Part shown: piece by piece, positions 1 through 64,000 of the stretch
Layout: the number at the start of each line of letters is the position of its first letter
Position numbering within the stretch: position 1 is the first letter of the stretch
Virus record (IMG/VR): IMGVR_UViG_3300027770_000026
Span: 1-64,000 of that record
DNA length: 64,000 nt
Reading direction: 5' to 3' (one strand)
Translations under genes and position numbers: made by a program
The notes under the pieces: model-generated
What the model was told of the DNA's origin: nothing
Seen by the model: only the letters and a program-made list of their open reading frames with translations
The model's database searches: none

Positions 1-135
1 GGACCCTGTGGGCCAATCTCACCCTGTGGACCCTGTGGGCCAATCTCACCCTGTGGACCCTGTGGGCCAATCTCACCCTGTGGACCCTGTGGGCCAATCT
101 CACCCTGTGGGCCCTGTGGGCCAATCTCACCCTGT
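1..135. repeat. 5 x 27-bp tandem repeat encoding collagen (GEIGPQGPQ)n
   Basis: GGACCCTGTGGGCCAATCTCACCCTGT at 1, 28, 55, 82, 109 (last copy has one change). Confidence 0.95.
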
Positions 136-1274
136 GGGCCAACGCTACCTGTATAGCCAATTACATCGCTAGCTGAACCAGTGTAGCCATCTGTGCCAAC
201 GCTACCTGTATAGCCAATTACATCGCTAGCTGAACCAGTGTAGCCATCTGTGCCAATTGAACCAGTAAAACCAATACTACCTGTATAGCCCTGTGGGCCA
301 GTGTCGCCTGTGGGACCTGTTGGTCCTCTATTTCCCTGAAGACCCGGGTTACCTTGTGCGCCAAGTGAACCAGTATAACCCTGTGGACCTTGTGCGCCAT
401 TAGTACCTGCACTACCACTAAATCCTTGTTCGCCATTAGTACCTGCACTACCATTATAACCAGATTGTCCTCTTTGTCCTAGTGTTGCAGTGACTTGCCA
501 TCCGTTTACATTGTTATTATAAACAAAGTAAACATGTATACCTTGCAAGTTAATGAGAACATCCTGGGTGTCTCCTTCAATCAACGAGCCATTTCTTGTA
601 ACAGTGAGAGGATTAGTCGACCAATCATTTCCGTCTACAATGTAAATGTAATCTCCTATTGAAGGAGAAGCAGGCAATGTTATGGTAAAAGAACCGCCAG
701 TAGTATCGGCGATATAGTGTCCGGTTGAAACAGCAGTGGTATTAGAGGTGATACGTATCCAACTAGATATAGCATCGGTTCCTGCGCTACCAACATATCC
801 GCGTGATCCAACATATCCGCGTGATCCAGCAAATCCGCTAAATCCCCCTGATCCTGTATAACCCGGACTAATTAATGCAGGATCTAACCATGATCTTGTG
901 CCGGCAGTTAAACGTACAGTAGAAACAACGCCACTATTGTTTATGGTTAGAGACGGATCATAACTGCGGTCAATCTTAATTCGAATGTAGGTAAAATTGC
1001 CCACAAAGTTTTCTGTTTCGTCGCCATTTGTTGCATTGTCGTATTGCTTATACGACGCACCATTGGTCCATGTTAGTTCAAACCAGTCTTCGGTACCAGG
1101 CGCATTCGCTAGTGTTGCTTGTACAGTGACACGTCCTTTAAACTGATTTAGATTCCACTGTACAGTGTAGAACCCACTCCTGGCACTAAGGCTCCCGCCT
1201 ACTGCGTAAGCGTCACCAATTATGTCAAGACTACCTGATGAGGTAGTTAATAGTATCAGATTATTTGCGGGCAT
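1..1274 (-). CDS. Collagen-like tail fibre/virion structural protein (3' end runs off the window)
   Basis: Not in ORF track; read manually from ATG 1274: MPANNLILL...; G-X-Y runs ([14 protein letters not shown]), open to position 1. Confidence 0.8.
139..256. repeat. 57-bp tandem duplication inside the fibre gene
   Basis: 139-195 repeated at 196-252; encodes [19 protein letters not shown] twice. Confidence 0.9.
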
Positions 1275-1277
1275 TTG

Positions 1278-1442
1278 TTACTCTTCGACAAGCTCAACTA
1301 CAATACCATCACCAACTAGTTCTTGTACAACTTGTTCTATACTATTTATAGCCTTGCTATCTAGCAGTTTTTCATCCGCATCTGAGTCTTTGACTAGCTT
1401 ACTAACCTTAATTATAACCAATTCTTCAACAATTTTAGCCAT
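1278..1442 (-). CDS. Small hypothetical protein (54 aa)
   Basis: Manual: MAKIVEELVIIKVSK...VELVEE*, AAGGA RBS and upstream TAAATA. Confidence 0.75.
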   Translation of the reverse strand: MAKIVEELVIIKVSKLVKDSDADEKLLDSKAINSIEQVVQELVGDGIVVELVEE

Positions 1443-1500
1443 AGTAAGTATCCTTTGAGTTATTTATTAAAATATAAACTAAACGGTAAAAATTAAAATC

Positions 1501-1529
1501 AAAAAAAAGCACGGAGTTACCCGTGCTTT
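1501..1529 (-). terminator. Intrinsic terminator after clpA
   Basis: AAAGCACGG/CCGTGCTTT stem with U8 tract on minus strand. Confidence 0.8.
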
Positions 1530-1549
1530 GCTGCAATTTACTGCAACAT

Positions 1550-3769
1550 TTACCTAGATGTCGTTAATAACAACTTATCTGTATCTCTATCAAATTGGAA
1601 TGTTACACGCTTTTTAGCTGCACCAATTGCTAGTAATTTACGACTTAGCGGTACCTTAATTAGTTGATCAATCGCCCTACCCATCGGACGTGCGCCCATT
1701 TTCTCGTCGTATCCCTTTTCTAGCAGCAGATCATATGCAGCATCTGTGAGAGCAATCTCACAGTTCTTGTCTGCAATAAGTTCATTAATCTCACGTACAA
1801 ACTTACCTGCAATCGTGCGGATATTTGCACGATCCAGCTTGTTGAATTTGATTACTGCGTCCAGTCGATTGCGGAATTCTGGCGCAAAGAATTCCTTTGT
1901 GGCCTTTTCTTCGTCATCCCTACTTTGATGTATAAAGCCCAAACCAGGTCGTTCTGCTTGTGCAGCACCCAAGTTACTAGTTAATATCACAATACAGCTA
2001 CGGCAGTCTACCCGCTTACCATTGCTGCTGGTAATCCAACCACTGTCCATGATCTGTAGCAGTACATTGCTAACCTGTGGATCTGCTTTTTCAATTTCGT
2101 CTAGTAGCAGTACACAATGAGGATTCTTTTCCACTGCAGAGATTAGCAAGCCGCCGCCAAGATTAGCATCCTCATAGCCAACATATCCAGGAGGTGCGCC
2201 AATTAGCTTGGCAACGCTGTGCTTTTCCTGATATTCACTCATGTCAAACTTAGCAAAGTGAACGCCCATTGCATCGGCGAGCGTCTTAGCTAGTTCAGTC
2301 TTACCTACACCAGTTGGACCTAGGAACAAGAACTGCGCAACAGGACGATTTGGACTCTTAAGTCCTGACCTGCTGATCGTAATACGTTCAATTACCATGT
2401 CCACTGCATGTGTTTGTCCAAACACCCTGTCCTTAATAGTCTTTTCAATGAGGTCAATGCTGTCTGCAGTCTTGATCTTCTCGCTCTTGAACACTTCAAC
2501 AGGCAGCTTAGTAGTCTTGCTCAGTTCCTCATAGATGTCATCACTGTGCAACTTCTTGATCTTCTTAAGACGACTGCGTGTCATAGCAGCATCTAGTATG
2601 TCAATGCACTTGTCGGGCTGCTTACGATCTGAAATCCAACGGTCACTGAGGTCAACACACAGTTCTAACTGTGCAGGAGTCACGTTTACTGCATGGAAGT
2701 CCTGATACTTGCTACGCAGACCCTGCAGAATCTCCACACACAATGCGCGATTTGGCTCGTCAACAGTAATACGATTAAATCGACGCATCATCGCGCGATC
2801 CTTTTCAAAGCTCTTACGGTAATCTTCCCATGTAGTGGCGGCAATTACCTTAAACTCGCGTCGACTTAGCCCTGGCTTAAGCATGTTAGCTAGGTCCATA
2901 CTGCTGTTTTGTCCGGCACCTGCGCCATTTAGCATATGTGCTTCATCGATAAACAACACGCTGTTTGGCTTCTTAGCTAGTGCAGAGGTAACTTCCTTAA
3001 ACCGTTCTTCAAGATCGCCTCGATACTTGGTACCTGCCATCATTGCAGAAATATCTAGACTCCAAATTTCAATCTTGGCAAGTGATTCTGGAATATCCTT
3101 GCTAACGACTCGCTGTGCTAGTCCTTCTACAATAGCAGTCTTACCTACACCCGGATCGCCAATTAGCAACGCATTATGTTTAGTACGACGACTAAGAATG
3201 TGCACCAACTGGTCTAGTTCATTTTCTCGTCCTAACATGGGATCTAGCTTGTTAGTAGCAGCCATGTCGCTGATATTGATACAGTAGGTGCGTAGTACTT
3301 TGGTATCATCGTCGTCAGGCGAGATAGCAGGAACTAAACACTTTACTAGAACTTTCTTAGTAATGCCAAAATTCTTAGCTTGTGTAGCAGCCCAGGACTG
3401 TTGTTCGTCTAGCATGCTATCTAGAATGTCAATACAATCTACTTCGCGCTGCGAATAGAATACACCCTGTCCAAATGCACGATTCATTACTCGTTCAATG
3501 CTTTTAGTTTCTTTTGGCGTGCTGTCGTTTGATTTGGGAATTTCGTTTTCTACGAACGAAACTAATTCCTGCTTATAGTCGTTTACTTTAACATGTAGAG
3601 TTTTGAGTTTAGATACCAGTTCACGATCCTCTTCGAGGATAGCTAGTACTAGTACTTCAATGGTAATGTATTCGCATTCATTCTTACGGGCAATATCGTT
3701 TGCTCGAATAAGAGCTCGCTGCAACGTATGACTTGGTGCTGCGATTAGCATGGGTTTTTCTTTGGCCAT
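1550..3769 (-). CDS. clpA: ClpA-like AAA+ unfoldase (ATP-dependent Clp protease ATP-binding subunit)
   Basis: Clp N-domain, two Walker A (GDPGVGKT, GPTGVGKT), GAMMAGTKYRG-like and GAPPGYVG pore loops, short linker without ClpB M-domain. Confidence 0.93.
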   Translation of the reverse strand: MAKEKPMLIAAPSHTLQRALIRANDIARKNECEYITIEVLVLAILEEDRELVSKLKTLHVKVNDYKQELVSFVENEIPKSNDSTPKETKSIERVMNRAFGQGVFYSQREVDCIDILDSMLDEQQSWAATQAKNFGITKKVLVKCLVPAISPDDDDTKVLRTYCINISDMAATNKLDPMLGRENELDQLVHILSRRTKHNALLIGDPGVGKTAIVEGLAQRVVSKDIPESLAKIEIWSLDISAMMAGTKYRGDLEERFKEVTSALAKKPNSVLFIDEAHMLNGAGAGQNSSMDLANMLKPGLSRREFKVIAATTWEDYRKSFEKDRAMMRRFNRITVDEPNRALCVEILQGLRSKYQDFHAVNVTPAQLELCVDLSDRWISDRKQPDKCIDILDAAMTRSRLKKIKKLHSDDIYEELSKTTKLPVEVFKSEKIKTADSIDLIEKTIKDRVFGQTHAVDMVIERITISRSGLKSPNRPVAQFLFLGPTGVGKTELAKTLADAMGVHFAKFDMSEYQEKHSVAKLIGAPPGYVGYEDANLGGGLLISAVEKNPHCVLLLDEIEKADPQVSNVLLQIMDSGWITSSNGKRVDCRSCIVILTSNLGAAQAERPGLGFIHQSRDDEEKATKEFFAPEFRNRLDAVIKFNKLDRANIRTIAGKFVREINELIADKNCEIALTDAAYDLLLEKGYDEKMGARPMGRAIDQLIKVPLSRKLLAIGAAKKRVTFQFDRDTDKLLLTTSR

Positions 3770-4380
3770 ATGTATTTGGGTTGGACTGAAATGTCTAACC
3801 TATCTCCCTCATTGATTTTGTAACCTTGTGATATTAACACAGCATGACCGTTATCGTCAACGCTTAGTTTGAGCAATTGCCGATCCCATGTAGCAGATAT
3901 AACTCTGGTTTCTAATACTGATACAAGATCTAGTTTTGGTTGCCAAATTAGTTGCTCTTCTTGCCAAACTAGTTCGTCGTTCTCTAGTGTAATGTTTACC
4001 ATGAGATTGAGCTGATTGGCACGTACCAGTATTGATTTATTACGACCCCATTCTGCTTCCCATTCGGGAATTAGTATAGAGCATTCTAATATTTCACTAA
4101 GATAATCAAATCTCACTGTGATGTATTGTGGGCGCAATACTTCGCTGCAGCCCAATGTTACTGCTACAGGAACAGTGCTTACTGTTTTTTTAATTTCAAC
4201 TATAGTACTACTTTTAACAAGTGCTTGTTCGTATGCTGCACGTAGCAGTTTAAACAATTCTGGGTCGCCGCCATGATCCGGATGATATTGACTGGCTAGT
4301 TTACGCCATGCGTGGCTAATTGCTTGTTTGTCTCTTGTGGGCTTTAACTTAAGTACTTTCCAAGGATCATCCGTGGACAT
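3745..4380 (-). CDS. J-domain (DnaJ/CbpA-like) co-chaperone
   Basis: N-terminal J domain with HPD motif (QYHPDHGGD). Confidence 0.85.
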   Translation of the reverse strand: MSTDDPWKVLKLKPTRDKQAISHAWRKLASQYHPDHGGDPELFKLLRAAYEQALVKSSTIVEIKKTVSTVPVAVTLGCSEVLRPQYITVRFDYLSEILECSILIPEWEAEWGRNKSILVRANQLNLMVNITLENDELVWQEEQLIWQPKLDLVSVLETRVISATWDRQLLKLSVDDNGHAVLISQGYKINEGDRLDISVQPKYIWPKKNPC

Positions 4381-4388
4381 TGCGATTA

Positions 4389-4598
4389 TCAGCTAGGAGA
4401 GACCGAAGAGATTATGCTTCTGGTAATTCGCTCTTCTAGTATGGATTTTTGCATATCAACTTGTTCTAAAAATTCTAGGGAATCTGCACCACCTTCGGGC
4501 AAGTACATGGTGCGAGTGTAACTTTCGCCTCGTTCATTTTCAAAACGAACTTGTACTCTGTTGCCCTTTATAGGTATTACTGTATGTGTGAATGCCAT
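4389..4598 (-). CDS. Hypothetical protein
   Basis: 69-aa ORF tiling the operon. Confidence 0.65.
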   Translation of the reverse strand: MAFTHTVIPIKGNRVQVRFENERGESYTRTMYLPEGGADSLEFLEQVDMQKSILEERITRSIISSVSPS

Positions 4599-4600
4599 AT

Positions 4601-4828
4601 TTAATCCTTGTATCGGTAAACGATCCTTCCCTTGGTTAGATCATAGGGACTCATTTCAAGTTTTACTCTATCCCCACATAAAATATTTATGTTATTAATA
4701 CGAATCTTACCGCTTAAATGTGCAAGTATCGAATGGTTGCTTTCGCCTAATACAACCGCAACTCTAAAGGTTGCATTGGGCAAGCATTCGGTTACTGCAC
4801 CGTCTATGGACACTACTTCTTTAGACAT
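4601..4828 (-). CDS. infA: Translation initiation factor IF-1
   Basis: [10 protein letters not shown]...AHLSGKIR...[21 protein letters not shown]. Confidence 0.96.
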
Positions 4829-5537
4829 TCAATGAGACTAATATTTTTTGATTTGATTTGGAATTGGTTAACAGGAAATTTGATCCTGATTCTTGTATGT
4901 TAATATTTGGACCTAGCATTTTACCTAGCCATGTTGCTGCTGTGTTACTTATAGCTGGTTCGTTGCCTTCCTCCAAATCTTCTGATGGAGCTTCATTTAC
5001 TAGTGTAAAATTGATTGCGGAATGCATCTTGTGAGGTTGGAAAAACTGTTGTAGGCTTAATTGATCACCTTCTACTACAACGGTGTTGAAAGGAGCATCA
5101 CTGAAAAACTCCATCATGCTTTCTTTCTTGTGTTGATTTTGTTGTTCGTAATATTCTTCTGGCGATGCAGCAACCTTTTGCTCTAGATTGGATAGCTTAA
5201 CATGGTGTACTGTGAGCTTCTTGCCCACATTGAACTGCCAACGTAGTGTACCAGTTAAGCGTTCAGTGATATCCAACACTTCCATAATGCGTTCATGTAG
5301 GCGACGGTTGCGACGAATTTCAGCAAATACTAGGAACTTGCCTGCATTATCTTCGCCAGTACTAACGTCGCAATCTAATATCCATGAACCTTCTTTTTCT
5401 AAAAACTTGGATAAGTCTCTTGCAGCATATTCTCCCCGTACACGAAAGGAAATCACACAAACGTCGTCGTCGCTGCCCGACTTAGCAGAGTACACATCAA
5501 TTCCGATGTGTGCAGAAACCATTTTTTCAAGATCCAT
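4821..5537 (-). CDS. Hypothetical protein (ATG 5537 preferred over GTG 5588)
   Basis: Long ORF; ATG 10 nt after the upstream stop. Confidence 0.7.
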
Positions 5538-5547
5538 TGTTGATAAA

Positions 5548-6090
5548 CTACCCACTAAAGTTTTCTTCCGTTCCCTGATTAACCGCACCCTGCTTGTCTA
5601 GATCTTCGTCATATGCTTGATCTAATTCGGACAAGTCCATCTTCTCACCGCCTAAGTCCATATAACCCTTTTCAACTTCCTGGGTTAGGTGCTTGGGTAT
5701 GCTGATCTCAACAACCCAAACTGGATGTTTAACCAACTTGGGATAGAATGTACCTGGTTTAAAATCTTCTCTGCTTTCTACATGCTTTGGACGATTGAGG
5801 TCACCTGTATGTACAGACACGTCAATCCCGTTATTCTGCATGCGCTTGATAAACAGTGGATCCGGCGGCATTTTCTTAGGCCATATGAACTTGCAGGTTA
5901 CCCAATAGCGTGTGCTAATTGGCCCCTCTGCTAGCTCCCCCCTGCCCCAGTTCTTGTATGCATATACGTCTAGGTTATCTAGCACCCGCTCGTAGTCTGT
6001 TAGGATCTCCAACAGATTAGTGCTTTCGTAGATTCCCTTGATATTCTCAATGAGTTCTTTCAGTTCTACAGTCTTAGACAGGTTGCTCAT
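5548..6090 (-). CDS. Hypothetical protein
   Basis: 180-aa ORF, TAAATA 7 nt upstream of ATG. Confidence 0.75.
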   Translation of the reverse strand: MSNLSKTVELKELIENIKGIYESTNLLEILTDYERVLDNLDVYAYKNWGRGELAEGPISTRYWVTCKFIWPKKMPPDPLFIKRMQNNGIDVSVHTGDLNRPKHVESREDFKPGTFYPKLVKHPVWVVEISIPKHLTQEVEKGYMDLGGEKMDLSELDQAYDEDLDKQGAVNQGTEENFSG

Positions 6091-6187
6091 AGTGTTTTAT
6101 TTATACCAAATCTATCACTAAACTTGTTTTTGACTGCCATGAGTAAATACTTTGAGGGCGAACTGCCCCTACTAGAGGAGATAAACC

Positions 6188-6913
6188 TTGAGAAAAAGAC
6201 TAAAGGCTGTTGGAAAACAGCAAACAGTAGCATACGAAGATAACTTATTACACTTAGTTCCCGAACTAAAGAAAAAGAAGGTTGAACTTAAAGCAAGGAA
6301 CCCCAACCAACAATATTACATACAATTACTTGAAGATTGGAATAAAACCATAGTATTTGCCTCGGGGCCAGCAGGCACAGGCAAAACACTGTTAGCTGTT
6401 CAAGCAGCAGTGAAAGCGTTCATGAACCGCGATGTAGACAAAATAGTTCTCACCCGCCCCGCAGTAACAGTAGAAGAAGATCACGGCTTTTTGCCTGGCA
6501 CCCTAAATGAAAAAATGGAGCCATGGACTAAGCCTATCTTTGACGTACTGCAAGACTATTGGAGCACCAAACAGATTGAGTACTATTTGGAACACGGTAA
6601 AATTGAAATCAGTCCTCTAGCTTTTATGCGTGGACGCACTATGAAACGAGCTTGGATTATTGCAGACGAAATGCAAAATGCCACAGTGAATCAGATGAAG
6701 ATGCTGCTCACACGCATCGGCGATGACAGTAGAATGGTCATAACCGGCGACCTCAATCAAGGAGACCGTATCCGCGATAACGGACTACGTGACTTCATTG
6801 AAAGAAGCCGCATGTATGTTTCGCCCTACTTGTCATTTGTAAGTTTTGATCACGCAGATATTGAACGTCACCCTGCGGTACGTGCAATCCTGCAGATATA
6901 CGGAGACGAGTAA
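6188..6913 (+). CDS. phoH: PhoH-like ATPase
   Basis: GPAGTGKT, LTRPAV, EISPLAFMRGRT, DEMQN, GDLNQ, RHPAV. Confidence 0.95.
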   Translation: MRKRLKAVGKQQTVAYEDNLLHLVPELKKKKVELKARNPNQQYYIQLLEDWNKTIVFASGPAGTGKTLLAVQAAVKAFMNRDVDKIVLTRPAVTVEEDHGFLPGTLNEKMEPWTKPIFDVLQDYWSTKQIEYYLEHGKIEISPLAFMRGRTMKRAWIIADEMQNATVNQMKMLLTRIGDDSRMVITGDLNQGDRIRDNGLRDFIERSRMYVSPYLSFVSFDHADIERHPAVRAILQIYGDE

Positions 6914-7765
6914 CTAAGCAACCACGCGATATTCTTCGATACAACGAATATACGTGTTGCCTAGACCCAGTATTAGCAGGCCAAGGTTAGAATCATCTTC
7001 GAACCAAAGCCTGCTAGTACCACGCCACATATGATCCCACAGGTTAGTGGAAGCAATCCTTTCGTGTTCAAATTGAATAATGCTTTCGAGATTTGCGTTA
7101 GGCAAGCAGGCATTTTGCTCCACTAGATCCTTGATCATGCTCAACAGTCCAGTATTGTTAACTGCTAGGTCTCGCATACGCTTGAGTTCTATACTAAAAC
7201 GATAGCGATCATTCTTTAGCCGTTTCTTGCACACAATCTTGCGCATGACTGAATCTTCTGCAGCATGTTCGATCAGTGCTTGCTTGTGTGTATCGCTAAC
7301 AGGCTTGCCAACACAAACAACAAGTTCAGGAAAGTTCTTTAGCATTTCATCTTGCAAGGCACTAGTATTGCTAAAGAAACTCACACGCCGATGCTCTATA
7401 CGTGCAGTACCTAGGTCAAACGTGTCACGATGCTGTAGAAGAAAATCAACAAGCCGCTCGGCAGATTCAATATCTGCAACACTAACTAAAGGCTTTAGGG
7501 TATGCCACGAGCTGTTGATAGAGGTTTCCATTCGTTCAAACTCGCCACGATAGCTAATTACCATGTCGCCACGTTTAACTTTATCCTTCATCTCTGCAAA
7601 CCGTGTTTGCATGTAAGCAGACCAAGTTAGAGTGCCCTTGCGACCATACGCTCGCATGAAGCTCCTAATCTCGTATTTTGGAAACAGCACATGCTCCATC
7701 TGAATCATGTGCGTGTACTTTTTGTAGTACAGTCGACCAACGTGCTTTTCTAGAATCTTTTTCAT
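6914..7765 (-). CDS. Hypothetical protein
   Basis: 283-aa ORF coupled to the clamp-loader gene. Confidence 0.7.
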   Translation of the reverse strand: MKKILEKHVGRLYYKKYTHMIQMEHVLFPKYEIRSFMRAYGRKGTLTWSAYMQTRFAEMKDKVKRGDMVISYRGEFERMETSINSSWHTLKPLVSVADIESAERLVDFLLQHRDTFDLGTARIEHRRVSFFSNTSALQDEMLKNFPELVVCVGKPVSDTHKQALIEHAAEDSVMRKIVCKKRLKNDRYRFSIELKRMRDLAVNNTGLLSMIKDLVEQNACLPNANLESIIQFEHERIASTNLWDHMWRGTSRLWFEDDSNLGLLILGLGNTYIRCIEEYRVVA

Positions 7766-8685
7766 AGGCGACTCAACTCAATTAGGCATGCACTGAGATT
7801 GATTTCAGGATCAGCAACCAGTGCATGATTTACCAGTGCATTGCGGATCACCAGCAATGCGCCATCCTGACGTTCTTCATCTCCCCATAGATCCAAGTTG
7901 TCATACAGCCAACGATATACTTCGTTGTATTCTTCCGTAGCAACCTGTCCGCAAATTAGCTTGCGAGCTTCACGGATCTTGCCTGTGCGGAACAACTGTA
8001 CCATGTTCAACTTGTAGTCATCTGTGCGGTCATTGTCCGTAACTAACGACGCAAGTTTGCCACCACCGCTGTTCTGCTGCAGCTTGTTCAGTGCCTTGCG
8101 TAAGTCTGGATAGGTAACACGAACATAACTGTCCAGTTCATCTAAATCAAACTCCACACCTTCTTCTAACAACACAGTGGCACAACGAGCTGTGAACTCC
8201 ATCATGTCTGTCTTGTCGATATGAAAGCCCTGACACCTACTATGGATTGCGGGAATAATCTTGTTAGGATAGTTGCAAGTAAGAATAAACCTCACGTGGT
8301 CCGCAAAGGTTTCCATTAGGTTACGTAAGATAGCTTGTGCTGCCGGCGTGATGTAATCTGCCTCGTCCAGCAGCACCACCTTAAGGTCACCTAAGGCCAT
8401 GGTCTGACAAAAGCCGTAAATGGTATCACGGAAGTTATCAATCTTGTTCTCGCGACTGGCATTGATTTCCTTGATGTCATAGGGATTAACACCAATGGCT
8501 TCAATTAGAATCTTAGCCAGTGTGGTCTTGCCAGTTCCCGCAGCACCACTTAGTAGTAGATGAGGGATGTTCTTAGTGGCAATCCAGCCTTCGATTTGCT
8601 CGCGCTGACGCTGGTCCCTGAACACATACCCATCTACTGTCTTGGGTCGATACTTTTCAGTCCATAGGTTGTTGAGTACACTCAT
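7762..8685 (-). CDS. Clamp loader subunit (RFC small subunit/T4 gp44-like)
   Basis: WTEKYRP, GAAGTGKT, EINAS, LLDEAD, SRC motif. Confidence 0.93.
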   Translation of the reverse strand: MSVLNNLWTEKYRPKTVDGYVFRDQRQREQIEGWIATKNIPHLLLSGAAGTGKTTLAKILIEAIGVNPYDIKEINASRENKIDNFRDTIYGFCQTMALGDLKVVLLDEADYITPAAQAILRNLMETFADHVRFILTCNYPNKIIPAIHSRCQGFHIDKTDMMEFTARCATVLLEEGVEFDLDELDSYVRVTYPDLRKALNKLQQNSGGGKLASLVTDNDRTDDYKLNMVQLFRTGKIREARKLICGQVATEEYNEVYRWLYDNLDLWGDEERQDGALLVIRNALVNHALVADPEINLSACLIELSRL

Positions 8686-8850
8686 TCACACTACTCGCTT
8701 GATTACAATACGTCCAGTTTCATCAACTTGAATTTCAACTTCCGTGCCTTCATCCCAACCTAGATCATTGACCAACTCGGGTGGGAATTGCAGCACAGCA
8801 TCTCCGTTGTCAAGTATTTCTACAATGGTCGCAATGTACTGCTTACTCAC
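8686..8850 (-). CDS. AbrB/SpoVT-like small DNA-binding protein (54 aa)
   Basis: Manual, GTG start: ...NGDAVLQFPPELVNDLGWDEGTEVEIQVDETGRIVIKRVV*. Confidence 0.7.
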   Translation of the reverse strand: MSKQYIATIVEILDNGDAVLQFPPELVNDLGWDEGTEVEIQVDETGRIVIKRVV

Positions 8851-9395
8851 AGGTCACCCTCCGCACGGTTCTCGCTGCTCCACACATTAAATTTACCACC
8901 GGGATAACGTGCTTCCAACTTCTTTACATTTTCCGCAATAACATCATTGGGATCGAGATACAGTGCGCGGCAAGCATTAACCCAGTACCACATGATATCA
9001 CCTAGCTCACGCTTGAGATGATAGTGATTCTCTGCACTGAGATTCTTGCCCTGGAACAGCATTTTCTTTACGATCTCTTGGAATTCGCCGCTTTCGCTAC
9101 CCAATCCCAGCGCAGCAGTAATCAACAAGGATACATTAATATCTGGACCGTGCTGCATCTCACCATTCTCGCCATAGGCTTCGTAATTGGTATCAATCTC
9201 ATCCAACCTATCCATAAACGTAGTAAGGTCCTTGCTGGGCAAGCTGGTTACTTCGCGTACAAATTCGCTGTAGCGATTTAGGATAGTGGTGGGTGTAGCA
9301 CTTGTAGGTTTGCTAACTAGTGTGCGATTGGCATCCCCAAATTCACGAGCAAAAACGGTAGCCCCACCATCCGGCGATTCAAAAATCTTAGTCAT
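8847..9395 (-). CDS. MazG-like nucleoside triphosphate pyrophosphohydrolase
   Basis: GLGSESGEFQEIVKK...RELGDIMWY...NVKKLEARYP. Confidence 0.88.
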   Translation of the reverse strand: MTKIFESPDGGATVFAREFGDANRTLVSKPTSATPTTILNRYSEFVREVTSLPSKDLTTFMDRLDEIDTNYEAYGENGEMQHGPDINVSLLITAALGLGSESGEFQEIVKKMLFQGKNLSAENHYHLKRELGDIMWYWVNACRALYLDPNDVIAENVKKLEARYPGGKFNVWSSENRAEGDL

Positions 9396-9453
9396 TGTAT
9401 ACTCCTAGTGAACGAAAACTGTTTTACAATTATACGGTCTGTATTGTGTTATG

Positions 9454-10125
9454 TCAATGAAGTACTATGGATCCGTTGCGTATAGATTCGCAAGCCCGTG
9501 TATATATTGGAGATTCTATATCCATAAATCCATGTGCTACGTGTCTTGTAGTAGTTGCCCACGGGGAATAACTGAAACAATTGGTAATTATATAGTTCGT
9601 TCGATTCATTATCAGTTGTGCATTAAATGCCCAATCATCTCCAAAGTAAATGTTTAATCCGTCGGGAATAACATTCCAATTTTCTTTATGCACAAAGAAT
9701 AAACTGCCAAACCCGTAAGTGTGTTGTCTGGTCCAGGGTATAATATCAATACTCCCGTCAATGAATGGAGGTTGATTAAACGCTGGGTTGCCTGGACACA
9801 GACCCACAAGACCAATGTCTTTAGTTAAGAACTTGTCTACTTTATAGAATAATTTAAGATCAACAATAACGTCATCGTTTAGGATACACACCTTATCATT
9901 TTTACTAACTCTAACCCCAAAGTTCCATGCAGGATTTACATAAACATTGCGCGCTGCGTTGGCTAGTTTAACTTTTGGATGTGATAAGTTGATATTATTT
10001 GGCATTGCCTTAACGTCATTATTGATAATGATAATTTCATCAATGACATCAATATTTGCTAGATCTCCTACAAAGTCTGCAAATGGTTCAAACTTCCACA
10101 TTGTAGGAACAACAACAGTAATCAT
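9454..10125 (-). CDS. GT2-like glycosyltransferase
   Basis: VVVPT, EIIIINND, ILNDD, GDDW. Confidence 0.8.
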   Translation of the reverse strand: MITVVVPTMWKFEPFADFVGDLANIDVIDEIIIINNDVKAMPNNINLSHPKVKLANAARNVYVNPAWNFGVRVSKNDKVCILNDDVIVDLKLFYKVDKFLTKDIGLVGLCPGNPAFNQPPFIDGSIDIIPWTRQHTYGFGSLFFVHKENWNVIPDGLNIYFGDDWAFNAQLIMNRTNYIITNCFSYSPWATTTRHVAHGFMDIESPIYTRACESIRNGSIVLH

Positions 10126-10475
10126 AGTTCGTGATCCAATGGTGCGCTTTCGTGTACAGCCATAATATCTTTAACGTCTACTCGACGAATCATAACTTCT
10201 TTGTCTGCTCCGTCCTCTAGATATTTTACACCTCTGGTCCATCGACCGTGTGCGATCAGTACCCATTGTCCAACTTCAAAATCAGTTTGCTCGGGACCAA
10301 GAGCATGTATTCGTGCCCAACGCGGACGAATGCCACGATCCTTACCGTCATCGTCTAGTATCAAAATACCGTGTTGCGTAAATCTATGATCAAAGACCAT
10401 ATCGGTTACAAGAATATGGTCTTTGATTGGACGCAGCTTACCTGTAACTGTTGGAACTATTGCTTTATCGCTCAT
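10122..10475 (-). CDS. groS: GroES-like co-chaperonin
   Basis: LRPIKDHILV...GILIL...ALGP...VGQWV...DIMAV. Confidence 0.8.
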   Translation of the reverse strand: MSDKAIVPTVTGKLRPIKDHILVTDMVFDHRFTQHGILILDDDGKDRGIRPRWARIHALGPEQTDFEVGQWVLIAHGRWTRGVKYLEDGADKEVMIRRVDVKDIMAVHESAPLDHEL

Positions 10476-10747
10476 TCTTCTAATCCTTCTATTCCTTCGG
10501 GGTCTTCGAGCGGATCGGGTTTTTCTTCTGGTGGGGGCGGAGCAGCTTGAGCCTTCAGTGCCTTTTGGCGTTGGTAATATTCTCGCGCTTTTTGTTCGCG
10601 TGTTTTAACAACAGAGCCACCGGGGCCAAGTTCATCTCCACGAGCATTAGCTTGCATATTACCCACGGCAACTGCTAATTCGTTTTTTCTAAACAAGGCT
10701 TCAATATCAACTTGTTCGCCTTGCATGGTTCTATAAATCTTAGGCAT
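10472..10747 (-). CDS. Hypothetical protein
   Basis: 91-aa ORF with RBS. Confidence 0.7.
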   Translation of the reverse strand: MPKIYRTMQGEQVDIEALFRKNELAVAVGNMQANARGDELGPGGSVVKTREQKAREYYQRQKALKAQAAPPPPEEKPDPLEDPEGIEGLEE

Positions 10748-10767
10748 GTATGTGTCCTCAAGGATAC

Positions 10768-11256
10768 TTATTTAAAAAATTCACTGGCATCCAAATTCCA
10801 CTTGATCGGATCAATTCTATGTACGCCTAATAGGAATAATACTAGACTACTAACACTACTGCCGCGCCCTACACCCCATACGATCTTGTGTGTTCGCATA
10901 ACATCAACCAAATACTTAATGGTCTGTAACACCGGTAGTAATTTACGTTTTTCAAACTCTTTCAATTCCCATTGTACTCGCGCTAGGTCATGTTCGTCAC
11001 GCGATAATGTCAGCAAATGACTGATTATGTCCAACTCTCTGTACGACTGGGGTATTAGCCATTCGTCGATACGCTCCTGCCAACTTAGTTGTGGAGGCAA
11101 ACTGGGGAACAAGTCTTGATTGATCTCTAGCTTATCTTCTAGTTGCTCACGTAGGTCATTGGTAATCCAATCTAATGCAATTGCGGGGTCACAATTTTGC
11201 ATTAGTACATGGACGAATTCGTCGCCGCCGATTGGGTTAGTTGTTACTGCTTCCAC
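10768..11256 (-). CDS. Stand-alone fragment of DNA polymerase III alpha (DnaE palm region)
   Basis: VWGVGRGSSVSSLVLFLLGVHRIDP matches the DnaE GxGRGS...DP motif. Confidence 0.75.
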   Translation of the reverse strand: MEAVTTNPIGGDEFVHVLMQNCDPAIALDWITNDLREQLEDKLEINQDLFPSLPPQLSWQERIDEWLIPQSYRELDIISHLLTLSRDEHDLARVQWELKEFEKRKLLPVLQTIKYLVDVMRTHKIVWGVGRGSSVSSLVLFLLGVHRIDPIKWNLDASEFFK

Positions 11257-11839
11257 CTTTTAACACTTTAGGAGTAAACTGAATGACTTTATTAAGTTTA
11301 ACATCCTGATCGGATTTAGTCAACTGCCAATCAAGTCCTATAGACTTCCATGTAGGAAACTTTTGAAAACGATTGAAGTTGATGTTGGGTGTGTTCCACC
11401 AACGATCAGCAACCGGCAGGTCGTTGAGAATTTCTGCTAGCAGTTCTTTGCGTCCCCACTCAGCATAGTAACTGATGTTGTCACCTAGACTGCTGCTAAC
11501 TTCAACTTCTTCGATGGTAAATCTTCCTTCTGCGATAGCATTCAGTTTAAATGCAAGCGCACAACTTAGTACCCAGTCAGGGCCATCATCGGGCAACACT
11601 ACAATTTTGTTCTGCAGCTTTTGCATGGTCTTGAATATACTACTAGTCTTCTGCATGATTACTGTGCAGTTGAGCTCGTTGTTTAGGAAATGCTTGATAC
11701 GTTGGAACGCTATGTTCTGCGCATGAGCACTTGCATCGTTCACTGTGAAAGTGACGTTCACTTCAAAACTATTTGGTAGTAGTGCATTTTCTACTACCGT
11801 GAGCGCAACAAAGTTGGCTCGAAATTTACAAAATTCCAT
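11237..11839 (-). CDS. Hypothetical protein, possibly a degenerate T-fold (QueD-like)
   Basis: 200-aa ORF; weak pattern similarity only. Confidence 0.6.
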   Translation of the reverse strand: MEFCKFRANFVALTVVENALLPNSFEVNVTFTVNDASAHAQNIAFQRIKHFLNNELNCTVIMQKTSSIFKTMQKLQNKIVVLPDDGPDWVLSCALAFKLNAIAEGRFTIEEVEVSSSLGDNISYYAEWGRKELLAEILNDLPVADRWWNTPNINFNRFQKFPTWKSIGLDWQLTKSDQDVKLNKVIQFTPKVLKGGSSNN

Positions 11840-12093
11840 TAGCTTATATCTATTACCGAGAATGGATCAGGATCGTTTTTGCTTTGCTGACTAGCATGCT
11901 TGGCATAACGTGCAGTGGTTCTGTTTATAACTTCATTGCGATAAGCTTCAATAATTCCAGACAACTGCATTTGCAATCCAAAATTACCTATACTTTGCGA
12001 TGTTACGTACTTTCTGGACAACTCGTTTAGTTTTTGCTCCAACTGTTGGTCAGTGAGTGCATCTAAGTTATCCAGCAAAGGATTATAAAACAT
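11839..12093 (-). CDS. Hypothetical protein
   Basis: 84-aa ORF, TAATG coupling. Confidence 0.7.
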   Translation of the reverse strand: MFYNPLLDNLDALTDQQLEQKLNELSRKYVTSQSIGNFGLQMQLSGIIEAYRNEVINRTTARYAKHASQQSKNDPDPFSVIDIS

Positions 12094-12099
12094 AATGAA

Positions 12100-12657
12100 T
12101 TATGCTGCGTACTTTTTGAAGTTAGTCAAGTAGATAGTAGTGCCCGCATCCCTTGTTACAAACTCATAAATGTAAATGTAGTTTGCAGCAGTGGTAGTAA
12201 CTGCACCATCATAGACCTGGACTGGGGTGTCAAAGTCAACTGTGAATGTACCCGATGATGGTAGGGTAAGTTCTACAGTCATTCTAGCTTCGGATCCTGC
12301 GGTTCCAAAATTGCTAAATGCTAATGTTCTAGTGCCGTTAGTTCCGCTAAGTGTTGCGTACTGATATCCACCGTTCGTCCAATTTAGAGTAACTGTGCCA
12401 GTACCTAGACTAGCACTAAAGTTATATCCCTTGGTTAGATTCTGCAACGAAACATAGTTCTGTAGTGTGTTACCTGCAAACCCGTTGTCAGTATTGGTCT
12501 TGGCAGTGTAATCTTGCAGTATGGTTACTTCGCTTGCAGCAGTTTCTAGCTGTGTCTTAATAGCTAGAAAATTGTCTCTGAATCCTTGGCTGTCGTTTGC
12601 AACGCCGGCAACTGGGTAATTGGCATTAATCCCACTTGTGCTAATTGTTGATGTCAT
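12100..12657 (-). CDS. Putative virion structural protein
   Basis: T/S/G-rich beta content, PVAGVANDSQGFRDNF, next to baseplate genes. Confidence 0.65.
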   Translation of the reverse strand: MTSTISTSGINANYPVAGVANDSQGFRDNFLAIKTQLETAASEVTILQDYTAKTNTDNGFAGNTLQNYVSLQNLTKGYNFSASLGTGTVTLNWTNGGYQYATLSGTNGTRTLAFSNFGTAGSEARMTVELTLPSSGTFTVDFDTPVQVYDGAVTTTAANYIYIYEFVTRDAGTTIYLTNFKKYAA

Positions 12658-14839
12658 AAATCGCTCCGTCAGTATTAAAGTATATGTACTTATCTTCAGT
12701 TATGGATGCATCAAAAGTTGTGTAGTCAAACAAGGTTCCGCCTTCGTCGAACAGTGTAATTGTTGGCAATATTGTCGCACCCTTAAGTATCATACGATCT
12801 ACATGGAAGTCGATGTAGCTGAGTTTGTGCGTACTGGTCTTAATTTTGCGCAGTACCTGTGTACCATTTCCAGGCTTAACATGGCACAGCACTGCTGCAG
12901 CGATCCAACCTAATGGACGACCATCTAATTGGGGACTGGTCATCCACTGTGGCAGTAAACTGTCTGTTGCTTGTCCCGGACCATCTTGCAGTCGAGCCAA
13001 TTGATTTTGTAGAGTAGCCGGATAAATTTCCTGTATGCTAGAATACAAATCATCAGTAGACGGAATAGCTACAATTTGTGGAGGGCCTTCCATTACGCTG
13101 TTTAGCTGTGGATCAATGATGTCCACATAAACTGTATCGCATACATGATTGCCCAAGCGATCCTTAACTGTGGCATAATGCACGTTGCCCAAACGGAAAC
13201 GCTTTAGATCCCAGTTTTGGCTCACTGCATCTGCAAACTGTTCTGCGTCCGATTCTGCAATACCCACAAATGCTAGGAACTCACATTCCAAACTTCTACC
13301 ATATTCACTATCCTCGCTGCGATACACGATCGAATTATTGAATATACGTTGGTCGGTTACCAAGTTCCTCCACACAGTACGTTGACTGTTGGCCATATAT
13401 GCTCGGTAGTACATGTTAAACGCTTGCGCAACTTCGCCGCTGTTTGCCACAAACGGTAATACTTCTATTTCAAAGTTTTGTATCTGTGTAGTTAACGGAG
13501 ACAGATCCGCATAATCTTGTGATGGGTTATATACCTTAACAGAGAACGAGTAAACACCTTCGGCTGTGGCCCAAACTACCTTACCACTGAGATAGCCCCT
13601 GGGTGTTAGTGTTAGTCCAGGTGGGAGATTGCCTTCATATAACTCAAAGAACAACGGCGTAGACGAATTCTGAACCATGTAGCAATTGATTGCCAGATCG
13701 CTAACCTCACCCTTTCGTATGTTGTATCGATATGTTGCGGCGTCTGTGATTGCTACGCCCATTGGATCTAAGAATTGGAAATCAACTCCGTCGCCGCCTA
13801 CTACACGTAGACTAAATTCAGGAGTAATTGTATCTTGTACAGTAACAGATGCTACAACTTTTTTAATTGCAACGGAAAAACTATTGTATTGGTCCTGATA
13901 TGCAATGTTAGGAATTAATCCAGTAACATAACCATTGCGTAGTTCCACTTGTAGATACGGGGCAGTAGTTGCTTGATATCCGTCGTACCCCAATATTGAT
14001 CCTTCGTCATATCCCTGCATGTCATAGGCATTTTGCGCGCCCATTATAGAGTATTCTAGATCTTCTCCAGTAGGATTCCATGCTCGTAACTGTTTGAGAA
14101 ATTGATTACTGTGTCTGTATGTGCCCAGGTTGGATGAGGTTAGCAGTACGATAGGCAAGGATGAACTTGCATCTGCAGATATAATTGTGGTATCTGCAGT
14201 AATGTCAGTACTACTAGCATCTAATCCTTGTGTATCAAGTGTATACAGCGTGAACGTTTTATCTACATATGTATTTTTTTGTTCTATACTACGGGCACGT
14301 ATGGTAAACTCGCTTACTCCGGTATAGAAAAATGTGCTATTACTAACATCCCAATTATCACTGGTAGTCGACGTGGCTACAAGATTAGCCCCGGCAATAC
14401 CATATAGTTTACCTGTTGCATCTAGAAATACACCCTGTGGTAAAGAACCATTCAGCAGTACAAATTCTAATGGTTTAATCCAGGATGCAGTGAATGCTAA
14501 TTCGCGACGTGTACCGGCAACCCATCCGGGCAGTATTGTATCCTGTGTCCAACTAATACCTGGCGCTGCAGCTACGGTCAGTGTAAATGTACGATCAGTT
14601 ACACCAGTGGCGTTTTGCGCACGTATAATGATTTTGTACACAGTGCTAGCAGTGACATTTGGCGCATCAAATGTCACAACAATAGTGGTTGCGGTTTTTG
14701 CAATAGATGAGTTGGGTATCTCGTTATCAATTACTGTAATAGATGTACTGTCGCTGGCCGTAATCGTGTACGATACTGCTTCATCACCGGATGTAACAGT
14801 TCCTAAGGATGCGTTGGTAATCCAAATTGGATAAGACAT
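12641..14839 (-). CDS. Baseplate wedge-like structural protein with Ig-like repeats
   Basis: 732 aa; putative Ig motifs (GSLPQGVFL, GNLPPGLTL). Confidence 0.7.
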   Translation of the reverse strand: MSYPIWITNASLGTVTSGDEAVSYTITASDSTSITVIDNEIPNSSIAKTATTIVVTFDAPNVTASTVYKIIIRAQNATGVTDRTFTLTVAAAPGISWTQDTILPGWVAGTRRELAFTASWIKPLEFVLLNGSLPQGVFLDATGKLYGIAGANLVATSTTSDNWDVSNSTFFYTGVSEFTIRARSIEQKNTYVDKTFTLYTLDTQGLDASSTDITADTTIISADASSSLPIVLLTSSNLGTYRHSNQFLKQLRAWNPTGEDLEYSIMGAQNAYDMQGYDEGSILGYDGYQATTAPYLQVELRNGYVTGLIPNIAYQDQYNSFSVAIKKVVASVTVQDTITPEFSLRVVGGDGVDFQFLDPMGVAITDAATYRYNIRKGEVSDLAINCYMVQNSSTPLFFELYEGNLPPGLTLTPRGYLSGKVVWATAEGVYSFSVKVYNPSQDYADLSPLTTQIQNFEIEVLPFVANSGEVAQAFNMYYRAYMANSQRTVWRNLVTDQRIFNNSIVYRSEDSEYGRSLECEFLAFVGIAESDAEQFADAVSQNWDLKRFRLGNVHYATVKDRLGNHVCDTVYVDIIDPQLNSVMEGPPQIVAIPSTDDLYSSIQEIYPATLQNQLARLQDGPGQATDSLLPQWMTSPQLDGRPLGWIAAAVLCHVKPGNGTQVLRKIKTSTHKLSYIDFHVDRMILKGATILPTITLFDEGGTLFDYTTFDASITEDKYIYFNTDGAIYDINN

Positions 14840-14840
14840 C

Positions 14841-15656
14841 TTAGACTACTGTTGCCCCGCTAAGTGCAGTTACGATCCATGCGCTTCCCGTAAAAATTAA
14901 GGTAGCAGAATCTGCAACCGCATTAAACAACACGTGGCTACTAAATCCTAACTTGTTGGTTACGTATACTCGAACATCGCCCCCGTCTACTATCATAGTC
15001 ATTACCAATAATTGACCTTCTACGCCGTCAGGTAGAGTAGCGTCAAATGCTCCGTCTACACTGCTGATCATGGTGTAGGAGCGGTTGAGATTGATATTAG
15101 CAGGTGCAGCAATAGTTTCAGGATCAGTTAGTACTACTTTAGAACCCGAAACAATTAATGTCTGTACGTCGGTCCAACGCTTAAGAGCAGTACCTGCAGA
15201 ATATGCAGCATCTGTATTAGGAGTGAGACCATTGCATAACAAGCTACCAAATGTACCCTGTTGCGGATTAGTTCCACCAATGACTACGCCATTGATTGTA
15301 CCGCCAGTTGCGTTGAGTGCGTTGATATTAGTAACACCAGTTCCAGATGTGGTTAAACTGATATTTGTACCGGTTATTACCGTACCGTTAACTGATAATT
15401 CATCAAGTATTAAGTTGCCAGTACCGTCGGGGATAATGCTAATATTGCCGTTTGACGCGCTGCGGATAGCATGCCCTGCTACATACAAGTCATTGCCTAG
15501 TGTTGGATTTGTATCGCTGGATAGTTGGAAACTGGTATTAACAGCACCTTCTATTGCTGTAAAATTATCGTTGCATTTGAAAAATGCAGCATATAATGTA
15601 TCGCCTAGGCCATCATTTGGCGTACTTATATTAACTTGTTGTAGTGATATGGTCAT
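14841..15656 (-). CDS. Baseplate/tail protein with T4 gp9/gp10-like N-terminus
   Basis: VNISTPNDGLGDTLYAAFFKCNDNF. Confidence 0.75.
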   Translation of the reverse strand: MTISLQQVNISTPNDGLGDTLYAAFFKCNDNFTAIEGAVNTSFQLSSDTNPTLGNDLYVAGHAIRSASNGNISIIPDGTGNLILDELSVNGTVITGTNISLTTSGTGVTNINALNATGGTINGVVIGGTNPQQGTFGSLLCNGLTPNTDAAYSAGTALKRWTDVQTLIVSGSKVVLTDPETIAAPANINLNRSYTMISSVDGAFDATLPDGVEGQLLVMTMIVDGGDVRVYVTNKLGFSSHVLFNAVADSATLIFTGSAWIVTALSGATVV

Positions 15657-16308
15657 ACTCTATCCTCTGTAGAGTATTTATTCTTTCCTGTAGTAATAGA
15701 GTGCTGCCCCAGCTCTTATATTCTGATATAGTTAATTCTACCGCTTCGTGCTTGCAATGTAGGTATTCTTCATCACTAATATCCAAATGTATGCGGGGAA
15801 ATTCGCCAATTTTTAATCCCGTGCGCGGGGATAGGTATATCTGCTTGATGCCTTCGGTTCTTGATGCCAATTCCCGCATGGTGATCTGAGCTTTATTATT
15901 ATACATTCCCGTGTGGTCGTTAACAATGGCAGGTACTCTGAGCCCTAGCTTCTTGGCTGCAAGTATACGCAAGCCGCCCTGGTCTTCGCATACGGTCCAG
16001 AATTTGCTGGGTGTTGCTCGATAACTTAAGGGAATAGAAGATAACGCTCGATTCTTAGGAAGACCAGTGTTAACTACAATGGGATAAATGATACCCCATT
16101 TTTCAATATGCTCCAACAAACGGGACCAATGTCCCGTTAGTATGTCAATGTAGTAAAGATATCGTTCGTTAATTTGATCAAACGTTTCGACAGTATTGTA
16201 AAGATAGCCCGGCAATTCGTGAAAGTCCTCGTAATGGCAGGGCTGATCTAAATTAATAATGCTATCGGGTCGTAGTTGAGAGGAATAAATCTTAACCTGA
16301 TTAGCCAT
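15631..16308 (-). CDS. ParB/Srx-like domain protein
   Basis: GIIYPIVV...GGLRILAAKKLGLRVPAIV. Confidence 0.55.
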   Translation of the reverse strand: MANQVKIYSSQLRPDSIINLDQPCHYEDFHELPGYLYNTVETFDQINERYLYYIDILTGHWSRLLEHIEKWGIIYPIVVNTGLPKNRALSSIPLSYRATPSKFWTVCEDQGGLRILAAKKLGLRVPAIVNDHTGMYNNKAQITMRELASRTEGIKQIYLSPRTGLKIGEFPRIHLDISDEEYLHCKHEAVELTISEYKSWGSTLLLQERINTLQRIEYDHITTTS

Positions 16309-16319
16309 TATATTTTGCC

Positions 16320-16667
16320 TTATTTGGCACTTGTCACTTTAGCTTTTGCAACCTTTTTCTTTGCTGCCTTTTTGGCTGCTTTCTTCTTGGCTGGCTTTTT
16401 AGCTGCGGGCTTCTTTTCTATAGATTCTTCAAACACCATAACTTTAGGTTCTTGCGGAAGCTCTAGGAATTCTGCTGGCTTGACGGCTAGTGTTAGTTTA
16501 AATTCTTCTGCTAGGAATTCTTCGTATGGATCTGATTCAGGTGCCTTGTCTTTCTTCCTTAGTAGAGCGTAGAATACCACTAGTGAAACTACAGTAACAC
16601 CCACAATCACTAGTGTTGATAGTGTTGTTGCATCCCAAAAAAACCATGTTTGTAAATCATTTAACAT
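16320..16667 (-). CDS. Membrane-anchored protein with histone H1-like Lys/Ala tail
   Basis: N-terminal TM helix; KKPAAKKPAKKKAAKKAAKKK. Confidence 0.75.
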   Translation of the reverse strand: MLNDLQTWFFWDATTLSTLVIVGVTVVSLVVFYALLRKKDKAPESDPYEEFLAEEFKLTLAVKPAEFLELPQEPKVMVFEESIEKKPAAKKPAKKKAAKKAAKKKVAKAKVTSAK

Positions 16668-16675
16668 ATATACTC

Positions 16676-17224
16676 CTAGGCCAATTTGGCTGTTATTTTG
16701 CTCCAGTCAATGATCTGCCAAATCTTTTTTAAATAACCTGCCTTATCGGGACCGTAGTCTGTATACCACGCATGCTCCCACCAGTCTATTAGCAGTACAA
16801 TATCATTTTTGATTTGATGATTCTTGATGGTTTTAATTGTGCCATTCTTAGCCAAGTAGACCCACCCGGATCCTTGGATACCCATGGCAACCTTACTCAC
16901 TTCGTCCTGAAATTCGTCATAGGACTTGAAATGTCGTTCGATGAAAGCCAGTGCATTATCACTGGGCTTGTTTGAGCGGCGGGGCGGTTGGAATTGGGCG
17001 AAGAAGATGTTATGTAGAAATGCACCTGCCTTGTTAAAGTCTGGATCTCCTTCGCCCCGGTTGTAACGGTCCACATAGGCCCGTGCCAATTTCCCATAGT
17101 GAAAATCTAGATTCTGTTTGCTTAGAACAGGATCCAGATCGTCACGTGAATAGCTCAGAGGCTCTTGAACTAGTTGTTCTTTGTCCTCTAGTAGTGCTTT
17201 GTATTTTGATTCCCAGTTGCTCAT
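16676..17224 (-). CDS. Fe/Mn superoxide dismutase
   Basis: Metal ligands DFHYGK, LHNIFF, DWWEHAWY; QGSGW. Confidence 0.92.
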   Translation of the reverse strand: MSNWESKYKALLEDKEQLVQEPLSYSRDDLDPVLSKQNLDFHYGKLARAYVDRYNRGEGDPDFNKAGAFLHNIFFAQFQPPRRSNKPSDNALAFIERHFKSYDEFQDEVSKVAMGIQGSGWVYLAKNGTIKTIKNHQIKNDIVLLIDWWEHAWYTDYGPDKAGYLKKIWQIIDWSKITAKLA

Positions 17225-17263
17225 TATTTTTATTTAGTGCAACTAGGAGTATTTGGGATTTAT

Positions 17264-18292
17264 CTAATCCACATATTTTACAAACTGCTGGGCAGAATTG
17301 CACCAGGATATGTTCTTCACTGTGTTGTGTACCTGCGCACGGGGAATCTCAAAACACTTAGTTACAGCATAGGCCAGATCGCTGTTCATGTAACCGTTGA
17401 CTCCGTTTACAATTTGATCTCGTGGACCCGTGACGTTGAACGCAGCAACAGGAGTACCGCATGCCATAGCTTCCAGTATCACAATGCCGTAGGTGTCGGT
17501 GCAACTGGGGAATACAAACACGTCTGCAGCCTTGTAATAGCTGGCTAGTTCGTCCCCAAACTTGTAACCCGCAAAGTCAATATCGGGATACTTCTTTTTA
17601 AGACGCTTACGCTCGGGTCCGTTACCCACTACTACCTTGTGCAGCTCTACACCTGGAATGTAGAGTTTGCAGAATTCCTCAATGTTCTTTTCCTTACTAA
17701 CACGCCCCACATACAGCAAGGTCTTAAAGGGCTGTTCTATCTTATGATACAATCTAAAATGCTCATCGTACCCCTTCTCCATTACGGCGCTGTGCCAATT
17801 GGGGTTTTCGTTAGAGCTAGATTTGGAGGAGGTGATCACCAACTTTGAATCGCGATGGAACCAGTCAAAGTACCACTGTGTCCAACTCGTAGGAATACCC
17901 CACATAGCTTTAGCAAATTCAGGAAACTTGGTATGATATGCTGTGGTATACTGTATGCCTAAATCCGTAAGCACTTGCCTAGCTTGGTATCCTAGCGGGC
18001 CCTCGGTGGCAATATGGAAACGAATGATGCTACTATCTGCTTGTAATCGTAGTATGAGATTGCGCAGCAGCCGATACATGGTCATACGACGTACTAGTGC
18101 AAGGCTAACTTCCTTGTAGAAAGGAAACTTAACAGTTTTAAACTGACTAGGTTCAATCAGTTCTACATCATAATTAGGTGGCAAGTTCTCGATAATGTTC
18201 TTGTAAGTGGTTACAACGCCGTTTACCTGTGGGTACCAAGCGTCAGTGACTATTACGATTTTTGTACGTCGTTCCAATATATTAACTCCCAT
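17264..18292 (-). CDS. GT4 glycosyltransferase
   Basis: DAWYPQVNGV, YHTKFPE, VGRVSKEKN, DTYGIVILEAMACG. Confidence 0.92.
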   Translation of the reverse strand: MGVNILERRTKIVIVTDAWYPQVNGVVTTYKNIIENLPPNYDVELIEPSQFKTVKFPFYKEVSLALVRRMTMYRLLRNLILRLQADSSIIRFHIATEGPLGYQARQVLTDLGIQYTTAYHTKFPEFAKAMWGIPTSWTQWYFDWFHRDSKLVITSSKSSSNENPNWHSAVMEKGYDEHFRLYHKIEQPFKTLLYVGRVSKEKNIEEFCKLYIPGVELHKVVVGNGPERKRLKKKYPDIDFAGYKFGDELASYYKAADVFVFPSCTDTYGIVILEAMACGTPVAAFNVTGPRDQIVNGVNGYMNSDLAYAVTKCFEIPRAQVHNTVKNISWCNSAQQFVKYVD

Positions 18293-19014
18293 CGTCCGTC
18301 GGTGTGCTCGACTAGTGCAGTGCAGCTTTCAACCCAATCCCCGTCATTCATGTAAGTAATGCCGTTGATATCTTTGATAACTGCCTTGTGTATGTGTCCG
18401 CAGATAATGCCATCTGCATGTTTGTTCTTGCAGTAGCCCGCAATCAAATCCTCAAAGTCACTCATAAAGCTGACTGCTTCCTTGGTCTTGTGCTTGAGAT
18501 ATGCACTCAAGCTCCAATACTTTAGCCCCATCTTACGGCGTGCCCATGCTAGTGCATTGTTAATGTCTAGCAGTATACCGTATGCAAAATCGCCTAGGTG
18601 ATAGAGAAACTTGAGATGTCCGCGTAGTGCCGTGTCAAACATGTCGCCATGTATCACAATATACTGCTTACCATCTAGTCCGTGATGGCGATGATGATTT
18701 TTGATTTCAATATTGCCAAAGCTGAGATCATATTGCAGTGTCTCGCGCAGTGCTTCGTCATGGTTGCCCACAATGTAGACGACATGCGTGTCACGTTTGG
18801 CTGCGGTCAGTATACGACGCACCACATTGGTATGACTCTGTGGCCAATAGACCTTGCGGCTTAGTCGCCAACCATCAATGATATCTCCTACCAGGAAAAG
18901 ATTATCACAGGTGGTGTGCTTGAGGAAATCGCATAAAGCATCGGCTTTACAACCTTTTGTACCAAGGTGAATGTCCGAGATGAATACGGATCTATAGTGC
19001 GTGGTTGGGTGCAT
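18253..19014 (-). CDS. LpxH-like UDP-2,3-diacylglucosamine diphosphatase/metallophosphoesterase
   Basis: SDIHLG, VGDIID, GNHD, HGD, GHIH, NDGDWVES. Confidence 0.88.
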   Translation of the reverse strand: MHPTTHYRSVFISDIHLGTKGCKADALCDFLKHTTCDNLFLVGDIIDGWRLSRKVYWPQSHTNVVRRILTAAKRDTHVVYIVGNHDEALRETLQYDLSFGNIEIKNHHRHHGLDGKQYIVIHGDMFDTALRGHLKFLYHLGDFAYGILLDINNALAWARRKMGLKYWSLSAYLKHKTKEAVSFMSDFEDLIAGYCKNKHADGIICGHIHKAVIKDINGITYMNDGDWVESCTALVEHTDGRWELIYWNDVQKS

Positions 19015-20032
19015 GTTGTGTCTCTTGCAGGGGCTTACGCATACTATTTAGTTGCTCGTAGAGGCGCCTGCTGGCTTGATTCTTAGCCTTGCTTTCACAC
19101 ATCATGTCTGCCCAGGACAAGTGTTCTAGTGCCCACGTGTTAACAGCACGGTTCCAGTAGAAGTCACTGTGCGCCCGCAGCTTCTGCTTTTTGTGCCCTA
19201 GCTCTAGTAGCAGCTTATGGTCAGGCAAGGTCTCGGCACAATGGTCTACTAGAACGTCCTCACGAGATACGCTATAATGGATAACAGGCCTAACGCCACG
19301 CCAGCTATCCACCACACGTGAAACGCAACTATCGGAGGGTAGGATGTACTCTGCGTCACGTATCCAATTATGATGTATGTCAAGCACAATAGGGACCAAA
19401 TTGCCCAAACTAAGACAATCATCGAGCCCATATGTCATCTCCTCATTTTCGATAGTAATAGTGTTGCGAGCTTCGGGACTTAGGCGAGGGTACACGTCAC
19501 GAATGCCCTGTGCGCCACGCCGTCCGGCAATATGCACGTTGATCTTGAAGTCCTGAAACGTTTTACCATACCCCATCCAACGTGCTAGAGTAGCATGGTA
19601 TTCAAATTCTTCTATACTCCTTTCGACCACATCATCACGCTCACTAGCGAGTACAGTGAACTGGCCAGGATGAAAAGAAGTACGAACCCCAGTACTGCGA
19701 GCAAGGTTTCCCACTGGCTCAAGATGCTTTTCCGCATAAGCACGAACGTCGCTACGTTGCCAAAAGTAACGCCAACTAGGCTCAGTAAAAACAGGCAGTA
19801 TGTCGCTACCCAAACGAACCATTCGAAGTTGCTCATCTAATATCCCCACACGAGCTACAAGGTTATATGCTGCGTCAATATTATGGACCATGATGTCCCA
19901 TAGTCGCTGTTCGGCTACCTCACGAGTTTGGCGATTAAGCCAAGCCACAGTGGTGCTACGGTTGTTTAGTTCTGGAACCGTTTCTAGTGAGTCGTCTACC
20001 CACTTACATGCAAAACCAATCTTGCCTAGCAT
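18992..20032 (-). CDS. uvsE: UV-damage endonuclease
   Basis: GFACK, RLGSD, SFHPGQFTVLAS, ENEE, LDIHH, HYS, MCESKAK. Confidence 0.92.
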   Translation of the reverse strand: MLGKIGFACKWVDDSLETVPELNNRSTTVAWLNRQTREVAEQRLWDIMVHNIDAAYNLVARVGILDEQLRMVRLGSDILPVFTEPSWRYFWQRSDVRAYAEKHLEPVGNLARSTGVRTSFHPGQFTVLASERDDVVERSIEEFEYHATLARWMGYGKTFQDFKINVHIAGRRGAQGIRDVYPRLSPEARNTITIENEEMTYGLDDCLSLGNLVPIVLDIHHNWIRDAEYILPSDSCVSRVVDSWRGVRPVIHYSVSREDVLVDHCAETLPDHKLLLELGHKKQKLRAHSDFYWNRAVNTWALEHLSWADMMCESKAKNQASRRLYEQLNSMRKPLQETQHAPNHAL

Positions 20033-20061
20033 ACTGTACTCGTAGTAATGAACATGCGTGT

Positions 20062-20090
20062 ATTATACATGAAGTAGATGCACAAGTCAA
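20062..20090 (-). promoter_or_regulatory. Sigma70-type promoter for uvsE operon
   Basis: TTGACT-N17-TATAAT. Confidence 0.85.
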
Positions 20091-20093
20091 AAG

Positions 20094-20116
20094 AAAAGGC
20101 GCAAGATGCGCCTTTT
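20094..20116. terminator. Bidirectional-type terminator
   Basis: AAAAGGCGCA-AGA-TGCGCCTTTT. Confidence 0.8.
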
Positions 20117-20134
20117 CCTAAGGTACAAGTTGGA

Positions 20135-20569
20135 TTAGAACTTGTAGACTACGCCCGCAAACACGCGGCTACCATCCCAACTACCTTCACCAATTTGGTA
20201 ACGGTAATCAGCGGTTAGCGACAGCTTGTCCACTAGTGGTAGTGTTGCGCCAACACCAACCTGGACCAATGTTACGTTATTGCCACGGTCTGGATCAACC
20301 ATAGCTAGACCTGCTTTGGCTACAACGCTTGCACCCAATACCTTAGCAACGTCATAGGTACCAAGTACGCCATAACGGTTAACCTCGGAACGCTTGTCCA
20401 ACTCTACTGCGACACCGTATGGTCCGTGTAGTGGTAGGCTGGCACTTACGCCCAATGTGCTATCACCCTTGCGACCAGCATTATCCCAACCGGCATTAAC
20501 GCCAACGTCTGCAGCTTGGGCTGTTCCCATTGCTGCGGCCAATAGTGTTGCAAAAATAATCTTCTTCAT
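20135..20569 (-). CDS. Outer-membrane beta-barrel protein (OmpA-TM/Ail-Lom-like)
   Basis: Signal peptide MKKIIFATLLAAAMGTAQA, alternating beta-strands, C-terminal VVYKF. Confidence 0.82.
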   Translation of the reverse strand: MKKIIFATLLAAAMGTAQAADVGVNAGWDNAGRKGDSTLGVSASLPLHGPYGVAVELDKRSEVNRYGVLGTYDVAKVLGASVVAKAGLAMVDPDRGNNVTLVQVGVGATLPLVDKLSLTADYRYQIGEGSWDGSRVFAGVVYKF

Positions 20570-20586
20570 AATATACCTCTTGTAAT

Positions 20587-20612
20587 AAAAAATGCAGCAT
20601 CGCTGCTGCATT
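20587..20612 (-). terminator. Terminator between toxin-like gene and OMP gene
   Basis: AATGCAGCA-GCGA-TGCTGCATT followed by U tract on minus strand. Confidence 0.65.
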
Positions 20613-20646
20613 AATATTTAACGAAGCATTTGGTCTACGCCAAAAA

Positions 20647-21498
20647 TCATAGGTACTTGTTTAAAATTTCTTCCCAGGATATGTTGGAATCGTCTTCCTC
20701 GCTTACAGGGTTACGCTGGTCTTGTTTGACCGGGTTATCATCCTTACGACGGTCGCCAGAAACTATGGCAGCCACATTAGATTTACCAATACGCTTTAGT
20801 AGGAACAGCAGGTGGGCATCATTATGGTCTTTAAGATATAGCTCACCGTTCACATCAATTAATCCAATTGGGTTTGCATTATTGTAATCAACCAACTTTT
20901 CCTTAAAGTTAGGCTCTCTGAGGAATAAACTGAGTTGATTTCTAATAGGAGTACTATCGGGAATTTTTAATCCCATTTTAATTAATAGGGTACTCAATAT
21001 TTTAGGATCTATTTTCTTATCAAATACAGAAATTTTATCAATTTTTTCTGTAGGGACTTCTGGGGCGTCGGTTCCCATAGAGAAATCAGTCCAGGTACCG
21101 GCGCTCAGATTTGCCAAAGTTTTAACTATACCAGCGTCGTGGTGCAGTTTGCCAGACTGCCCAGAATCTGTGCCTAATTCTTTATGCGAAAATATGCTAT
21201 AGAGTTTTATGGTCTTATCATCACCGCTTTGTACAATACTATAAACCAAATTAACATCACCTGCTAGGTGCATGTGACGTAAATTTTCTCCCTGTACTGC
21301 ACCCCGCAACGGACCACCCGAGCTAAATGCTTTGTCATAACTGCTAACTGAAGGAATTATTCCTGACGGATTCTGATTATAAAAATCTATTTTCTTTTTT
21401 AGAAAATCCAACAATTTTTCATCTAGAAAATCAAAACGTGGGCGTTGATTTTCTAGATATTCGTCAAATCGTGAGGATTGTTTTACGAGTAATGCCAT
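20647..21498 (-). CDS. RelE/YafQ-like mRNA interferase domain protein with C-terminal extension
   Basis: YDKAF...LRHMHLAGDVNLVYSI...IKLYSIFSHKELG. Confidence 0.6.
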   Translation of the reverse strand: MALLVKQSSRFDEYLENQRPRFDFLDEKLLDFLKKKIDFYNQNPSGIIPSVSSYDKAFSSGGPLRGAVQGENLRHMHLAGDVNLVYSIVQSGDDKTIKLYSIFSHKELGTDSGQSGKLHHDAGIVKTLANLSAGTWTDFSMGTDAPEVPTEKIDKISVFDKKIDPKILSTLLIKMGLKIPDSTPIRNQLSLFLREPNFKEKLVDYNNANPIGLIDVNGELYLKDHNDAHLLFLLKRIGKSNVAAIVSGDRRKDDNPVKQDQRNPVSEEDDSNISWEEILNKYL

Positions 21499-21722
21499 TA
21501 GTTTGGGTCAGCCTTCTTCCGTGCTGCAATACGAGCTTCCAACATCTTCACATAATCTTCCGCCAGCACGGGCTTGCTCCACTCTGCGGGGTCGTTCGCC
21601 ATACGAATAACCTGTGCTACATCTTCGCTACAGAAGCCAGTATCGTTGTGCTGTTCCACGTGCTCGAGAAGAGCTTTGTCGGAGAGATTGTTGTAATAGT
21701 TGTTGACTTCTTTCAGCTTCAT
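21498..21722 (-). CDS. Small acidic protein (paralogue of 21747-22004), antitoxin-like
   Basis: NDTGFCSEDVAQVIRMANDPAEW; TAATG overlap with next gene. Confidence 0.7.
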   Translation of the reverse strand: MKLKEVNNYYNNLSDKALLEHVEQHNDTGFCSEDVAQVIRMANDPAEWSKPVLAEDYVKMLEARIAARKKADPN

Positions 21723-21746
21723 ATGATGTTCCTTGTGAGATATTTA

Positions 21747-22004
21747 TTAGTGTTTGGTAAAATTCATCTGTGCAATCTGCTGAGCCATTTCCTCTGCAAT
21801 TTGTTCGCAGCCAGGCATTGCCTGTACGGACTTTAGCAGTTCCTGCAGAAGCTGTTCACCAGTCATGGACTCGCCCCATGCGGCGGGATCGTTTGCTGCC
21901 CGCACAATCCTAACCAAGTCTTCGGTACGGAAACCAGTATCATTATCCTGATCCAGTTCCTCGTACAGTTCCAGATCGGTCATTGCGTTGTAGTCCTTTT
22001 CCAT
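21747..22004 (-). CDS. Small acidic protein (paralogue of 21498-21722), antitoxin-like
   Basis: NDTGFRTEDLVRIVRAANDPAAW. Confidence 0.7.
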   Translation of the reverse strand: MEKDYNAMTDLELYEELDQDNDTGFRTEDLVRIVRAANDPAAWGESMTGEQLLQELLKSVQAMPGCEQIAEEMAQQIAQMNFTKH

Positions 22005-22018
22005 ATGGTATTTACGCC

Positions 22019-22408
22019 TCAGACCAACACAGGACCAAGGAGAAATCCAGGCTTAACACCGCTGAGGTAACCGTAGGGCACACCAAGATGGAACTCGAGG
22101 TAGCTGATGTCGCCAAGGGTTTCGTGCGCGTCGTCCAGGAAGCGGATAGCGTCCGCACGAGTGGCGCCGGCTACAGTATCCAGGATTTTCTGAATACGTG
22201 CTTCGGTGGCAGCGATCGCTGCTTGGTGCGCGGCCTCTTCCTCGCGGTTGGAGTGACCAAGGTCTTCGATCAGCTCGTCCCAAATACGCTGCTTGCCCGC
22301 GTCGTCGGCAGCATGCCACTCGGACCAAAAGTATTCGCGAGGGCGATAGCCGTGGGCGTCCTTGTGCAGGTCGCTGACAATGTGAGCGTCGAAGGTGTAC
22401 TGAGTCAT
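22019..22408 (-). CDS. Hypothetical phage protein
   Basis: ATG 22408 with AAGGAG RBS; SDLHKDAHGYRPR. Confidence 0.7.
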   Translation of the reverse strand: MTQYTFDAHIVSDLHKDAHGYRPREYFWSEWHAADDAGKQRIWDELIEDLGHSNREEEAAHQAAIAATEARIQKILDTVAGATRADAIRFLDDAHETLGDISYLEFHLGVPYGYLSGVKPGFLLGPVLV

Positions 22409-22409
22409 A

Positions 22410-22598
22410 TTACTTGCTCCCTTGGAAGTACTTACCCGTGCCGCCACAACCGTAGCAAACGTAAGGGCAGCCCGTTTCATCGTAGCCGTGGTCACCGCAG
22501 CCGTCGCAGCTGGGGCAAATGTTCTGGTGCTGGTAGTAGAGCTCGACGCTCACAATGCGGAGCTCTTCGGAGTATTCAAGCCACGTTTTGATCTGCAT
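22410..22598 (-). CDS. Small Zn-finger protein (DnaJ-type CxxCxGxG)
   Basis: CPSCDGCG...CYGCGGTG; strong RBS and promoter upstream. Confidence 0.7.
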   Translation of the reverse strand: MQIKTWLEYSEELRIVSVELYYQHQNICPSCDGCGDHGYDETGCPYVCYGCGGTGKYFQGSK

Positions 22599-22600
22599 GC

Positions 22601-22635
22601 TCTGCTCCTTTCCCTAACCCTATGTGCATATTATA
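22601..22635. repeat. 35-bp direct repeat (-10/leader/RBS), copy 1; copy 2 at 25251-25285
   Basis: TCTGCTCCTTTCCCTAACCCTATGTGCATATTATA identical at both sites. Confidence 0.9.
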
Positions 22636-22658
22636 GGGTCAAGTAGAGCTGCTTGCAA
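22630..22658 (-). promoter_or_regulatory. Sigma70-type early promoter
   Basis: TTGCAA-N17-TATAAT. Confidence 0.85.
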
Positions 22659-22687
22659 CCAAAATTTTACCAATTTTTCAGCAGATT

Positions 22688-22745
22688 GCGTAAGTTGTTG
22701 ATTTTATTGGGAATTTAGTTTTCTAGCAAAATCAATGACTTACGC
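22688..22745. repeat. Promoter-associated inverted repeat, copy A
   Basis: GCGTAAGTTGTTGATTTT ... AAAATCAATGACTTACGC. Confidence 0.85.
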
Positions 22746-22957
22746 TACCGCTCCAAAATATCAGGGAGAATTTCCAGGTGAATTACGGACAGCTTTTCGC
22801 TTAGGCTATTTTCCAGCTCGTCCTTTAGGATGTTGACCAAATGGTCAAATTCTACTGGGTCAAATCTTCCACCATTGTTGTGCAGTGCAGCCAATGGTTC
22901 AAGGTCGCCATCGCTGCGCTTGTAGGCAATAACGTAGGAGTTCTTCTTGTACTTCAT
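22745..22957 (-). CDS. Hypothetical protein
   Basis: 70-aa ORF with RBS. Confidence 0.65.
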   Translation of the reverse strand: MKYKKNSYVIAYKRSDGDLEPLAALHNNGGRFDPVEFDHLVNILKDELENSLSEKLSVIHLEILPDILER

Positions 22958-22965
22958 GATATACC

Positions 22966-23151
22966 TTAGTAGTGAACTAGAATAGGTTTAGGTTCGTGAG
23001 AACCGTCTAGTTGTTTGAGATGATCAAAGTATACACAAGCTTGGTCGAGACTGCAAGTGGTTTGGTACAGTTGCCACCAACCAAAAATACCAAACCCGCG
23101 CCGCCACTCCACTGTATACAGTTTGCCATGCTGTACTACTCGAGCTTTCAC
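22966..23151 (-). CDS. Hypothetical protein
   Basis: 61-aa ORF, ATGA coupling. Confidence 0.6.
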   Translation of the reverse strand: MKARVVQHGKLYTVEWRRGFGIFGWWQLYQTTCSLDQACVYFDHLKQLDGSHEPKPILVHY

Positions 23152-23417
23152 GCCTCACCCCTCGCACGGATGTCAGCCGCAATCGCCTCGGCAGCGTTAA
23201 ACCACCCTGCTTCGTATGTGCCCACCATCATGGGTTCCTTAGGGCCACCGTAGGAGTTGGCAATCCGCGCACACGCCTTACGCTCGGCAGCGGCGACAAT
23301 TTGAGCAAAACGCTCTACACCATAGCAATCAAAGCTGAAGGTCTCTCGCCCGCGGCTGTCCTTTTCAACGTCGCCGGCCTCCCGCGCCCAGCGGATGATG
23401 TCTTCACGATTCATCAC
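23148..23417 (-). CDS. Small phage protein, ERFAxxVAAAERxAC family
   Basis: REDIIRWAREAG...ERFAQIVAAAERKAC. Confidence 0.7.
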   Translation of the reverse strand: MMNREDIIRWAREAGDVEKDSRGRETFSFDCYGVERFAQIVAAAERKACARIANSYGGPKEPMMVGTYEAGWFNAAEAIAADIRARGEA

Positions 23418-23611
23418 TCAAATCCAAAATGAGTTTTAAGGTCCTGAGCTAGCAAGTGCCCATGCTCCCAGTTACGGGAGGCATAGTTGGCACATTCTTG
23501 AATAATCAACTCAGCAAACTTTTCAGGATCCAGTTCACCTGCAACATAATCACCGTTGCTGTCAACGGCCAGTGCTCGGTCGTAGAGTTTTGCAATTCGT
23601 TGGTTCATCAC
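23414..23611 (-). CDS. Small phage protein, KFAELIxxEC family
   Basis: EKFAELIIQECA. Confidence 0.7.
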   Translation of the reverse strand: MMNQRIAKLYDRALAVDSNGDYVAGELDPEKFAELIIQECANYASRNWEHGHLLAQDLKTHFGFE

Positions 23612-23835
23612 TCAATTCCAAAGTGTTGTTGAATCTTGCTTGCATAAGTGCTGGCGGGTTCACGATGGTCGACCGCATCTGCTACAACTGTAACACATTC
23701 CCGCACAATCAACTCAGCAAACTTGTCACGATACAACTGATGAAATTCTGAGAGACCGCCAGCATTTACAGTGGCGAGTTGCACTGCCGCAAAGTCTTGT
23801 GCCTGTTCAGAAAGTTTAACAATTCCTTTAATCAT
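23608..23835 (-). CDS. Small phage protein, KFAELIxxEC family
   Basis: DKFAELIVRECV. Confidence 0.7.
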   Translation of the reverse strand: MIKGIVKLSEQAQDFAAVQLATVNAGGLSEFHQLYRDKFAELIVRECVTVVADAVDHREPASTYASKIQQHFGIE

Positions 23836-24026
23836 CGACCTACAACCTCCATGCGCTTCTGTAGTGCTACCATACCCTCGCGATACGTCTCAAGTTGGTC
23901 TCGCGCTTGCATAAGCGCCGTATGCTTATGGGCATCATGGCTAATGCGCTGTTCGATGTCAATAGCCTTGTTCACATTGCGAATGGCTAGATTGAGTGCC
24001 TCAATCAAGTCTTGATATTCGTTCAT
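23832..24026 (-). CDS. Hypothetical coiled-coil protein
   Basis: ATG 24026 overlaps upstream TGA (ATGA). Confidence 0.6.
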   Translation of the reverse strand: MNEYQDLIEALNLAIRNVNKAIDIEQRISHDAHKHTALMQARDQLETYREGMVALQKRMEVVGR

Positions 24027-24238
24027 GGGCGTTCCGTCACACGATAGGCCACCGTGCGTCCATTTGGCGAACTGCGGCGCGGGATCGTTCGTTCGGACTG
24101 CTGAACTGCAGCCAACATCTCCGTGACATAGGCCAGCTTGTTGTTGGCTTCGGTCAGTGAGGCATGGGAACTCAAGGTATCCCAACGCGAGGGACGGGTT
24201 TCAAATTCCAACAGTCGTTCAACAATATAATGACTCAT
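24023..24238 (-). CDS. Hypothetical protein
   Basis: 71-aa ORF, coupled. Confidence 0.6.
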   Translation of the reverse strand: MSHYIVERLLEFETRPSRWDTLSSHASLTEANNKLAYVTEMLAAVQQSERTIPRRSSPNGRTVAYRVTERP

Positions 24239-24438
24239 TGCTGCTCTCCCAAAATTGCCTGTACCTGTTTCTGCTTGAGACCTAGCGTTTGGGCAATGCG
24301 TCGCACCCCGTATGCATGGTCACGATGTAAGTGTAGCACCATTGTGCGGTTGATTGCAACCAGTAATGCGGTCTTGTCCACACCACTGCCGCTGGTCATG
24401 AGATTGTACAACTGCGATTCGGTTAGGGTAGGCATCAC
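24235..24438 (-). CDS. Small HTH DNA-binding protein
   Basis: YGVRRIAQTLGLKQKQVQAIL. Confidence 0.6.
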   Translation of the reverse strand: MMPTLTESQLYNLMTSGSGVDKTALLVAINRTMVLHLHRDHAYGVRRIAQTLGLKQKQVQAILGEQQ

Positions 24439-24668
24439 TGCCCCTTTGCACGGATAAGTTTGGCGGCATATTCAGTCCAGCACTCTGCTCCGTCGCCATA
24501 GGTGTCAATGCTGTCACACACCTTCGCACACGCCTCACGCTCGGCAGCGGCGACGAGGGCGGCAAAGCGTTCAAGTTCTTCATCGGATACACTCCAAGGA
24601 TTCATTAGGTGATTCGGTTCGGTAAACCCAGCCTCTCGTGCCATGCGGATGATGTCATCGCGTTCCAT
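24435..24668 (-). CDS. Small phage protein, ERFAxxVAAAERxAC family
   Basis: RDDIIRMAREAG...ERFAALVAAAEREAC. Confidence 0.7.
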   Translation of the reverse strand: MERDDIIRMAREAGFTEPNHLMNPWSVSDEELERFAALVAAAEREACAKVCDSIDTYGDGAECWTEYAAKLIRAKGQ

Positions 24669-24925
24669 TACTTCACCTCCACAGTCTTAAGAGACTCTTT
24701 ACTGATGCATTCATAGCCACCATATACTTCCATGTAAATACCATTAGCATTTACGCAAGCATCAGCTCTCTTATCCAGTTCTGATATAACAAAAAATTGT
24801 GCAATAAACAGAAAAATAGAAAACAACATAATGCTAATCAAAAAAATATTGAAAATCTTTTCAAGAATCCATTTAAAACTCATTACTGTACGCAGTGCTG
24901 TAGCCACGATCGTACGAGTCATCAC
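24668..24925 (-). CDS. Small membrane protein
   Basis: One TM helix, Cys pair (CVNANG...YEC). Confidence 0.6.
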   Translation of the reverse strand: MMTRTIVATALRTVMSFKWILEKIFNIFLISIMLFSIFLFIAQFFVISELDKRADACVNANGIYMEVYGGYECISKESLKTVEVK

Positions 24926-24951
24926 CGTTATAGCAAGGCATACGTTACTCC

Positions 24952-25248
24952 TCAGACCTGTTCAAAGCCAACAAACTTCACGCGGTACTTGACGCCGTCC
25001 CGTACCATGACGTCACCTACCATGGTCGAGCGCAGGCCGTACTCGCGACCGTTGTGAACGTGCAGCGGAGCCATGACCTGCACCTCAGGATGGAAGTCAC
25101 CGTTCTCAACCAGCTCATTATTCTCGCCAAACACCAGTCGCGTCTTGGACCACGAACCCATGATGTTCTGCGTCATGCAGTAGGCAGTATCGAGCTTGTC
25201 GGTCATGACCTCAGCAACGAGCTGCTCACCGTGATACACCTGGATCAT
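24952..25248 (-). CDS. Hypothetical protein
   Basis: Strong RBS/promoter; LRSTMVGDV. Confidence 0.7.
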   Translation of the reverse strand: MIQVYHGEQLVAEVMTDKLDTAYCMTQNIMGSWSKTRLVFGENNELVENGDFHPEVQVMAPLHVHNGREYGLRSTMVGDVMVRDGVKYRVKFVGFEQV

Positions 25249-25279
25249 GTTCTGCTCCTTTCCCTAACCCTATGTGCAT

Positions 25280-25308
25280 ATTATACGGGTCAAGGGTCCA
25301 AAACGCAA
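25280..25308 (-). promoter_or_regulatory. Sigma70-type early promoter
   Basis: TTGCGT-N17-TATAAT. Confidence 0.8.
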
Positions 25309-25310
25309 GA

Positions 25311-25342
25311 ACTAAATTCCTAATAGAATCAATGACTTACGC
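25311..25342. repeat. Promoter-associated repeat, half-site copy B
   Basis: Minus: GCGTAAGTCATTGATTCTATTAGGAATTTAGT, one mismatch to 57600-57631. Confidence 0.85.
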
Positions 25343-25909
25343 AGCCCGATGTAAACGACTGTTTTTTGGGACTCGTGCAAGCAGGAATTCCATCTGATCT
25401 GCTAGAATTTTACGATTTTTTAGGATCATTTTCTCAAATACACTGGGCGCATAGGGAACGTAGAGCAGGGGCATGCGGGCTTCTTCTGGAGTCTTGCAGC
25501 CCTTAGCACTGTTACAGGGCTTGCATGCGCTCACGGTGTTGCTCCAAAAATGTCGCCCACCCTTGCTACGGGGAATGATATGGTCAATGGTCAGTTCTCG
25601 ATCACCAAATGCGTCACCGCAGTAGGCACAGACGTTACGGTCGCGAGCATAGAGGATTTCACGCACAGTAAATTGATTGTTTACGCGATTTAAGAACTTG
25701 TCCCCAAACAGTGGCCCTGTTACACCTACGATCGAGCTGATGTCAATGGAACTTTGCTCACCGTATGCGTTAATGCCACCGTAGAATGTCTTGATAGTTG
25801 CGCCTACTTCCCACAGCACCTTGTGCTTGGCATAGTAGCAAACAGCGTCTTCGTAACAAACCCAATCTTTGGGCATGCCCGCGCTGTCTGTAATCAATAC
25901 TTGACTCAT
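25337..25909 (-). CDS. HNH endonuclease
   Basis: CAYCG...TIDHIIPRSKGG...CKPCNSAKG. Confidence 0.9.
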   Translation of the reverse strand: MSQVLITDSAGMPKDWVCYEDAVCYYAKHKVLWEVGATIKTFYGGINAYGEQSSIDISSIVGVTGPLFGDKFLNRVNNQFTVREILYARDRNVCAYCGDAFGDRELTIDHIIPRSKGGRHFWSNTVSACKPCNSAKGCKTPEEARMPLLYVPYAPSVFEKMILKNRKILADQMEFLLARVPKNSRLHRAA

Positions 25910-25976
25910 GATTTCCTCCTTTGATCTATTGTATTACTTATTTTGTATGAATACAACAGCTTAGATATATATTTTT

Positions 25977-26654
25977 ATGATTACAGTATTCTACCATTTA
26001 TACATTCCGCCAGGCGATGATTGTTTTACATTTCCCTTGATATTAGACGAACAGTTAGGACTCATCGAGCGTTCGTTATTGGGCAAACATGCCAAGATAA
26101 AAATGTGCATCACCATGCCTAAGAATCAATGGTTGCCATTGATGTGTCGAAATTACGTTCACTTAGTGACCGAATATATCAGCGGTCATTTCCCCAACGT
26201 AGAAATAATTGATATTCGGGATGTTAGCGAACCAAATCTATACGAAGGTCAGACCTTATACGCATTATGGCGATATTCTCATTTATATGAAGGGAATTAT
26301 CTATATCTACACAGTAAAGGTATATCTCACAGGAATATTGCATCTACTCATGATTGGCGTAAATGCATGCAATATTTTCTAGTGGGGAAATGGGAAACAT
26401 GTTTGGCCTATTTAAAATCGCACGATGTAGTTGCTACTAAATCACATTGGTTGGGTAATTTCTGGTGGGCAACGTCGGACCATCTCCGACGTTTACCAGA
26501 CCCGTTGTCTTTAGCGGGAGATTCTACAGACCCAAACGTGCGTTTAGTGTATGAATCCTGGGTCTTACATGCAAATCCAAAAATTCACTACATGCATGAA
26601 ACTAAGGTGAATCATTACCTTGAGTTTTATCCGCCTTCGGCTTACGAAACTTAA
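25977..26654 (+). CDS. Putative glycosyltransferase-like protein
   Basis: YLYLHSKG...WRKCMQY...GNFWWA; function inferred only. Confidence 0.55.
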   Translation: MITVFYHLYIPPGDDCFTFPLILDEQLGLIERSLLGKHAKIKMCITMPKNQWLPLMCRNYVHLVTEYISGHFPNVEIIDIRDVSEPNLYEGQTLYALWRYSHLYEGNYLYLHSKGISHRNIASTHDWRKCMQYFLVGKWETCLAYLKSHDVVATKSHWLGNFWWATSDHLRRLPDPLSLAGDSTDPNVRLVYESWVLHANPKIHYMHETKVNHYLEFYPPSAYET

Positions 26655-26757
26655 CGGCTTTCTTCTTAAAAATCTTATCCCAATTTGCTCGATAAACATT
26701 ACTAGTATGCTTGGTCTGAATTAGGTCGCCGGTAACATCATTTTTAGTGGTCATAAT

Positions 26758-26788
26758 AAAAGGCGCAGAGTTATTAGCCCTGCGCCTT
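26758..26788 (-). terminator. Intrinsic terminator
   Basis: AAGGCGCAG/CTGCGCCTT stem plus U tract. Confidence 0.75.
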
Positions 26789-26795
26789 AGTTTGG

Positions 26796-27446
26796 TTACT
26801 TAACTTCGAAGTCGCCAATTCCGTCTGCAACTACTCCAAAAATCCGTTCGGTAGTAACAACTGCAGTCTTCTTAGCTGCAGTCTTGCGCACAGTCTTGGG
26901 ACTAAATGCTTCTTCCACAATTGGGGTTGCAAGATAAGCAAGTACATTCTCAGGCGTGCTTTCAACGTATGGGTCATCACCAGCATTGTTCTTCTTACCT
27001 GGCTCAACAAATGCAGCTTCAATGATGCCATTGTTGATTACTACTGCATAACGCCAACTGCGAACACCAAAGCCCAAATTGTCCTTAGCAACTAGCATTC
27101 CCATCTTGTCTGTAAACTTATCGGAACCGTCTGGTAGCAACTTGACATTCTTGATCTTGAGATCCTTGCCCCAAGCATTCATAGTGAATGCATCGTTAAC
27201 GCTGAGGCAGTAAACCTCATCCACATGCTTGCGGAATGTCTTGTAATTACGTTCAAAACCAGGTAGCTGCTCATTGCTGCAGGTTGGGGTAAACGCACCG
27301 GGTAGTGCAAACAGTACCACACGACGATCCTTGAATAGATCCCGGGTATTAATATCCTGCCAATCGTACAGCCCGTCCTCGTCCTTCACACGAGTACGCA
27401 GTACAACTGCAGGCGCCTTGGTACCAATCAACTTAGACTTAGCCAT
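26796..27446 (-). CDS. Peroxiredoxin (Prx5/Ahp1 type)
   Basis: LPGAFTPTCS, SVNDAF, RSWRYA. Confidence 0.92.
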   Translation of the reverse strand: MAKSKLIGTKAPAVVLRTRVKDEDGLYDWQDINTRDLFKDRRVVLFALPGAFTPTCSNEQLPGFERNYKTFRKHVDEVYCLSVNDAFTMNAWGKDLKIKNVKLLPDGSDKFTDKMGMLVAKDNLGFGVRSWRYAVVINNGIIEAAFVEPGKKNNAGDDPYVESTPENVLAYLATPIVEEAFSPKTVRKTAAKKTAVVTTERIFGVVADGIGDFEVK

Positions 27447-27527
27447 TTGTTTCTCCTATTCTAGCTAAAATATATAACGCAGATATAAGTTTAACAGAAT
27501 AAATTTAAATGTCTACGACTATTTTGG

Positions 27528-28625
27528 TTAGTCTTCTTTGTCTCCACCCCAATCAAAGTAACGTAGCCAAATGTATTCGCTTCGCTTGTTGTACTTGTTT
27601 AGTGAACGTAATGCGAATCCTGCCTTGCCTAGGAAACCAAATCCAAACAATACACTTTCCATAGTCTTTTCAATATCACCGGAATCGGTTGGCTTGCAAT
27701 AAAAATGGCTGGGCATCCAATCAATTTCATTGGACACAACAATTGGAATACCGCGGCTTACAAAGTCTGCTGCCACAATATTAAAGCTTTCAGTTAAACT
27801 GGCCTGTAGTCCGATATCCATTTCTTCAATTAATTTCAAAAAGTCGTCGTGCTGCAACCAACCATGCTCCACTAGCTGGTAATTGTCCCCGAGATTATTA
27901 AACAATCCGCGTAGGTTCTTTAGTACGTTGTTGCCCTGATTTTCGATACGCGCCACATTAATATGGAAGCGAAGCTTTTTATTATTCTTTTGTGCGTAAC
28001 TGATTGCGGCAATTGCTTGCACCAAGTGATTCTTCATGGGACGAATTGCACCAAAGCAACCTACGTTAATAGTGTCAACAATTGGTTTGCGGGTTACTAC
28101 GTTTTGTTTGATATTGTAGAAATTAGGCAAGTAAATGACTCGCTTGCAAATTGGATGCTTGCGTCCATATGCTGATGCTACAATTTTACAAGTATCGTTA
28201 TACGCCTTTACACTGTTTGGGGCAATATAAACATTTCTGTAGGTGAGATACTTCAGAGTCCAGTCTAGCGCAACTCCGTCGCTTGCAAGGAATGGCATTT
28301 CGCTGTGATTACGAACAATCCATTTCACATGAGGATGCAGTTGTTGTAGTACTGCAAACTTCTCGGGTACTACCCAAAATGCTTCAATGATCACATGGGT
28401 GGGTTTGTATGCTTTAACTTCGCGATCAATTGCGTTGTTGTCTGGTACTTCTACTAGTTTACTTTCTGTACCATTTTGATTCAGCATGTCTACTACAAAG
28501 CTTGCGCTATTACGCAGACCACTTGACACACAGTATTGGAAGTATGGATGATAATCTTGATGTAATGTGGTATTTTCATCAAGAGTCATTTCTCTCTTTT
28601 TGAGAATAAAAAGTAATTTAGACAT
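27528..28625 (-). CDS. GT-B (GT4-like) glycosyltransferase
   Basis: GCFGAIRPMKN...ESFNIVAAD. Confidence 0.75.
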   Translation of the reverse strand: MSKLLFILKKREMTLDENTTLHQDYHPYFQYCVSSGLRNSASFVVDMLNQNGTESKLVEVPDNNAIDREVKAYKPTHVIIEAFWVVPEKFAVLQQLHPHVKWIVRNHSEMPFLASDGVALDWTLKYLTYRNVYIAPNSVKAYNDTCKIVASAYGRKHPICKRVIYLPNFYNIKQNVVTRKPIVDTINVGCFGAIRPMKNHLVQAIAAISYAQKNNKKLRFHINVARIENQGNNVLKNLRGLFNNLGDNYQLVEHGWLQHDDFLKLIEEMDIGLQASLTESFNIVAADFVSRGIPIVVSNEIDWMPSHFYCKPTDSGDIEKTMESVLFGFGFLGKAGFALRSLNKYNKRSEYIWLRYFDWGGDKED

Positions 28626-28686
28626 GGGACACCTCAGAGTAGTAGCAGCAGCGACTACTATTTAGTATAATAATTAAAAGAATGTA

Positions 28687-29073
28687 TTAATTTCTACCTG
28701 GCTGTGGTTCACGATGCCACACACCATAGATGCAGTGTACTAGTTCATGACCAAAGAACTCGGGCTCGTAACTGACCTTAGGATCAACCATGTATATGGT
28801 GCAGGTTAAATCATCTTTACGCAGCACACTGAACGCAGCAACGTTCTTAGGAGTAATAGTTCCTTGTATATTATTGCGTTTTGCAATCTCTGCACTTAGT
28901 GCAGCGGCACTGGGCATTAACACTATCTTCATGGGGAACTCTGTGCGTGTAAATGTTTCCTTTTCAAAGTAGTAACCATCTTTGCCCACCTTACCGGTGT
29001 CGCTGTTAGGTCCGCAAGCAACCAGAGCTAGTGCTGCAAAGAATGTTAATATTAATTGTTTAAAGTTTGCCAT
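28687..29073 (-). CDS. Lipoprotein with HExxH zinc-metalloprotease motif
   Basis: Lipobox ALVA-C after MANFKQL...; FFGHELVHC. Confidence 0.7.
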   Translation of the reverse strand: MANFKQLILTFFAALALVACGPNSDTGKVGKDGYYFEKETFTRTEFPMKIVLMPSAAALSAEIAKRNNIQGTITPKNVAAFSVLRKDDLTCTIYMVDPKVSYEPEFFGHELVHCIYGVWHREPQPGRN

Positions 29074-29081
29074 ACTATTAT

Positions 29082-29552
29082 TTAGTAAACATGTACGGTT
29101 ATCACATGCACAAATACGCATATGATCATGATAAACACAATAGGCAAGTGTCCCACATGCCATGCGGAAAACAATCGTTCAAAGCCCTTGCGGTTACGTA
29201 GGTATCGACCTATTATGCCACTGGCTGCTACTATCAACATACTGAATAGTGCTATGTTACTGTTGGGACTGCCCAAATGATAATTGCTGTGATAGAGAAT
29301 AGTAATGGGTCCAAATATACCCAACAGTTGATGTATGTTAAACCATTCTGCAGTTTTACCAATCTTCCACATCCATTCAAATCTTTTGTGCATGGAATAA
29401 GAAAACATCAGTGCCATCAAGCTAGCACCTGTCCAACCTAGTATATAGCCTAACCCGTTGTGTGGGTCAATGAGCCTGTAGGGAGATATGACCCATCCAA
29501 TAAAGATTGTAGTTACGGCCATAACCGTAACTACAACTATGCTAGTTTTCAT
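29082..29552 (-). CDS. Inner-membrane His-rich protein (cytochrome b/ferric-reductase-like TM domain)
   Basis: About 5 hydrophobic segments; WFNIHQLLG, ILYHS, WHVGH, VHVITVH. Confidence 0.75.
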   Translation of the reverse strand: MKTSIVVVTVMAVTTIFIGWVISPYRLIDPHNGLGYILGWTGASLMALMFSYSMHKRFEWMWKIGKTAEWFNIHQLLGIFGPITILYHSNYHLGSPNSNIALFSMLIVAASGIIGRYLRNRKGFERLFSAWHVGHLPIVFIMIICVFVHVITVHVY

Positions 29553-29558
29553 CCTGCC

Positions 29559-30326
29559 TTAAATTAACTTCCGTGTGGCGCGGTAATTAATGGCAAAGAA
29601 TTCGCCTTGCAACATCTTCTGAATGCGTGGATCGTTAATGAGCTGTGTGCATTTGAAGCTGATGCTGCTGTTTACACTATGGCAAGTTTCACAAGAATCG
29701 CTAGTAATTGGGTGTCCGCCCGGAGCATTGATCTTGCCCTTGGCAGTTGTACCATTATGGCAAGTTACACAGCCGGTTGTGATGCCTGCGTGAATTGCAG
29801 CAAAGCTACTATCCCAGTTACGTCCAGTGTTCTTGTGGCATACACCGCAGTCTTGTGTGGTTGGAATGTGGTCACTTGGCTTACCTTGTGCACCATATGT
29901 TCTAAATGCGTTATTGTGACAACTATCACATCTCTGTGTACTTACAGAGGCGTGGTTCATGTTTACACCTGATGTAAATGTCACTGTTGCGTGGCAGCTA
30001 CCGCAGTCTGTAGTTCCAATTGGAATGTGGCTGGTACTGCGTCCAACAGTTGCACTTGTTGGCGAACCGTTGTGGCAAGTTGCACAAACTTTAGGGGTAC
30101 CAATAAATCTACCACCTGCGTGACAGCTGGCGCAGGTTGAACACTTGCCTGTGCTTAGGTGCGCACCAGTTAGCGGAAAGTTTGGGTGAATGGTTTCGTA
30201 GAGGGTGCATTCTGCAGCAGATGCGTCCGGAGAAAAAGTAGTTAGTACTGCTGTGGGTATTGCATAAGTTGCAAACACGATTACAGCCATAAGAATAGAC
30301 GCAAAGAAACTCTTTAATTTCGCCAT
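29559..30326 (-). CDS. Periplasmic multiheme (7 x CxxCH) cytochrome c
   Basis: Signal peptide; CASCH, CATCH, CGSCH, CDSCH, CGVCH, CVTCH, CETCH; distal His in FPLTGAH, HIP, NH, IH, GHP. Confidence 0.93.
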   Translation of the reverse strand: MAKLKSFFASILMAVIVFATYAIPTAVLTTFSPDASAAECTLYETIHPNFPLTGAHLSTGKCSTCASCHAGGRFIGTPKVCATCHNGSPTSATVGRSTSHIPIGTTDCGSCHATVTFTSGVNMNHASVSTQRCDSCHNNAFRTYGAQGKPSDHIPTTQDCGVCHKNTGRNWDSSFAAIHAGITTGCVTCHNGTTAKGKINAPGGHPITSDSCETCHSVNSSISFKCTQLINDPRIQKMLQGEFFAINYRATRKLI

Positions 30327-30358
30327 GATAATGGTCCCCGTTAGGATAGTATTTATAC

Positions 30359-32260
30359 TTAGAAGTCGTAACGGTACCCAATGTAAAAGGTTTGATTGGT
30401 GAATACGGGACTTACTTGATAGATGGTTACAGCATATGGACGTAGTATTAAGGATCTAGCATACTGTGCTTCCAGCTTGCCGTGCTCGCCAAATGCGTAT
30501 ATTATGCGTAGGTTTGCACTAATTGTGCGCGATGTGTGCGCTATGTCGTCATAGCGTAAGGTAGCAGACAAGCTGTTTGTATCCCAAAATCTATAGTTGT
30601 TGGCCACTGTAACAAAGTAGCTGCGGCGTTCACCAATGGTACGATTGGCTACAAATTCAACTGTGTTGTGAGAGTCCCAAACGTTTTCGCCGGACAAGTG
30701 TAGTGTTAGCGAATAGTTGTTGCGTGTGCCCACAGTTACTGGCACGGGATCAAACTGTGGCGAAATAGTAAATCCCGGAGTAGTACTCAAGTTGGTTACT
30801 TGCGCATCACCGGTCAGCGTCCATGTTTTATCTATGGTATAGCCCGCACCTACTACTAGCGAACTAGCTATGGGTGTGGTGGTGATAATATAACGATAGA
30901 TGTCGTTTGAATTCAATCCTGACCTAGCTAATAATTCTCCCACTGAATTGTATACTTGACGTTCGGGTTCCAGTATACCTAAGCCCAATGCAACGTCTGC
31001 GTATGGTATAGGACTGCGCCGGCGTTCGTAGCTAGCAAATATGTTGTAGCCGTTAAAGTAGTGTATGCCCTGAAAGTTAACCTTGTTAAACTTGCTGTAC
31101 TGAAAGTCATATTCGGTATTCAACAGTGCAGTAGTGGAAGTACCACCGTATTCTACATCTGCACCCAGTGCCATGCGTTCAACAAATCCATCTGCTATGC
31201 TGCGATTGATGTATAATGAAGTAGTGGTATTGTTAAATGGTCGCCATTCAAACCCCGCACCCACAAAGCGTCTAGTGGCAGTAGTTTCTCCGGTATATGG
31301 TACACCTGCTGCAAACGTCCACTTGTATTGGTCTTCGGTGCGGTACCAAGCACTGACTCCATCATACCGTCCAATGGCACCAGCTGAGGGGTTTTGTCTA
31401 CCCAGTCGTATGTTGTATCTAACGAATGTATCTTCAAAGTTTACATAAGCAATGTTAAGTCTTGCAGTGTTATCTTTATTCTCTAGTAGATCTCTTGCTG
31501 CGGTAAAGCGTAAACGACTGCTCCATATGTATTGATTGTGATGACGTTTGGCATCCAGTTGCAGTCCAGTTAAGCTGCTTATCTGAGAAGTGTTCCACTG
31601 TATGATACCTGCACTGTTACTGGTTGCACCAAAGTATAGATATTCACTAGCGGACCCTGATAGTTCAAAGCTGTCGCCTTGTCGTGGTGCGCGTTCCTTA
31701 AAGTTGTTTGCTGTTTCCGTGGGCTCAATTATTTCCAATGCCATTAAACGCTGCTGTACTCGCACACGGTCGTCAGTTTTCACATCATATAACTTTAAGT
31801 ACAGTGCGTATTCTACTTTGGCTTTGTCATACAGTTTGGACTTTTCGTATGCATACCCCAATAGTTCGTGTGCTTCTCGTGCGGTGGCTGGTGGCTGTGT
31901 GAGAATGAACGAACGTAGATTATTGATTGCTACAGTGTAGGGACCTTCTCTGCTGGTTAATACTTGTCGTGCTTCGCGTATGAGTTCTTCAGGTGGGCGT
32001 GTATCAAATGTTACTATGGGTTGATCTGGATCCGTTGGTGTGGCTGTAGCAGTGCGTGGTCGAGGTTTTGTCTCGGTGGGAACTGTTTCCACAATAGGCG
32101 GTAACCAACGTACAATGGTTACAGTTTCTGTTCTGCGTCGTGGTACTGGAGCTGCAGGTGGCGCAACTGGTGGACGATTAATAATGCCACTGACCTGGCT
32201 ATAAGTCACAGCGGGATATACTGCTGCACACAGTACGGCTACAACTAAAAACCTAATCAT
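30359..32260 (-). CDS. TPR-containing outer-membrane beta-barrel (porin-like)
   Basis: Signal peptide, Pro/Thr linker, TPR-like HELLGYAYE...A...Y, long run of amphipathic strands, C-terminal YIGYRYDF. Confidence 0.8.
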   Translation of the reverse strand: MIRFLVVAVLCAAVYPAVTYSQVSGIINRPPVAPPAAPVPRRRTETVTIVRWLPPIVETVPTETKPRPRTATATPTDPDQPIVTFDTRPPEELIREARQVLTSREGPYTVAINNLRSFILTQPPATAREAHELLGYAYEKSKLYDKAKVEYALYLKLYDVKTDDRVRVQQRLMALEIIEPTETANNFKERAPRQGDSFELSGSASEYLYFGATSNSAGIIQWNTSQISSLTGLQLDAKRHHNQYIWSSRLRFTAARDLLENKDNTARLNIAYVNFEDTFVRYNIRLGRQNPSAGAIGRYDGVSAWYRTEDQYKWTFAAGVPYTGETTATRRFVGAGFEWRPFNNTTTSLYINRSIADGFVERMALGADVEYGGTSTTALLNTEYDFQYSKFNKVNFQGIHYFNGYNIFASYERRRSPIPYADVALGLGILEPERQVYNSVGELLARSGLNSNDIYRYIITTTPIASSLVVGAGYTIDKTWTLTGDAQVTNLSTTPGFTISPQFDPVPVTVGTRNNYSLTLHLSGENVWDSHNTVEFVANRTIGERRSYFVTVANNYRFWDTNSLSATLRYDDIAHTSRTISANLRIIYAFGEHGKLEAQYARSLILRPYAVTIYQVSPVFTNQTFYIGYRYDF

Positions 32261-32262
32261 TG

Positions 32263-32655
32263 CTACTTGGTGATGCGGCGAGCAACCTTCTTCTTGGTCT
32301 TCTTAGCAGCAGTCTTAGGTGGGGCCTTGCTTAAAAAATGATACTTGTGGAATATCACAATCCATACAAACAGTGCAGCCAATCCTATGTTAAGTAATAT
32401 CTCGCCAGGAGGAGCTTTTACTGTATCAATGATCATGCCGTGACGTGGTATCATATCATAGTAAATGGTATTCATAGCGTTCCATGCTGAAGTAGCAATA
32501 ATGGAAACCAGTGCTATTTTAAGCGACCAATGTTGTAGTACAGGCCATTTGTAAATAATGCTGTTACCGTTACCAAACAGCAGTACAAAGAACGCAGTCA
32601 TTGCCAGACAAATAACAATATTAGCCGCTATATTCAACAGGTACATGAATTCCAT
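32263..32655 (-). CDS. Membrane protein with basic C-tail
   Basis: 3 TM helices, KKTKKK tail. Confidence 0.7.
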   Translation of the reverse strand: MEFMYLLNIAANIVICLAMTAFFVLLFGNGNSIIYKWPVLQHWSLKIALVSIIATSAWNAMNTIYYDMIPRHGMIIDTVKAPPGEILLNIGLAALFVWIVIFHKYHFLSKAPPKTAAKKTKKKVARRITK

Positions 32656-32665
32656 TGTCTACTCC

Positions 32666-33043
32666 TTATCTTTTTCGCACAGTCTTTTTTCGAGCTATGG
32701 GTTTCTTTCTAGTTAGCTTACGCCTATTAGGAATTATTTCCTCTGCAGCATCGGGTATGAATTTTTTAATGGCATATTCAATACCAGTTAACCCAAGAAA
32801 ACCCAGTATGAATGCAATACCAAAAGTAAGATTTTGATTACTAATATTTAAAGTATCAACTACAATTGGGGTTATATAATTGGCGCTGCCAATACCGGTG
32901 GCAATACTAACAGCAATGCTGTATAAATGCGTATTAGCTCCTTTTTTAATGGTTAGAAGCGAACCAAATAATCCCGACACAATAAGCCCCGCATTGATTC
33001 CAACTTCCTGAAGAAGATTCTCCTGCATTGTCGTTACCCCCAT
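32666..33043 (-). CDS. Putative holin-like membrane protein
   Basis: 3 TM helices (SGLFGS...GFLG), basic C-tail. Confidence 0.55.
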   Translation of the reverse strand: MGVTTMQENLLQEVGINAGLIVSGLFGSLLTIKKGANTHLYSIAVSIATGIGSANYITPIVVDTLNISNQNLTFGIAFILGFLGLTGIEYAIKKFIPDAAEEIIPNRRKLTRKKPIARKKTVRKR

Positions 33044-33071
33044 AACCTAGTATTTATTCACAGGGATAAAT

Positions 33072-33159
33072 TGGCGGAAGCGGTAGGATTCGAACCTACG
33101 GACCTGTGACAGTCGCTAGTTTTCAAGACTAGAGCCATAAACCGCTCGACCACGCTTCC
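33072..33159 (-). tRNA. trnS: tRNA-Ser(UGA)
   Basis: Cloverleaf, CT-TGA-AA loop, long V-arm, encoded CCA. Confidence 0.95.
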
Positions 33160-33166
33160 GTAACCT

Positions 33167-33242
33167 TGGCTGAGGGACTAGGATTCGAACCTAGGTACTT
33201 GGAATCAAAATCCAATGTCCTACCAGACTAGACGATCCCTCA
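33167..33242 (-). tRNA. trnQ: tRNA-Gln(UUG)
   Basis: TT-TTG-AT loop, GTTCGAATC, CCA. Confidence 0.95.
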
Positions 33243-33281
33243 ACGCTGTAATAGTTATACTGTACACTAACGCTAGTCAAA

Positions 33282-33310
33282 AATAAAGGGACTGTTAAAG
33301 CCCCTTTATT
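33282..33310. terminator. Probable terminator hairpin
   Basis: AATAAAGGG/CCCTTTATT. Confidence 0.6.
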
Positions 33311-33332
33311 GTATAGTGCATTTCTGCTGGGC

Positions 33333-33953
33333 TTACTTGTGACGCAGCACGTTGCTCAGTGTTTCCATAAACGACTGAAACTCTGCGTCTTCCTGTGTTG
33401 GCTCACTTTCTTTTACTGCAGGTGCAGTTGGACGATGTGGTCTCATGTCGGTAACTGTTTTTCTATCGGCTTTTGTAAACTGTTTGGTTGGAGTCAACCC
33501 CATTTTTCTTTGTGTAGCAGGTGACAAGTCCTTTACTGCAGATACTTGACTGTTAAAGTTAAACTGATCCTGTTGTCTACGAAGGCCCGTATTGTTTAAT
33601 CTGTCTTGTGCAGCTTTAAAACCTCGAACAGGAGCAGGAGCTGTGTCAGAATCCGCAGCATAATCGGCTACACCCATGTTTTTTGCCTGAGCTAGCTTCT
33701 GTGCTTTGCGAGCATCAGATGCGCTGAAATAAGTGTCGGGCTTTAGTTCGTCAAGCTGACTGCCAGTCATTTCACGGATACTTTCTAGGAATGCGTCAAA
33801 GTCAAAGTCTTCTTCTACTTCCTCGGGGACAGAAGTCTCCTCAAATTCCTCTGCAAAATTATTAATACTATCAACTTCATCAAGTTCCTGCGATTGTTCG
33901 CAAGAGCATGATTCTACTAGCATTAACATTTTCTTCATATCTTCACTGGCCAT
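33333..33953 (-). CDS. Hypothetical acidic protein, possibly internal head protein
   Basis: 206 aa, many LxE motifs, TAAATA upstream. Confidence 0.7.
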   Translation of the reverse strand: MASEDMKKMLMLVESCSCEQSQELDEVDSINNFAEEFEETSVPEEVEEDFDFDAFLESIREMTGSQLDELKPDTYFSASDARKAQKLAQAKNMGVADYAADSDTAPAPVRGFKAAQDRLNNTGLRRQQDQFNFNSQVSAVKDLSPATQRKMGLTPTKQFTKADRKTVTDMRPHRPTAPAVKESEPTQEDAEFQSFMETLSNVLRHK

Positions 33954-33991
33954 AACAAAATCCTCAAATACTAATTTTATTTATTCCAATC

Positions 33992-34029
33992 AAAAGAAAA
34001 GGGTCAGCAAGGACTAGCCCCACTGACCC
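33992..34029 (-). terminator. Intrinsic terminator
   Basis: GGGTCAG/CTGACCC stem plus U-rich tract. Confidence 0.7.
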
Positions 34030-34035
34030 CGTTAC

Positions 34036-34224
34036 TCACTTGCCGCTTAGTGGCTTGTCAGTGAGTGTACGCAGCCATACAATTACTGCACCCAGAATTG
34101 GGCCAGCCATTCCCAACTGTTCAGCGGATAGTCCGCCCAAGCTGGCCTGTAGTGCTGACAGAGCCGCAACTACTACGCCTAACCAAATTGTCTTCGACTT
34201 TAATGCGCCTTTTAGAGCTTCCAT
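34036..34224 (-). CDS. Small 2-TM membrane protein (holin-like)
   Basis: KSKTIWLGVVVAAL...VWLRTLTDKPL. Confidence 0.6.
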   Translation of the reverse strand: MEALKGALKSKTIWLGVVVAALSALQASLGGLSAEQLGMAGPILGAVIVWLRTLTDKPLSGK

Positions 34225-34306
34225 GATTCGTCTCCTTTAAATGCCTTTAGGGCATGAGTATTTACTACAGGACTAAATAAACACATAACATTTTGAGGTT
34301 ATTCCC

Positions 34307-36232
34307 ATGAAAAGAAGTATTAGTTCACGCACAATATTAGAAGATAAACGCGCATTGTTAGAAGATCTATGCGAAGGCATGAATCTCAGGGATCGACTGC
34401 TAACAGAAGAAATCTACAATGAGTTTCATGATATTGGACGCATGATTTCCGAAGCCCAACTGACACAGGATCAGATACAGAAGCTGTTTGCAGCAGTATC
34501 CAAGGGTGCAGAAAAGGGTTGGAACGTGGACTTACCTGGTGGTGATCCAGATATTGGACCAGCAGGCGAAGGTGGCAACAAGACACTAATGGGCAAGATC
34601 TCGGGCGCGTGGCAAAAGCTCAAGAGTAAGATTGCACAAAGTGGCCCAGTAAGCGGATTTGACGTTACAGTAGACAAGCTACAAAAGCAAATCTCTGCAA
34701 AGTCAGGACCAGACGGAAAGCTAACCAAGGCAATCGCAGCATATAGAAAGTTTGGTGATAAGCATCCCGTCATGCAGGGTGTTGTTATTGCAGGTCTAAC
34801 TGCGGCAGCAGCAATGGGCGGCGGACTAGGCCTAGGTGCAGTTGCAGGCGTGGCAGGCGGACTAAGAACACTGGACCGCATGCTAATGGGTGATCGTGCT
34901 AGTAGCGCACTATGGAAGGGCTTCAAGGCAGGCGCAGTTACATACGGCGTTGGTTCAATCATCCAGGGTGTACAAGGTGGGCAGACTGCCACAGATACTG
35001 GTGCCGGACAAACTGCATCAGCGCAGCCGGCAGCAACACCAGCTCCAACTGGTGTAGATACAGCCACTCAAACTGTTGCAGCAGCTAAGGGCGATACACT
35101 AAGTCAGATTGCTCAGAAGATGGACGTTAGTGTTAAGGATCTAGTGCAAGCAAACCCACAAATAACCAATCCTAATGATTTGGGGCTTGGTGAGATTGTC
35201 AATATACCAAGTGCAACAGGAAATGCTGTATATCAAGGTGGAGTGGGAACTGCGTCCGACACTGCTGCTAAGGTCGCAAGCGGTCAATATACTCCAAGTC
35301 GCTACGGTATTAAAGAAAGCGTAGACTGGGACAAGATTTGCACTACTTTTGCAATCCAAGAAAGTATGAAGATGCCACTAAAGAGCGCAGTATACCTAAC
35401 ACCATATGGTGTACAGCAGGTAATGGAAACTGTTGAAAAGTATAAGGATGAACTAGACGAAGGTATTTGGGATGCAGTTAAGGCTGGATGGAACACTTCC
35501 AAGAACAAGATCACAACAGACAAGTTGGACTTGTGGTGGCGTAGAAACCGCGGCGAGAATCCAACAGACGGCCCAGTAGACAAACAAGTTGTCGTCGACT
35601 TCCTCAAGAAGATGGGCGTTAAGAGTGGTCTGGTTGATCGTGCGTTTAAGGAAGTTGGTATTCCGGACGAAGTTAACAAAGACGATGTTCCACCAACACC
35701 TACACCTACACCTACACCTACACCTACACCTACACCTACACCTACACCTACACCTACACCTACACCAAAACCAACACCAACTCCTCCGCCAACACCTACA
35801 CCTGGCGATAAAGAGCCTAAGCCCGGTGAGGTAGAACCTAAGCCAACACCTAATCCTGGTGACACTAAGCCACAGGATGGCGGTCAGGATGCAACACCGG
35901 CTCCAGCACCATCAATTACTCCTGCCAAGAGCAGCCAGGAATTGCTCTCAGGTCTCAATGCATTGTGGGATGACAATGCGGAATGGATCTACGAGAAGGG
36001 CGTTGGTAAGGATCTAATCAATTGGTTACAGGCCAAGATCAAGAAGTATCACACCGGTCCAGTTGGAGTTGGCCCAACTGATAAGAAAACTGTCAGTAAG
36101 TACGGTCTTGCAGAAGCCAAGCGCCGTAAGATGCTGATGATCGAACGCAAGATTGCTCAATACGAACAGCTAATTGCCGAGAACAAGAAAAAGCAAAAGA
36201 AGACGCTAACCGAATCTCGTAAAAAGAGATAA
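34307..36232 (+). CDS. LysM-domain protein with TM-like Gly/Ala segments and (PT)n linker
   Basis: AKGDTLSQIAQKMDVSVKDLVQANPQITNPNDLGLGEIVNIP. Confidence 0.85.
   Translation: MKRSISSRTILEDKRALLEDLCEGMNLRDRLLTEEIYNEFHDIGRMISEAQLTQDQIQKLFAAVSKGAEKGWNVDLPGGDPDIGPAGEGGNKTLMGKISGAWQKLKSKIAQSGPVSGFDVTVDKLQKQISAKSGPDGKLTKAIAAYRKFGDKHPVMQGVVIAGLTAAAAMGGGLGLGAVAGVAGGLRTLDRMLMGDRASSALWKGFKAGAVTYGVGSIIQGVQGGQTATDTGAGQTASAQPAATPAPTGVDTATQTVAAAKGDTLSQIAQKMDVSVKDLVQANPQITNPNDLGLGEIVNIPSATGNAVYQGGVGTASDTAAKVASGQYTPSRYGIKESVDWDKICTTFAIQESMKMPLKSAVYLTPYGVQQVMETVEKYKDELDEGIWDAVKAGWNTSKNKITTDKLDLWWRRNRGENPTDGPVDKQVVVDFLKKMGVKSGLVDRAFKEVGIPDEVNKDDVPPTPTPTPTPTPTPTPTPTPTPTPTPKPTPTPPPTPTPGDKEPKPGEVEPKPTPNPGDTKPQDGGQDATPAPAPSITPAKSSQELLSGLNALWDDNAEWIYEKGVGKDLINWLQAKIKKYHTGPVGVGPTDKKTVSKYGLAEAKRRKMLMIERKIAQYEQLIAENKKKQKKTLTESRKKR
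35696..35761 (+). repeat. (ACACCT)11 microsatellite encoding Thr-Pro linker
   Basis: 11 perfect hexamer units. Confidence 0.95.
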
Positions 36233-36253
36233 TACACCTTAGCAAAGAAGCAG

Positions 36254-36279
36254 AAAGGGCAGTAACGCCCTTTTTGTTT
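36254..36279 (+). terminator. Intrinsic terminator
   Basis: AAAGGGC-AGTAAC-GCCCTTT TTGTTT. Confidence 0.75.
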
Positions 36280-36306
36280 GATTGCAACATCAAAACTAAA
36301 TACATC

Positions 36307-36963
36307 ATGCGACTGCTAGAATTAATAGAGCCCGTTCAAGAAATTGAAAGCATACCTCTGAGCGCGTATGGCGAACGTGGCATGGACGAAGAACTACAAT
36401 CAGCAATGACGGATGCTGGCAAGGCTAAGAAGTGGCGTGACTTATGGTATTTCTTTAATAAAGATACGTTACACACCTATTCTCAGGATAAAAAAACAGT
36501 TACAGGACGTATAATTTTTATTGAGCCAGGCAAGCATGCAAATACTGGCGCAAGAGTACTAAACGTCTACGTACACAAAAAACATCGTGGTGAAGGCGTT
36601 GCTGCAGGCATGTACGCTATTATGTTGGATACTTTTAAAGTAATACGCAGCGACGACATACAAACTCTGGGTGGACAACGTATGTGGGTTAGTTTGCACA
36701 ATAAACCAGGTGTTACTGTACGGGCAGTGCTGTATATCTTCCCTCAGGAAGTAACTGCTCGCGTAGAGAAAGAACTAGATAAACTAGGTGCGATTAAAAA
36801 ATCTCAGAATAAAATTGGTCTAGATACTTACGAAATTCCCGTAGAAACCAACGAAAGCATGCGTCGATTAATCACTAACAGTCGCATGCTAAAGATATAC
36901 AATAACGATAACTACGCTCTAGGTCTGGTAGCGTATAAAGGGGCCAGACGTGCAGCTACATGA
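36307..36963 (+). CDS. GNAT-like acetyltransferase
   Basis: VLNVYVHKKHRGEGVA (motif A); ATG 4 nt after TAAATA. Confidence 0.65.
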   Translation: MRLLELIEPVQEIESIPLSAYGERGMDEELQSAMTDAGKAKKWRDLWYFFNKDTLHTYSQDKKTVTGRIIFIEPGKHANTGARVLNVYVHKKHRGEGVAAGMYAIMLDTFKVIRSDDIQTLGGQRMWVSLHNKPGVTVRAVLYIFPQEVTARVEKELDKLGAIKKSQNKIGLDTYEIPVETNESMRRLITNSRMLKIYNNDNYALGLVAYKGARRAAT

Positions 36964-37426
36964 ACTATTTGAAGGTTATAAACCGCTAGAACCCGCAGCG
37001 GCGTTCAACATGCCCACAACCGTATTTGTCAGTCGCAGAGATACTCCGGATCAAGAAGAGCGTGTGGACGATATCCCTCGATGGGCAGCAGCAAACGGCA
37101 TTAACATGAGCTTGCTACGATTATTACTGAATCCACTTGATGCAGTATTTGGTCGTCCTATTAGAGGTTGGCGTTTCAGATTACCGGGACAACCGCCACT
37201 TGATGTTTATCGCAAACAGGATAGACACAGTCGAGGACTAAAGCCCGGCAAGTACACTGTTCAGAAAGTGGGATCTAATCTTGCGCCTAAAGTAGTTGGC
37301 ATAGCTCAACTACGTCAATGGGCTAAGGACAATGAAATTAGCACTGCTGCTCTGGTGCAAGCTATTAATCGTAAACAACCTGTGCGTGATGGACTGGACC
37401 GTAAGTGGATGGTTACGCTTGCTTAG
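36950..37426 (+). CDS. Hypothetical protein
   Basis: 158-aa ORF, MQLHEL N-terminus. Confidence 0.65.
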   Translation: MQLHELFEGYKPLEPAAAFNMPTTVFVSRRDTPDQEERVDDIPRWAAANGINMSLLRLLLNPLDAVFGRPIRGWRFRLPGQPPLDVYRKQDRHSRGLKPGKYTVQKVGSNLAPKVVGIAQLRQWAKDNEISTAALVQAINRKQPVRDGLDRKWMVTLA

Positions 37427-37589
37427 GCACAAAGATCCACATCAGCAAATAGATTAATAGTCCGGGACCAAAGAAAAACGCTAGGGTAAACAGCAAACGC
37501 CACGCCCATGTTTCCATGCCTGTAGCATCAGCTAGTCCTGCGCAGACTCCGCCAATTACATTTTTTTCTTTGTTTAATCTCAGAGACAT
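37413..37589 (-). CDS. pspC: PspC-domain (phage shock protein C) membrane protein, 58 aa
   Basis: Manual: VIGGVCAGLADATG...WRLLF...GLLIYLLMWIFVP. Confidence 0.85.
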   Translation of the reverse strand: MSLRLNKEKNVIGGVCAGLADATGMETWAWRLLFTLAFFFGPGLLIYLLMWIFVPKQA

Positions 37590-37605
37590 GGATGTTCCTT
37601 TAAAA

Positions 37606-37680
<75 letters not shown>

Positions 37681-37690
37681 ATGCTTATAT

Positions 37691-39316
37691 TTACGAATTA
37701 AATAGGTAATGTTCAAAATATTTAATACTGTCATCATTTGCTATCATTTTACTAACATGTTCCATATCTACTAGATCGGGGTGTACCCACCAATCTTCAA
37801 AGTACGCTGTTTCTGTAACTGCTAGCTTTGATACTACTAGCACATACCCTAGATTAGTTAAATGTTCTCTACTCAATTTTAACCACTCGTCACCCGCTAT
37901 ATAACCATCGTGTTCGTATGTAAGTACTGCGAACTTTAATTTGTCAAAAGGAACATTGAGCAGCGCAATATATGTATTATAAGCAGGTTCACAGTCCACG
38001 CTCAGATAGTCAATATGTAAATCGTTTATGCCTGCTCGTTCTAATGCAGATTTAATATCTACAGTTCGAGCGTCAAATAGTTCTGTTTTGTTTTGTCTGA
38101 CAGTATTAAAATTTAGAACACAGTTGAGATCAATCTCAACACTGGTGCCTTTCCAAAAGAAAGTATGTTCTAATAGATATGTATTTGAGCCTAATACTGG
38201 ATCGTTTGACCCAATCTCAAAGTAAGTTCCGTTTACTTTTCCCTTATGTACAGCAAGCACAAATAAATCTTGCCCTGCTTGTGAATAACTGGTGTTTATC
38301 TTATTAAAATTTGTATAAGGGAATTTAAATTTACTTCTGCTTATTGGTTTGTTCGTCACATGATTCATGTGATTCACATGAAACGTCAGATTGTCTGACA
38401 GAAACTGATCAAATTTTTGCTCAAACGCAGATATAAAACTTTTTGCACTCCAAGCATTGTAAAATTCTTCAAGAGGTATTATAGAGTTCTTAACAATGTC
38501 TTTAATCTTGTTTTTACTGAGCAATAGATTTGTATTATGCGCAACATGACGATACATACTGCTGTCGCTAATAGCGAATGGTTTGCGAGCAGCTAGCGCA
38601 AAGTCGATACAACTACTAACACCTCTACCTGGTTGATCGTCGTAATTAAAAATGTTAATGTCGTTGCCATTAAGGAATTGTATCACTTCTTCATTGGTTT
38701 TAAAGTCATGTGTGATATTCAATTTGACGTTGATATTGGCAATTGCACGACATTGATCTGCAATTTCATGGGCAAGTGCCCCACTAGCATCCACAAAGTT
38801 ACCGTAGGGAATGTGTAGATTTACTACTACTGGTTCAATGAATTGGTCATTGACCATGCGAACAACACCGGGAAAGTTTTTACTGTATTGTCCAAATCCA
38901 AAACTACCAATCTTTAGAATTGGTCCAGGTGGCGTATAAACTATATTTAGGTCATACGGTACTGGTCTTGGCATTGTAGTGAACTGTTCGCTACTAAAAG
39001 TTGGGTCGCATACAAAATGTGCTAATACCGTAGGATAGTATGTACAAACATCATGCCCAGTGATCATGAACTGAGGTAGTGTTATTTCTTCAGACAAGGA
39101 TTTGGTAACCCATCTTAGTGTGTCATGATGATAGTTCCATAGGATGGCGTTAGCATCTGTTGTAGTATACCATACAGCTAAATCCTGTATATCATTGACT
39201 GTGACAAACTCAAATTGGTACTTTGTTGATTTGCTTAGTATATCATAAGTTGTCTTTGCAAAGTTATGAACTCCACAGTTAGTTTCTTTATGCGTGATGA
39301 TTGCAATTTTATACAT
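37691..39316 (-). CDS. Fusion: GT-B-like glycosyltransferase + FkbM-like methyltransferase
   Basis: N-half GSFGFG...GVSSCIDFAL; C-half YSQAGQD...FEIGS...YLSVDCEP. Confidence 0.75.
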   Translation of the reverse strand: MYKIAIITHKETNCGVHNFAKTTYDILSKSTKYQFEFVTVNDIQDLAVWYTTTDANAILWNYHHDTLRWVTKSLSEEITLPQFMITGHDVCTYYPTVLAHFVCDPTFSSEQFTTMPRPVPYDLNIVYTPPGPILKIGSFGFGQYSKNFPGVVRMVNDQFIEPVVVNLHIPYGNFVDASGALAHEIADQCRAIANINVKLNITHDFKTNEEVIQFLNGNDINIFNYDDQPGRGVSSCIDFALAARKPFAISDSSMYRHVAHNTNLLLSKNKIKDIVKNSIIPLEEFYNAWSAKSFISAFEQKFDQFLSDNLTFHVNHMNHVTNKPISRSKFKFPYTNFNKINTSYSQAGQDLFVLAVHKGKVNGTYFEIGSNDPVLGSNTYLLEHTFFWKGTSVEIDLNCVLNFNTVRQNKTELFDARTVDIKSALERAGINDLHIDYLSVDCEPAYNTYIALLNVPFDKLKFAVLTYEHDGYIAGDEWLKLSREHLTNLGYVLVVSKLAVTETAYFEDWWVHPDLVDMEHVSKMIANDDSIKYFEHYLFNS

Positions 39317-40229
39317 ATTTGAATCCTGAAATTTGATTGTTAGTTCTTGCGTCTTCTATTGCTTGTTCTAGTATCTCAGATGCATAATACAGATAGGTAG
39401 TACTGGTGTGCCTGAAGTCAGCAGAAATGTCCAAGTCATAAGGTAACGTATCAACTCCGTGATTACTAAAATTAACAAAGATCTTCTTTGTATCTAATAG
39501 ATTTCTTTTAGTGTTAGTATATGTAAACGGTCCGCTGTTTTTACCTACAATGAGATTTACTTTAGTAGAGATATAGCTGATCTCGCAAAGGTCATTATCA
39601 CACTGAAACAAATCAGATGTGAATTTGATATTAGGTAGGACAGTATCAAACTTTTCGGTAACTAGAAAAGTTGCATCCTTGTGTCTTTCTGCTAAAATTT
39701 CTATAATGGATTTCATATTATCCATTTGACTTTGCATGCTCTGAACATGACCATTACAGAATAGATATATCTTTTCGTGATTGGTTAAAAACTGATTTGC
39801 AATGGTAAGATCATAATGATCATAATTGATATCTGGAATATAATGCCATATATTAGGGTTTAGCTTTACATTAACTGCTAGTTCTGAATTCAGTATGTTA
39901 TAGCAATTCTCAAATATCTTATACAGATAAACATAGGATGGGTGCCCTCCGGGCCATTGACCATGGTATGCGCCAACCCATGTGTTTAAAACTGGAATTA
40001 TACTACCATTAACATTAACTCTAACAAACTTCTCAAAATGATAATCGTTCCAAACAGATCTTGCTAATGCAGTATCTAAACTGGGCATTATATCATTCAT
40101 TACCTTATGATTACAAAAATGTGCGTAATATAGATGCAAATGCGATAATTGTTTAACTAAGTCGGCAACCATACCACGTATAATAAACAAATCACCATGA
40201 TGAGCATGGTTGCAGAACATTAGATTCAT
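39309..40229 (-). CDS. Putative glycosyltransferase-like protein
   Basis: NHAHHGDLF...IVGKNSGP; glycan-cluster context. Confidence 0.55.
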   Translation of the reverse strand: MNLMFCNHAHHGDLFIIRGMVADLVKQLSHLHLYYAHFCNHKVMNDIMPSLDTALARSVWNDYHFEKFVRVNVNGSIIPVLNTWVGAYHGQWPGGHPSYVYLYKIFENCYNILNSELAVNVKLNPNIWHYIPDINYDHYDLTIANQFLTNHEKIYLFCNGHVQSMQSQMDNMKSIIEILAERHKDATFLVTEKFDTVLPNIKFTSDLFQCDNDLCEISYISTKVNLIVGKNSGPFTYTNTKRNLLDTKKIFVNFSNHGVDTLPYDLDISADFRHTSTTYLYYASEILEQAIEDARTNNQISGFKYV

Positions 40230-40302
40230 ATCAATTGCCTACAACCAACACCGCATGCTGCTTTTTTTACAAGAGTGGGAGTTACAAATAGTACTGTTGA
40301 TT

Positions 40303-41304
40303 TCATTTAATGCTCGTAAGTATGTTGAGTAATTTAGTCTGACACGCTATCGGCGACCAATCTTTTTTCATTTGTTGTACCGCATCTTGTCCGTACTGCA
40401 ATGAATCTTTCAATGACCATTTGCTACAATCAGGTTGATATTGATGTATATGTCGCATGTGTGCCGATGAACTTACCGACAGCGGCCTTCCACTGGCTAT
40501 TGCAGGGTCTGCAGATCCTGATAATCCTGGAGTAGACCCGTCTCGTGTATACCAAAAAACATTAAGGCTGTTCTCTGAACACCACTTGTACAAGTCAATT
40601 CGACTCATGTGATGATTAGTAATAATTAATTTTACGGTTGAGCCAGTTTCTCTCTTGCACTGTCCGATGATATCATTGTACATGTCTTCGTGCATGCTAT
40701 AGTATGAATGAGGATAAGGAATATTCATTCGTACCACGCTTCGCTCAAATTCCATTCGCGCAGCTTTGACAATTAAGTTAAAGCATTTTGAATAGCAAGG
40801 AAACCCTAATGTGCCGATAACAGGAATACCTGTATCTTTATATTCAAAATTCATTGACGGAATGGGGCGAGGGAATGCATAGAATCTGGGATCATGATAT
40901 TTCATTGTAGGATCCAGGACCAGATATGCATCAAAATAATCTGGGTTATCTAAGTCAACCATTGGATCGTTTGGACGCATCTCTAGTACAATTGCTAGCA
41001 CTCGTCCAGGTAATTGTTTTAGATATTGTCCCTGGATTCCTATCATTTGTTGCATTGCAATTTTATGATAGTTGAATATATAAAAATCAAACGGAGGAAG
41101 AGTAATATTACTACTCTTCAGTGTTATTTTCCCCCGATGCAAATGATCCAGATCTAGGTCGTTTGCGTTGACATACTCCATGGACCAATTCGTACTATCT
41201 TTAACCGATTCATATATCATCGATCCTGACTCATGAATACTGCATATAGCCGCAGCAGTATTAACAAATAGAATTTTCATTTTAGGACTCATGAATGTTG
41301 TCAA
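40303..41304 (-). CDS. GT-B-like glycosyltransferase (paralogue of N-half of 37691-39316)
   Basis: IGTLGF...MNIPY...GLSGSADPAIASGRP. Confidence 0.65.
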   Translation of the reverse strand: MTTFMSPKMKILFVNTAAAICSIHESGSMIYESVKDSTNWSMEYVNANDLDLDHLHRGKITLKSSNITLPPFDFYIFNYHKIAMQQMIGIQGQYLKQLPGRVLAIVLEMRPNDPMVDLDNPDYFDAYLVLDPTMKYHDPRFYAFPRPIPSMNFEYKDTGIPVIGTLGFPCYSKCFNLIVKAARMEFERSVVRMNIPYPHSYYSMHEDMYNDIIGQCKRETGSTVKLIITNHHMSRIDLYKWCSENSLNVFWYTRDGSTPGLSGSADPAIASGRPLSVSSSAHMRHIHQYQPDCSKWSLKDSLQYGQDAVQQMKKDWSPIACQTKLLNILTSIK

Positions 41305-42016
41305 ACAAATAACTCATAAAGAATTTTGTATCATCACTATTAGAGAAAAATCTAGACACTCGATTCATATCCACTAGTTCTGGATGTACCCACCAATCCT
41401 CGTAATCTACGTATTCTAAATTACCGGTGCCAGCATCACCTGCACTAATATTGCTAGCAACTAATACATAACCATGACTCCATAGATAGTTGCGACTACT
41501 GTATTTGAATTTGGGGCCTGCATAGTAACAATCATGTTCGTATGTTATGACTGCAAAACGAAGAACATCTAACGGCAGTGCTCTGAGCGCAGCATATGTG
41601 TTTGACGCAGGTTCACAGTCAATACTGGCAAAATCAAGATCTCGTGTGTGTATCCCAGATTTCTCTAGTAGATCCAGATAGTCAACTGTGGTCGCATCGC
41701 TTACTACTGCTTTATTTTTTCTAGAAAGATTATAGCTCTGAACAATAGAATCTTCTATGTCTAAACTTACACCTTTCCATCCAAACTGTTGCTCTAATAG
41801 ATATGTATTTGAGTACGACTTTGGTTCGCCACACCCAATTTCTAAATAAGTGCCGTTACTCTTACCCTCTAGTATTCCCAATACAAACAGATCTTGCCCT
41901 GCCTGAGCATAGCATTCGTTTATTTGCTCAAACCCTGCATGTTTCATCTTAAATTTAGACTTCCTAATCTGATAATTTGGCGTTACCAGATGCAGTTGAT
42001 CGTTTTCAACTTTCAT
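41282..42016 (-). CDS. FkbM-like methyltransferase
   Basis: YAQAGQD, YLEIGC, SIDCEP, EDWWVHP. Confidence 0.8.
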   Translation of the reverse strand: MKVENDQLHLVTPNYQIRKSKFKMKHAGFEQINECYAQAGQDLFVLGILEGKSNGTYLEIGCGEPKSYSNTYLLEQQFGWKGVSLDIEDSIVQSYNLSRKNKAVVSDATTVDYLDLLEKSGIHTRDLDFASIDCEPASNTYAALRALPLDVLRFAVITYEHDCYYAGPKFKYSSRNYLWSHGYVLVASNISAGDAGTGNLEYVDYEDWWVHPELVDMNRVSRFFSNSDDTKFFMSYLFDNIHES

Positions 42017-42029
42017 TATAATATAAATC

Positions 42030-42773
42030 CTAAATTATTGAATTATGTTTGAACAAGAGGCTTTGTAGCTTCTGTGGTATAGATATATTTTGCCCAATAT
42101 CAACTTGCATTGTTGTTATAGTAGAAACTTTTTCTATTAGGAACCCGTGCTTAGTAAAATCATCTATTAGTTTGCTATATGTGTAGTTATTTTGTTTCAT
42201 CCAAAATTCATTGTATTCGCAAATAATCCTACCTATCTTATTTTTTTCTAATAGATTTCTCATGCCCCACAATGCATCAGGTTCGCTACCTTCTATGTCT
42301 ATTTTTACCAAATTGATGAAATCACATGCTGCTAGATCTTGATCGTTGTCCAACAGATCAACACTAACAAAAATTTTGTTGTGTTGACCTGCACCGGGTT
42401 GAGAAAAACAACTGGGAGTATACAAAGTTCCTGCTTCGGGTTCGTATAATGAAATATAGCCGCTAGTTTTACCTGCAGCTATATTTCTAATAAACAAGTT
42501 GCTAACATGACCAAGATTACTCACCAATGACTGGAATGCGCGGGGACCTGGTTCTATCGCAAAAACTTTTCCGGTTGGCCCAACTAAATTTAACGCCATA
42601 GTTGTATACCAACCAAAACTTGCGCCAATATCCACAAATACTTGTCCTGGCCTCAATGTATCAATGACCCATTGAGATTCTTCGGGCTCATATCCATTGA
42701 TCAACATCATGTATTGAATGAGTTCTTTTTCATCCAAAGTCATTTGATACCCATTCACAACTTGTGTGTACAT
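42030..42773 (-). CDS. FkbM family methyltransferase
   Basis: VDIGASFGWY, AIEP, KIDIEGSE. Confidence 0.9.
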   Translation of the reverse strand: MYTQVVNGYQMTLDEKELIQYMMLINGYEPEESQWVIDTLRPGQVFVDIGASFGWYTTMALNLVGPTGKVFAIEPGPRAFQSLVSNLGHVSNLFIRNIAAGKTSGYISLYEPEAGTLYTPSCFSQPGAGQHNKIFVSVDLLDNDQDLAACDFINLVKIDIEGSEPDALWGMRNLLEKNKIGRIICEYNEFWMKQNNYTYSKLIDDFTKHGFLIEKVSTITTMQVDIGQNISIPQKLQSLLFKHNSII

Positions 42774-42776
42774 AAA

Positions 42777-44003
42777 TTACTTGCTAATTACCTGAAAACG
42801 TGGGCAAGGTACAACTAATTTACCGCCCGCATTAATAAAGTCTTGCTCTCGCTTGACAAATTCATCAATAAAGTGCCAGGGCAGAACTAGCAGATAATCA
42901 GGTTTAGCAGCTCGCATTTCTTCCTCACTAACAATGGGAATACGTGTACCTACAGTTTCCAATCCAAACTTGTATGGACTACGTTCCGCAATAGCAGTAA
43001 CTAGGTCGGGCGTAATACCAAACAATTGTAATAGAGTATTGCCCTTAGTGCTAGCCCCATATCCATAAACAGTCTTGCCTTCTGCTTTGGCTGCATGTAG
43101 GAACTCCGTTACTTCACGCTTAAGCTGATCAATATTAGCACCAAAGTCTGCCCACAATTGGGGATTGCTTAGATCCCAGTGTGCAGCTTCATATTCCAAT
43201 GTGCTAGCAACGCGGTAGTCGCATACATCGCGCTGCTGTTGTGTGGCAAAGGTGCGCTTGTCACTGGTACTTTTTTGGAAGTAGACGCGGAAACTACCAC
43301 CGTTGGTGTCATTGAGGCTGCAATCGCGGATTACAAAGCCTTCTGCTTCAAACAGTGCCTTGATACTGGTGAGATTGTAATAGTACACATGTTCGTGGCA
43401 AATGTTATCGAATGCCATCTGCTTAAGCATGAGCGGAGTGTAGCTCATCTGCACCACAAACACACCATCGTCTGCTAGGATCTTGTGTACATCACGAATA
43501 AAGGGACGTGGATTTTCTAGATCGTAGAACATAGCAACACAGGTCACTACCTTGGCCTTGCGATCACCGTAGCCCGTGCGCTGATATGCTGCTTCACTGA
43601 AGAAGTCCTGCACTACTGCGTCTGCCACACGAGTACTTTCTGCAATATAGCTATCATCTGCTGGGTCGATACCCACTTTAATAGCAGTATCTGGCACTGC
43701 AGCTAGTAGTGTGCCGTCATTACAAGCAATATCCAACCAAACATCGCCAGTCTTAATGCTGACGCGCTCGCAAACTTCGGCTACAATCTGTTGTAGCTGC
43801 TTGGTCATGCTGGTGTTGATACCCGAACGATACCAATACTGTCCATACATCTTGTCTAGGGGAGCAACACCGTCCAGGCGTACTGCACCAATAGTTTCAT
43901 CCAGATAAAGATCCAAGCTCCAGGGCTTGGTTTCGCGCATCTCACTGCCGGGCTTTACAAAATCACTTACGTAGTGATTGCCTAGTTCTAGTAACTTCTT
44001 CAT
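42777..44003 (-). CDS. NDP-sugar C-methyltransferase-like protein
   Basis: LDIACNDG, FDNICHEH, YGASTKGN, LPWHF. Confidence 0.88.
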   Translation of the reverse strand: MKKLLELGNHYVSDFVKPGSEMRETKPWSLDLYLDETIGAVRLDGVAPLDKMYGQYWYRSGINTSMTKQLQQIVAEVCERVSIKTGDVWLDIACNDGTLLAAVPDTAIKVGIDPADDSYIAESTRVADAVVQDFFSEAAYQRTGYGDRKAKVVTCVAMFYDLENPRPFIRDVHKILADDGVFVVQMSYTPLMLKQMAFDNICHEHVYYYNLTSIKALFEAEGFVIRDCSLNDTNGGSFRVYFQKSTSDKRTFATQQQRDVCDYRVASTLEYEAAHWDLSNPQLWADFGANIDQLKREVTEFLHAAKAEGKTVYGYGASTKGNTLLQLFGITPDLVTAIAERSPYKFGLETVGTRIPIVSEEEMRAAKPDYLLVLPWHFIDEFVKREQDFINAGGKLVVPCPRFQVISK

Positions 44004-45026
44004 TTATACCTCTCGTTTAGCTTGTTCATAGTCGGACTCGCACATATCACGTACAAGTTGTGCAAGATCACAATCAGGTTCCCATCCTAATATTTCTTTA
44101 ATTTTAGTTGGATCACCTAGAAGATTAGTAACGTCAACTGGGCGATAGTATGCGGGGTTAACACGTATTAGTACTTGCCCCGTATTAACATCGCGACCTA
44201 TTTCGTCAACGCCTGACCCTTCCCATTGCAAATCAATACCATAGTATTCCGCGGTAAGTTTGCAGAACTCTCGAATACTGGTTTGCTTGCCGGTAGCAAC
44301 TACATAGTCGTCGGCTCGATCTGTTTGTAGCATCATCCACATGGCACGTACATAGTCCTTAGCATGCCCCCAATCTCGCTTGCTGTCTAGATTACCTAGT
44401 TCAAGCACGTTCTGTTTACCTAACATCATGCGAGCAAATGCGCGGGTGATCTTGCGTGTAACAAATGTTTCACCACGTCGTGGACTTTCGTGATTGAACA
44501 GTATGCCATTACAAGCAAACATGTTGTAGCTTTCACGATAGTTTACAGTGATCCAATAGGCATATAGTTTAGCTACGCCGTATGGACTGCCCGGATAGAA
44601 TGGCGTAGTTTCATTTTGCGGACTGATTTGCCCCACACCAAACATTTCGCTGGTACTGGCTTGATAGAACCTAATACGGTCTTCCATCTTGAGACTGTGT
44701 ATTGCATCTAGTATGCGTAGTGTACCTAGTGCATTAATATCGCTGGTCATAACAGGAGCGTTAAAGCTAACCTTAACATGACTTTGAGCAGCTAGATTGT
44801 ACAACTCATCTGGACGAATTTCGTCAATCAGATTGCGAAGACTATTGCCATCGCTGAGGTCGCTTTGCTGCAATATAATGTGCTGCTTGAGATGACTGAT
44901 GTTTGGATGTGCTGCGTCTGCCGTTCTACGTACTAGTCCATGTACTTCATAACCCTTGTCTAGTAACAGTTCCGCAAGGTAGCTGCCATCTTGTCCGGCA
45001 ACACCTGTAATAAGTGCTCGCTTCAT
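44004..45026 (-). CDS. gmd: GDP-mannose 4,6-dehydratase
   Basis: [44 protein letters not shown]. Confidence 0.96.
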
Positions 45027-45113
45027 TTAACTTCCTATGTGAAATACTATGTGTAATTATGTGCGTACTAACACACTGGGAAAATTTTGCGGCGCGTCAG
45101 CAATAGTGCGAAA

Positions 45114-45189
45114 TGGTACCCGGTGACGGAATCGAACCGCCGACATTTGCCGTGTAAAGGCAACGCTACTACCGCTGAGCTAACCGGGC
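45114..45189 (-). tRNA. trnV: tRNA-Val(UAC)
   Basis: TT-TAC-AC loop, CCA. Confidence 0.93.
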
Positions 45190-45195
45190 ATAAAC

Positions 45196-45271
45196 TGGCG
45201 TCCCTAAGGGGATTCGAACCCCTGTCGTCGCCGTGAAAGGGCGATGTCCTAGGCCTCTAGACGATAGGGAC
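45196..45271 (-). tRNA. trnE: tRNA-Glu(UUC)
   Basis: CT-TTC-AC loop, CCA. Confidence 0.95.
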
Positions 45272-45279
45272 AATAAACT

Positions 45280-45355
45280 TGGTGCCCCCACACGGATTCG
45301 AACCGCGGACCTACTGATTACAAATCAGTTGCTCTACCAGCTGAGCTATAGGGGC
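45280..45355 (-). tRNA. trnT: tRNA-Thr(UGU)
   Basis: TT-TGT-AA loop, CCA. Confidence 0.95.
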
Positions 45356-45364
45356 AATGTAGTA

Positions 45365-45392
45365 ATTATACACGATTATGCTCGTGTGTAAA
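45365..45392 (-). promoter_or_regulatory. Sigma70-type promoter for Thr/Glu/Val tRNAs
   Basis: TTTACA-N16-TATAAT. Confidence 0.65.
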
Positions 45393-45404
45393 ATTTATTT
45401 TGAA

Positions 45405-45779
45405 TTACAGGGGCAGTTTCTTAGCAGCAGCCAGTGCTTGCTCTAGATCGCGTTTGGTAAATGCGCGTAGCTCGCCTCGAGCGACAGTGTCCTTAATAAG
45501 GTCCTGATCAAAGTCAATGACTTGAACATCTTCTCCACCAGTATCATCCGGACCTAATAGCGTATCCTCACTATCATGACGTCCGCGACAATCGTATGCG
45601 GTGCCGTTGGGTGCGGTTATGAACACATGATCCACTCTAAAATTTTCGTCTTCACCATCTTCATCCCACCCTATGCGGGCACGTATAGTCCAGTCTGGAT
45701 GCAGTTTCTTTAGTGCGATAGCCATTACATGACAGTGACCTGTCATGTAATCGGGAGACTCAATCTCATCTATACGCAT
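45405..45779 (-). CDS. Hypothetical protein (MRIDEI N-terminus)
   Basis: 124-aa ORF; GHCHVMA...HVF. Confidence 0.7.
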   Translation of the reverse strand: MRIDEIESPDYMTGHCHVMAIALKKLHPDWTIRARIGWDEDGEDENFRVDHVFITAPNGTAYDCRGRHDSEDTLLGPDDTGGEDVQVIDFDQDLIKDTVARGELRAFTKRDLEQALAAAKKLPL

Positions 45780-46606
45780 TAACGCAGTCTACGAGCGGGA
45801 GGTGGTAGTGAGGTTACTTCGTCTGGCGCAGCAACTTGTCCGCCGCTGATACTGTCCTTGCTGGGCCACGAATAGATGTAGCGTCCCGCAAAGTCCTTGA
45901 CCATCATAAAGGTATAACCATCAGCTTCGAACATGCTAATCTGCGCATCGTAGTCAGGCATAAGCTCGCGCATGCTAACTTCAGCTTGGCGCAGTCTACG
46001 GCCGCGATCACGCAGTTTGGCAGCAACTATATTAAGTTCATGCTGTTCGTTTGGACCTTGTTTGCCTAGAGTTGCCAGCACGTTGATCTTCTCGATTGGT
46101 GTGCGTGTGAACATGCTGAATAGCTGTCGTCCCATAGCACGTATGGGCTTGCTGATGTATCCGGGCAAGTTCTTAACTTGGTGCCATTTGGGTTGTATTT
46201 CGTCGCCACGCATGAGTCCACGCTGTAGTACAGCAGGTAGATTATCTGTGGTTGGTACGGTGGGTTCATCAAATCCAAGTTCAGTATCCAGATCAGGTTC
46301 TTGACTTGTATCAATTTGATTCAGATTGCGTGTCAAATCCAGCATGTGACGCATGCCTTCGGGACCAGTAGTTATGTTACTGGTTCTAGCACGTGTCTTT
46401 TCAGCACTTGCAGTACGCTGTGCTGCAGGCTCTGTCTCGGGCTTGCCGGTAGTAGGAGCAGCACGACCAATCTCAGGATCTTTAATATCTAAACCTGGTA
46501 GTTTAGTCTTGTCCTGAGTCTTAGTGGGCTTGCCCTTTTTATCTTCATCGTCTGCTTCGTGCAGCAGACCGTAATTGAACAGTTGGAAGTTATGATATTG
46601 TGCCAT
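45779..46606 (-). CDS. Hypothetical protein
   Basis: ATG 46606 lies 5 nt after TAAATA. Confidence 0.7.
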   Translation of the reverse strand: MAQYHNFQLFNYGLLHEADDEDKKGKPTKTQDKTKLPGLDIKDPEIGRAAPTTGKPETEPAAQRTASAEKTRARTSNITTGPEGMRHMLDLTRNLNQIDTSQEPDLDTELGFDEPTVPTTDNLPAVLQRGLMRGDEIQPKWHQVKNLPGYISKPIRAMGRQLFSMFTRTPIEKINVLATLGKQGPNEQHELNIVAAKLRDRGRRLRQAEVSMRELMPDYDAQISMFEADGYTFMMVKDFAGRYIYSWPSKDSISGGQVAAPDEVTSLPPPARRLR

Positions 46607-46636
46607 ATGTGTATTTAGCATAGTGGCACAATTAGC

Positions 46637-47158
46637 TTACTTACCTGGTGGGTTATATGTTTGCTCGTACTCTGCTTTGGCAATACGATAATAGCCAGCA
46701 TCACCATCTTTAACCAAGTAGTCGCCAGGCTTGAGTACCATGGACTCGCCCCAGGGAGCAGTAAAGTTTACCATGTCCTTGCCCGTGTATGCAGCAACCA
46801 TACGCGGACTCTGTTCGGGAATCGCAGTATCGCCTGTTACTTGATATAGCTTAGGGAACTTAGCAGCTTTAAGTACATACTGTTCCTTACTGGGCCCACT
46901 CATAATGATATCGCCCGGAGCAGCTACGTTCTGAGTTTCCTTGCCATCCGCTGTAACTGTTACAACTGGCATTTCCTTTTCTGCAGTAGCGTAGCTCATC
47001 GCTGGCATGTTTTCCGTGCTTGCTACCTGTGTGTACTTTTTGGCCAATTTGCGTGTTGGCTTAAATTCTAAACTTGCAGCAACTTGGCCAATGTCAACCA
47101 AAGGAGCTTCTGCTTCCATAACGATATCCGAATACTTTCTAAAAAATTCAGTGGTCAT
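46637..47158 (-). CDS. PGDYG-like domain protein
   Basis: AAPGDIIM...TAPWGE...KPGDYLV. Confidence 0.6.
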   Translation of the reverse strand: MTTEFFRKYSDIVMEAEAPLVDIGQVAASLEFKPTRKLAKKYTQVASTENMPAMSYATAEKEMPVVTVTADGKETQNVAAPGDIIMSGPSKEQYVLKAAKFPKLYQVTGDTAIPEQSPRMVAAYTGKDMVNFTAPWGESMVLKPGDYLVKDGDAGYYRIAKAEYEQTYNPPGK

Positions 47159-47183
47159 ATCTACTATCCTTATGTTTATAAAA

Positions 47184-47257
47184 TGGAGCGGGATAGGGGA
47201 ATCGAACCCCTGACAAGAGTTTGGAAAACTCTAGTTTTACCATTAAACTAATCCCGC
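47184..47257 (-). tRNA. trnG: tRNA-Gly(UCC)
   Basis: TT-TCC-AA loop, CCA. Confidence 0.95.
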
Positions 47258-47264
47258 AATAATC

Positions 47265-47864
47265 TTATCCTATCTTCTGAATAACTAATACCATATCATC
47301 ATAGCGCATGTTGATATTACGTAGATCAAACACTTGAATTCGTGTTCTCATCCCATTGGGACTGAGATCATCGAGCAGTGTTTTAATCCAGGCAGAATCT
47401 GGAATGTCTTCGATGACTGCAATACCATTGATATTTAGTTTTGACAGATAGTGCTTAATAAAAAATCTCATCGAGTCCAGTGTGTGGGGACCATCATCAA
47501 TGATGATGTCATACCCGTTGTCTAGCTCGTTAACTGTTTCTGTAGTATACGCATCACATTTCTTTAGTTGTATTCTGTCGTGCTGCTTCCAAAAAAATAG
47601 ACTAATCGTATTATCTAAGCCTTGTATCTCGGCATTGGGAAAGTAACGCTGCCACAACAGCATAGACCCACCATTATGTACCCCAATTTCTAAAACTTTT
47701 TTAGTGGAAAGTCTATAGGGTGCAAATAGCGTTTCGTATACTTCATCAATATAACAATGTCCATTGACTCCTAAGTTCTTATCTAAAACTTGATAGTTTG
47801 GCAAATCTGTTCTGTGTGATCTTAGAACATCATTTGCCAGCTCGCTTAGTAATTTCATTATCAT
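47265..47864 (-). CDS. Class I SAM-dependent methyltransferase
   Basis: VLEIGVHNGGS, IIIDDGPH, IEDI; ATG 47864 after AGGAG. Confidence 0.85.
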   Translation of the reverse strand: MIMKLLSELANDVLRSHRTDLPNYQVLDKNLGVNGHCYIDEVYETLFAPYRLSTKKVLEIGVHNGGSMLLWQRYFPNAEIQGLDNTISLFFWKQHDRIQLKKCDAYTTETVNELDNGYDIIIDDGPHTLDSMRFFIKHYLSKLNINGIAVIEDIPDSAWIKTLLDDLSPNGMRTRIQVFDLRNINMRYDDMVLVIQKIG

Positions 47865-47878
47865 ACTCCTATTAAATC

Positions 47879-47966
47879 TGGCGGAGACGGTGAGATTCGA
47901 ACTCACGGACCAATTACGGTCGCCTCGTTAGCAGTGAGGTACTTTCGGCCACTCAGCCACGTCTCC
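47879..47966 (-). tRNA. trnS: tRNA-Ser(GCU)
   Basis: CT-GCT-AA loop, long V-arm, G73, CCA. Confidence 0.93.
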
Positions 47967-47970
47967 AATT

Positions 47971-48047
47971 TGGCGCCCCCGGAAGGATTCGAACCTCCGA
48001 CCTGGTGGGTAGAAACCACTCGCTCTAATCCTCTGAGCTACGGGGAC
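47971..48047 (-). tRNA. trnR: tRNA-Arg(UCU)
   Basis: TT-TCT-AC loop, CCA. Confidence 0.9.
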
Positions 48048-48054
48048 AAAATTC

Positions 48055-48140
48055 TGGTGCAAGTGGCGGGACTCGAACCCGCAAGCCATTACAGCGACAG
48101 ATTTTAAGTCTGTTGTGTATACCGATTCCACCACACTTGC
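48055..48140 (-). tRNA. trnL: tRNA-Leu(UAA)
   Basis: CT-TAA-AA loop, long V-arm, CCA. Confidence 0.95.
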
Positions 48141-48147
48141 ATAATAA

Positions 48148-48783
48148 TCATACGATCCCACACCGCCACAAGAACAATGTTCTGTCGCTTGTAGTAGGGT
48201 CTTCTGCTGTACCTTCAAAAATAAAGTCTACTGGCTGTGGCAAGTTGAAAGGAGGCAGAAATAGGTTCAACCTAGTCCACTGTACACGACCAGATGAATC
48301 GTCAACACAGTCTTCGTTAGGATATGCTTTCCATGTATAAGACGTAGTTAAAATATATTTTGCACCCGATCGTTGAATATTAGTCAATGCACGATGTATA
48401 TTGGAAAACGACATATGAAACAAGCAATCGCGGCACATTACAAGATCCACCTTGGGTAGATCGTCTGTCAGCAAATTAAGCGTTCTGAAATCGACAGAAG
48501 GGAATCGCTTTTTATTATCCTCGATCATAACTGGCACAATGTCTGCGCCAATATACTTTGTATATCCTAGATCAACATGCTGCATCCAGTTAAAATCACC
48601 GCAAGGAATATCCAACATAGATGTAATGTTATGACGTTCTAATAGTAACGGTAATTCCCGTCTAATATTAACTGTTTGTCGCAAAGTAGAGCCCAATCCT
48701 GATTTGGTCTCGGGATAACCGCCATATGGACCCCATATGTCGTTAACGTATGCATCGGTAAAAATTTGTTCTTCTTTGTTCAT
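48148..48783 (-). CDS. Class I SAM-dependent methyltransferase
   Basis: SGLGS, LDIPCGDFNW, GADIV, CRDCLFH. Confidence 0.85.
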   Translation of the reverse strand: MNKEEQIFTDAYVNDIWGPYGGYPETKSGLGSTLRQTVNIRRELPLLLERHNITSMLDIPCGDFNWMQHVDLGYTKYIGADIVPVMIEDNKKRFPSVDFRTLNLLTDDLPKVDLVMCRDCLFHMSFSNIHRALTNIQRSGAKYILTTSYTWKAYPNEDCVDDSSGRVQWTRLNLFLPPFNLPQPVDFIFEGTAEDPTTSDRTLFLWRCGIV

Positions 48784-49193
48784 ATTTCTGTCCAACTGTA
48801 ATCACCCAAACATTTTACTTCCGCAACATAATGGTAGTCAACCGGTATTCCGGAAGACCATTCGGTGGGACCAGTAAATGCCAGTATCACTTTGTTCTTG
48901 CGAGTATCACGGACCAGCCAATAGCTGCGTCCGGGTACTACCTTAAAGTTATATTCTGCAGCGTGTACCATATCGGTAACTTCTAGCCTACGCTGTATAG
49001 CGTCTGCTTGCCGTTTAAGTACAGTAACCACTTCCATAATACGATGGTATTCTTGCTCGGCTTGCATGCGAGCAATGTTACGCATAATGTCTTTTTCTTC
49101 GTGAATGGCGATGGGCGCAAATTTTGGCGCACCAACTTCCATTGGATACGCTATTGCGTGTCGCTTCATACGATCTTCGTCAGTTAGGTCCAT
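48780..49193 (-). CDS. DUF2452-like hypothetical protein
   Basis: YPMEVGAPKF...GPTEW...GDYSW. Confidence 0.6.
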   Translation of the reverse strand: MDLTDEDRMKRHAIAYPMEVGAPKFAPIAIHEEKDIMRNIARMQAEQEYHRIMEVVTVLKRQADAIQRRLEVTDMVHAAEYNFKVVPGRSYWLVRDTRKNKVILAFTGPTEWSSGIPVDYHYVAEVKCLGDYSWTEI

Positions 49194-49206
49194 GCTGCTT
49201 CTTTGT

Positions 49207-49280
49207 TGGCACCGGATGAGGGAATTGAACCCCCGTTAACGGTTTTGGAGACCGCTGTAATACCATTATACCAATCCGGC
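49207..49280 (-). tRNA. trnW: tRNA-Trp(CCA)
   Basis: CT-CCA-AA loop, CCA end. Confidence 0.95.
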
Positions 49281-49289
49281 AAATAAAAG

Positions 49290-49366
49290 TGGTCGGGATG
49301 ACAGGATTCAAACCTGCGACATTTTGCTCCCAAAGCAAACGCTCTATCAAACTGAGCTACATCCCG
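49290..49366 (-). tRNA. trnP: tRNA-Pro(UGG)
   Basis: TT-TGG-GA loop, CCA. Confidence 0.93.
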
Positions 49367-49407
49367 TCAAACTATTTAATACTGCTGTTGAGCAGTGTTA
49401 ACAAAAT

Positions 49408-49498
49408 TGGTCCTTGACCTGGGTAACGATCCCAGCCGTGAACGGTAATCTGCCGCTAAAGAGTTTATAAATCTCTCCTGCACCCTGTGCTGTCAAGG
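49408..49498 (-). tRNA. Atypical tRNA-like gene, anticodon UAU, long variable arm
   Basis: CCTTGAC/GTCAAGG-A-CCA acceptor; GCAC-AGG-GTGC mini D-arm; TTTATAA loop; T-loop ATCGTTA. Confidence 0.7.
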
Positions 49499-49503
49499 AA
49501 ATT

Positions 49504-49579
49504 TGGTGAGACTGGTGGGGTACGATCCCACGACACACGGATTAAAAGTCCGATGCTCTACCAACTGAGCTACAGTCCC
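49504..49579 (-). tRNA. trnK: tRNA-Lys(UUU)
   Basis: CT-TTT-AA loop, CCA; T-loop ATCGTAC atypical. Confidence 0.92.
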
Positions 49580-49588
49580 AATATGTGT

Positions 49589-49616
49589 ATTATACAGCAA
49601 TAGTGTATGCTGTCTA
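49589..49616 (-). promoter_or_regulatory. Sigma70-type promoter for Lys/UAU/Pro/Trp tRNAs
   Basis: TAGACA-N16-TATAAT. Confidence 0.7.
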
Positions 49617-49639
49617 TAGCTAATTCAATAAATATATCT

Positions 49640-50059
49640 ATGAGATTATACGAAATATCTGATTCCGCACAATTGCCAACGTTGGCGATGTTAAAGCAAC
49701 TGCGTCCAGAAATGGTCCAAGTTGCCCAACATGCGTACGATGCATGGGATGAGGAAGAACGAGACACTTACGCCGGCGGCGGGATCTGTCATATCATTGC
49801 AGATGCCATACTTGATGTTCTATATCAGCACAATATCACTGCTACTACTCAAAGCAGCAGCCACGAACAACATGTTTATGTTGTAGCGCAAGTTGAAGAG
49901 GGTGTGTACATGGTAGACATACATCACAGTATCTACGAGCGTGGTGGGGGCTTTAGCTGGACCAAAGTACCCGATGTAGTGTTTGAACCAGATGATATTA
50001 CCTTCTACCGTATATCAGGCGATCCTGACGAGTTTGATCAAATAACAGCAGAATATTAA
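49640..50059 (+). CDS. Hypothetical protein (MRLYEI N-terminus)
   Basis: ATG 5 nt after TAAATA; GGGICH...HV. Confidence 0.7.
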   Translation: MRLYEISDSAQLPTLAMLKQLRPEMVQVAQHAYDAWDEEERDTYAGGGICHIIADAILDVLYQHNITATTQSSSHEQHVYVVAQVEEGVYMVDIHHSIYERGGGFSWTKVPDVVFEPDDITFYRISGDPDEFDQITAEY

Positions 50060-50061
50060 TT

Positions 50062-50137
50062 TGGTGGGACAACATGGGTTCGAACCATGGACCTAAGCGT
50101 TATCAACACTTTGCTCTACCGGCTGAGCTATTGTCCC
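50062..50137 (-). tRNA. trnI: tRNA-Ile(GAU)
   Basis: TT-GAT-AA loop, CCA. Confidence 0.95.
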
Positions 50138-50143
50138 AATAGT

Positions 50144-50389
50144 TTACCAGGGCTTGCCTGATACTGTAACGACCTGACGCGCCTGATTTGTTGTAAGATG
50201 ATGTGTTACTTCGCCAGTGCGATCTATAAATCCTATATATCCTTGTCCTGGATGTGGATTTGCATAAAATGCAGTCATATCATCATAGTTGTCTGAATTT
50301 ACTGCTTCTATGGGCTTGTGATCTGCATTGAGTAGAAACCAACCACCGGGCTTTTTTGTTTTCTTAGGTGTTAATTGTTTTAGTCGCAT
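50144..50389 (-). CDS. Hypothetical protein (MRLKQL N-terminus)
   Basis: ATG 4 nt after TAAATA. Confidence 0.65.
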   Translation of the reverse strand: MRLKQLTPKKTKKPGGWFLLNADHKPIEAVNSDNYDDMTAFYANPHPGQGYIGFIDRTGEVTHHLTTNQARQVVTVSGKPW

Positions 50390-50401
50390 GTGGTATTTAT
50401 G

Positions 50402-51118
50402 CTAGTCTAGAACTGTGCATCCAGGTACAATTGAATATCCATTTACATCTCTAAATCGTCTAAATACAGCTTCATATATCGCACCTTCCCGCCATAACAA
50501 GTTGCCGTTAGTAAAGCTACTACTAGTAGTGTTCATTGGTGTATAAAAAAAGGTATTTTTAATTATAAAGTTCTGCCTAAACCTTGTTTGCATAACGTCA
50601 TTGAGCCAATTGTCCCCATAACATATGTCTAATCCACCTGGAATATCTATCCAATCAGATTTATGGATAAACATCAACGATCCGCCATTGCCTCCGGTGA
50701 CTCCTTCATGCCAGGGAACAAGATCAATTTCTCCTGTTACTGGCAAACCACAAGATGCATCATAGGATATGTTATAAAATTGATTTGGTTTGAACACCTT
50801 ATGAATCTTATGGAATAGTTTTATATCAACTATGATGTCATCGTTGAGAATACAGATTCTGTTATATCGGCTTACGGCTACGCCAAAATTATATGCAGGA
50901 TTTACATATATGTTTTTACCAAGATCGTATAATTTAACCTTAGGGTGCGTTAATACTTCATGATTTGGCGTAGCTGCAGTATCATTGTCGATGATAATAA
51001 CTTCGCCAATTATGTCTAACTGCACAACAACAGAAAGAAAATCTAAGAATGGAGCAAATCTCCACATGGTGGGCGTCACTACTGAGAATTTAGATTCCTC
51101 TGAAATTGTTAATTCCAC
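50402..51118 (-). CDS. GT2-like glycosyltransferase (paralogue of 9454-10125)
   Basis: VVTPTMW, NIYVNPAYN, ILNDDI, GDNW. Confidence 0.8.
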   Translation of the reverse strand: MELTISEESKFSVVTPTMWRFAPFLDFLSVVVQLDIIGEVIIIDNDTAATPNHEVLTHPKVKLYDLGKNIYVNPAYNFGVAVSRYNRICILNDDIIVDIKLFHKIHKVFKPNQFYNISYDASCGLPVTGEIDLVPWHEGVTGGNGGSLMFIHKSDWIDIPGGLDICYGDNWLNDVMQTRFRQNFIIKNTFFYTPMNTTSSSFTNGNLLWREGAIYEAVFRRFRDVNGYSIVPGCTVLD

Positions 51119-52404
51119 AGCTCGAGCACCTGTTCGTAATACACAAACACATCTTCACTGTAATGCGGAGGACACCCTACAAAGAATACATTCGACAATG
51201 CCTTGTTTGCATTTGGATAGTCTGCTGCTATGCCCAGATGTTGATATCCAGGATGCAATAGTATATTGCCCGCAAAGTAGTTGCGAGTCTGAATTCGATT
51301 ACTTTCAAAGAAAGCCTGCAGTTTTTCTTTATTTGCAGCACTATCTACAATAATAGGTACACCGAACCAGCTGGGATCTGCAGCATCTAGTTTATCTGCT
51401 ATACGAGCTTGTGGAATATGTTTTTCAATTAGCGACTTAATCTTAGCAAAATTAACACGACGCTTACTATCGATTTCGTCAACCTTCTTGAGTTGCTCTA
51501 CTCCAATAGCACCTTGCATATCTAGCGGCTTGAGATTATATCCCATATTGGTAAAGAGATATTTGTGGTCAATCACACCATCATATCCATCCAACCACTT
51601 ATCAAATCTGTTACCACATGTACCACATGCTAATAGATTAGCTGCACCAACACAACGGCAATCTCGCCCCCACCAACTGATACTACGAACAAGATTAATT
51701 AGTTCGATATCGTCAGACGATACCATTCCACCTTCACCGGTAGAAATATGGTGGGCAGGGTAAAATGATGTGGACCAAGCATAATAGTAATCAGTTAACA
51801 GCTTGTTGTTCCACTTTGAACCCAAGCTATCACAATTGTCACCGACCAGTATTAGATTGTGTCGTTGACAGATATCTGCCAGCACATCCATATTGGGCGG
51901 ATTACCCAATACTGGGGACACAAAGATTGCCACCGTATTAGTGTTAATAGCTGATTCGATCTGAGTTACATCAAAATTAAGCGTGTTCATTTCAATATCA
52001 ATGAACACGGGCTTGAGATTATTTTGTACCAGAGGTGCAATGGTGGTGGGAAAGCCCACAGGGGACACAATTACTTCTGCACCGTCGCGCCATGATAGGT
52101 GCTTCTTTAGTGCAGCAATCATGGTAAGGTTAGCCGATGAACCTGAGTTCACCATGTGACTATACTTTACATTGAACTTTTTACCAAATGCCCACTGAAA
52201 CTTAGCAACATTCTCTCCGGATACCAGCCACTTGCCAGTAAGGAATGCACGTACTCCTGCTTCGATCTCATTATGGTCCCAGTATGGGCCAGAATAAAAA
52301 ACTGTGTCCTTAGAGGGATCTAGTTCCTTAGGAGTGTATGCATACTTGGGAGCGCCATTGGCTTTGACTAAAGCCGCAATCATTTGATCAATTTCAGTAG
52401 ACAT
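51109..52404 (-). CDS. rfbH: PLP-dependent DegT/RfbH-type CDP-4-keto-6-deoxyglucose 3-dehydrase-like enzyme
   Basis: NSGSSANL, GFPTT, DNCDSLG, SFYPAHHISTGEGG, GYNLK. Confidence 0.88.
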   Translation of the reverse strand: MSTEIDQMIAALVKANGAPKYAYTPKELDPSKDTVFYSGPYWDHNEIEAGVRAFLTGKWLVSGENVAKFQWAFGKKFNVKYSHMVNSGSSANLTMIAALKKHLSWRDGAEVIVSPVGFPTTIAPLVQNNLKPVFIDIEMNTLNFDVTQIESAINTNTVAIFVSPVLGNPPNMDVLADICQRHNLILVGDNCDSLGSKWNNKLLTDYYYAWSTSFYPAHHISTGEGGMVSSDDIELINLVRSISWWGRDCRCVGAANLLACGTCGNRFDKWLDGYDGVIDHKYLFTNMGYNLKPLDMQGAIGVEQLKKVDEIDSKRRVNFAKIKSLIEKHIPQARIADKLDAADPSWFGVPIIVDSAANKEKLQAFFESNRIQTRNYFAGNILLHPGYQHLGIAADYPNANKALSNVFFVGCPPHYSEDVFVYYEQVLELWN

Positions 52405-52471
52405 TTAATCCTCTAGATATTGTATAGTGTGCATATATGTATATGTTAGGTATACATAATGTTATTTTATT

Positions 52472-52555
52472 TGGTGGGTAGTGATGGATTCGAACCACCG
52501 TTGCCGAAGCGGCAGATTTACAGTCTGCTGGTATAAACCGCTCACCCAACTACCC
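52472..52555 (-). tRNA. trnY: tRNA-Tyr(GUA)
   Basis: CT-GTA-AA loop, long V-arm, CCA. Confidence 0.95.
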
Positions 52556-52565
52556 TAAATTAGAA

Positions 52566-52750
52566 GCTTCCCCTTGCTGGCTTACATCTTACGCTAGGTT
52601 TTCCTAGTAGTCATAATAGACGACATCAGCAGCAGCTCAACACAAGGGGATTAACGCATTGCCAGCGCCAGTTAGGTTGAACTGGAACCACCCGTACCTA
52701 TCACGGCACTTCTCGTCGTGCGGGTCACACTATCCGTTGATTAGACGGAA
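52566..52750 (-). ncRNA. Candidate structured ncRNA between tRNA-fMet and tRNA-Tyr
   Basis: Five or more stems in about 185 nt, no credible ORF. Confidence 0.5.
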
Positions 52751-52756
52751 CGTTCT

Positions 52757-52830
52757 TGGTAGCGCAGCTTGGAGTTGAACCAAGTTCTCCGGGTTATGAG
52801 CCCAGTGTAGTGCCGTTCTACTACCGCGCA
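52757..52830 (-). tRNA. trnfM: Initiator tRNA-fMet(CAU)
   Basis: 1:72 mismatch, three G-C pairs at base of anticodon stem, CT-CAT-AA. Confidence 0.88.
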
Positions 52831-52839
52831 ACAGTTGAT

Positions 52840-52914
52840 TGGTGGACCGTGGGAGAATTGAACTCCCTTCTCTGCGATGCAAACGCAGCATAATACCCAG
52901 TATACTAACAGCCC
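52840..52914 (-). tRNA. trnA: tRNA-Ala(UGC)
   Basis: TT-TGC-AT loop, G3:U70, CCA. Confidence 0.93.
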
Positions 52915-52958
52915 CATAATACTATTTACTTGCGATATAACAATTGCAAAAATTAATT

Positions 52959-53042
52959 TGGTGCGCAAGGAGAGATTCGAACTCTCAAGCCTTTCGGCAA
53001 CGGCTTCTAAGACCGTCATGTATACCGTTCCATCACTCGCGC
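52959..53042 (-). tRNA. trnL: tRNA-Leu(UAG)
   Basis: CT-TAG-AA loop, long V-arm, CCA. Confidence 0.95.
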
Positions 53043-53048
53043 ATTAGT

Positions 53049-53124
53049 TGGGGTGACTGATGGGACTCGAACCCACAGCGACCGGAATCACAATCCGGGG
53101 ATCTACCATTGATCTACAGTCACC
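53049..53124 (-). tRNA. trnH: tRNA-His(GUG)
   Basis: TT-GTG-AT loop, G-1:C73, CCA. Confidence 0.95.
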
Positions 53125-53130
53125 ACTGAG

Positions 53131-53208
53131 TGGCGGTCTCAACGGGATTTGAACCCGCGTCTACTACGTGACAGGCAGTTATTCTTAACCAGACTGAACT
53201 ATGAGACC
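53131..53208 (-). tRNA. trnD: tRNA-Asp(GUC)
   Basis: CT-GTC-AC loop, G73, CCA. Confidence 0.93.
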
Positions 53209-53222
53209 AATAAATAAAACTA

Positions 53223-53528
53223 ATGTCTATTCAATATTATATTATGGTTGACCCAGATAAACCTAATAAATGTAAATTAGGTATTACTAAGGATCCACAC
53301 AATCGTATAAGATCATATCGAACAGCAAATCCAAATTGCTATTTTCTAGTAGTATACACTATACCTGATAAAATACACGAGAAAAAAATACTAGATCTTC
53401 TTAAAGATAGATTTCGTGTACAAAGCGAATATGTACATTGCCATCCTAATCTAGTAAAAAATATTGTTGAATGTTATCTAAACGATAACAATATCAAATT
53501 AGATGACGAAATTTACGGGCTGTATTGA
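53223..53528 (+). CDS. GIY-YIG/T5orf172-like nuclease
   Basis: YYIM...CKLGITKDPHNRIRSYRT...E...SEY. Confidence 0.7.
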   Translation: MSIQYYIMVDPDKPNKCKLGITKDPHNRIRSYRTANPNCYFLVVYTIPDKIHEKKILDLLKDRFRVQSEYVHCHPNLVKNIVECYLNDNNIKLDDEIYGLY

Positions 53529-53591
53529 TTAACCCGAGAGCTCGTCACACTCTCGATGGGCCGTAGAGCGAATCTACACTGCGCCAATATT

Positions 53592-53666
53592 TGGCTGGAG
53601 TGGCAAGGGTCGAACTTGCGACCAGACGATTAACAGTCGTCGGCTCTGCCTCTGAGCTACACTCCA
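53592..53666 (-). tRNA. trnN: tRNA-Asn(GUU)
   Basis: CT-GTT-AA loop, G73, CCA. Confidence 0.95.
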
Positions 53667-53674
53667 AAAATTAA

Positions 53675-54061
53675 TTAACGGGCGTCTTCTGCGTCCATTA
53701 CGTCGCAAGTAAGAGGCCATGGGCCGCGATGCGGTACCATCGGCTTCAACATATCATAGTCTGTATTGCCAGCAGCATGTTCTTCAATTCTGCTGGCAAC
53801 AGTTTCTGCAAGGTCACGACTGGCGTAACTGGCTACTGCGGAGTATCCACCTCTGTGTGCCTGCATCATGCGTTTGGTAGCAGCAAACTTACTAAGTCCT
53901 GCGCCATGCATGATAGCCTCAATCACCACTTGGAATGGTGTTACGTTATCGTTAAGTACAACCACTGTAGCACCACCAGGAACATACAGAGGAGCATCCT
54001 GCTTGTCTGTGCTAGGTGGACGGTCTAGTACTGTTTCTTCGGCAATTTCGTTTAATCTCAT
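53675..54061 (-). CDS. clpS: ClpS N-degron adaptor
   Basis: VVVLNDNVTPFQVVIEAI...MMQAHRGG. Confidence 0.85.
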   Translation of the reverse strand: MRLNEIAEETVLDRPPSTDKQDAPLYVPGGATVVVLNDNVTPFQVVIEAIMHGAGLSKFAATKRMMQAHRGGYSAVASYASRDLAETVASRIEEHAAGNTDYDMLKPMVPHRGPWPLTCDVMDAEDAR

Positions 54062-54065
54062 TATA

Positions 54066-54431
54066 CTATTTTACCGGTGTTGATTGAGGTTTACGGTTGA
54101 ATATTACTTTATTAAGTTCAGTATCCATAATGGTATATTCTACTGTGGTACGCTTTCTAGTGCGTACACTATTTGTATGTATAGCTTCTAGTATTACAGC
54201 AAATGCCTGCGGGCCTGTCAAGTTAGAATCGCTGATAGGCTTGCCATCTGCCAATACTTGGTGAACCTTTCTAGATCTAGCTTTGTAGTGCTTGTACTTG
54301 TCAATTATTAGTTTAACAACACCTGCGCCAAATGCTGCAGTTAATACTGCAGTGGCATCAATATTAGGCATTAGCTCTGAAAGCCAGTTTTCGTTGATCT
54401 GTTTGGATTCAGTTAGTTCATGTATTCTCAT
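54066..54431 (-). CDS. Hypothetical protein (MRIHEL N-terminus, one TM-like segment)
   Basis: ATG 5 nt after TAAATA. Confidence 0.65.
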   Translation of the reverse strand: MRIHELTESKQINENWLSELMPNIDATAVLTAAFGAGVVKLIIDKYKHYKARSRKVHQVLADGKPISDSNLTGPQAFAVILEAIHTNSVRTRKRTTVEYTIMDTELNKVIFNRKPQSTPVK

Positions 54432-54469
54432 GCAGTTATTTATACACGAGAATGAAATATATTCCCAAC

Positions 54470-54737
54470 TTTTCGCTGCGGGACCGCAGCTGAGCCACGT
54501 GGGCTACCTACTCGTTACACGGTAGGTGGTGTGGGGCGACCATAAGAATTCTTTTTTACCAAGGGGCACACCGTGCTGTTGTTTAAGAGTAAAAGCTGTA
54601 TAACCCCAGCCACTCCCCCATAATACTAATGCTGACGGATTTTACCAGCCACGTTTTCACCATGGCCTTCATCCTCGCCGCCGCCCATTTGAACTTTGTT
54701 TAAGGTGGCGTTCGCAGTCGCGTTCCGCATTACCACC
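54470..54737 (-). ncRNA. Candidate structured RNA immediately downstream of the attenuator
   Basis: GC-rich non-coding stretch with several hairpins. Confidence 0.4.
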
Positions 54738-54740
54738 AAT

Positions 54741-54774
54741 AAAAAACCCTGGGATCTTTCGATGCCAGGGTCTA
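54741..54774 (-). terminator. Attenuator terminator (GAAA tetraloop)
   Basis: ACCCUGG-C-AUC-GAAA-GAU-C-CCAGGGU + U tract. Confidence 0.85.
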
Positions 54775-54810
54775 TGTTAACACAGCAGTTGCTGCATTTC
54801 TAGACCCTAG
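54765..54810 (-). promoter_or_regulatory. Anti-terminator hairpin overlapping the leader stop codon
   Basis: CUAGGGUCUA (54810-54801) pairs with UAGACCCUGG (54774-54765), the terminator 5' arm. Confidence 0.75.
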
Positions 54811-54904
54811 TACGATAATCTCTTGGATTTTTCGACCAATAGCCACAGCGATTGGCTTCACGTATTTGTGCTTTACTAATACTGATTCCTCTCGTTGCTG
54901 CCAT
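54800..54904 (-). CDS. Putative 34-aa attenuator leader peptide
   Basis: MAATRGISISKAQIREANRCGYWSKNPRDYRTRV*; below ORF-track cutoff. Confidence 0.65.
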   Translation of the reverse strand: MAATRGISISKAQIREANRCGYWSKNPRDYRTRV

Positions 54905-54911
54905 GTTGTGT

Positions 54912-54940
54912 ATATTAAATCCTTTGTGTACGTCTGTCAA
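54912..54940 (-). promoter_or_regulatory. Sigma70 promoter initiating at or next to the leader ATG
   Basis: TTGACA-N17-TAATAT then 7 nt to ATG. Confidence 0.8.
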
Positions 54941-54986
54941 CTACAGTGTTGACTTTGTATTTAGTCCTATTTCTTAATATGTGTGT

Positions 54987-55014
54987 ATTATACACGATAT
55001 TTTGAATACGTCAA
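54987..55014 (-). promoter_or_regulatory. Upstream tandem sigma70 promoter
   Basis: TTGACG-N16-TATAAT. Confidence 0.75.
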
Positions 55015-55025
55015 ATTTTATTTGT

Positions 55026-55046
55026 CTAATAGAATCAATGACTTAG
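55026..55046. repeat. Promoter-associated repeat, half-site copy C
   Basis: Minus: CTAAGTCATTGATTCTATTAG. Confidence 0.75.
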
Positions 55047-55234
55047 TTGTTGGGAGTAATTGGGCTAACTGGTTCCGCAGTTTTCTCTGGATATACTGAA
55101 CGAATGGTCTTGAGCGGTGCTGGTGCACGGTTCAATATTTCCGGAGCTTCGGGCATGACAATCTCAGAAGTTAACTGAGTTGTGGTTCCGCATCCTGCAA
55201 GTAACAGTGTGGCTAATATGATTGTGTATTTCAT
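55043..55234 (-). CDS. o-spanin-like lipoprotein (Rz1-like)
   Basis: Lipobox LLAG-C, Pro-rich mature part, follows Rz-like gene. Confidence 0.75.
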   Translation of the reverse strand: MKYTIILATLLLAGCGTTTQLTSEIVMPEAPEILNRAPAPLKTIRSVYPEKTAEPVSPITPNN

Positions 55235-55243
55235 CTTGATCTC

Positions 55244-55789
55244 CTACTTGGCCTTAGGACGGTCTGATACCGACTTGTTAGACTTTTCTACAGCTTCCTT
55301 GACCTTTGCAAAGTAATCCTGCCAGGCTTTGATCTGTGCATCCTTCTCACGGCAAGTACTGTAGTTGTCTGTTACTACATTTAGTGCATCGGTATCTTTT
55401 ACGCCACTGATGTCAGGATTGGCACTTGCGGTAGTATCTGGAACTGCTCCAGTTACTGCCTGATCGTGTACATATACCCAGCCTTTGCTAACCTCGCATA
55501 TGCTAGGTACATCACGAATGCGGTCACGATATACTACCTGCATTTCCTTGATCTTTTGCACACGGTCAACGTACTCGGTTACTACTTTTTCCTTAATGGT
55601 GTTCTTTTCCTTATCAAATGCAAGCTGTAGATTTTGCTTTTCGATAACGTAGTTGTTGATTACTGTTTCGTATTCAGCTTTGGTTACTTTGCTGCCAGTA
55701 CGGTATCCGTAAAAGTATGTGCCGCCGATGACTAAAGCACCAACGATAATACCACCAATGATCAGATATGGGGAAGGAATGCCTAACAT
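55244..55789 (-). CDS. i-spanin-like protein (Rz-like)
   Basis: N-terminal TM, coiled coil, Cys residues (SICEV, YSTCR). Confidence 0.7.
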   Translation of the reverse strand: MLGIPSPYLIIGGIIVGALVIGGTYFYGYRTGSKVTKAEYETVINNYVIEKQNLQLAFDKEKNTIKEKVVTEYVDRVQKIKEMQVVYRDRIRDVPSICEVSKGWVYVHDQAVTGAVPDTTASANPDISGVKDTDALNVVTDNYSTCREKDAQIKAWQDYFAKVKEAVEKSNKSVSDRPKAK

Positions 55790-55840
55790 ATTGCGTCCTC
55801 TGTTACGTTGTATTTACGCAGAGAACGCGGTTTTGTTAAA

Positions 55841-56068
55841 CTATTTGGGTGCCTTTGGGGCAAACTTTTCCAATCCAGTTGCACCTAATCCCGCAATGAC
55901 CACGTACATCACACTGCTGTACATGAACTCATCTATCTTGTATCCCCAGAACAGGTTAGCAACAAACGCCAAGGTCATGAGGAACACGCAGACAAATGTG
56001 ATCACTCGCTTGCTGGAAATAGAACCATCATGCCCATCTGCGAGCATGCTTCGTAAACTTGATAGCAT
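55841..56068 (-). CDS. Putative holin
   Basis: 2 TM helices, SSKRV...EKFA, upstream of spanins. Confidence 0.6.
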   Translation of the reverse strand: MLSSLRSMLADGHDGSISSKRVITFVCVFLMTLAFVANLFWGYKIDEFMYSSVMYVVIAGLGATGLEKFAPKAPK

Positions 56069-56109
56069 AAAAAACCCCCCTACTGGAATATTTATTCCAA
56101 AATTGGGGG

Positions 56110-56715
56110 TTAAGGGGCGCGGCTATTGTGGAATCCGCGTATGGGTCTTGCGCCCAGTATACGGTCAATCTGCTCCCACGACCACAGGCTCATGGCACCG
56201 TTGTCGGGTGCAATGCCCAGCGGACGACTATCTACGCCCACGTCCATGATACGGGCATCGACCACTTCGGGATGGTGGTCCATGTTGCCATGTACATGCC
56301 CAAACAGTGCATAACTGCCCCGATTCATACCCAGCCATTCCAGCATGGGATAGTGGAACAGGGTAACCAAACGATTACCAATCGTCAGATCCATGTAGTC
56401 GTTGATGCTGGCAAACTGCTTCTGCAGCAGATGATCACTGCGGATTACCTTGTCGTGATTGCCATAGATCAGGTGCTTGCGTCCGGGCAGCTGCCCCATG
56501 ATGTCACGGGCCCGCTTGCTGTCGCAGAAGAAGATGTCGCCCAGCATATAGACATCATCAGTATCCGCAACATCTCGCTGCCAATTTGCAATCAGTATAC
56601 TGTCCATCTCGTCGGTCGTAGTACCATGACGAGTGTTGGGACAGAAACTAAGAATGTTCCTGTGCCCAAAGTGACAGTCGCTAGTGAACCAAATCTTTGA
56701 CATTATGCAATGCAA
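56110..56715 (-). CDS. Calcineurin-like metallophosphoesterase
   Basis: SDCHFGH, LGD, GNHD, FHYP, GHVH, DVGVD. Confidence 0.88.
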   Translation of the reverse strand: MHCIMSKIWFTSDCHFGHRNILSFCPNTRHGTTTDEMDSILIANWQRDVADTDDVYMLGDIFFCDSKRARDIMGQLPGRKHLIYGNHDKVIRSDHLLQKQFASINDYMDLTIGNRLVTLFHYPMLEWLGMNRGSYALFGHVHGNMDHHPEVVDARIMDVGVDSRPLGIAPDNGAMSLWSWEQIDRILGARPIRGFHNSRAP

Positions 56716-56846
56716 GCTTGAATAGTAAGAATGACCATGGTAAGAATGCTAATCCAGACAACGAAATTGATCCAGCGATCGCGGTCGTCTGTTCGCTTGT
56801 CGCTGGCGCGTTGCCGATCCTTCCAGGCGTAATCTTCATCACTCAT
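56703..56846 (-). CDS. Small membrane protein (47 aa)
   Basis: Manual: MSDEDYAW...WINFVVWISILTMVILTIQACIA*. Confidence 0.5.
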   Translation of the reverse strand: MSDEDYAWKDRQRASDKRTDDRDRWINFVVWISILTMVILTIQACIA

Positions 56847-56949
56847 TGCTTGTCCTCCACGTATTTAAGAAACATTGCCATCATAAAGCACATCAGTGCC
56901 GTGACCCATTGTCCCATAGCAAGGAACAATAAGGATAGTACTGCAAACA

Positions 56950-57156
56950 TCAATAAGGTCGCAGTTCGTGATAGTCTTCGCTATCATTGATCATGACGCT
57001 GAAACTGTTATCCTGTTCCTGTAGCCACAGATCGTAGTTCTTGTCATCCTGCTCAGCAGCACTGACGTAGGCTGTATTCAGTTCCGCAATGTCCCGCATG
57101 AACTGTACCATGTCATCATCGGTCATGTCCTCGTAGTAGCGTTTCATATGTCCCAT
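56950..57156 (-). CDS. Hypothetical acidic protein
   Basis: 68-aa ORF. Confidence 0.6.
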   Translation of the reverse strand: MGHMKRYYEDMTDDDMVQFMRDIAELNTAYVSAAEQDDKNYDLWLQEQDNSFSVMINDSEDYHELRPY

Positions 57157-57159
57157 CCC

Positions 57160-57516
57160 TTAGTCCATCCGGCTAGTGGAGTACGCATCTAGGCCGTAGC
57201 GGCGAAGTGTCCGGGCAAACTCTTCAGCATAGGCTTCCTTGAGCTCCATGCTCTGCCCACCACGGTGTACGCTGTACTGCAGGCAACGCTCGTAGCTGTT
57301 CTTGTAGAAGCCGTGCTTGATCAGCTCCTTACCCAACTTGCTGTTGCTGCGAACGCCTGGTACGTTCACCGTAGCAAAGCCGCAGACACCGCTGGGCACC
57401 ACATAGCGGGTAGCACCATCCTGCACCACCATGGGTTTGGGGATGGTCTGCTGCATGCCCTGTTCGCCCGCACACTGCGCTTCGCTGATAATAAAAGGAA
57501 CGTCGTCGTGATTCAT
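57160..57516 (-). CDS. Hypothetical phage protein
   Basis: ATG 57516 after GGAG; GVCGFA...QSMELKEAYA. Confidence 0.7.
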   Translation of the reverse strand: MNHDDVPFIISEAQCAGEQGMQQTIPKPMVVQDGATRYVVPSGVCGFATVNVPGVRSNSKLGKELIKHGFYKNSYERCLQYSVHRGGQSMELKEAYAEEFARTLRRYGLDAYSTSRMD

Positions 57517-57551
57517 TTTGAACTCCAACTGTTATTTAACCCTATGAACGT

Positions 57552-57580
57552 ATATTACAGCCGTTCGGGTAGGGTTACAA
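57552..57580 (-). promoter_or_regulatory. Sigma70-type early promoter
   Basis: TTGTAA-N17-TAATAT. Confidence 0.7.
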
Positions 57581-57599
57581 CCAGAATTTTCGCCAGATT

Positions 57600-57658
57600 G
57601 CGTAAGTCATTGATTCTATTGGGAATTTAGTTTTCCCTTAGAAATCAACAACTTACGC
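57600..57658. repeat. Promoter-associated inverted repeat, copy D
   Basis: GCGTAAGTCATTGATT ... AATCAACAACTTACGC. Confidence 0.85.
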
Positions 57659-58309
57659 AGGGACAAATTGACGTTGGTAGTAGTCGTCTTGTACAGGACT
57701 TGTGGCGCCAGAAATCAACACTTTAACAAAGCTGGATTTGAATTTCCATGTTGGCTGAGGCTTCTCACTTGTACCTGACCAAGTCACTGTTAGGTATTTG
57801 GTCTTTGGCGGTGACATACCTTTGGTAAGGTCTTTGTACTTTTCACCCTTCATCCAAGTTGTCAATTTCTGAAAATCCTGATCTAGTTCATAAAGTGTAT
57901 AATTATCAAGTCGATGTAGATCACAGATAATACCATCCTTCACCTTATAGTGTGTATCTTTGTTACGAATTTCGTTGTAAGTGACCAAGATAGTTCGAAC
58001 CATCTTCTTAAACACTACACTTTCATTAAATGTTGGAGCAAAGTTTTTATGTTCCTTGGCTGTAATTTTAGCAACGGTTAAATCTTTGCCACGGTCTAGA
58101 CTATAAGTCTTGACTTCACCTTCGGGAGAATCGGGCATACCTGGCAGATTGTGATTACTTAGATCAAATAGATCTTCAATATGGTTACCAACTCTACCGC
58201 TGTTCTTTTTGCTATATCTCTTTGAGATTTTTGGGTTTATCGAGTACCATTCAGCTTTTAAAGGCTCAAGTACACGATCAATTACAGGTTGACTAAGTTT
58301 AGCAGGCAT
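57653..58309 (-). CDS. MutH/Sau3AI-like PD-(D/E)xK nuclease
   Basis: GRVGNHIEDLF...MPDSPEGEVKT. Confidence 0.6.
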   Translation of the reverse strand: MPAKLSQPVIDRVLEPLKAEWYSINPKISKRYSKKNSGRVGNHIEDLFDLSNHNLPGMPDSPEGEVKTYSLDRGKDLTVAKITAKEHKNFAPTFNESVVFKKMVRTILVTYNEIRNKDTHYKVKDGIICDLHRLDNYTLYELDQDFQKLTTWMKGEKYKDLTKGMSPPKTKYLTVTWSGTSEKPQPTWKFKSSFVKVLISGATSPVQDDYYQRQFVPA

Positions 58310-58320
58310 TGTTCCTCCGA

Positions 58321-58779
58321 TTAATTGCCAGAATAGGTTTTTAGAACTAGTTGTCCAGAATCAATCTCGTCCGGATATCGAGATGCAATCATGGAATTAT
58401 CCATGAATCGCAAACGCATTTGGTCTACCTTTTCGCTTGGTACACCGTGTACATTATCCCACTTACCTGTGCAATGTACTACAATCACTTTGGCTTGGTT
58501 GTTAAGTGCATAGTCAATGTAGTTTTTGATTTCCCAAAGTTGGGTAAAGGTATTGCTCACAATCACAGGCTCGCCTCGTTGCACAGACTGGGAAAACTTT
58601 GCAAAGCACCAAGCATGAGCACGTGGTAGGTGTTCGGGAACAAACTTGTGGTAACCTGCTTGTTCAAAATACTGGTCTGCTTCGTAGTGTTGTGCGTTGG
58701 GTGTACCTGCTGCAAGTTTAGCAGCAAGAGTGCTCTTGCCTGATCCCGGAACGCCACGAAGTAGATATACAATGCTCAT
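58321..58779 (-). CDS. P-loop kinase (AAA_33/polynucleotide-kinase-like)
   Basis: RGVPGSGKST, EADQYF, VSNTF, NVHGVP. Confidence 0.85.
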   Translation of the reverse strand: MSIVYLLRGVPGSGKSTLAAKLAAGTPNAQHYEADQYFEQAGYHKFVPEHLPRAHAWCFAKFSQSVQRGEPVIVSNTFTQLWEIKNYIDYALNNQAKVIVVHCTGKWDNVHGVPSEKVDQMRLRFMDNSMIASRYPDEIDSGQLVLKTYSGN

Positions 58780-58791
58780 ACTAGTATTTAC

Positions 58792-59184
58792 TCAGATAGT
58801 GTCTATTAGACCCAGCTCGTTGGTGTATTTTACATTCTTAATACCGAACTCTGCAATAGCTCGCATGCAACCTTCGCAAGGCTTGGCCATGCCCCAACCA
58901 CTAGCAGTATCCTCTCGGGTACGCAACACCAGCAAGGTAGCTCGCCTAAGATCATCCACAGTTATGTGACGCAGTGCGTTCTTGATTGCATGCATTTCCG
59001 CATGCATATAGATACGCTCCTTGTTCACACTGTACTTGGCCTGCATGGGATCAGTCTTCATACGGTTGTATCCAAAACTGATCACACGCCCACGAATTAC
59101 TACCGCAGCAGCCAACTGATAGCGAAGGTGATCGGACGACTCTGCTATGCGCATGAGCAGTGGAAAAATCCTGTCATTACGCAT
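58792..59184 (-). CDS. Zn-dependent cytidine/dCMP-type deaminase
   Basis: HAEMHA...KPCEGC. Confidence 0.88.
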   Translation of the reverse strand: MRNDRIFPLLMRIAESSDHLRYQLAAAVVIRGRVISFGYNRMKTDPMQAKYSVNKERIYMHAEMHAIKNALRHITVDDLRRATLLVLRTREDTASGWGMAKPCEGCMRAIAEFGIKNVKYTNELGLIDTI

Positions 59185-59185
59185 G

Positions 59186-59452
59186 TCAATCAGCCGTAGT
59201 CGAGTCCACCATCGGGTTGGTTACTGTTTCTGCTAGTCTAGCATTCTGATAGTAATCACCGATATGAGCTTCAAAGGTACGGAACAGCTGATCAAACTTG
59301 AGCTCGTAAAGGCTTACTACGCCCAACAGCAGATTGGCAATTTCATCCTGGGTCATGTTGCGGTTCTGTAGAGTATCAAGAATCAACTTGACATCTTCGG
59401 TTACGCGCCAAGCACCCAAAATCTGCTGTTCCAAATCAAACTGATGACTCAT
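59186..59452 (-). CDS. Hypothetical protein
   Basis: 88-aa ORF; FDLEQQILGAW. Confidence 0.7.
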   Translation of the reverse strand: MSHQFDLEQQILGAWRVTEDVKLILDTLQNRNMTQDEIANLLLGVVSLYELKFDQLFRTFEAHIGDYYQNARLAETVTNPMVDSTTAD

Positions 59453-59455
59453 TGC

Positions 59456-59659
59456 TCACTCCAAAAAATGTTTATCAATAACCTGTTGAATCTCTACGTG
59501 GCTTACTATAGCACGACATTCCTGGGCTGTCAACACTATTAGTTTACGACTGTAGGCTTCTAACCAATCTTCTAGGGATATTTTGGTTTTATCCGGGTAG
59601 ATTTCGTCCACACCAATCATTGCTTGGAGTACCAAACGTCTTTCAAGCTTTCGATTCAT
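59456..59659 (-). CDS. Hypothetical protein (distant KFAELIxxEC-like)
   Basis: EAYSRKLIVLTAQEC. Confidence 0.6.
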   Translation of the reverse strand: MNRKLERRLVLQAMIGVDEIYPDKTKISLEDWLEAYSRKLIVLTAQECRAIVSHVEIQQVIDKHFLE

Positions 59660-59665
59660 TTTGGA

Positions 59666-59974
59666 TTAGGTAGTAGCATCGGGCGCCATGCAAGCATGGT
59701 ACAAGGTCATTGCTGCTATGTTTACATCTTCGTTGCGAGCAGTCCATCCTAGCTCAATCAACTTGGCAATTAGTCTTTGGTTATCCCTGTCTGCATTACC
59801 TTCCAGTAACAGTTTGTACAGTACGCCATCGTACTCCTGCTTGTTGCTAGCCCTGCGGGCAATCATGGTAAATGCCGTAAACCTAACGGTGATTTCCGTG
59901 CAGGCTTCTGGATTAGCAGCCAGTGCTGTGGTTGTGAACATCAACAGTGCCGCAGCACATAGCATCTTTTTCAT
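59666..59974 (-). CDS. Secreted hypothetical protein
   Basis: Signal peptide [19 protein letters not shown]. Confidence 0.7.
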   Translation of the reverse strand: MKKMLCAAALLMFTTTALAANPEACTEITVRFTAFTMIARRASNKQEYDGVLYKLLLEGNADRDNQRLIAKLIELGWTARNEDVNIAAMTLYHACMAPDATT

Positions 59975-60261
59975 ACAGTTTCCTTATTAGGTACAATCAA
60001 TTGAGCATCATAATATGCCCCGCATTTGGAACACGACATCCTTGTAACCAAATCAGCTACAATGTTCTGTGTGCTACCTTCGTGGTCACAATCGCCCAAT
60101 CGATTGTTTTCCAAATCAATTGCACGAAGTATCATACTGGGAGTGGTATCGGTATCTCGTAGCTTGCCCAGCGCACGACGTAGGGCAACAGGATTACTGA
60201 GCAGTTCAAAGTATTGATCTTCAAACTTCTGTGCGTGAGCTTGCCAGTGTTCTGCGCTCAT
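59971..60261 (-). CDS. Hypothetical protein with possible Zn-ribbon
   Basis: CDH...CSKCG. Confidence 0.6.
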
Positions 60262-61202
60262 ACAAACCTCTTAAAGTATTCAATAGTTGGGATTAGTCCT
60301 TGTTCCAATGCAATAGTAGGACTCCAACTTAGTTGTTCTTTGGCTAGTGTGATGTCCGGACGGCGCTGGCGCGGATCATCATGTGGCAATGTTTCGTATA
60401 ACAATTGTGACTTACTGCCAGTTAGCTGCAATATTTTTTCAGCCAACTCTCGCATGGTGAATTCGCTAGGATTACCCAAGTTAATGGGTCCGGTTACACC
60501 ACTGTTTGTTGCCATCATGCGAACGAATGATTCAATCAAATCGTCTACATAACAAAAGCTGCGAGTTTGATTACCATCACCATAAACGGTAATTGGTTGG
60601 TTGCGTAGTGCTTGCATAATAAATTTACTAACCACACGACCATCATTGGGATGCATACGTGGACCATATGTATTGAAGATGCGCACAACTTTGATGTCTA
60701 GATTATGTTGCCTACGATAGTCAAAGAACAGCGTTTCTGCGCAACGCTTGCCTTCGTCGTAACAACTGCGCACACCAATTGGGTTTACGTGACCCCAATA
60801 GTTTTCTGTTTGTGGATGTTGCTCTGGATCACCATACACTTCGCTGGTGCTGGCTTGTAGAATTTTAGCGCCTGTACGTTTGGCTAGGCCCAGCATGTTA
60901 ATAGCACCATGCACACTGGTCTTGGTTGTTTGTACGGGATCATGTTGATAATGAACAGGACTTGCAGGACACGCCAGGTTATAGATCTCGCCTACTTCAA
61001 TATAAAGCGGGAAGGTAACATCGTGTCGTAACAATTCAAAACGTGGATTATTGAGTAGATGCGCCACGTTAGCTTTGCTGCTTGTATAGAAGTTATCCAG
61101 GCAAATTACATCACGACCTTCATTGAGCAGGCGTTCACAAAGGTGCGAACCTAGGAATCCGGCTCCGCCCGTAACCAATACAGTCTTGTTAAGACGTGTC
61201 AC
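60258..61202 (-). CDS. UDP-glucuronate decarboxylase (UDP-xylose synthase)
   Basis: [44 protein letters not shown]. Confidence 0.93.
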
Positions 61203-61432
61203 AGTTCGTCCTCATCGGGTAGTAGGTCGTCTACGTTGAATGGCCAGGATGGATTGTAATTGTAGCCTAGCTCATGTTCTAGATATTGCATGCCGCGGTC
61301 TAGCATTGCACTTTCAATCCAGGTAGCATCCACATGTTCTAATTGATCTGGTGTAAAAAACGCAACTGCGCAGCCCATGCTACGCAGTGTGGTAACCAAT
61401 TCAAAGATTTTTTCGTCGTACTTAATCTTCAT
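61199..61432 (-). CDS. Hypothetical protein
   Basis: 77-aa ORF, coupled. Confidence 0.6.
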
Positions 61433-61604
61433 CGTGTGATTGAGTTTCTACACGTAGACGTTCAATTAAATCTTTAAGGCTTTGATTTAATAACGACATA
61501 TCTAGATCAAGTTTAATCTCGGGATAGATTATCACTATATCAGCTTTGGGCTTGCTCATCTTCTTCTTGAGAAGATAAGGCATGAAGTCAACAACCTTAC
61601 CCAT
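61422..61604 (-). CDS. Hypothetical protein
   Basis: 60-aa ORF. Confidence 0.55.
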   Translation of the reverse strand: MGKVVDFMPYLLKKKMSKPKADIVIIYPEIKLDLDMSLLNQSLKDLIERLRVETQSHDED

Positions 61605-61857
61605 CTGGCTCCGCCTTGTTGTTCATGTACTTCTCCAACTTGGCAATCTTCTCCTCACCAAGTTCAGGTAAACGAAAGCCATCAATGTAGCCTTCTTCTA
61701 CGATGAGCTTGAGTACGCCCATAAAGTCGCCAATCTCTTGCTCCAGTCGTTGCTGGTTAGCAATGCTCTTGCCAAAGCGATGAATCTTGCTGACTGCTTG
61801 CACAATCTCGCCGCATTCCTCGGACAACACAATCAACAGTTCTTGTTCGCGATTCAT
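61597..61857 (-). CDS. Short MazG-like protein
   Basis: LSEECGEIVQAVSK...LEQEIGD. Confidence 0.75.
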   Translation of the reverse strand: MNREQELLIVLSEECGEIVQAVSKIHRFGKSIANQQRLEQEIGDFMGVLKLIVEEGYIDGFRLPELGEEKIAKLEKYMNNKAEPDG

Positions 61858-61872
61858 CTTTTTCCTTTAATG

Positions 61873-61949
61873 TGGTGGGCCCAGTAGGATTCTAACCTAC
61901 GATCGGTCGTTTATGAGACGACTGCTTTTGGACACTAAGCTATAGGCCC
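61873..61949 (-). tRNA. trnI: tRNA(CAU), probably Ile2 (lysidine type)
   Basis: CT-CAT-AA loop, GGGCCTA acceptor, A73, CCA; atypical D/T loops. Confidence 0.8.
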
Positions 61950-61955
61950 TTAAAC

Positions 61956-62315
61956 TTAATACGATGCATTATCCGTTAGTGGCGGGTAACCTCGTTGATT
62001 CTCCAAATCTACTGCTTCATACAGCATGTTGTGTATAGTCAAGTATCCCGAGTACTGTGCCGGTGCATAAGAATCTGTACCAAACTCAAACACATCGTAT
62101 AGTACTCCGCGGTAGCTTTGACGTTCCTTGATCTCGCCTCGGTATATACGTCTAACTACAGCACAGAATAGCATAAGCTGCTGGTCTTTGTCAAGTGCAT
62201 TCCACGCTGCTTCGCTGTCTGCATCAAACTGCTTTGCAGCCTCACGCATGGCTTCACCTGCTGCAGCTAGTTCCTGCAGTAGATCCATATTTGTTTTATC
62301 TGCTGTACTGACCAT
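61956..62315 (-). CDS. Hypothetical protein
   Basis: 119-aa ORF. Confidence 0.7.
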   Translation of the reverse strand: MVSTADKTNMDLLQELAAAGEAMREAAKQFDADSEAAWNALDKDQQLMLFCAVVRRIYRGEIKERQSYRGVLYDVFEFGTDSYAPAQYSGYLTIHNMLYEAVDLENQRGYPPLTDNASY

Positions 62316-62610
62316 ATATGTATGTTAACACTTCTTCAGGATAAGTTGCAAGTACTTCTCGGGGGGTGCGACTATCAAATGCCAAATTAGGTGACGCCAA
62401 CCATTCCTCCACCAACTCGTCGCTGCCTAATATTGGTAGTAGCAACTGGTTAATTTCATTACGAATATGGTTATACCTTAACCAATCACTACACCATCGC
62501 ATGTGGTCGTCTCGCTGTATACGAACTTTGTCGTTAGACAGCTCCACATAATCACGAGCGATGGTGTAGATTAGGTCTTCTGCACTAAGTCGATTAGTGT
62601 ACTGGCTCAC
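62296..62610 (-). CDS. Protein with MbcA/ParS/Xre antitoxin C-terminal-like domain
   Basis: GSDELVEEWLASPNLAFDSRTPREVL; GTG start chosen. Confidence 0.55.
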   Translation of the reverse strand: MSQYTNRLSAEDLIYTIARDYVELSNDKVRIQRDDHMRWCSDWLRYNHIRNEINQLLLPILGSDELVEEWLASPNLAFDSRTPREVLATYPEEVLTYIYGQYSR

Positions 62611-62905
62611 TTGGTGTCTCGGTTGCAACTGATGGAACAGTTTCAGCGGGTGCCACTGGCTCTTCTGGATCAGGTTCAGGTGCAAACACTGCCGGTTCAG
62701 ACTCGGACGGTGATGTGCAAGTAGTCCATGCAAACTCTCCGGTCAGATCATCAAACCGTGCGCCGCAATTTTGTGTAGCAGCTTTCTGCAGCTTTGCAGT
62801 GGCAATATTACTACCAACTACAGCACCAGTACCAAACACAACAATTGCTGCACCAATTACGATACACAGTAGTGTTAACTTTTCAAATCCTGTACGCTCT
62901 GACAT
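62594..62905 (-). CDS. Membrane-anchored hypothetical protein
   Basis: N-terminal TM, Cys pair, Pro/Glu tail. Confidence 0.65.
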   Translation of the reverse strand: MSERTGFEKLTLLCIVIGAAIVVFGTGAVVGSNIATAKLQKAATQNCGARFDDLTGEFAWTTCTSPSESEPAVFAPEPDPEEPVAPAETVPSVATETPSEPVH

Positions 62906-62920
62906 TATGGTCTCCTTATA

Positions 62921-63103
62921 TTACCATTCTGAATTTTCAAGTCTAAACTTGCTCTTGGGAGCAGCACGGTTTAGTACCTGGATTAGTTCTGCACCAAGCA
63001 GTTCAAAGTTTGGTGCTTCAAATATGGGATGCTCGCTATCGTTATCGATTACAATAATAGGATGCGTTTCGTCGTCTTGATAGATTAAAATTGATTTAAT
63101 CAT
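62921..63103 (-). CDS. Hypothetical protein
   Basis: 60-aa ORF. Confidence 0.55.
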   Translation of the reverse strand: MIKSILIYQDDETHPIIVIDNDSEHPIFEAPNFELLGAELIQVLNRAAPKSKFRLENSEW

Positions 63104-63235
63104 AGTTGTTGTTCCTCATCATACGGCAACCAGTTCTTAGATTGTATCTGCTTAAGTGTATGTAGTACTACTGCAAACACCAAACCAATAAAAAATCCAC
63201 CTAAAAATACCAATGTATCATGCATATTTTATACT

Positions 63236-63457
63236 TTATGATTCGTCAACAGTAGTTAGTACGTTATGTACATCTGCAATATACCGCCAGGGATCAAAGC
63301 GATGACTGCGGCAACGATGTACAGTATCTAACCATGCCCAATAGCCATCTTCGGACAATACAGGAAACCATGCGTATGCTGTATGCCACTTACGCTGGGC
63401 TTGCATCTTCTCGTCTTTTGCTAAACGTTGAAGATTGGCTCGTTTAGTTGCGGTCAT
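63236..63457 (-). CDS. Hypothetical protein
   Basis: WHTAYAWFPV...WAWLDTVHR. Confidence 0.6.
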   Translation of the reverse strand: MTATKRANLQRLAKDEKMQAQRKWHTAYAWFPVLSEDGYWAWLDTVHRCRSHRFDPWRYIADVHNVLTTVDES

Positions 63458-63620
63458 TTTTGAGCTGTTCCTCAACAGCAACCGTCGCTAGCATGGCAGG
63501 AGTCCCCATCATAATAATTATAAGTAGCACACCGCTAACACCCGATACTGAATATGCCCAGACGCTCCATACGACAAACCATGCAGCGAGAGAGATTACG
63601 GCAAACTTACGGCGAAACAT
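63444..63620 (-). CDS. Small membrane protein
   Basis: ATG after AGGAG; 2 TM. Confidence 0.55.
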   Translation of the reverse strand: MFRRKFAVISLAAWFVVWSVWAYSVSGVSGVLLIIIMMGTPAMLATVAVEEQLKNDRN

Positions 63621-63873
63621 TCGATTGCTCCTTAATAATCTGTATATCTTTAACACACATAAGGTAGTTATCGTTGACTACCCTAACCAACACACCACCT
63701 TGTTGTTGGCATTTATTCATATAGGCTTTTTGCTCTTTTTTGAAGGCGTCATGCATTAGCCTAAAACCAAATACGCCAAAACCTACGATGATTAGGAATG
63801 GTAGTGTCTTTTTGAATACATCCCACGCCTTGCCTAATCGCAGTGCTGTGGTTTCTGTTACGGGAATACGCAT
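63607..63873 (-). CDS. Small membrane protein
   Basis: One TM, CQQQGG...C motif like 24668-24925. Confidence 0.6.
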   Translation of the reverse strand: MRIPVTETTALRLGKAWDVFKKTLPFLIIVGFGVFGFRLMHDAFKKEQKAYMNKCQQQGGVLVRVVNDNYLMCVKDIQIIKEQSNVSP

Positions 63874-64000
63874 ATTTTCTCTACTTAGTTGTGCTAGAAC
63901 CGTGTACTAGTATTTTAGCAGGGTGTGCGGGGTAATGCAAGAGCATGTCCAAAATATAAAATTTTGGATAAATATTGGCATGAAGTCCACCACCCTAAAA

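Follow-up and report, generated by a model that had tools for sequence, protein, structure and literature searches.

The PCC3 gene cluster was defined bioinformatically and its function is untested (He et al. 2017, PMC5566968; Gallionellaceae survey, PMC10734462). Its multiheme cytochromes (MHCs) have 21-27 hemes in the periplasmic and 10-35 in the extracellular protein (PMC10734462), e.g. 24+14 and 24+12 hemes in Sideroxydans CL21, and the PCC3 porin of L. cholodnii was predicted to have 22 transmembrane strands. The inner-membrane proteins (IMPs) of PCC3 and PCC4 share a signature of five transmembrane (TM) helices, with WX3HX13H on TM3 and TM5 and SGxxG on TM4, and are different sequence families (PMC5566968). 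Among mobile elements, Borgs and other Methanoperedens extrachromosomal elements carry multiheme cytochromes (PMC13444090, PMC12660748), and amoC-phages carry a NapC/NirT cytochrome and an OprP porin (bioRxiv 10.64898/2026.06.18.733297).

We analysed the first 64,000 nucleotides (the window) of the IMG/VR contig UViG_3300027770_000026 (265,892 bp, ~266 kb), which comes from a freshwater jumbo phage and encodes a module of three genes. All three proteins are homologous to parts of PCC3-type clusters, as shown at the sequence level. Our analysis suggests, by a modest margin, that the module is a phage-encoded, miniaturised PCC3-type set giving an electron path across the host envelope; the electron transfer is inferred and was never shown even for the bacterial PCC3, and the host is unknown.

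Gene layout and the three proteins

Three co-oriented ORFs on the minus strand were confirmed at 29082-32260, encoding a barrel protein, a cytochrome and a membrane protein. They are tightly packed, with 32 nt between the barrel and cytochrome genes and 6 nt between the cytochrome and IMP genes. The first-pass annotation, made from the sequence alone, had described three adjacent co-oriented genes with their sizes, their domains and a YRYDF end on the barrel protein, all of which held exactly.

The outer-membrane barrel protein (633 aa; 30359-32260, minus strand) was assigned from its ORF, TPR domain, AF2 model and homologues. It starts with a Sec signal peptide (aa 1-22) and a disordered Pro-rich linker (aa ~23-84), followed by a TPR domain at aa ~90-177 (nt 31730-31993) that is supported by a PDB profile search (residues ~105-170, E 1e-7) and by five helices at 90-177 in the AF2 model. 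The rest is predicted to be a 22-strand beta-barrel (aa 196-633, nt 30362-31675; pLDDT 73.8), with a conserved helical insert (aa 419-461) after strand 13 and the C-terminus YRYDF. The Foldseek matches of this model are outer-membrane barrels only, and they are generic, with TM scores of 0.3-0.4. We found 29 close homologues and 1249 cluster representatives of this protein.

The second gene (29559-30326, minus strand) encodes an exported heptaheme c-type cytochrome of 255 aa, based on its ORF, Pfam matches and alignment. Its N-terminal signal sequence ends in A-x-A / AEC and its C-terminal FKC is conserved. The protein has exactly seven CxxCH motifs and scores above the cut-offs of the Pfam models Cytochrome_C7 (PF14522; 40.6 bits vs 24.8) and Paired_CXXCH_1 (PF09699; 34.9 bits vs 20.6). 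All seven motifs and the residues H47, H56, H100, H125, H153, H179 and H205 are invariant across 36 homologues with 46-96% identity, so that the earlier reading of seven CxxCH motifs with interspersed distal His held; this invariance is far beyond chance. The protein is likely a bis-His multiheme cytochrome of the c7/c3 type, with the heme binding inferred from sequence, and its ~31 residues per heme is the density of wire-type cytochromes. Overall 252 homologues were found, and among solved structures GSU1996 (3OV0, E 3e-5) comes closest. A relative of the cytochrome stands alone in a Hyphomicrobiales MAG. For the cytochrome, AF2 gave only a poor model (pLDDT 62.5).

The third gene (29082-29552, minus strand) encodes the IMP, a protein of 156 aa with five TM helices, assigned from its ORF, motifs and a structure match. 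Its conserved motifs are W70-x3-H74-x13-H88 on TM3, S111-G-x-x-G115 on TM4 and W131-x3-H135-x13-H149 on TM5, and hence the earlier description of a 156-aa polytopic protein with TM His held, now with the PCC3/PCC4 IMP signature. We consider the IMP likely to be a ferric-reductase-domain-like di-heme b cytochrome. This membership rests on the motif and the predicted fold, since the Pfam Ferric_reduct model was not matched and only a weak match to DUF4405 (E 0.03) was found. In the Atlas, the predicted structure of the IMP matches a 'Ferric reductase like' cluster of 311 aa (TM score 0.95) and 805-aa proteins with Pyr_redox_2 and Fer4 domains (TM score 0.83). As in the ferric reductase superfamily (NOX, FRE, STEAP, MsrQ/YedZ), two His pairs 13 residues apart lie on two helices and would hold two stacked b hemes, whereas the phage IMP stops at five TM helices and lacks an NAD(P)H/FAD domain.

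A T4-late-promoter-like octamer, TATAAATA, lies at 30350-30357 (minus strand, perfect motif match). It begins 1 nt past the barrel stop codon and 20-odd nt ahead of the cytochrome ATG, and is kept at the same place in the locus L001 although the flanking genes have dS ~1. The window has four such octamers against 4.5 expected by chance, and without enrichment its promoter function is unproven. The earlier claim of a TAAATA-type promoter flanking the module failed, as the octamer is inside it, between the barrel and cytochrome genes.

Several neighbouring genes were not counted as parts of the module. A gene for a 130-aa membrane protein (32263-32655, minus strand; an ORF outside the module) has its stop codon 3 nt upstream of the barrel ATG, suggesting a shared transcript or translational coupling. 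It has no match in the family searches and was excluded because it is not kept beside the module in L001. Next to it is a holin-like membrane protein of 125 aa (32666-33043, minus strand; PHROG 2359 'holin', E 5e-11). On the other side a probable lipoprotein (28687-29073, minus strand), recognised in translation by its LVAC lipobox and a HELVH motif, likely starts at the internal ATG at 29073, 9 nt past the IMP stop codon; it has no significant family match and is also not kept beside the module in L001. A peroxiredoxin gene (26796-27446) as well as glycosyltransferase and sugar-modification genes are found nearby.

Comparison with PCC3 and other systems

We seeded 56 loci with a bacterial IMP and then searched them with profiles of the phage barrel (A1), cytochrome (A2) and IMP (A3). 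PCC3-type loci were called by their architecture and heme counts, without direct comparison to Slit_0867-0870. At least 11 of the 56 have the order IMP, 24-heme MHC, 13-23-heme MHC and barrel, with heme counts that agree with the published PCC3. Profile A1 matches the terminal barrel gene of the clusters with PCC3 architecture (E 1e-35 to 1e-61), A2 matches the 13-23-heme MHC adjoining that barrel (E 1e-40 to 1e-76), and A3 matches 57 ORFs in the IMP-seeded loci. Pairwise, the phage barrel is 23% identical to P0208 over 579 aa (E 2e-30), the cytochrome is 33% identical (E 7e-22) to an MHC with at least 12 hemes in the bacterial cluster L024, and the IMP is 37-52% identical to the IMP of L024 (E 1e-19). 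In a tree, the phage barrels and related 'mid' barrels split from those of PCC3-type clusters (SH-aLRT 99). Lone barrel homologues with no adjoining cytochrome exist in bacteria (Mariprofundaceae), and the one in the tree groups on the PCC3 side.

The phage module resembles PCC3 in having a barrel, an adjoining multiheme cytochrome and an IMP with the PCC3/PCC4 motif signature, in the 22 strands of its barrel model, the number predicted for the L. cholodnii porin, and in the low-complexity T/S/A/G-rich repeats CxxCHNG...GK..HIP of its cytochrome. It differs in that the cytochrome has 7 hemes rather than 10-35, the IMP has 156 aa rather than ~300 aa because a cytoplasmic TM4-TM5 loop of ~110-140 aa is missing, and the barrel N-terminus is much shorter and has no SPOR/SH3 domain. 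The gene order also differs, the module sits on a phage, and no Fer4/FAD oxidoreductase or CcmH-like gene adjoins it, whereas in bacteria a divergent gene for a Fer4/FAD pyridine-nucleotide-type oxidoreductase accompanies the IMP gene in nearly every case. The phage cytochrome matches the 'extracellular' MHC of He et al., not the one presumed to sit in the porin. The window and all phage loci examined lack a 21-27-heme periplasmic MHC, and tblastn with a 24-heme protein gave only weak matches, to the cytochrome genes of the module. Such a cytochrome is presumed to span the periplasm, and without it the route between the two membranes has a gap on paper. Hence the earlier proposal of an intact conduit held for intact and selected genes, and its completeness is not established.

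The other described systems are further away. PCC4 (He et al. 2017) likewise has a porin, small periplasmic MHCs (4, 5 and 10 hemes) and an IMP with the same motif signature, and many phage versions of the module add a 4-6-heme cytochrome; the phage IMP, however, aligns with IMPs of the 24-heme (PCC3-type) clusters, in a comparison that included no PCC4 sequences. MtrCAB, MtoAB and PioAB share with the module a multiheme wire facing the periplasm and sheathed by a barrel, adjoining genes and few residues per heme, but no homology at a detectable level. The solved MtrAB complex has 26 strands and 10 hemes, compared with 22 and 7 in the phage. Membership in this group was rejected, as the cytochrome scores 29.6 bits with the DmsE/MtrA model TIGR03508 against a cut-off of 192.2. 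MtrA was absent from the PDB profile search results for the cytochrome, the barrel matched no MtrB-type family, and MtrB was not in its top 50 Foldseek matches. The first-pass annotation had likened the module to both groups; the likeness to PCC3 held as homology of each of the three genes, and no Mtr/Mto kinship was detected. The Methanoperedens elements and amoC-phages are similarly large mobile elements, partly from freshwater, with cytochromes as auxiliary metabolic genes, but they are archaeal elements or carry host-like single genes without relation to this module, and not a porin-cytochrome set of a bacterial virus.

Viral origin, distribution and selection

The DNA carrying the module is viral, given the 100% identity of the window to the large IMG/VR contig, its tRNAs (22 in the window), a gp44-type clamp loader with 53% identity to the counterpart in the Pseudomonas jumbo phage PA5oct, its GC content and its flat depth. 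The GC content of the module is 0.45 compared with 0.436 in the window and 0.54-0.65 in bacterial PCC3 loci. An independent Logan contig (10.5 kb) spans 28000-33500 with zero differences and a flat depth of 21.3, and fragments from two other samples bridge the gene junctions. The read-coverage check asked for in the first-pass annotation thus found a flat depth and no sign of a chimera. Further copies of the module are on IMG/VR contigs 49-328 kb long and on others of 210 kb (NCBI) and 369 kb (JGI). A search of 185,579 species genomes matched only one contig, 2.2 kb long and assigned to an Actinomycetes MAG. One metatranscriptome contig of 151 nt is identical to a stretch inside the cytochrome gene, a weak hint of transcription.

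The barrel gene is directly followed by the 7-heme gene in 27 of the 27 phage-like loci examined, on contigs up to 369 kb with GC contents of 0.34-0.56 and otherwise unrelated neighbourhoods. The heme number is fixed at seven in all phage copies examined. The dN/dS values are 0.07 for the barrel, 0.09-0.11 for the cytochrome and ~0.09 for the IMP, i.e. 0.07-0.11 over the module, a sign of strong purifying selection, and 11 of 13 population SNPs are synonymous. The module genes are intact and under selection, and the survey of synteny and dN/dS proposed earlier came out in favour, with the barrel-cytochrome pair kept throughout. The IMP is seen in only two phage lineages and, within the flanks fetched, is absent from most; it lies upstream of the barrel in the second lineage (L005/L021). 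We regard it as an accessory part.

Various other genes occur beside the module. Two 2OG-Fe(II) oxygenase genes flank it in L001/L002 and in L005/L021, and a ferritin-domain gene is 3 kb away in L003. In L028 (GC 0.57), which may be bacterial, CcmH-like and CcmF genes surround a compact module.

The module qualifies as a set of auxiliary metabolic genes by its viral genome, host-like function and selection, with the function inferred and expression hinted at only by the one exact metatranscriptome fragment. No phage porin-cytochrome module was found in the open-access literature searched or in 50,697 GenBank phage records, so that the earlier statement that no such module had been described in a phage held within the literature and records searched.

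Proposed function and alternative explanations

As the three genes are reduced-size relatives of a bacterial PCC3 cluster, we think it probable that the phage equips the host envelope with an electron path of its own. We propose that the host Sec, Ccm and BAM machineries would export and mature the phage proteins during infection. The phage encodes no Ccm, and hence that of the host is required, consistent with the earlier claim of a need for host cytochrome c maturation. The 22-strand barrel would sit in the outer membrane, with the TPR domain and the Pro-rich linker in the periplasm, and the 7-heme bis-His wire would dock in or on it and carry electrons through the outer membrane, although no contact between the two was modelled. 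The wire might be 60-70 A long, an estimate that assumes ~9-10 A per heme and was not computed. The IMP would place a b heme close to either face of the membrane (H74/H135 and H88/H149) and so connect the inner membrane with the periplasm. The remaining gap would have to be bridged by host periplasmic carriers, a task that a small 4-6-heme paralogue may fulfil in other phages. The infected cell would thus acquire or strengthen an electron route connecting its respiratory chain with extracellular redox substrates (Fe, humic substances and possibly O2-derived species).

The direction of electron flow is the weakest step of this proposal. Electrons move outward through those ferric-reductase-domain proteins that have been characterised (NOX, FRE, STEAP, MsrQ). 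We favour outward flow because of this and because the bacterial IMP is paired with a Fer4/FAD oxidoreductase. Such flow may serve reductant disposal, or may allow the cell to respire extracellularly or reduce Fe(III) in lake water that is poor in oxygen and either humic or rich in iron, and would sustain energy and redox balance for the replication of a large phage. Inward flow is possible but less likely; host periplasmic carriers and the terminal oxidase would then receive electrons taken from Fe(II) or reduced humics outside the cell, which would yield extra energy in infection. PCC3 is common in Sideroxydans and has been put forward as an Fe(II) oxidation system of Gallionellaceae (PMC5566968, PMC10734462), the IMP gene of PCC3 went up in Sideroxydans CL21 cells that were oxidising iron, and Mtr/Mto-type conduits are reportedly reversible (PMC10734462). 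Against it, both PCC3 clusters of S. lithotrophicus ES-1 went down on Fe(II) (PMC8788666), the ferric-reductase-domain-type IMP and its bacterial Fer4/FAD partner point outward, and the GC range of the phages (0.34-0.56) implies many hosts, most of them unlikely to be iron oxidisers.

We consider it unlikely that the module is for iron acquisition, as a trans-envelope ferric reductase that solubilises surface Fe(III) for the Fe-dependent enzymes of the phage. The ferric-reductase-domain fold of the IMP fits this idea, as do the 2OG-Fe(II) oxygenases flanking the module in L001/L002 and L005/L021 and the ferritin-domain gene near it in L003. However, no iron transporter is linked to the module and the copy in the window has other neighbours; moreover, 2OG-Fe(II) oxygenases are common in aquatic phages, which makes the neighbourhood weak evidence. 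In another reading the barrel works like BcsC, PgaA or AlgE, as a TPR-barrel exporter or porin whose cargo might be the sugars made by the many glycosylation genes of the window, with the cytochrome an unrelated periplasmic redox or detoxifying protein. A TPR domain with a C-terminal barrel is indeed the BcsC/PgaA architecture, the Atlas feature match to a BCSC_C cluster is 0.90, AlgE is among the Foldseek matches, many glycosylation genes and the peroxiredoxin gene (26796-27446) are nearby, and some bacterial barrel homologues have no adjoining cytochrome. We nevertheless find this reading very unlikely: the barrel adjoins the 7-heme gene in all 27 phage-like loci and closes the cytochrome clusters in at least 11 bacterial loci, there is no Pfam match to BCSC_C or another exporter, and the Foldseek matches are generic. 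The barrels of BcsC, PgaA and AlgE have 16-18 strands, compared with 22 in the phage model. Finally, these data all but exclude an artefact, be it host DNA that was wrongly assembled or binned into a viral contig or a set of decaying passenger genes. The only species-genome match being a 2.2-kb contig in an Actinomycetes MAG, and the possibly bacterial nature of L028, speak for it; against it are the flat depth, the zero differences, the junction-bridging fragments, a module GC equal to that of the phage, the same module on other large contigs, dN/dS of ~0.1 and the invariance of all heme ligands.

A bolder form of the preferred PCC3-type reading, for which we see the balance as even, is that many lineages of large freshwater phages (GC 0.34-0.56) have a minimal trans-outer-membrane electron conduit of their own and with it would rewire the respiration of the infected cell to extracellular iron or humics. 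It would consist of a 22-strand barrel and a wire with a fixed number of seven hemes, to which some phages would add a small periplasmic cytochrome and a di-heme b membrane protein. If true, extracellular electron transfer would for the first time be found encoded by a virus, and no natural complex of the PCC3 type would be smaller.

Layout and products of the three genes

The module is made of three head-to-tail ORFs on the minus strand, exactly at the coordinates (29082-32260) claimed by the first-pass annotation. They encode a barrel protein (30359-32260, 633 aa), a heptaheme cytochrome (29559-30326, 255 aa) and an inner-membrane protein, IMP (29082-29552, 156 aa). The barrel ATG is separated by 3 nt from the stop of an upstream gene for a 130-aa membrane protein, and the spacers are 32 nt between barrel and cytochrome and 6 nt between cytochrome and IMP. 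All three proteins are intact, exported or membrane-located, and their c- and b-heme ligands are conserved.

The barrel protein begins with a signal peptide followed by a Pro-rich linker, the latter being disordered in the AF2 model. Its TPR domain is supported by a PDB profile match (E 1e-7) and by five helices in the model, and TPR matches were all that the PDB sequence search with the barrel profile gave. The model has 22 beta strands over residues 196-632 (pLDDT 73.8, pTM 0.57), with a conserved helical insert (419-461) after strand 13, and the protein ends in YRYDF. A Foldseek search of this model against the PDB returned only outer-membrane barrels (MOMP, the FimD usher, OccD, AlgE and OmpF; TM 0.3-0.4) without MtrB among the top 50 matches, and Pfam, PHROGs and NCBIfam gave nothing. 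The Foldseek matches are generic and assign no family; the model predicts an outer-membrane barrel of no solved family.

The cytochrome has seven CxxCH motifs and scores above the Pfam cut-offs for Cytochrome_C7 and Paired_CXXCH_1. Across 36 homologues (46-96% identity) the seven CxxCH and seven further His are invariant, as are the AAEC signal-peptidase context and a C-terminal FKC. Because of these invariant motifs and His we infer, from sequence alone, seven bis-His hemes in ~218 mature residues. The resulting density, ~31 residues per heme, has been associated with wire-like cytochromes such as MtrA (He et al., PMC5566968). By sequence, the closest protein with a solved structure is the Geobacter dodecaheme GSU1996 (3OV0, E 3e-5). 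MtrA was not recovered in the PDB profile search, and the score for the DmsE/MtrA model was 29.6 bits (cut-off 192). AF2 modelled the cytochrome poorly (pLDDT 62.5), and the result is not usable for a fold search.

Five hydrophobic helices are found in the 156-aa protein, and an N-in/C-out topology, again only inferred from the sequence, fits its basic loops. A weak DUF4405 match was all that Pfam, PHROGs and NCBIfam returned, and in the Atlas its structure is close to that of a 311-aa 'Ferric reductase like' cluster (TM 0.95). The longer relatives (233-271 aa) carry an extra ~110-140 aa in the cytoplasmic TM4-TM5 loop.

The octamer TATAAATA lies between the barrel and cytochrome genes, and is conserved in L001, the locus of a close relative, despite a dS of ~1 in the neighbouring genes. 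This octamer is the consensus of T4 late promoters. In the window it is no commoner than expected by chance. A scan of 28400-33400 for sigma-70 promoters and terminators was uninformative, with 16 found and 11 expected. One lake metatranscriptome has an exact 151-nt contig within the cytochrome gene and two more contigs in flanking phage genes, and a search of RNA runs found none with 1/20 of the module's words. Transcription of the module is hinted at but not proven, as carry-over of DNA could explain these contigs.

Homology to bacterial PCC3 clusters

All three phage genes are homologues of parts of PCC3, a bacterial porin-cytochrome cluster type, since profile and pairwise matches, cluster order and heme numbers agree. 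For the IMPs of PCC3 and PCC4, five TM helices were described, with a WX3HX13H motif on each of TM3 and TM5 and SGXXG on TM4, and a likeness to the ferric reductase domain was noted (PMC5566968). The phage IMP matches this signature exactly (W70-x3-H74-x13-H88 on TM3, S111-G-I-I-G115 on TM4 and W131-x3-H135-x13-H149 on TM5). A distant barrel homologue of 1025 aa (P0208) is encoded on a bacterial contig (L024) with flagellar genes alongside, near a Fer4/FAD oxidoreductase, a CcmH-like TPR protein, a 297-aa IMP with the same motifs, a 24-heme cytochrome and a cytochrome with at least 12 hemes. The pairwise matches of the phage proteins to their counterparts there have E-values of 2e-30 for the barrel, 7e-22 for the cytochrome with at least 12 hemes and 1e-19 for the IMP.

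With a bacterial IMP as query we fetched 56 metagenomic loci, whose ORFs were then searched with profiles built from the three phage proteins. At least 11 of the 56 encode, on one strand and in this order, an IMP (~300 aa), a 24- or 27-heme cytochrome (~600 aa), a 13-23-heme cytochrome and a barrel (716-879 aa). The phage profiles match the 13-23-heme cytochromes of these loci with E-values of 1e-32 to 1e-76 and their barrels with 1e-35 to 1e-61. The heme numbers agree with those of PCC3 in Gallionellaceae (21-27 and 10-35; PMC10734462) and in Sideroxydans CL21 (24+14 and 24+12); the loci are called PCC3-type on their architecture and heme counts. The PCC3 porin of L. cholodnii was predicted to have 22 transmembrane strands, equal to the number in the phage barrel model. 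Hence the likeness to PCC3 proposed by the first-pass annotation held as homology of all three genes. No match to MtrA came from the PDB profile search, and none to MtrB among the top 50 of Foldseek.

The phage version differs from PCC3 by what it lacks. It has no 21-27-heme cytochrome, no Fer4/FAD or CcmH-like gene (both seen in PCC3-type clusters) and no CcmF; the cytoplasmic loop of the IMP is deleted, and the 13-23 hemes of the bacterial cytochrome are reduced to a fixed seven. The long SPOR/SH3/TPR N-terminus of the bacterial barrels is also missing; those of PCC3 type have TPR N-terminal domains and related ones have SPOR or SH3. The phage barrel homologue is modelled with 22 strands, not up to 42.

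In the PCC3-type loci (L031-L086) a Fer4/FAD oxidoreductase gene is almost always divergent from the IMP gene (e.g. L039 8467-9768, L061 1543-2838 and L024 11154-12494). Its product has 431-467 aa, Fer4 and FAD/pyridine-nucleotide domains and an N-terminal TM segment. He et al. 2017 (PMC5566968) described four PCC3 components, and such a partner is unmentioned in the relevant sections. It could be the cytoplasmic electron donor for the IMP.

Two candidates were rejected for synteny, i.e. the Hyphomicrobiales cytochrome P0123, solitary among housekeeping genes, and the Mariprofundaceae SPOR/SH3/TPR-barrel P0254, with no cytochrome adjoining. Gene order is unreadable in L025, where no clean ORF lies downstream of the 24-heme gene.

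A quick ML tree of the barrels sets 13 PCC3-type barrels and a lone Mariprofundaceae homologue apart from 43 phage or 'mid' sequences (SH-aLRT 99). The tree is unrooted and most 'mid' rows are of unknown context, and an old capture followed by spread among phages is one possibility that fits it. The 7-kb locus L028 (1-7088, GC 0.57) encodes a CcmH-like TPR protein, a compact barrel (562 aa), 5-heme and 7-heme cytochromes and then CcmF. It might represent a bacterial lineage from which the module came, or else a phage that carries Ccm genes, and is too short to tell.

Viral origin, recurrence and selection

Over the barrel gene and its flanks, the window is 100% identical to UViG_3300027770_000026 of IMG/VR (265,892 bp) and to another UViG, 69 kb long. 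An independent 10,465-nt contig, from the run that probably gave the assembly, covers 28000-33500 with zero differences and a flat depth of 21.3, and low-depth fragments from two other samples (98-100% identical) bridge the lipoprotein/IMP, IMP/cytochrome and cytochrome/barrel junctions. The GC content of the module is 0.45, close to that of the window (0.436), vs 0.54-0.65 in the bacterial loci with the homologous cluster. A chimeric host insert would have refuted the viral-contig claim of the first-pass annotation; no chimera was seen and the claim held. The window also encodes a ClpB-like ATPase matching a phage family (E 5e-230), a gp44-type clamp loader with 53% full-length identity to Pseudomonas jumbo phage PA5oct and relatives, a holin-like protein, UvdE and many sugar-modification proteins. 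ARAGORN and Rfam agree on 22 tRNA genes (33072-61949), which form several small clusters and all lie on the minus strand. They serve 18 amino acids, Gly, Ser and Leu each having a second isoacceptor, and include two tRNA-Met. A scan of GTDB genomes for the phage-type barrel matched only L009 (JANXME010000210.1, 2255 bp), binned in an Actinomycetes MAG and likely a mis-binned phage fragment. The scan patterns were built from the phage-type TPR region, and carry little information on distant bacterial relatives.

The barrel has 29 close homologues (43-97% identity), and every contig that could be inspected is phage-like. L001 (97 kb) has the same three genes. The others include L003 (49 kb, with ThyX, RNR and GH19), L004 (74 kb, with DNA ligase, Tad3, Acb3 and homing endonucleases), the contig of the barrel homologue P0027 (66 kb), the NCBI assembly L006 (210 kb), L007 (369 kb, with RF-1 and SmpB), L026/L027 (23 and 52 kb, barrel and 7-heme gene), 14 IMG/VR loci (L010-L023, up to 328 kb) and two more of a more distant clade (L087 and L088, 28 and 106 kb, GC 0.53-0.56).

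In 27 of 27 phage-like loci a cytochrome gene with exactly seven CxxCH comes directly after the barrel gene, and most have a 4-6-heme paralogue (~175-230 aa) between the two; the possibly bacterial L028, outside these 27, has the same arrangement. The IMP was found only downstream in the window lineage and upstream of the barrel in the L005/L021 lineage (326-kb contig; 158 aa, 44% identical). Barrel and heptaheme cytochrome are thus the core, and the IMP is accessory. Neighbours vary even among close relatives, with holin-like and membrane genes in the window and two 2OG-Fe(II) oxygenases in L001, so the module moves as a cassette. Holin-like, spanin-like or GH19 neighbours stand beside it in three lineages, but a role in a lysis cassette was rejected, as the evidence is too thin and neighbours differ between lineages.

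The module genes are linked in phages and under strong purifying selection. Comparison of the window with L001 (85% aa identity) gives dN/dS values of 0.07 (barrel), 0.09-0.11 (cytochrome) and 0.09-0.10 (IMP), and 11 of 13 variant positions within the module in another sample are synonymous. The relaxed selection that would have counted against the first-pass reading was not seen; the synteny survey it proposed showed the barrel/7-heme linkage kept and the IMP in two lineages.

A T5orf172-like gene of homing-endonuclease type is directly upstream of the barrel in L002 (9210-9506) and in a third contig; it is missing from L001, otherwise identical to L002. In L004 the module has GIY-YIG/NUMOD3 genes close by. 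All of these genes are conceivable vehicles for moving the cassette between phages. The P0027 contig encodes CsgF and CsgG (curli secretion), a FecR-like protein and a CHASE2-guanylate cyclase a few kb upstream of the module. Many phage barrel homologues have 717-729 aa (loci L012-L019, L023 and L005/L021; proteins P0010, P0011, P0018 and P0029), with ~90 extra N-terminal aa ahead of a hydrophobic stretch to which the signal peptide of the window protein aligns. These extra residues form an MJ0042-type zinc ribbon (PF13719/PF13717) in P0018 and P0029. The extension may be a cytoplasmic domain with a signal anchor, odd for an outer-membrane barrel, or the start may be called too far upstream.

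Directly after the IMP gene the window encodes a probable lipoprotein (28687-29073, minus strand) with an LVAC lipobox and a HELVH metalloprotease-like motif; an internal start is more likely, because taking the ORF at its full length (to 29163) would give an 82-nt overlap with the IMP gene. A peroxiredoxin (26796-27446, minus strand; Redoxin E 1e-25, PHROG 2281 E 2e-65), extended at its C-terminus by ~45 aa, is encoded 1.6 kb from the module and is another redox feature of this region. The 641-aa protein at 34307-36232 (plus strand), with a LysM domain, weak endolysin/transglycosylase PHROG matches and a long (PT)n repeat, is likely a cell-wall-binding virion or lysis protein. Two small paralogous ORFs (23148-23417 and 24435-24668, minus strand) share the motif (R)EDIIR(W/M)AREAG...ERFA..VAAAER.ACA in a raised-GC stretch (0.48-0.51 at 22001-26000), and an HNH endonuclease gene is at 25337-25909. 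A large set of sugar-nucleotide and glycosylation genes (40303-45026, 51109-52404, 60258-61202, 17264-18292 and 27528-28625) covers GDP-mannose 4,6-dehydratase, DegT-type aminotransferase, C-methyltransferase, FkbM methyltransferase, epimerases and GT4 glycosyltransferases, and a similar set adjoins the module in L001.

Proposed electron path, rivals and meaning

We propose that the di-heme b protein would carry electrons across the inner membrane, that the periplasm would be bridged by carriers of the host or, in other phages, by their small cytochrome, and that the heptaheme wire, housed in or docked on the barrel, would take electrons through the outer membrane; these steps are inferred, without a model of the complex. 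Heme attachment would rely on host Ccm, since the phage version lacks CcmH-like and CcmF genes. A weak point is that the counterpart of the phage cytochrome is the 'extracellular' cytochrome of PCC3 rather than the one thought to lie inside the porin.

Outward flow is the favoured direction, because characterised FRD proteins carry electrons outward and the bacterial IMP pairs with a cytoplasm-facing Fer4/FAD oxidoreductase. Characterised FRD proteins (NOX, FRE, STEAP and MsrQ) pass electrons outward, and some bacterial proteins join Pyr_redox_2 and Fer4 domains to an IMP-like fold. This step is weak since PCC3 has no tested function, is down on Fe(II) in S. lithotrophicus ES-1 (PMC8788666) and has one IMP gene up with iron oxidation in Sideroxydans CL21. 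Inward electron uptake or iron acquisition by the same hardware remain possible, and the sequence cannot separate either from outward transfer. Alternatively, the barrel could be a BcsC/PgaA-like exporter, in favour of which are its TPR-barrel architecture, an Atlas feature match of 0.90 and the glycosylation genes close by; we consider this unlikely, as the barrel and cytochrome genes are invariably adjacent in phages and bacterial clusters alike. A chimeric or decaying insert in a viral contig is all but excluded by the UViG identity, flat depth, bridged junctions, phage-like GC, invariant heme ligands and low dN/dS.

In the full-text literature searched, no porin-cytochrome module is reported for a bacteriophage. 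The module is also absent from deposited phage genomes, since against 50,697 GenBank phages a DNA search matched tRNA only and tblastn with the cytochrome found nothing. The first-pass claim that no such phage module had been described thus held within these searches. The closest precedents are the multiheme cytochromes on Borgs and other Methanoperedens elements, the NapC/NirT cytochrome and OprP porin described for amoC-phages in a preprint, and phage genes for heme precursors from bog lakes where electroactive bacteria abound (PMC11480375). The amoC-phage proteins are unrelated to this module.

The module is a naturally minimised, virus-borne set of PCC3 type, a type itself still hypothetical in function. 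PCC3 is widespread in Proteobacteria and untested, with huge components (600-1000-aa barrels and 13-35-heme cytochromes); the phage set is small (633 + 255 + 156 aa, 7 c hemes and 2 b hemes), which should ease expression, electrochemical tests and structure solution and offer a route to the long-open function of PCC3. Nor is it a one-off, as many samples yielded the barrel and heptaheme pair, on over 20 viral or phage-like contigs that reach 369 kb. If our reading is true, viruses would carry and spread hardware for extracellular electron transfer, beyond killing iron- and humic-cycling bacteria, and infection would directly shape anaerobic respiration and the redox cycling of iron and carbon in lakes.

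What the first reader, a model, noticed from the sequence alone, without database searches (positions are those of the whole stretch)
49408..49499. Aberrant class-II tRNA with UAU anticodon alongside a CAU Ile2 tRNA
Seen: a perfect acceptor helix with encoded CCA, D-arm reduced to 4 bp with a 3-nt loop, A-A mismatch closing a UUUAUAA loop, long variable arm (AGCGG/CCGUU) and a non-TPsiC T-loop (AUCGUUA). Known: most bacteria avoid UAU anticodons and read AUA with lysidine-modified CAU (TilS); non-canonical allo-tRNAs with UAU have been reported from mobile tRNA clusters. Inference: a TilS-independent AUA decoder, a mistranslating tRNA (long V-arm suggests Ser/Leu/Tyr synthetase recognition) or a nuclease decoy.
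Basis: partly seen in the sequence, partly recalled or inferred. Interest (0 to 1): 0.6.

Follow-up and report, generated by a model that had tools for sequence, protein, structure and literature searches.

The report
Phage isoleucine tRNA with extra arm
This is a real, conserved phage transfer RNA that most likely reads the isoleucine codon AUA, built on an unusual five-armed scaffold that standard tRNA finders miss, and it belongs to a widespread phage tRNA lineage for which I found no published description.

Summary
It lies inside the tRNA array of a 266-kb freshwater jumbo phage.

It is not a decayed gene. I collected about 30 distinct relatives from viral and metagenome contigs, plus one cultured phage, Lactobacillus phage LpeD. 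All five helices covary: 95% of cells are paired and 23 of 26 pairs change on both sides.

Some relatives have ordinary D and T arms, and one scores 60 bits against the Rfam tRNA model. All close relatives carry anticodon UAU; one more distant relative carries GAU.

The "long variable arm" is a hairpin inserted between the anticodon stem and an intact 5-nt variable loop. Its loop almost always contains GAU.

AUA makes up 25% of the phage's Ile codons and aligns with Ile in homologues. The best reading is therefore an Ile-accepting AUA decoder that does not need lysidine. A mistranslating tRNA is unlikely, a decoy role is not excluded, and it is not an allo-tRNA (7/5 stems, A73). Expression and charging could not be tested.

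The parts
49408..49498 (-). Whole tRNA-like gene, 91 nt, anticodon UAU, with extra arm, A73 and encoded CCA
   Evidence: Sequence; fold; ARAGORN at relaxed threshold; family covariance model R1 scores it 98.5 bits against 32 bits or less for ordinary tRNAs of the window
49492..49498 (-). Acceptor stem, 5' strand (pairs with 49412-49418)
   Evidence: All 7 pairs change on both sides among 23 relatives
49480..49490 (-). Miniature D arm: 4-bp stem, 3-nt loop AGG. Only one base (A, 49491) separates it from the acceptor stem
   Evidence: All 4 pairs covary. The loop keeps GG in relatives. Other family members have a normal-size D arm
49459..49477 (-). Anticodon arm: 5 bp plus an A.A pair, loop UUUAUAA, anticodon UAU at 49467-49469
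   Evidence: Sequence. The outer 3 pairs covary. The 31:39 pair is U-A, U.G or U.U in other members
49441..49457 (-). Extra hairpin: 5-bp stem, loop CAGAUUA (49446-49452) with GAU at 49448-49450
   Evidence: All 5 pairs covary. The loop motif is kept in members found without fixing it
49436..49440 (-). 5-nt linker CACGG, read as the original class-I variable loop (positions 44-48)
   Evidence: Relatives without the hairpin go straight from the same anticodon arm to a 5-nt loop and the T arm
49419..49435 (-). T arm: 5-bp stem, loop AUCGUUA (A at position 54, U at 58)
   Evidence: 4 of 5 pairs covary. The identical arm occurs in 87 IMG/VR loci on ordinary tRNAs
49408..49418 (-). Acceptor stem 3' strand (49412-49418), discriminator A73 (49411), CCA (49408-49410)
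   Evidence: A73 in 29 of 30 family members, CCA encoded in all
49504..49579 (-). tRNA-Lys(UUU) 5 nt upstream, in the same probable transcript
   Evidence: ARAGORN and Rfam
49589..49616 (-). Promoter-like site (TAGACA, 16 nt, TATAAT; 11 of 12) upstream of tRNA-Lys
   Evidence: Consensus scan only; not evidence of function
49290..49366 (-). tRNA-Pro(UGG) 41 nt downstream
50062..50137 (-). tRNA-Ile(GAU), the phage's AUU/AUC reader
61873..61949 (-). CAU tRNA, either Ile2 or elongator Met (unresolved)
   Evidence: Sequence. It resembles the phiKZ-group tRNA that most records annotate as Met and one as Ile. No E. coli match

Best explanation
The element is a working phage tRNA. It is transcribed with its neighbours in the tRNA array, cut out by RNase P and the 3' processing enzymes, charged with isoleucine by the host IleRS, and used on the ribosome to read AUA through a U34 anticodon. 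It therefore needs no lysidine from TilS.

It adds to, or stands in for, the scarce host tRNA-Ile2 for a phage whose genes use AUA heavily. It belongs to a phage lineage of tRNA-Ile that carries an inserted hairpin between the anticodon stem and the variable loop. In the window's sub-lineage the D arm has also shrunk and the T loop has changed to A54/U58.

Shown here: the conserved five-helix structure, the family, its place in tRNA arrays, and AUA meaning Ile. Inferred: transcription, processing, charging by IleRS, and decoding.
For: Structure and family:
- A MAFFT alignment of 23 distinct relatives gives 95.3% paired cells, 23 of 26 pairs with changes on both sides, and covariation 0.76 against 0.10-0.15 when partners are slid.
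- The D loop keeps GG and the T loop keeps C56, so the elbow contact can form.

Processing signals:
- A73 occurs in 29 of 30 members, and all of them encode CCA.
- U at -1 occurs in 23 of 30 members, against 74% of ordinary tRNAs in these arrays. CCA is encoded in 94% of those ordinary tRNAs.

Link to ordinary tRNAs:
- The family grades into normal tRNAs. The L080 member has ordinary D and T arms and scores 60 bits on Rfam RF00005.
- ARAGORN at default settings calls several members tRNA-Ile(tat).

Isoleucine assignment:
- Members lie inside arrays of 15-45 tRNAs and are the only UAU tRNA there.
- No close relative has another anticodon. One more distant relative with the same extra arm has GAU, also an Ile anticodon (L065).
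- AUA occurs 1197 times in 247 ORFs, 15.4 per 1000 codons and 25% of Ile codons.
- With AUA masked as X, the aligned residues in other phages are I 87 of 236 (AUU 39, AUC 31), L 27, V 19, S 14 and Y 0.
- The strong Ile determinants are the discriminator and the anticodon positions, with t6A37 (PMC9976931). A73, A35, U36, A37 and A38 are all present.
- U34 tRNA-Ile decodes AUA without lysidine in Mycoplasma mobile and in a Bacillus subtilis tilS deletion strain (PMC3575796, PMC3919564).

Transcription:
- A promoter-like site lies just upstream of the adjacent tRNA-Lys.
Against: - There is no expression, processing or charging evidence. No RNA run holds the region.
- The core is unusual: A instead of U at position 8, a 3-nt D loop and an A54 T loop. 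The E. coli minor Ile determinants in the D loop and stems are not conserved.
- An unmodified U34 could also read AUG.
- If the CAU tRNA at 61873-61949 is Ile2, the phage may already have an AUA reader.
- The conserved GAU loop of the extra arm has no role in this model.
- No phage IleRS-type gene was found, so charging rests on an unknown host enzyme.
Confidence: 0.6

Rival explanations
1. A tRNA-shaped RNA that is not used for decoding. It would act as a decoy or sponge for a host tRNA-targeting defence nuclease or another tRNA-binding factor. The anticodon arm and the GAU-loop hairpin would be the bait.
For: - The anticodon arm and the extra-arm loop are the most conserved parts, while the acceptor, D and T arms change freely.
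- The GAU loop has no known job in decoding.
- Phage tRNAs are known to counter tRNA-cleaving defences (PMC10264068, PMC11555353).
- A T-loop nuclease that requires U54 and U55 has been described (PMC13462974).
- The window copy has a non-standard core.
Against: - The full set of features needed for translation is kept: a 7/5 acceptor-T domain, A73, CCA, U33, A37 and the GG/C56 elbow.
- It is the sole UAU tRNA in otherwise near-complete tRNA sets.
- Some members are fully canonical apart from the extra hairpin.
- A decoy would be expected to keep the nuclease's target motifs, but the window copy has lost the UUC of the T loop.
Confidence: 0.17
2. A missense tRNA. The long arm would make SerRS, LeuRS or TyrRS charge it, so AUA would be read as Ser, Leu or Tyr, either as deliberate recoding or to poison host translation.
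For: - It has a long extra arm.
- Allo-tRNAs with UAU anticodons exist, and allo-tRNAs with Leu anticodons inserted Ser in E. coli (PMC5389517).
- A73 is shared with bacterial tRNA-Leu and tRNA-Tyr.
- Ser is slightly more frequent opposite AUA (about 5-6%) than opposite AUU (2%).
Against: - AUA aligns mainly with Ile, then Leu and Val, and never with Tyr.
- AUA occurs about 1200 times in the phage's own ORFs.
- G73, the Ser-type discriminator, is absent in all 30 members.
- The D loop is unlike that of tRNA-Leu.
- Position 35 is A, whereas to my knowledge TyrRS relies on U35.
- The hairpin is inserted before a 5-nt variable loop, not at the 45/46 site.
- Similar hairpins sit on Thr, Lys, Gln, Glu, Asn and Pro tRNAs in the same arrays.
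Confidence: 0.05
3. The extra hairpin is a second, anticodon-like recognition arm. Its GAU loop would be read by IleRS or another factor specific to tRNA-Ile, giving Ile identity to a tRNA whose real anticodon starts with U. This is a special case of the best explanation.
For: - The hairpin is a 5-bp stem with a 7-nt loop and GAU at the centre, the layout of an anticodon arm.
- The motif holds in members found without fixing it, while the stem covaries: CAGAUUA, UAGAUGA, CUGAUUA, CCGAUUA and AGAUG.
- GAU is in the arm's loop in 9 of 17 long tRNA-Ile, against 5 of 172 Ser, Leu and Tyr tRNAs.
Against: - By textbook tRNA geometry, the variable-arm position is far from where IleRS holds the anticodon.
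- L197/L200 lack GAU.
- The member with a GAU anticodon (L065) keeps the arm although it would not need it.
- Shared descent inflates the counts.
Confidence: 0.1
4. A decaying tRNA pseudogene or a chance hairpin cluster.
For: Default ARAGORN and Rfam miss it. It has an A.A pair, a tiny D loop and a non-standard T loop.
Against: Compensatory change is seen in all five helices across about 30 relatives from many samples. None of 200 shuffles folds as well.
Confidence: 0.02

Closest known systems
tRNA-Ile with anticodon UAU that reads AUA without lysidine (Mycoplasma mobile tRNA-Ile(UAU); Bacillus subtilis tilS-deletion suppressor), PMC3575796 and PMC3919564
   Same: UAU anticodon, A37, A73, and the presumed task of reading AUA as Ile without TilS.
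   Different: Those are ordinary class-I cloverleaves of cellular genomes. This one is phage-borne and has an inserted hairpin with a conserved GAU loop. In the window's sub-lineage it also has a 3-nt D loop, A8 and an A54/U58 T loop. Charging and decoding are untested here.
Allo-tRNAs (Mukai et al., PMC5389517)
   Same: Found by metagenome mining, long extra arm, short D loop, longer anticodon stem possible, and UAU is a common allo-tRNA anticodon. Related 8/4 tRNAs occur in phage tRNA clusters.
   Different: Allo-tRNAs are defined by an 8/4 or 9/3 acceptor/T layout and mostly have Ser identity. This family is 7/5 with covariation on every pair, has A73, has a single anticodon (UAU, rarely GAU) rather than 35, and occurs in phages rather than Acidobacteria, Clostridia or Proteobacteria.
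Canonical class-II tRNAs (Leu, Ser, bacterial Tyr)
   Same: A base-paired arm in the variable region, and about 85-95 nt in total.
   Different: In the phage's own Leu, Ser and Tyr tRNAs, 1-2 nt follow the arm. Here 5 nt follow it and 0-4 precede it, as if a hairpin was inserted ahead of an intact class-I variable loop. The anticodon and D loop do not match any of the three.
Bacterial tRNA-Sec (Rfam RF01852)
   Same: Short D loop plus long extra arm. The L092 member's best Rfam hit is tRNA-Sec.
   Different: That hit is 27.4 bits against a threshold of 47. The layout is 7/5 rather than 8/5, the D stem has 4 bp rather than 6, and the anticodon is UAU rather than UCA.
Phage tRNAs that escape tRNA-cleaving host defences (PMC10264068, PMC11555353)
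   Same: A phage-encoded copy of a tRNA function whose loops differ from the usual host form.
   Different: No nuclease, host or escape phenotype is known for this one. The link is an idea only.

Membership tests
tRNA (Rfam RF00005; general cloverleaf) | Score at or above the curated 29 bits on the Rfam tRNA model | tested here: not met
   The window copy has no hit even at E <= 10 in 141 nt. A family member with ordinary D and T arms (L080) scores 60 bits.
tRNA (Rfam RF00005; general cloverleaf) | 7-bp acceptor plus 5-bp T stem, discriminator and CCA, 7-nt anticodon loop with U33 and purine 37, GG in the D loop and C56 in the T loop | tested here: met
   Sequence; covariation on all 12 acceptor and T pairs except one invariant G-C; invariant columns.
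tRNA (Rfam RF00005; general cloverleaf) | U8, a D loop of 7-11 nt, and T54/A58 in the T loop | tested here: not met
   Position 8 is A (A in 17 of 30 members), the D loop is 3 nt, and the T loop is AUCGUUA.
Allo-tRNA | 8/4 or 9/3 acceptor/T-stem layout (PMC5389517) | tested here: not met
   7 acceptor pairs and 5 T pairs are all supported by covariation. An eighth pair (-1:73) is just the U(-1) common to all tRNAs of these arrays.
Allo-tRNA | Ser identity (G73 with a long arm), or Ala identity via G3:U70 | tested here: not met
   A73 in 29 of 30 members and U73 in one. The window copy has U3-A70.
Allo-tRNA | Many different anticodons on one scaffold | tested here: not met
   A scan with the anticodon left free found only UAU. 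The covariance-model search found UAU, plus one more distant GAU member.
tRNA-Ile(UAU), lysidine-independent AUA reader | Anticodon UAU with A37, A38 and A73 | tested here: met
   Ile determinants as listed in PMC9976931.
tRNA-Ile(UAU), lysidine-independent AUA reader | AUA means Ile in the genome that carries it | tested here: met
   Aligned-codon test, with and without masking AUA.
tRNA-Ile(UAU), lysidine-independent AUA reader | Charged by IleRS and reads AUA on the ribosome | not testable with these tools
   No RNA runs hold the region, and this needs biochemistry.
Class-II tRNA (Leu/Ser/Tyr) | Arm inserted at 45/46 with 1-2 nt before the T stem, and a Leu, Ser or Tyr anticodon | tested here: not met
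   A 5-nt 3' linker and anticodon UAU.
Bacterial tRNA-Sec | 8/5 layout, 6-bp D stem, UCA anticodon, RF01852 score of 47 bits or more | tested here: not met

The most novel reading that the evidence does not exclude
The inserted hairpin is a second, anticodon-like arm. Its conserved GAU loop, which is the anticodon of the major tRNA-Ile, would be what IleRS or another Ile-specific factor recognises, while the real anticodon UAU is left free to read AUA. That would be a natural tRNA in which identity and decoding sit on two separate arms, spread among phages of unrelated hosts.
Probability: 0.1. Interest if true: 0.85.

Novelty: new variant of a known kind. Interest (0 to 1): 0.55.

Why it matters
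- **Missed genes.** Standard finders miss the window copy, so the tRNA sets and codon-supply estimates of such phages are incomplete. The AUA reader is exactly the tRNA whose absence would be misread as dependence on host TilS.
- **Tolerance of the tRNA scaffold.** The family shows that a tRNA can carry an extra hairpin ahead of the variable loop, a 3-nt D loop, A8 and an A54/U58 T loop and still stay under strong selection.
- **Use in engineering.** This is useful for designing orthogonal tRNAs, and for AUA codon reassignment work, where lysidine-independent AUA readers are wanted.
- **A ready experiment.** The conserved GAU loop of the extra arm is an unexplained feature that can be tested directly.
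- **A defence link.** The A54 T loops, seen against a newly described T-loop nuclease, suggest a testable route by which phages escape a defence.

Tried and rejected
**Rejected on evidence**
- Pseudogene or chance structure: rejected by covariation.
- Allo-tRNA or tRNA-Sec membership: rejected on stem layout, discriminator and scores.
- An 8-bp acceptor stem: U(-1) is general in these arrays.
- The GAU hairpin as the real anticodon arm, with the UAU hairpin as the insert. This is rejected for three reasons:
  - Class-I relatives keep the UAU arm and lack the other.
  - L197/L200 have a 4-5-nt loop there.
  - The GAU loop lacks U33 and a purine at position 37.

**Searched, nothing found**
- Phage-encoded IleRS-type enzyme: none.
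- TilS-type PP-loop enzyme: only an 18-bit sub-threshold hit at 139761-140216.
- Cultured-phage relatives of the window copy by blastn: none. A relative's sequence found only Lactobacillus phage LpeD.
- Cellular genomes: 1 true member among 11 pattern hits, on a 6-kb contig full of tRNAs binned with a Saprospiraceae MAG. It is probably phage DNA.
- Literature: searches for a long-arm phage tRNA-Ile found no description.

**Could not resolve or test**
- Expression: no RNA run holds the region. Read laying was therefore not used, because DNA contigs cannot show an RNA.
- Whether the CAU tRNA at 61873-61949 is Ile2: no E. coli match, and phage annotations are split between Met and Ile.

**Other**
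- One search was a mistyped test and gave nothing.

Full report
**Setting.** The window is the first 64 kb of a 265,892-base IMG/VR virus record that CheckV rates about 80% complete. It is the same contig as a freshwater metagenome scaffold. It carries 22 tRNA genes that ARAGORN finds at default settings, all on the minus strand, and a permuted tmRNA just outside the window. Protein genes are interspersed among them. They include sugar-nucleotide enzymes, and elsewhere in the record a T4-type terminase, a tail sheath, a family-B polymerase and ribonucleotide reductase. This is a jumbo phage. DNA runs that hold the region are freshwater metagenomes.

**The observation.**
- a 7-bp acceptor stem, A73 and an encoded CCA
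- a single A between the acceptor and a 4-bp D stem with loop AGG
- an anticodon stem whose innermost pair is A.A around loop UUUAUAA
- a 5-bp hairpin with loop CAGAUUA, followed by five unpaired bases
- a 5-bp T stem with loop AUCGUUA

The minimum-energy fold is this five-helix shape, with z = -3.16 and none of 200 shuffles as stable. Default ARAGORN and the Rfam tRNA and tRNA-Sec models do not report it, even when only 141 nt are searched at E <= 10. ARAGORN at 80% stringency calls tRNA-Ile(tat) at 49408-49498.

**It is a conserved family, not a wreck.** I scanned public collections with four kinds of pattern:
- the T arm alone
- the anticodon loop plus the hairpin loop
- the same pattern with the anticodon left free
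- the anticodon loop plus a canonical T loop with the hairpin left free

These scans returned about 30 distinct relatives from viral and metagenome contigs. A plain MAFFT alignment of 23 of them has 95.3% of cells paired under the five-helix structure. In it, 23 of 26 pairs change on both sides, and the covariation score is 0.76 against 0.10-0.15 when the 3' partners are slid by one to three columns. Each helix is supported on its own: acceptor 7 of 7 pairs, D 4 of 4, extra arm 5 of 5, T 4 of 5. For the anticodon stem it is 3 of 5, the two innermost pairs having been fixed by my search patterns.

A covariance model built from this alignment scores the window copy at 98.5 bits and every ordinary tRNA of the window at 32 bits or less. 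Over 831 kb of other phage tRNA arrays it found five further clear members at 56-86 bits, and three weaker long-arm tRNAs at 36-42 bits, just above or among the ordinary tRNAs.

**The odd parts are lineage traits.**
- **T arm.** The exact T arm of the window copy, with A at position 54 and U at 58, occurs in 87 IMG/VR loci, mostly on normal-looking Asn, Lys, Tyr and Cys tRNAs. The neighbouring tRNA-Lys has a similar loop.
- **D and T arms in relatives.** Several members have the usual T-loop sequence. L080, L158, L065 and the LpeD copy also have a normal D arm. The L080 member scores 60 bits on the Rfam tRNA model.
- **The extra hairpin.** In the fetched arrays ARAGORN finds similar small hairpins, often with GNRA loops, in the variable region of Thr, Lys, Gln, Glu, Asn and Pro tRNAs.
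- **Origin of the hairpin.** Two contigs hold a tRNA with a nearly identical anticodon arm (same 13-base core) that runs straight into a 5-nt variable loop and the T arm. The hairpin is therefore best read as an insertion between position 43 and an intact class-I variable loop. This explains the five bases after it. The phage's own Leu, Ser and Tyr tRNAs have only one or two.

**What it most likely does.**
- **Where it sits.** Members always lie in large phage tRNA arrays of up to 45 genes. There they are the only UAU tRNA, next to tRNA-Ile(GAU) and two or three CAU tRNAs.
- **Which anticodons occur.** No close relative has another anticodon. One more distant relative with the same kind of arm has GAU, also an isoleucine anticodon (L065).
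- **Processing signals.** A73 is present in 29 of 30 members and all of them encode CCA. The base before the 5' end is U in 23 of 30. For ordinary tRNAs of these arrays, U(-1) is 74% and encoded CCA is 94%. To my knowledge U(-1) is the base RNase P prefers. The window copy lies 5 nt after tRNA-Lys, which has a near-consensus promoter-like site upstream (a consensus match only).
- **Codon demand.** AUA is frequent in the phage: 1197 codons in 247 long ORFs, 15.4 per 1000 and a quarter of all Ile codons.
- **Meaning of AUA.** I aligned the phage's ORFs to other phage loci and read the aligned codons. AUA sits opposite Ile in 98 of 241 cases (AUU 43, AUC 33), then Leu 28 and Val 24, the same profile as AUU and AUC. 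With AUA masked as X so that it cannot steer the alignment, the counts are Ile 87 of 236, Leu 27, Val 19, Ser 14 and Tyr 0. Site by site, Ile leads at 29 of 89 sites. AUA is therefore read as Ile.
- **Identity elements.** The strong isoleucine determinants are the discriminator and the anticodon positions, with t6A37 (PMC9976931), and all are present. tRNA-Ile with U34 reads AUA without lysidine in Mycoplasma mobile and in a Bacillus subtilis strain lacking tilS (PMC3575796, PMC3919564). IleRS is a class-I enzyme related to LeuRS, which handles long-arm tRNAs, so by inference an extra arm need not block it.

I therefore read the element as an Ile-accepting AUA reader that does not need TilS, with confidence about 0.6. 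That it is a genuine, selected tRNA-like gene I hold at about 0.95.

**What remains open.**
- **Expression and charging.** Nothing here shows either. No RNA run holds the region.
- **The GAU loop.** The extra arm's stem covaries freely, yet its loop keeps a central GAU in members found without fixing it (CAGAUUA, UAGAUGA, CUGAUUA, CCGAUUA, AGAUG). This includes the unannotated copy in Lactobacillus phage LpeD. Only L197/L200 differ. GAU is in the arm's loop in 9 of 17 long tRNA-Ile, against 5 of 172 Ser, Leu and Tyr tRNAs, though shared descent inflates this. GAU is the anticodon of the major tRNA-Ile. A second recognition handle, a tertiary dock and a bait for a nuclease are all possible, and none was tested.
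- **A possible second AUA reader.** The CAU tRNA at 61873-61949 has the C4-G69 and C5-G68 pairs which, as I recall from E. coli work (not checked in the papers held here), direct TilS. Similarity searches did not settle whether it is Ile2 or Met. If it is Ile2, the phage carries two AUA readers.

**Comparison with known kinds.**
- **Allo-tRNAs** are defined by 8/4 or 9/3 stems, mostly have Ser identity, and carry many anticodons (PMC5389517, PMC7609411). This family is 7/5, has A73 and has essentially one anticodon, so it is not an allo-tRNA.
- **tRNA-Sec:** the best Rfam hit of a relative is sub-threshold (27.4 against 47 bits).
- **Canonical class-II tRNAs:** the arm's position and the anticodon both differ.
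- **tRNA-Ile(UAU):** functionally this is the closest known kind, on a new scaffold.

My literature searches found no description of a long-arm phage tRNA-Ile. I rate it a new variant of a known kind.

**Limits.**
- Relatives were found by exact patterns, so the anticodon loop (and in some scans the hairpin loop) is conserved by construction.
- The covariance model could be run only on fetched loci.
- ORFs for the codon test are long open frames, not curated genes.
- The host is unknown.

Noticed in passing
window 49504-49579 (tRNA-Lys) and 49419-49435; loci L004-L090: T loops with A54 and U58 (AUCGUUA, AUCGUAA, AUCGUUC and similar) in place of the usual T-loop sequence occur in about 7% of 1283 distinct phage tRNAs fetched. 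The exact 17-nt arm of the candidate sits on Asn, Lys, Tyr and Cys tRNAs in 87 IMG/VR loci. A 2026 paper (PMC13462974) reports a defence nuclease that cuts the T loop at UUC and is blocked by U54 or U55 changes. It leaves open whether phage tRNAs are targeted, so these loops may be escape variants.
   Followed up: partly
window 49290-49366 (tRNA-Pro) and 61873-61949 (CAU tRNA): C56 of the T loop is replaced (UUUGAAU and UUAGAAU) and the D loops lack the usual GG, as if the G19:C56 elbow pair had been swapped for another pair.
   Followed up: no
loci fetched (for example L054, L063, L080, L065): Small extra hairpins, often with GNRA loops, sit in the variable region of Thr, Lys, Gln, Glu, Asn, Pro and Met tRNAs that are normally class I. 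They are usually followed by 4-5 unpaired bases. This looks like a general habit of these phage tRNAs, and I found no paper on it.
   Followed up: partly
L216:1498-1589 (Lactobacillus phage LpeD, MF787246.1): A cultured Herelleviridae phage carries an unannotated 92-nt tRNA-Ile(tat) with the same CAGAUUA extra-arm loop. ARAGORN finds nine tRNAs in this 3-kb stretch, where the record lists none.
   Followed up: partly
G000 70642-71015 (outside the window): A permuted (two-piece type) tmRNA gene with tag ANDSNYDMALAA in the phage genome.
   Followed up: no
window 33072-61949: The 22-tRNA set covers 18 amino acids and lacks Phe and Cys. The CAU tRNA at 52757-52830 looks like an initiator: mismatch at 1:72 and GGG/CCC in the anticodon stem.
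   Followed up: no
L068 (tRNA 'Pyl(cta)') and a 92-nt 'Stop(tta)' tRNA in another fetched locus: Amber-type and ochre-type suppressor-like tRNAs occur in phage arrays. One of them shares its array with a family member.
   Followed up: no
window 42777-45026, 47265-48795, 51109-52404, 60258-61202: Sugar-nucleotide modification genes lie between the tRNA genes: a C-methyltransferase, two NAD-dependent epimerase/dehydratases, an aminotransferase and two methyltransferases.
   Followed up: no
window 58792-59184 and 1550-3769: A 130-aa cytidine/dCMP-deaminase-fold protein, also found near a family member in L093, and a ClpB-like two-ring AAA+ protein encoded by the phage.
   Followed up: no
G000 whole record: AUA use is very uneven. 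It is 5-9% of Ile codons in ribonucleotide reductase, the polymerase, the ClpB-like protein and the tail sheath, but 41% in the terminase, with a median of 28% across ORFs. The record also has a 4802-codon ORF at 174390-188798.
   Followed up: no
L100 (contig CALDTZ010000008.1, binned as a Saprospiraceae MAG): A 6.3-kb contig made almost entirely of tRNA genes (15, plus a family member). It looks like phage DNA binned into a bacterial MAG.
   Followed up: no

What the first reader, a model, noticed from the sequence alone, without database searches (positions are those of the whole stretch)
54741..55014. Leaderless leader-peptide attenuator upstream of the tRNA array: a possible translation-failure sensor
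Seen: TTGACA-N17-TAATAT placed 7 nt before an ATG; a 34-codon ORF (MAATRGISISKAQIREANRCGYWSKNPRDYRTRV*) using 17 amino acids, all three Ile codons and four different Arg codons (6 Arg); its last codons and TAG stop (CUAGGGUCUA) are complementary to the 5' arm (UAGACCCUGG) of a GAAA-capped intrinsic terminator 26 nt downstream. Known: in ribosome-mediated attenuation a ribosome reaching the leader stop masks the anti-terminator, while stalling frees it. Inference: efficient translation terminates transcription, whereas stalling on any depleted or cleaved tRNA (or translation shut-off by host anticodon nucleases/toxins) permits read-through toward the phage tRNA cluster. A codon-sampler leader rather than a single-amino-acid run would be an unusual general sensor. 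Caveat: the first canonical tRNA is about 1.1 kb downstream and two ORFs intervene.
Basis: partly seen in the sequence, partly recalled or inferred. Interest (0 to 1): 0.85.

Follow-up and report, generated by a model that had tools for sequence, protein, structure and literature searches.

The report
Phage leader-ORF attenuator before tRNA genes
An uncultured jumbo phage carries, just after strong promoters and ahead of a conserved small RNA and its tRNA genes, a short open reading frame whose stop codon lies in an RNA switch. The switch probably stops transcription when the short frame is translated to its end and lets it run on when translation falters, a known kind of control not yet described for phage tRNA genes.

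Summary
On the minus strand lie two tandem sigma-70-type promoters, a 34-codon ORF (54904-54800), a 10-bp pairing between the ORF's last codons and the 5' arm of a GAAA-capped terminator (hairpin 54771-54746, U-tract to 54741).

In naked RNA the anti-terminator (-20 to -29 kcal/mol) always beats the terminator (-15.2). The terminator folds only when the ORF end is masked.

Three lineages (four variants) from metagenomes keep the promoters, an ORF in the same frame with the same TAG (34 or 46 codons), the pairing and an invariant terminator. In the distant lineage the element heads a tRNA array directly, with no gene in between.

This supports a ribosome-dependent attenuator: complete translation gives termination, absent or slow translation gives read-through.

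- **Not supported:** the "codon sampler" claim. Amino-acid diversity is near expectation.
- **Not established:** "leaderless" is only a spacing inference, and the spacing is not conserved.
a conserved structured RNA immediately after the terminator, probably the first regulated product.

The closest known logic is PA5471.1-armZ of Pseudomonas aeruginosa. I rate it a new variant of a known kind. There are no expression data and no two-sided covariation in the switch helices.

The parts
54987..55014 (-). Promoter P1, TTGACG-16-TATAAT (11 of 12 matches)
   Evidence: The hexamers are kept in L006 (TTGACA/TATAAT) while the spacer diverges.
54936..54953 (-). Inverted repeat GTCAAC-N6-GTTGAC overlapping the -35 box of P2; operator-like, or a hairpin in P1 transcripts
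   Evidence: Kept in L006 and L023. Function not tested.
54912..54940 (-). Promoter P2, TTGACA-17-TAATAT, ending 7 nt before the ATG
   Evidence: The -35 box is invariant. The -10 box is TAATAT, TAGTAT or TATAAT in the three lineages, while the spacer differs at 7 of 17 positions.
54800..54904 (-). Leader ORF, 34 codons plus TAG
   Evidence: Kept at 34 codons in L023 and L006, and at 46 codons in L015 with the same frame and the same TAG. Shuffle test.
54839..54904 (-). 5' hairpin of the P2 transcript (nt 1-66), which includes the AUG; specific to the window lineage
   Evidence: Pair 10:57 is A x C in the window, A-U in L023 and G-C in L006. Absent in L015.
54833..54842 (-). Conserved block CTATTGGTCG (codons 22-24, Tyr-Trp-Ser), which can pair with CCAAU upstream; possible pause hairpin
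   Evidence: Same distance from the ATG (63 nt) in the window and in L015. L023 carries a synonymous TCG>TCA change. The function is inferred.
54800..54810 (-). Region 1: the last three sense codons and the TAG; 5' strand of the anti-terminator
   Evidence: All substitutions in this strand keep the pairing with region 2.
54779..54798 (-). Small hairpin in the loop of the anti-terminator
   Evidence: L006 has G.U>A-U. L015 has a different sequence that still forms a hairpin.
54765..54774 (-). Region 2: shared strand that pairs either with region 1 or with region 3
   Evidence: Invariant in all lineages.
54741..54771 (-). Intrinsic terminator: 7+3 bp stem, GAAA loop, U6
   Evidence: -15.2 kcal/mol. 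33 nt are invariant between the window, L006 and L015. L023 has C-G>U.G in the upper stem.
54634..54740 (-). Conserved structured RNA directly downstream; probably the first read-through product
   Evidence: 5 of 29 predicted pairs show compensatory changes among three sequences. A 1-nt indel between lineages argues against coding. No Rfam family reaches threshold.
53592..54431 (-). Downstream unit in the window: orf121 (54431-54066), ClpS-like gene (54061-53675) and tRNA-Asn (53666-53592), followed by further tRNAs down to 52472
   Evidence: The terminator scan found no strong minus-strand terminator between 54740 and 52000.

Best explanation
This is a ribosome-dependent transcription attenuator at the head of a phage transcription unit. 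Strong sigma-70-type promoters start an RNA whose first feature is a short ORF.

The last codons and the UAG of that ORF (region 1) pair with region 2 to form an anti-terminator. This anti-terminator is more stable than the terminator (regions 2:3) and forms first, so naked RNA reads through.

A ribosome that translates the ORF to its stop codon covers region 1 while the polymerase makes regions 2 and 3. The terminator starts 28 nt after the stop, outside the ribosome footprint, so it folds and transcription ends at about 54741.

If the ORF is not initiated, or the ribosome lags or stalls more than about 15 nt upstream of region 1, transcription continues into a conserved structured RNA and then the tRNA genes. 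In the window, orf121 and a ClpS-like gene come first.

The net logic is negative feedback: good translation gives less output, poor translation gives more.

- Shown: the sequence anatomy, the energetics and the conservation.
- Inferred: translation of the ORF, termination at the U-tract, and the direction of control.
For: 1. Energetics in all three lineages: anti-terminator -25.3, -29.0 and -19.9 kcal/mol against -15.2 for the terminator. Region 2 pairs with region 1 at every transcript length. The terminator appears in the minimum-energy fold only when a ribosome-sized stretch at the stop codon is masked.
2. The ORF is kept in four variants: 34 codons in the window, L023 and L006, and 46 codons in L015. 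The ATG lies 63 nt before the conserved Tyr-Trp-Ser codons in both lineages. A 36-nt (12-codon) length difference preserves the frame, and the TAG inside region 1 is the same.
3. Shuffle test: the chance of an open frame plus an in-frame ATG within 15 nt of the -10 box is 0.014 (window) and 0.0012 (L015).
4. Substitution pattern: omega is 0.26-0.40, and the window and L023 differ by 2 synonymous and 2 conservative changes.
5. All three substitutions in the main region 1 strand (C>U and U>C opposite G, A>G opposite U) keep the pairing, and region 2 is invariant. The terminator's one change is C-G>U.G.
6. Conservation peaks at the switch: 93% between the stop and the U-tract, against 85% in the ORF and 84% in the promoter region.
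7. In L014/L015/L017 the element follows three consensus promoters (TTGACA, 16-17 nt, TATAAT) in a divergent intergenic region. It lies about 380 nt before tRNA-Leu, the first gene of a 9-tRNA array.
8. Geometry: a stop codon 28 nt before a terminator allowed about 90% termination in E. coli, against under 10% at 5 nt (PMC4824070).
Against: - No transcript, ribosome or termination data exist. The phage is uncultured and its host is unknown.
- There is no Shine-Dalgarno sequence. In the window lineage the AUG lies in a 5' stem, and P1 transcripts would carry a 75-nt leader.
- Gene callers never called the ORF: none of the five start-site versions looked up (two from the window, three from L015) is present as an exact sequence in a collection of about 15 billion proteins, and the window's 46-aa version has no homologue.
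- The peptide sequence is barely conserved between lineages.
- A second frame is also open across the region in the window, though it is closed in L006.
- No pair in either switch helix shows a change on both sides, so covariation proper is absent.
- Only three lineages are available, and the distant one shares no flanking genes with the window.
- The omega estimates rest on about 22 synonymous sites.
Confidence: 0.55

Rival explanations
1. The switch is real but is not operated by a ribosome. A protein (in the manner of TRAP or PyrR) or another RNA binds region 1 or the conserved upstream block and frees region 2 for the terminator. Alternatively, the anti-terminator rod is simply a stabilising or RNase III processing structure at the 5' end of the tRNA precursor. 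Either way the ORF is untranslated.
For: - There is no Shine-Dalgarno sequence, and the AUG is paired in the window lineage.
- The RNAs are strongly structured overall (z = -4.7 to -7.3).
- The CTATTGGTCG block is conserved at nucleotide level.
- In L006 nine clustered substitutions lengthen the rod.
- TRAP shows that a factor masking an anti-terminator is an established mechanism (PMC3064811, abstract).
Against: - The frame, the start position and the stop are kept across lineages despite a 36-nt insertion (P about 0.001-0.014 per lineage).
- No repeated protein-binding motif is evident.
- The long rod is not conserved in L015. Only the 1:2 helix is.
- An always-formed anti-terminator would leave the invariance of the terminator and its U-tract unexplained.
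Confidence: 0.2
2. The functional product is the roughly 165-nt terminated RNA itself, a small RNA that possibly also encodes a peptide. It would act in trans like attenuator-derived rnTrpL, and control of the downstream genes would be secondary.
For: - It has its own promoter and terminator.
- In the terminated form both ends lie in helices (5' hairpin nt 1-66; the U-tail pairs with GAAAAAUCC).
- Attenuator RNAs with trans functions are known (PMC6614838, abstract).
Against: - Without masking of region 1 the RNA would not terminate, so production of this RNA still needs the attenuation mechanism.
- The 5' hairpin and the pairing of the U-tail are not conserved in L015.
- No target is known.
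Confidence: 0.1
3. It is an ordinary small-protein gene with an ordinary terminator, and the 1:2 pairing is incidental.
For: The ORF is kept, omega is below 1, and Tyr-Trp-Ser is conserved.
Against: - Between the window and L015 only 5 of the first 24 residues match, the tails are unrelated, and the lengths are 34 and 46 codons.
- No homologue and no family was found.
- The pairing is kept through three substitutions and outcompetes the terminator in every lineage, which would cripple an ordinary terminator.
Confidence: 0.07

Closest known systems
PA5471.1-armZ leader-peptide attenuator of Pseudomonas aeruginosa
   Same: A short leader ORF without a run of one amino acid. Complete translation lets a terminator form. 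Ribosome stalling caused by ribosome-targeting drugs, and by a tRNA defect (loss of the CCA-adding enzyme), gives read-through (PMC13041342). This is the same 'translation trouble turns it on' logic.
   Different: It is a bacterial chromosomal element with a four-segment leader, and its target is an anti-repressor of an efflux pump. There is no sequence relationship. Here the element is in a phage, has three segments, and precedes a structured RNA and tRNA genes.
Classical amino-acid attenuators (trp, his, pheA, thr leaders of enterobacteria)
   Same: Promoter-proximal leader ORF, alternative anti-terminator and terminator hairpins, and a ribosome at the leader stop codon that favours the terminator (established knowledge; PMC1183508, abstract).
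   Different: Those leaders carry runs of regulatory codons for one amino acid and have four segments, so a complete lack of translation also terminates. Here there is no codon run, and the three-segment design predicts read-through when translation is absent.
Drug-sensing leader peptides of resistance genes (msrDL-msrD, vmlR)
   Same: A ribosome on a short leader ORF decides whether a Rho-independent terminator forms (10.1101/2021.11.29.470318; PMC9226507, abstract).
   Different: In msrDL the stalled ribosome itself obstructs the terminator, and stalling needs a specific nascent peptide plus the drug. Here no arrest motif is known, and the ribosome would act by masking an anti-terminator.
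Leaderless polycysteine short ORFs of mycobacteria
   Same: A sensory short ORF that may start at the 5' end of the transcript (10.1101/834739).
   Different: Those ORFs have a cysteine tract and control translation by unmasking a ribosome-binding site, not transcription termination. Here leaderless initiation is only inferred from promoter spacing and is not conserved.

Membership tests
Ribosome-mediated (leader-peptide) transcription attenuator | Short ORF close to the promoter, upstream of the regulated genes | tested here: met
   34 codons starting 7 nt after the -10 box of P2. Kept in L023 and L006, and as 46 codons in L015.
Ribosome-mediated (leader-peptide) transcription attenuator | Intrinsic terminator between the leader ORF and the downstream genes | tested here: met
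   Hairpin of -15.2 kcal/mol followed by U6 at 54771-54741. Invariant in three lineages.
Ribosome-mediated (leader-peptide) transcription attenuator | Mutually exclusive anti-terminator that shares a strand with the terminator | tested here: met
   The 1:2 helix has 9-11 bp and -20 to -29 kcal/mol, and dominates at all transcript lengths. It is kept through pair-preserving substitutions.
Ribosome-mediated (leader-peptide) transcription attenuator | ORF placed so that ribosome position selects the structure | tested here: met
   The stop codon lies inside region 1 in every lineage. Masking a ribosome footprint at the stop switches the fold to the terminator. The terminator starts 28 nt after the stop.
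Ribosome-mediated (leader-peptide) transcription attenuator | Leader ORF is translated, and termination depends on that translation | not testable with these tools
   No expression data. There is no Shine-Dalgarno sequence, but many genes of this phage also lack one.
Amino-acid-specific attenuators (trp/his type) | Run of codons for the amino acid being sensed | tested here: not met
   No run. 17 amino acids in 34 codons against an expected 15.1 +/- 1.6. Only Met1, Arg5, Tyr-Trp-Ser and the final Val are shared with L015.
Leaderless sensory short ORFs | Transcript starts at the start codon | tested here: inconclusive
   The spacing from the -10 box to the ATG is 7 nt in the window, L023 and L006, but 12 nt in L015. 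All lineages have further upstream promoters. The transcription start site has not been mapped.
SAM-II (SAM_alpha, RF00521) riboswitch, considered for the RNA after the terminator | Score at or above the Rfam gathering threshold, recurring in homologues | tested here: not met
   19.8 bits against a threshold of 36 in the window. No match at all in L015.
tRNA or tmRNA-like gene, considered for 54432-54740 | Cloverleaf detectable by ARAGORN | tested here: not met
   Nothing found at default or 90% thresholds. At 80% only a spurious hit spanning the whole region appears.

The most novel reading that the evidence does not exclude
The phage uses a short ORF without amino-acid specificity as a gauge of the cell's overall translation capacity. 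It uses the gauge to raise transcription of its own tRNA array and of an accompanying unknown structured RNA whenever ribosomes fail to finish the leader. Causes could include tRNA depletion or cleavage by host defence nucleases, or late-infection overload. This would be a self-correcting tRNA supply circuit, not yet described for viruses.
Probability: 0.3. Interest if true: 0.8.

Novelty: new variant of a known kind. Interest (0 to 1): 0.6.

Why it matters
Phage tRNA genes are now known to rescue infection when host defences destroy tRNAs (PMC11555353). How phages regulate their tRNA supply is largely unknown.

An attenuator that reads out translation itself and feeds back on a tRNA array would give a concrete, testable regulatory circuit. 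All its parts are generic: sigma-70 consensus promoters, an intrinsic terminator and a short ORF. It could therefore be tested in a laboratory E. coli strain without the unknown host.

It also flags an unclassified conserved RNA that travels with the switch.

Tried and rejected
- **GenBank phages:** DNA similarity to GenBank phages, near and distant modes, gave no match.
- **Rfam:** nothing reached threshold. The weak SAM-II hit was rejected because it is absent from the distant lineage.
- **Peptide searches:** Pfam and PHROGs found nothing. Exact look-up of five start-site versions found none in the collection.
- **tRNA-like structure in the spacer:** none found.
- **More lineages:**
  - Three further DNA patterns on viral contigs returned the same contigs.
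  - One pattern on metagenome contigs added only L017, which is identical to L015 in the aligned region.
  - Two patterns on bacterial genomes returned nothing.
  - Homologues of orf121, of the o-spanin and of the divergent 402-aa gene of lineage 3 added L006-L012 and L022/L023, but no new lineage carrying the element.
- **L003:** an unrelated phage.
- **Covariation in the two switch helices:** no pair has changes on both sides.
- **"Codon sampler":** not distinctive.
- **Small-protein reading of the stretch after the terminator** (JGI calls a 34-aa gene at 54626-54730): rejected because a 1-nt indel separates blocks conserved between lineages.

Full report
**Source and setting.** The window is the first 64 kb of a 265,892-bp metagenomic phage contig (IMGVR_UViG_3300027770_000026, also Ga0209086_10000003). 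It has no DNA relative among GenBank phages; a neighbouring phosphoesterase reaches at most 43% amino-acid identity. Nearly all genes, and 22 tRNA genes, lie on the minus strand.

Upstream of the finding are an Rz-like i-spanin (55789-55244) and a lipoprotein o-spanin (55234-55043). Downstream lie about 310 nt without a credible gene, then a 121-codon ORF, a ClpS-like gene (Pfam E = 1.4e-12) and tRNA-Asn at 53666, followed by more tRNAs.

**Check of the observation.**
- P2: TTGACA-17-TAATAT at 54940-54912, with the ATG at 54904 seven nt later.
- A 34-codon ORF ending at TAG 54802-54800.
- Region 1 (54810-54801), complementary to region 2 (54774-54765) with one G.U pair.
- A terminator hairpin with a GAAA loop (54771-54746) and six U.

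A stronger promoter, P1 (TTGACG-16-TATAAT, 55014-54987), lies 74 nt upstream. An inverted repeat (54953-54936) overlaps the -35 box of P2.

The RNA from 54904 to 54741 is far more structured than shuffled controls (-57.1 kcal/mol, z = -5.6). In a scan of the whole window, this is the only strong coding-strand terminator whose 5' arm is captured by upstream sequence in the minimum-energy fold.

**Relatives.** Searches by neighbouring proteins and by DNA patterns gave three lineages:
- **Lineage 1.** The window itself (L022 is identical) and L023, which is 96% identical and reaches as far as the terminator.
- **Lineage 2.** L006 covers the whole element at about 90% identity. L008 and L007 cover part of it.
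- **Lineage 3.** L014, L015 and L017 are identical in the aligned region and come from contigs of up to 331 kb. They share no flanking protein with the window.

A fourth relative, L019, has the spanin pair but different genes after it and no element. The module therefore begins near 55040.

**What is conserved.**
- *Promoters.* The hexamers are kept while the spacers change. Lineage 3 has three consensus promoters (TTGACA, 16-17 nt, TATAAT) in a divergent intergenic region, so the element opens a transcription unit there.
- *ORF length and frame.* The ORF has 34 codons in L023 and L006. In lineage 3 it has 46 codons. The ATG lies 63 nt before the same Tyr-Trp-Ser codons (block CTATTGGTCG), a 36-nt insertion keeps the frame, and the same TAG sits inside GGGTCTAG.
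- *Chance expectation.* Dinucleotide shuffles give a probability of 0.014 (window) and 0.0012 (lineage 3) for a frame open that far with an in-frame ATG within 15 nt of the -10 box.
- *Substitution pattern.* Omega is 0.26-0.40 on few sites, similar to the 0.5 of the neighbouring orf121.
- *Peptide.* The sequence itself is hardly conserved (5 of the first 24 residues, unrelated tails), and no homologue or family exists. This fits an ORF whose translation matters more than its product.

**The switch.** In all three lineages the anti-terminator (-25.3, -29.0 and -19.9 kcal/mol) is more stable than the terminator (-15.2). Region 2 pairs with region 1 at every transcript length tested. The terminator enters the minimum-energy fold only when a ribosome-sized stretch around the stop codon, or the whole ORF, is made unavailable.

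Region 2 and the terminator are invariant between lineages whose upstream sequence is barely alignable. Identity between the window and L006 is 93% from the stop to the U-tract, against 85% in the ORF.

The three substitutions in the main region 1 strand (C>U and U>C opposite G, A>G opposite U) all keep the pairing. The single change in the terminator is C-G>U.G. No pair shows changes on both sides, so this is conservation with pair-preserving drift, not covariation proper.

The terminator starts 28 nt after the stop codon. At that distance a terminating ribosome did not interfere with a terminator in E. coli (about 90% termination, against under 10% at 5 nt; PMC4824070).

**Most likely mechanism (inferred).** Naked leader RNA folds the anti-terminator and the polymerase reads through. 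A ribosome that reaches the UAG covers region 1 while regions 2 and 3 emerge, so the terminator forms and a roughly 164-nt RNA is released. Failure to initiate, slow elongation or stalling upstream gives read-through.

This differs from the four-segment trp-type leaders, where a complete lack of translation also terminates (established knowledge). It matches the logic reported for PA5471.1-armZ of Pseudomonas aeruginosa. There, complete leader translation forms the terminator, and stalling gives read-through. That stalling can result from a tRNA CCA-end defect (PMC13041342).

**What the switch controls.** Immediately after the U-tract lies a structured RNA (54740-54634) conserved in all lineages. 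Five of its 29 predicted pairs show compensatory changes among only three sequences, and a further loop-tail pairing covaries (GAAC:GUUC against GAGC:GCUC). A 1-nt indel between conserved blocks rules out the 34-aa gene that JGI calls there.

The RNA matches no Rfam family. A 19.8-bit SAM-II hit in the window does not recur in lineage 3. It is not tRNA-like, and it is absent from 185,579 bacterial and archaeal species genomes.

In lineage 3 the first tRNA of a nine-tRNA array starts about 380 nt after the terminator, with no gene between. In the window, orf121 and the ClpS-like gene intervene. The terminator scan found no strong minus-strand terminator between them and the tRNAs.

- *"Codon sampler".* This is not distinctive: 17 amino acids against 15.1 +/- 1.6 for random 34-residue stretches of this phage's own proteins (P = 0.19), and 19 against 16.6 +/- 1.5 for lineage 3 (P = 0.09). 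The six Arg fall to four and two in the relatives.
- *"Leaderless".* This rests on a 7-nt spacing that becomes 12 nt in lineage 3. Upstream promoters would give leadered transcripts in every lineage. In the window lineage the AUG is the first base of a 66-nt hairpin, a hairpin that itself shows supportive changes at pair 10:57 (A x C, A-U, G-C). Many genes of this phage lack a Shine-Dalgarno sequence, so its absence here says little either way.
- *Sensing of anticodon nucleases.* This is conjecture. It is made plausible only by work showing that phage tRNAs counter such defences (PMC11555353).

**Rivals.**
- A factor-operated or purely structural leader with an untranslated ORF (0.2). This is the main alternative, and it is disfavoured by the frame conservation.
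- A trans-acting roughly 165-nt RNA as the real product (0.1). This is compatible with attenuation.
- An ordinary small-protein gene with an ordinary terminator (0.07). The dominant anti-terminator argues against it.

**Novelty and score.** Leader-peptide attenuation, including versions that sense general translation trouble, is known. Full-text searches found no description of one in a phage or ahead of a tRNA array. I rate it a new variant of a known kind, with interest 0.6. Comparative support is good for an uncultured phage, and the circuit is testable in E. coli. It rests on three lineages and no expression data.

Noticed in passing
window 54634-54740 (minus strand): Structured RNA directly after the terminator, conserved in all three lineages. 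Five of 29 predicted pairs are compensatory, and a possible pseudoknot covaries (GAAC:GUUC against GAGC:GCUC). It matches no Rfam family, is not tRNA-like, and is absent from bacterial genomes. JGI's 34-aa gene call at 54626-54730 is probably wrong, because a 1-nt indel separates blocks conserved between lineages.
   Followed up: partly
window 54432-54620 (minus strand): The untranslated stretch before orf121 is 95-100% identical among lineages 1 and 2 (L006-L012), more conserved than the coding sequence that follows (82% amino-acid identity). It contains the hairpin CTGCGG-TCC-CGCAG. It is not present in lineage 3.
   Followed up: no
window 54936-54953: Perfect inverted repeat GTCAAC-N6-GTTGAC overlapping the -35 box of promoter P2, kept in L006 and L023. 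It could be a repressor operator, or a hairpin in transcripts from P1.
   Followed up: no
window 53675-54061 and 53223-53528: A ClpS-like protease adaptor gene ends 8 nt before tRNA-Asn. An ORF with a T5orf172 domain (homing-endonuclease-like) lies on the opposite strand inside the tRNA array.
   Followed up: partly
L014 2202-3119; L015 2162-2791 and 2800-4676: In lineage 3 an RNA ligase gene (PF09414, E = 1.6e-22) lies about 1.6 kb from the element. A DUF559 endonuclease-like ORF sits inside the tRNA array. A stretch of about 1.9 kb holds only two tRNAs and no convincing ORF.
   Followed up: partly
L019 1-2200: This relative has a spanin pair 92-94% identical to window 55043-55789, but it continues into different genes without the promoter-leader module. 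The genome is therefore mosaic, with a junction near window 55040.
   Followed up: partly
L024 1-8978: An unrelated phage contig, found through a weak homologue of the lineage-3 402-aa gene, encodes IF3, ribosomal protein S21, a ClpX-like ATPase, HSP20 and ClpS side by side.
   Followed up: no
window 50402-52404: A DegT/DnrJ/EryC1-family aminotransferase (E = 2.2e-67) and a 238-aa ORF lie between two groups of tRNA genes.
   Followed up: no
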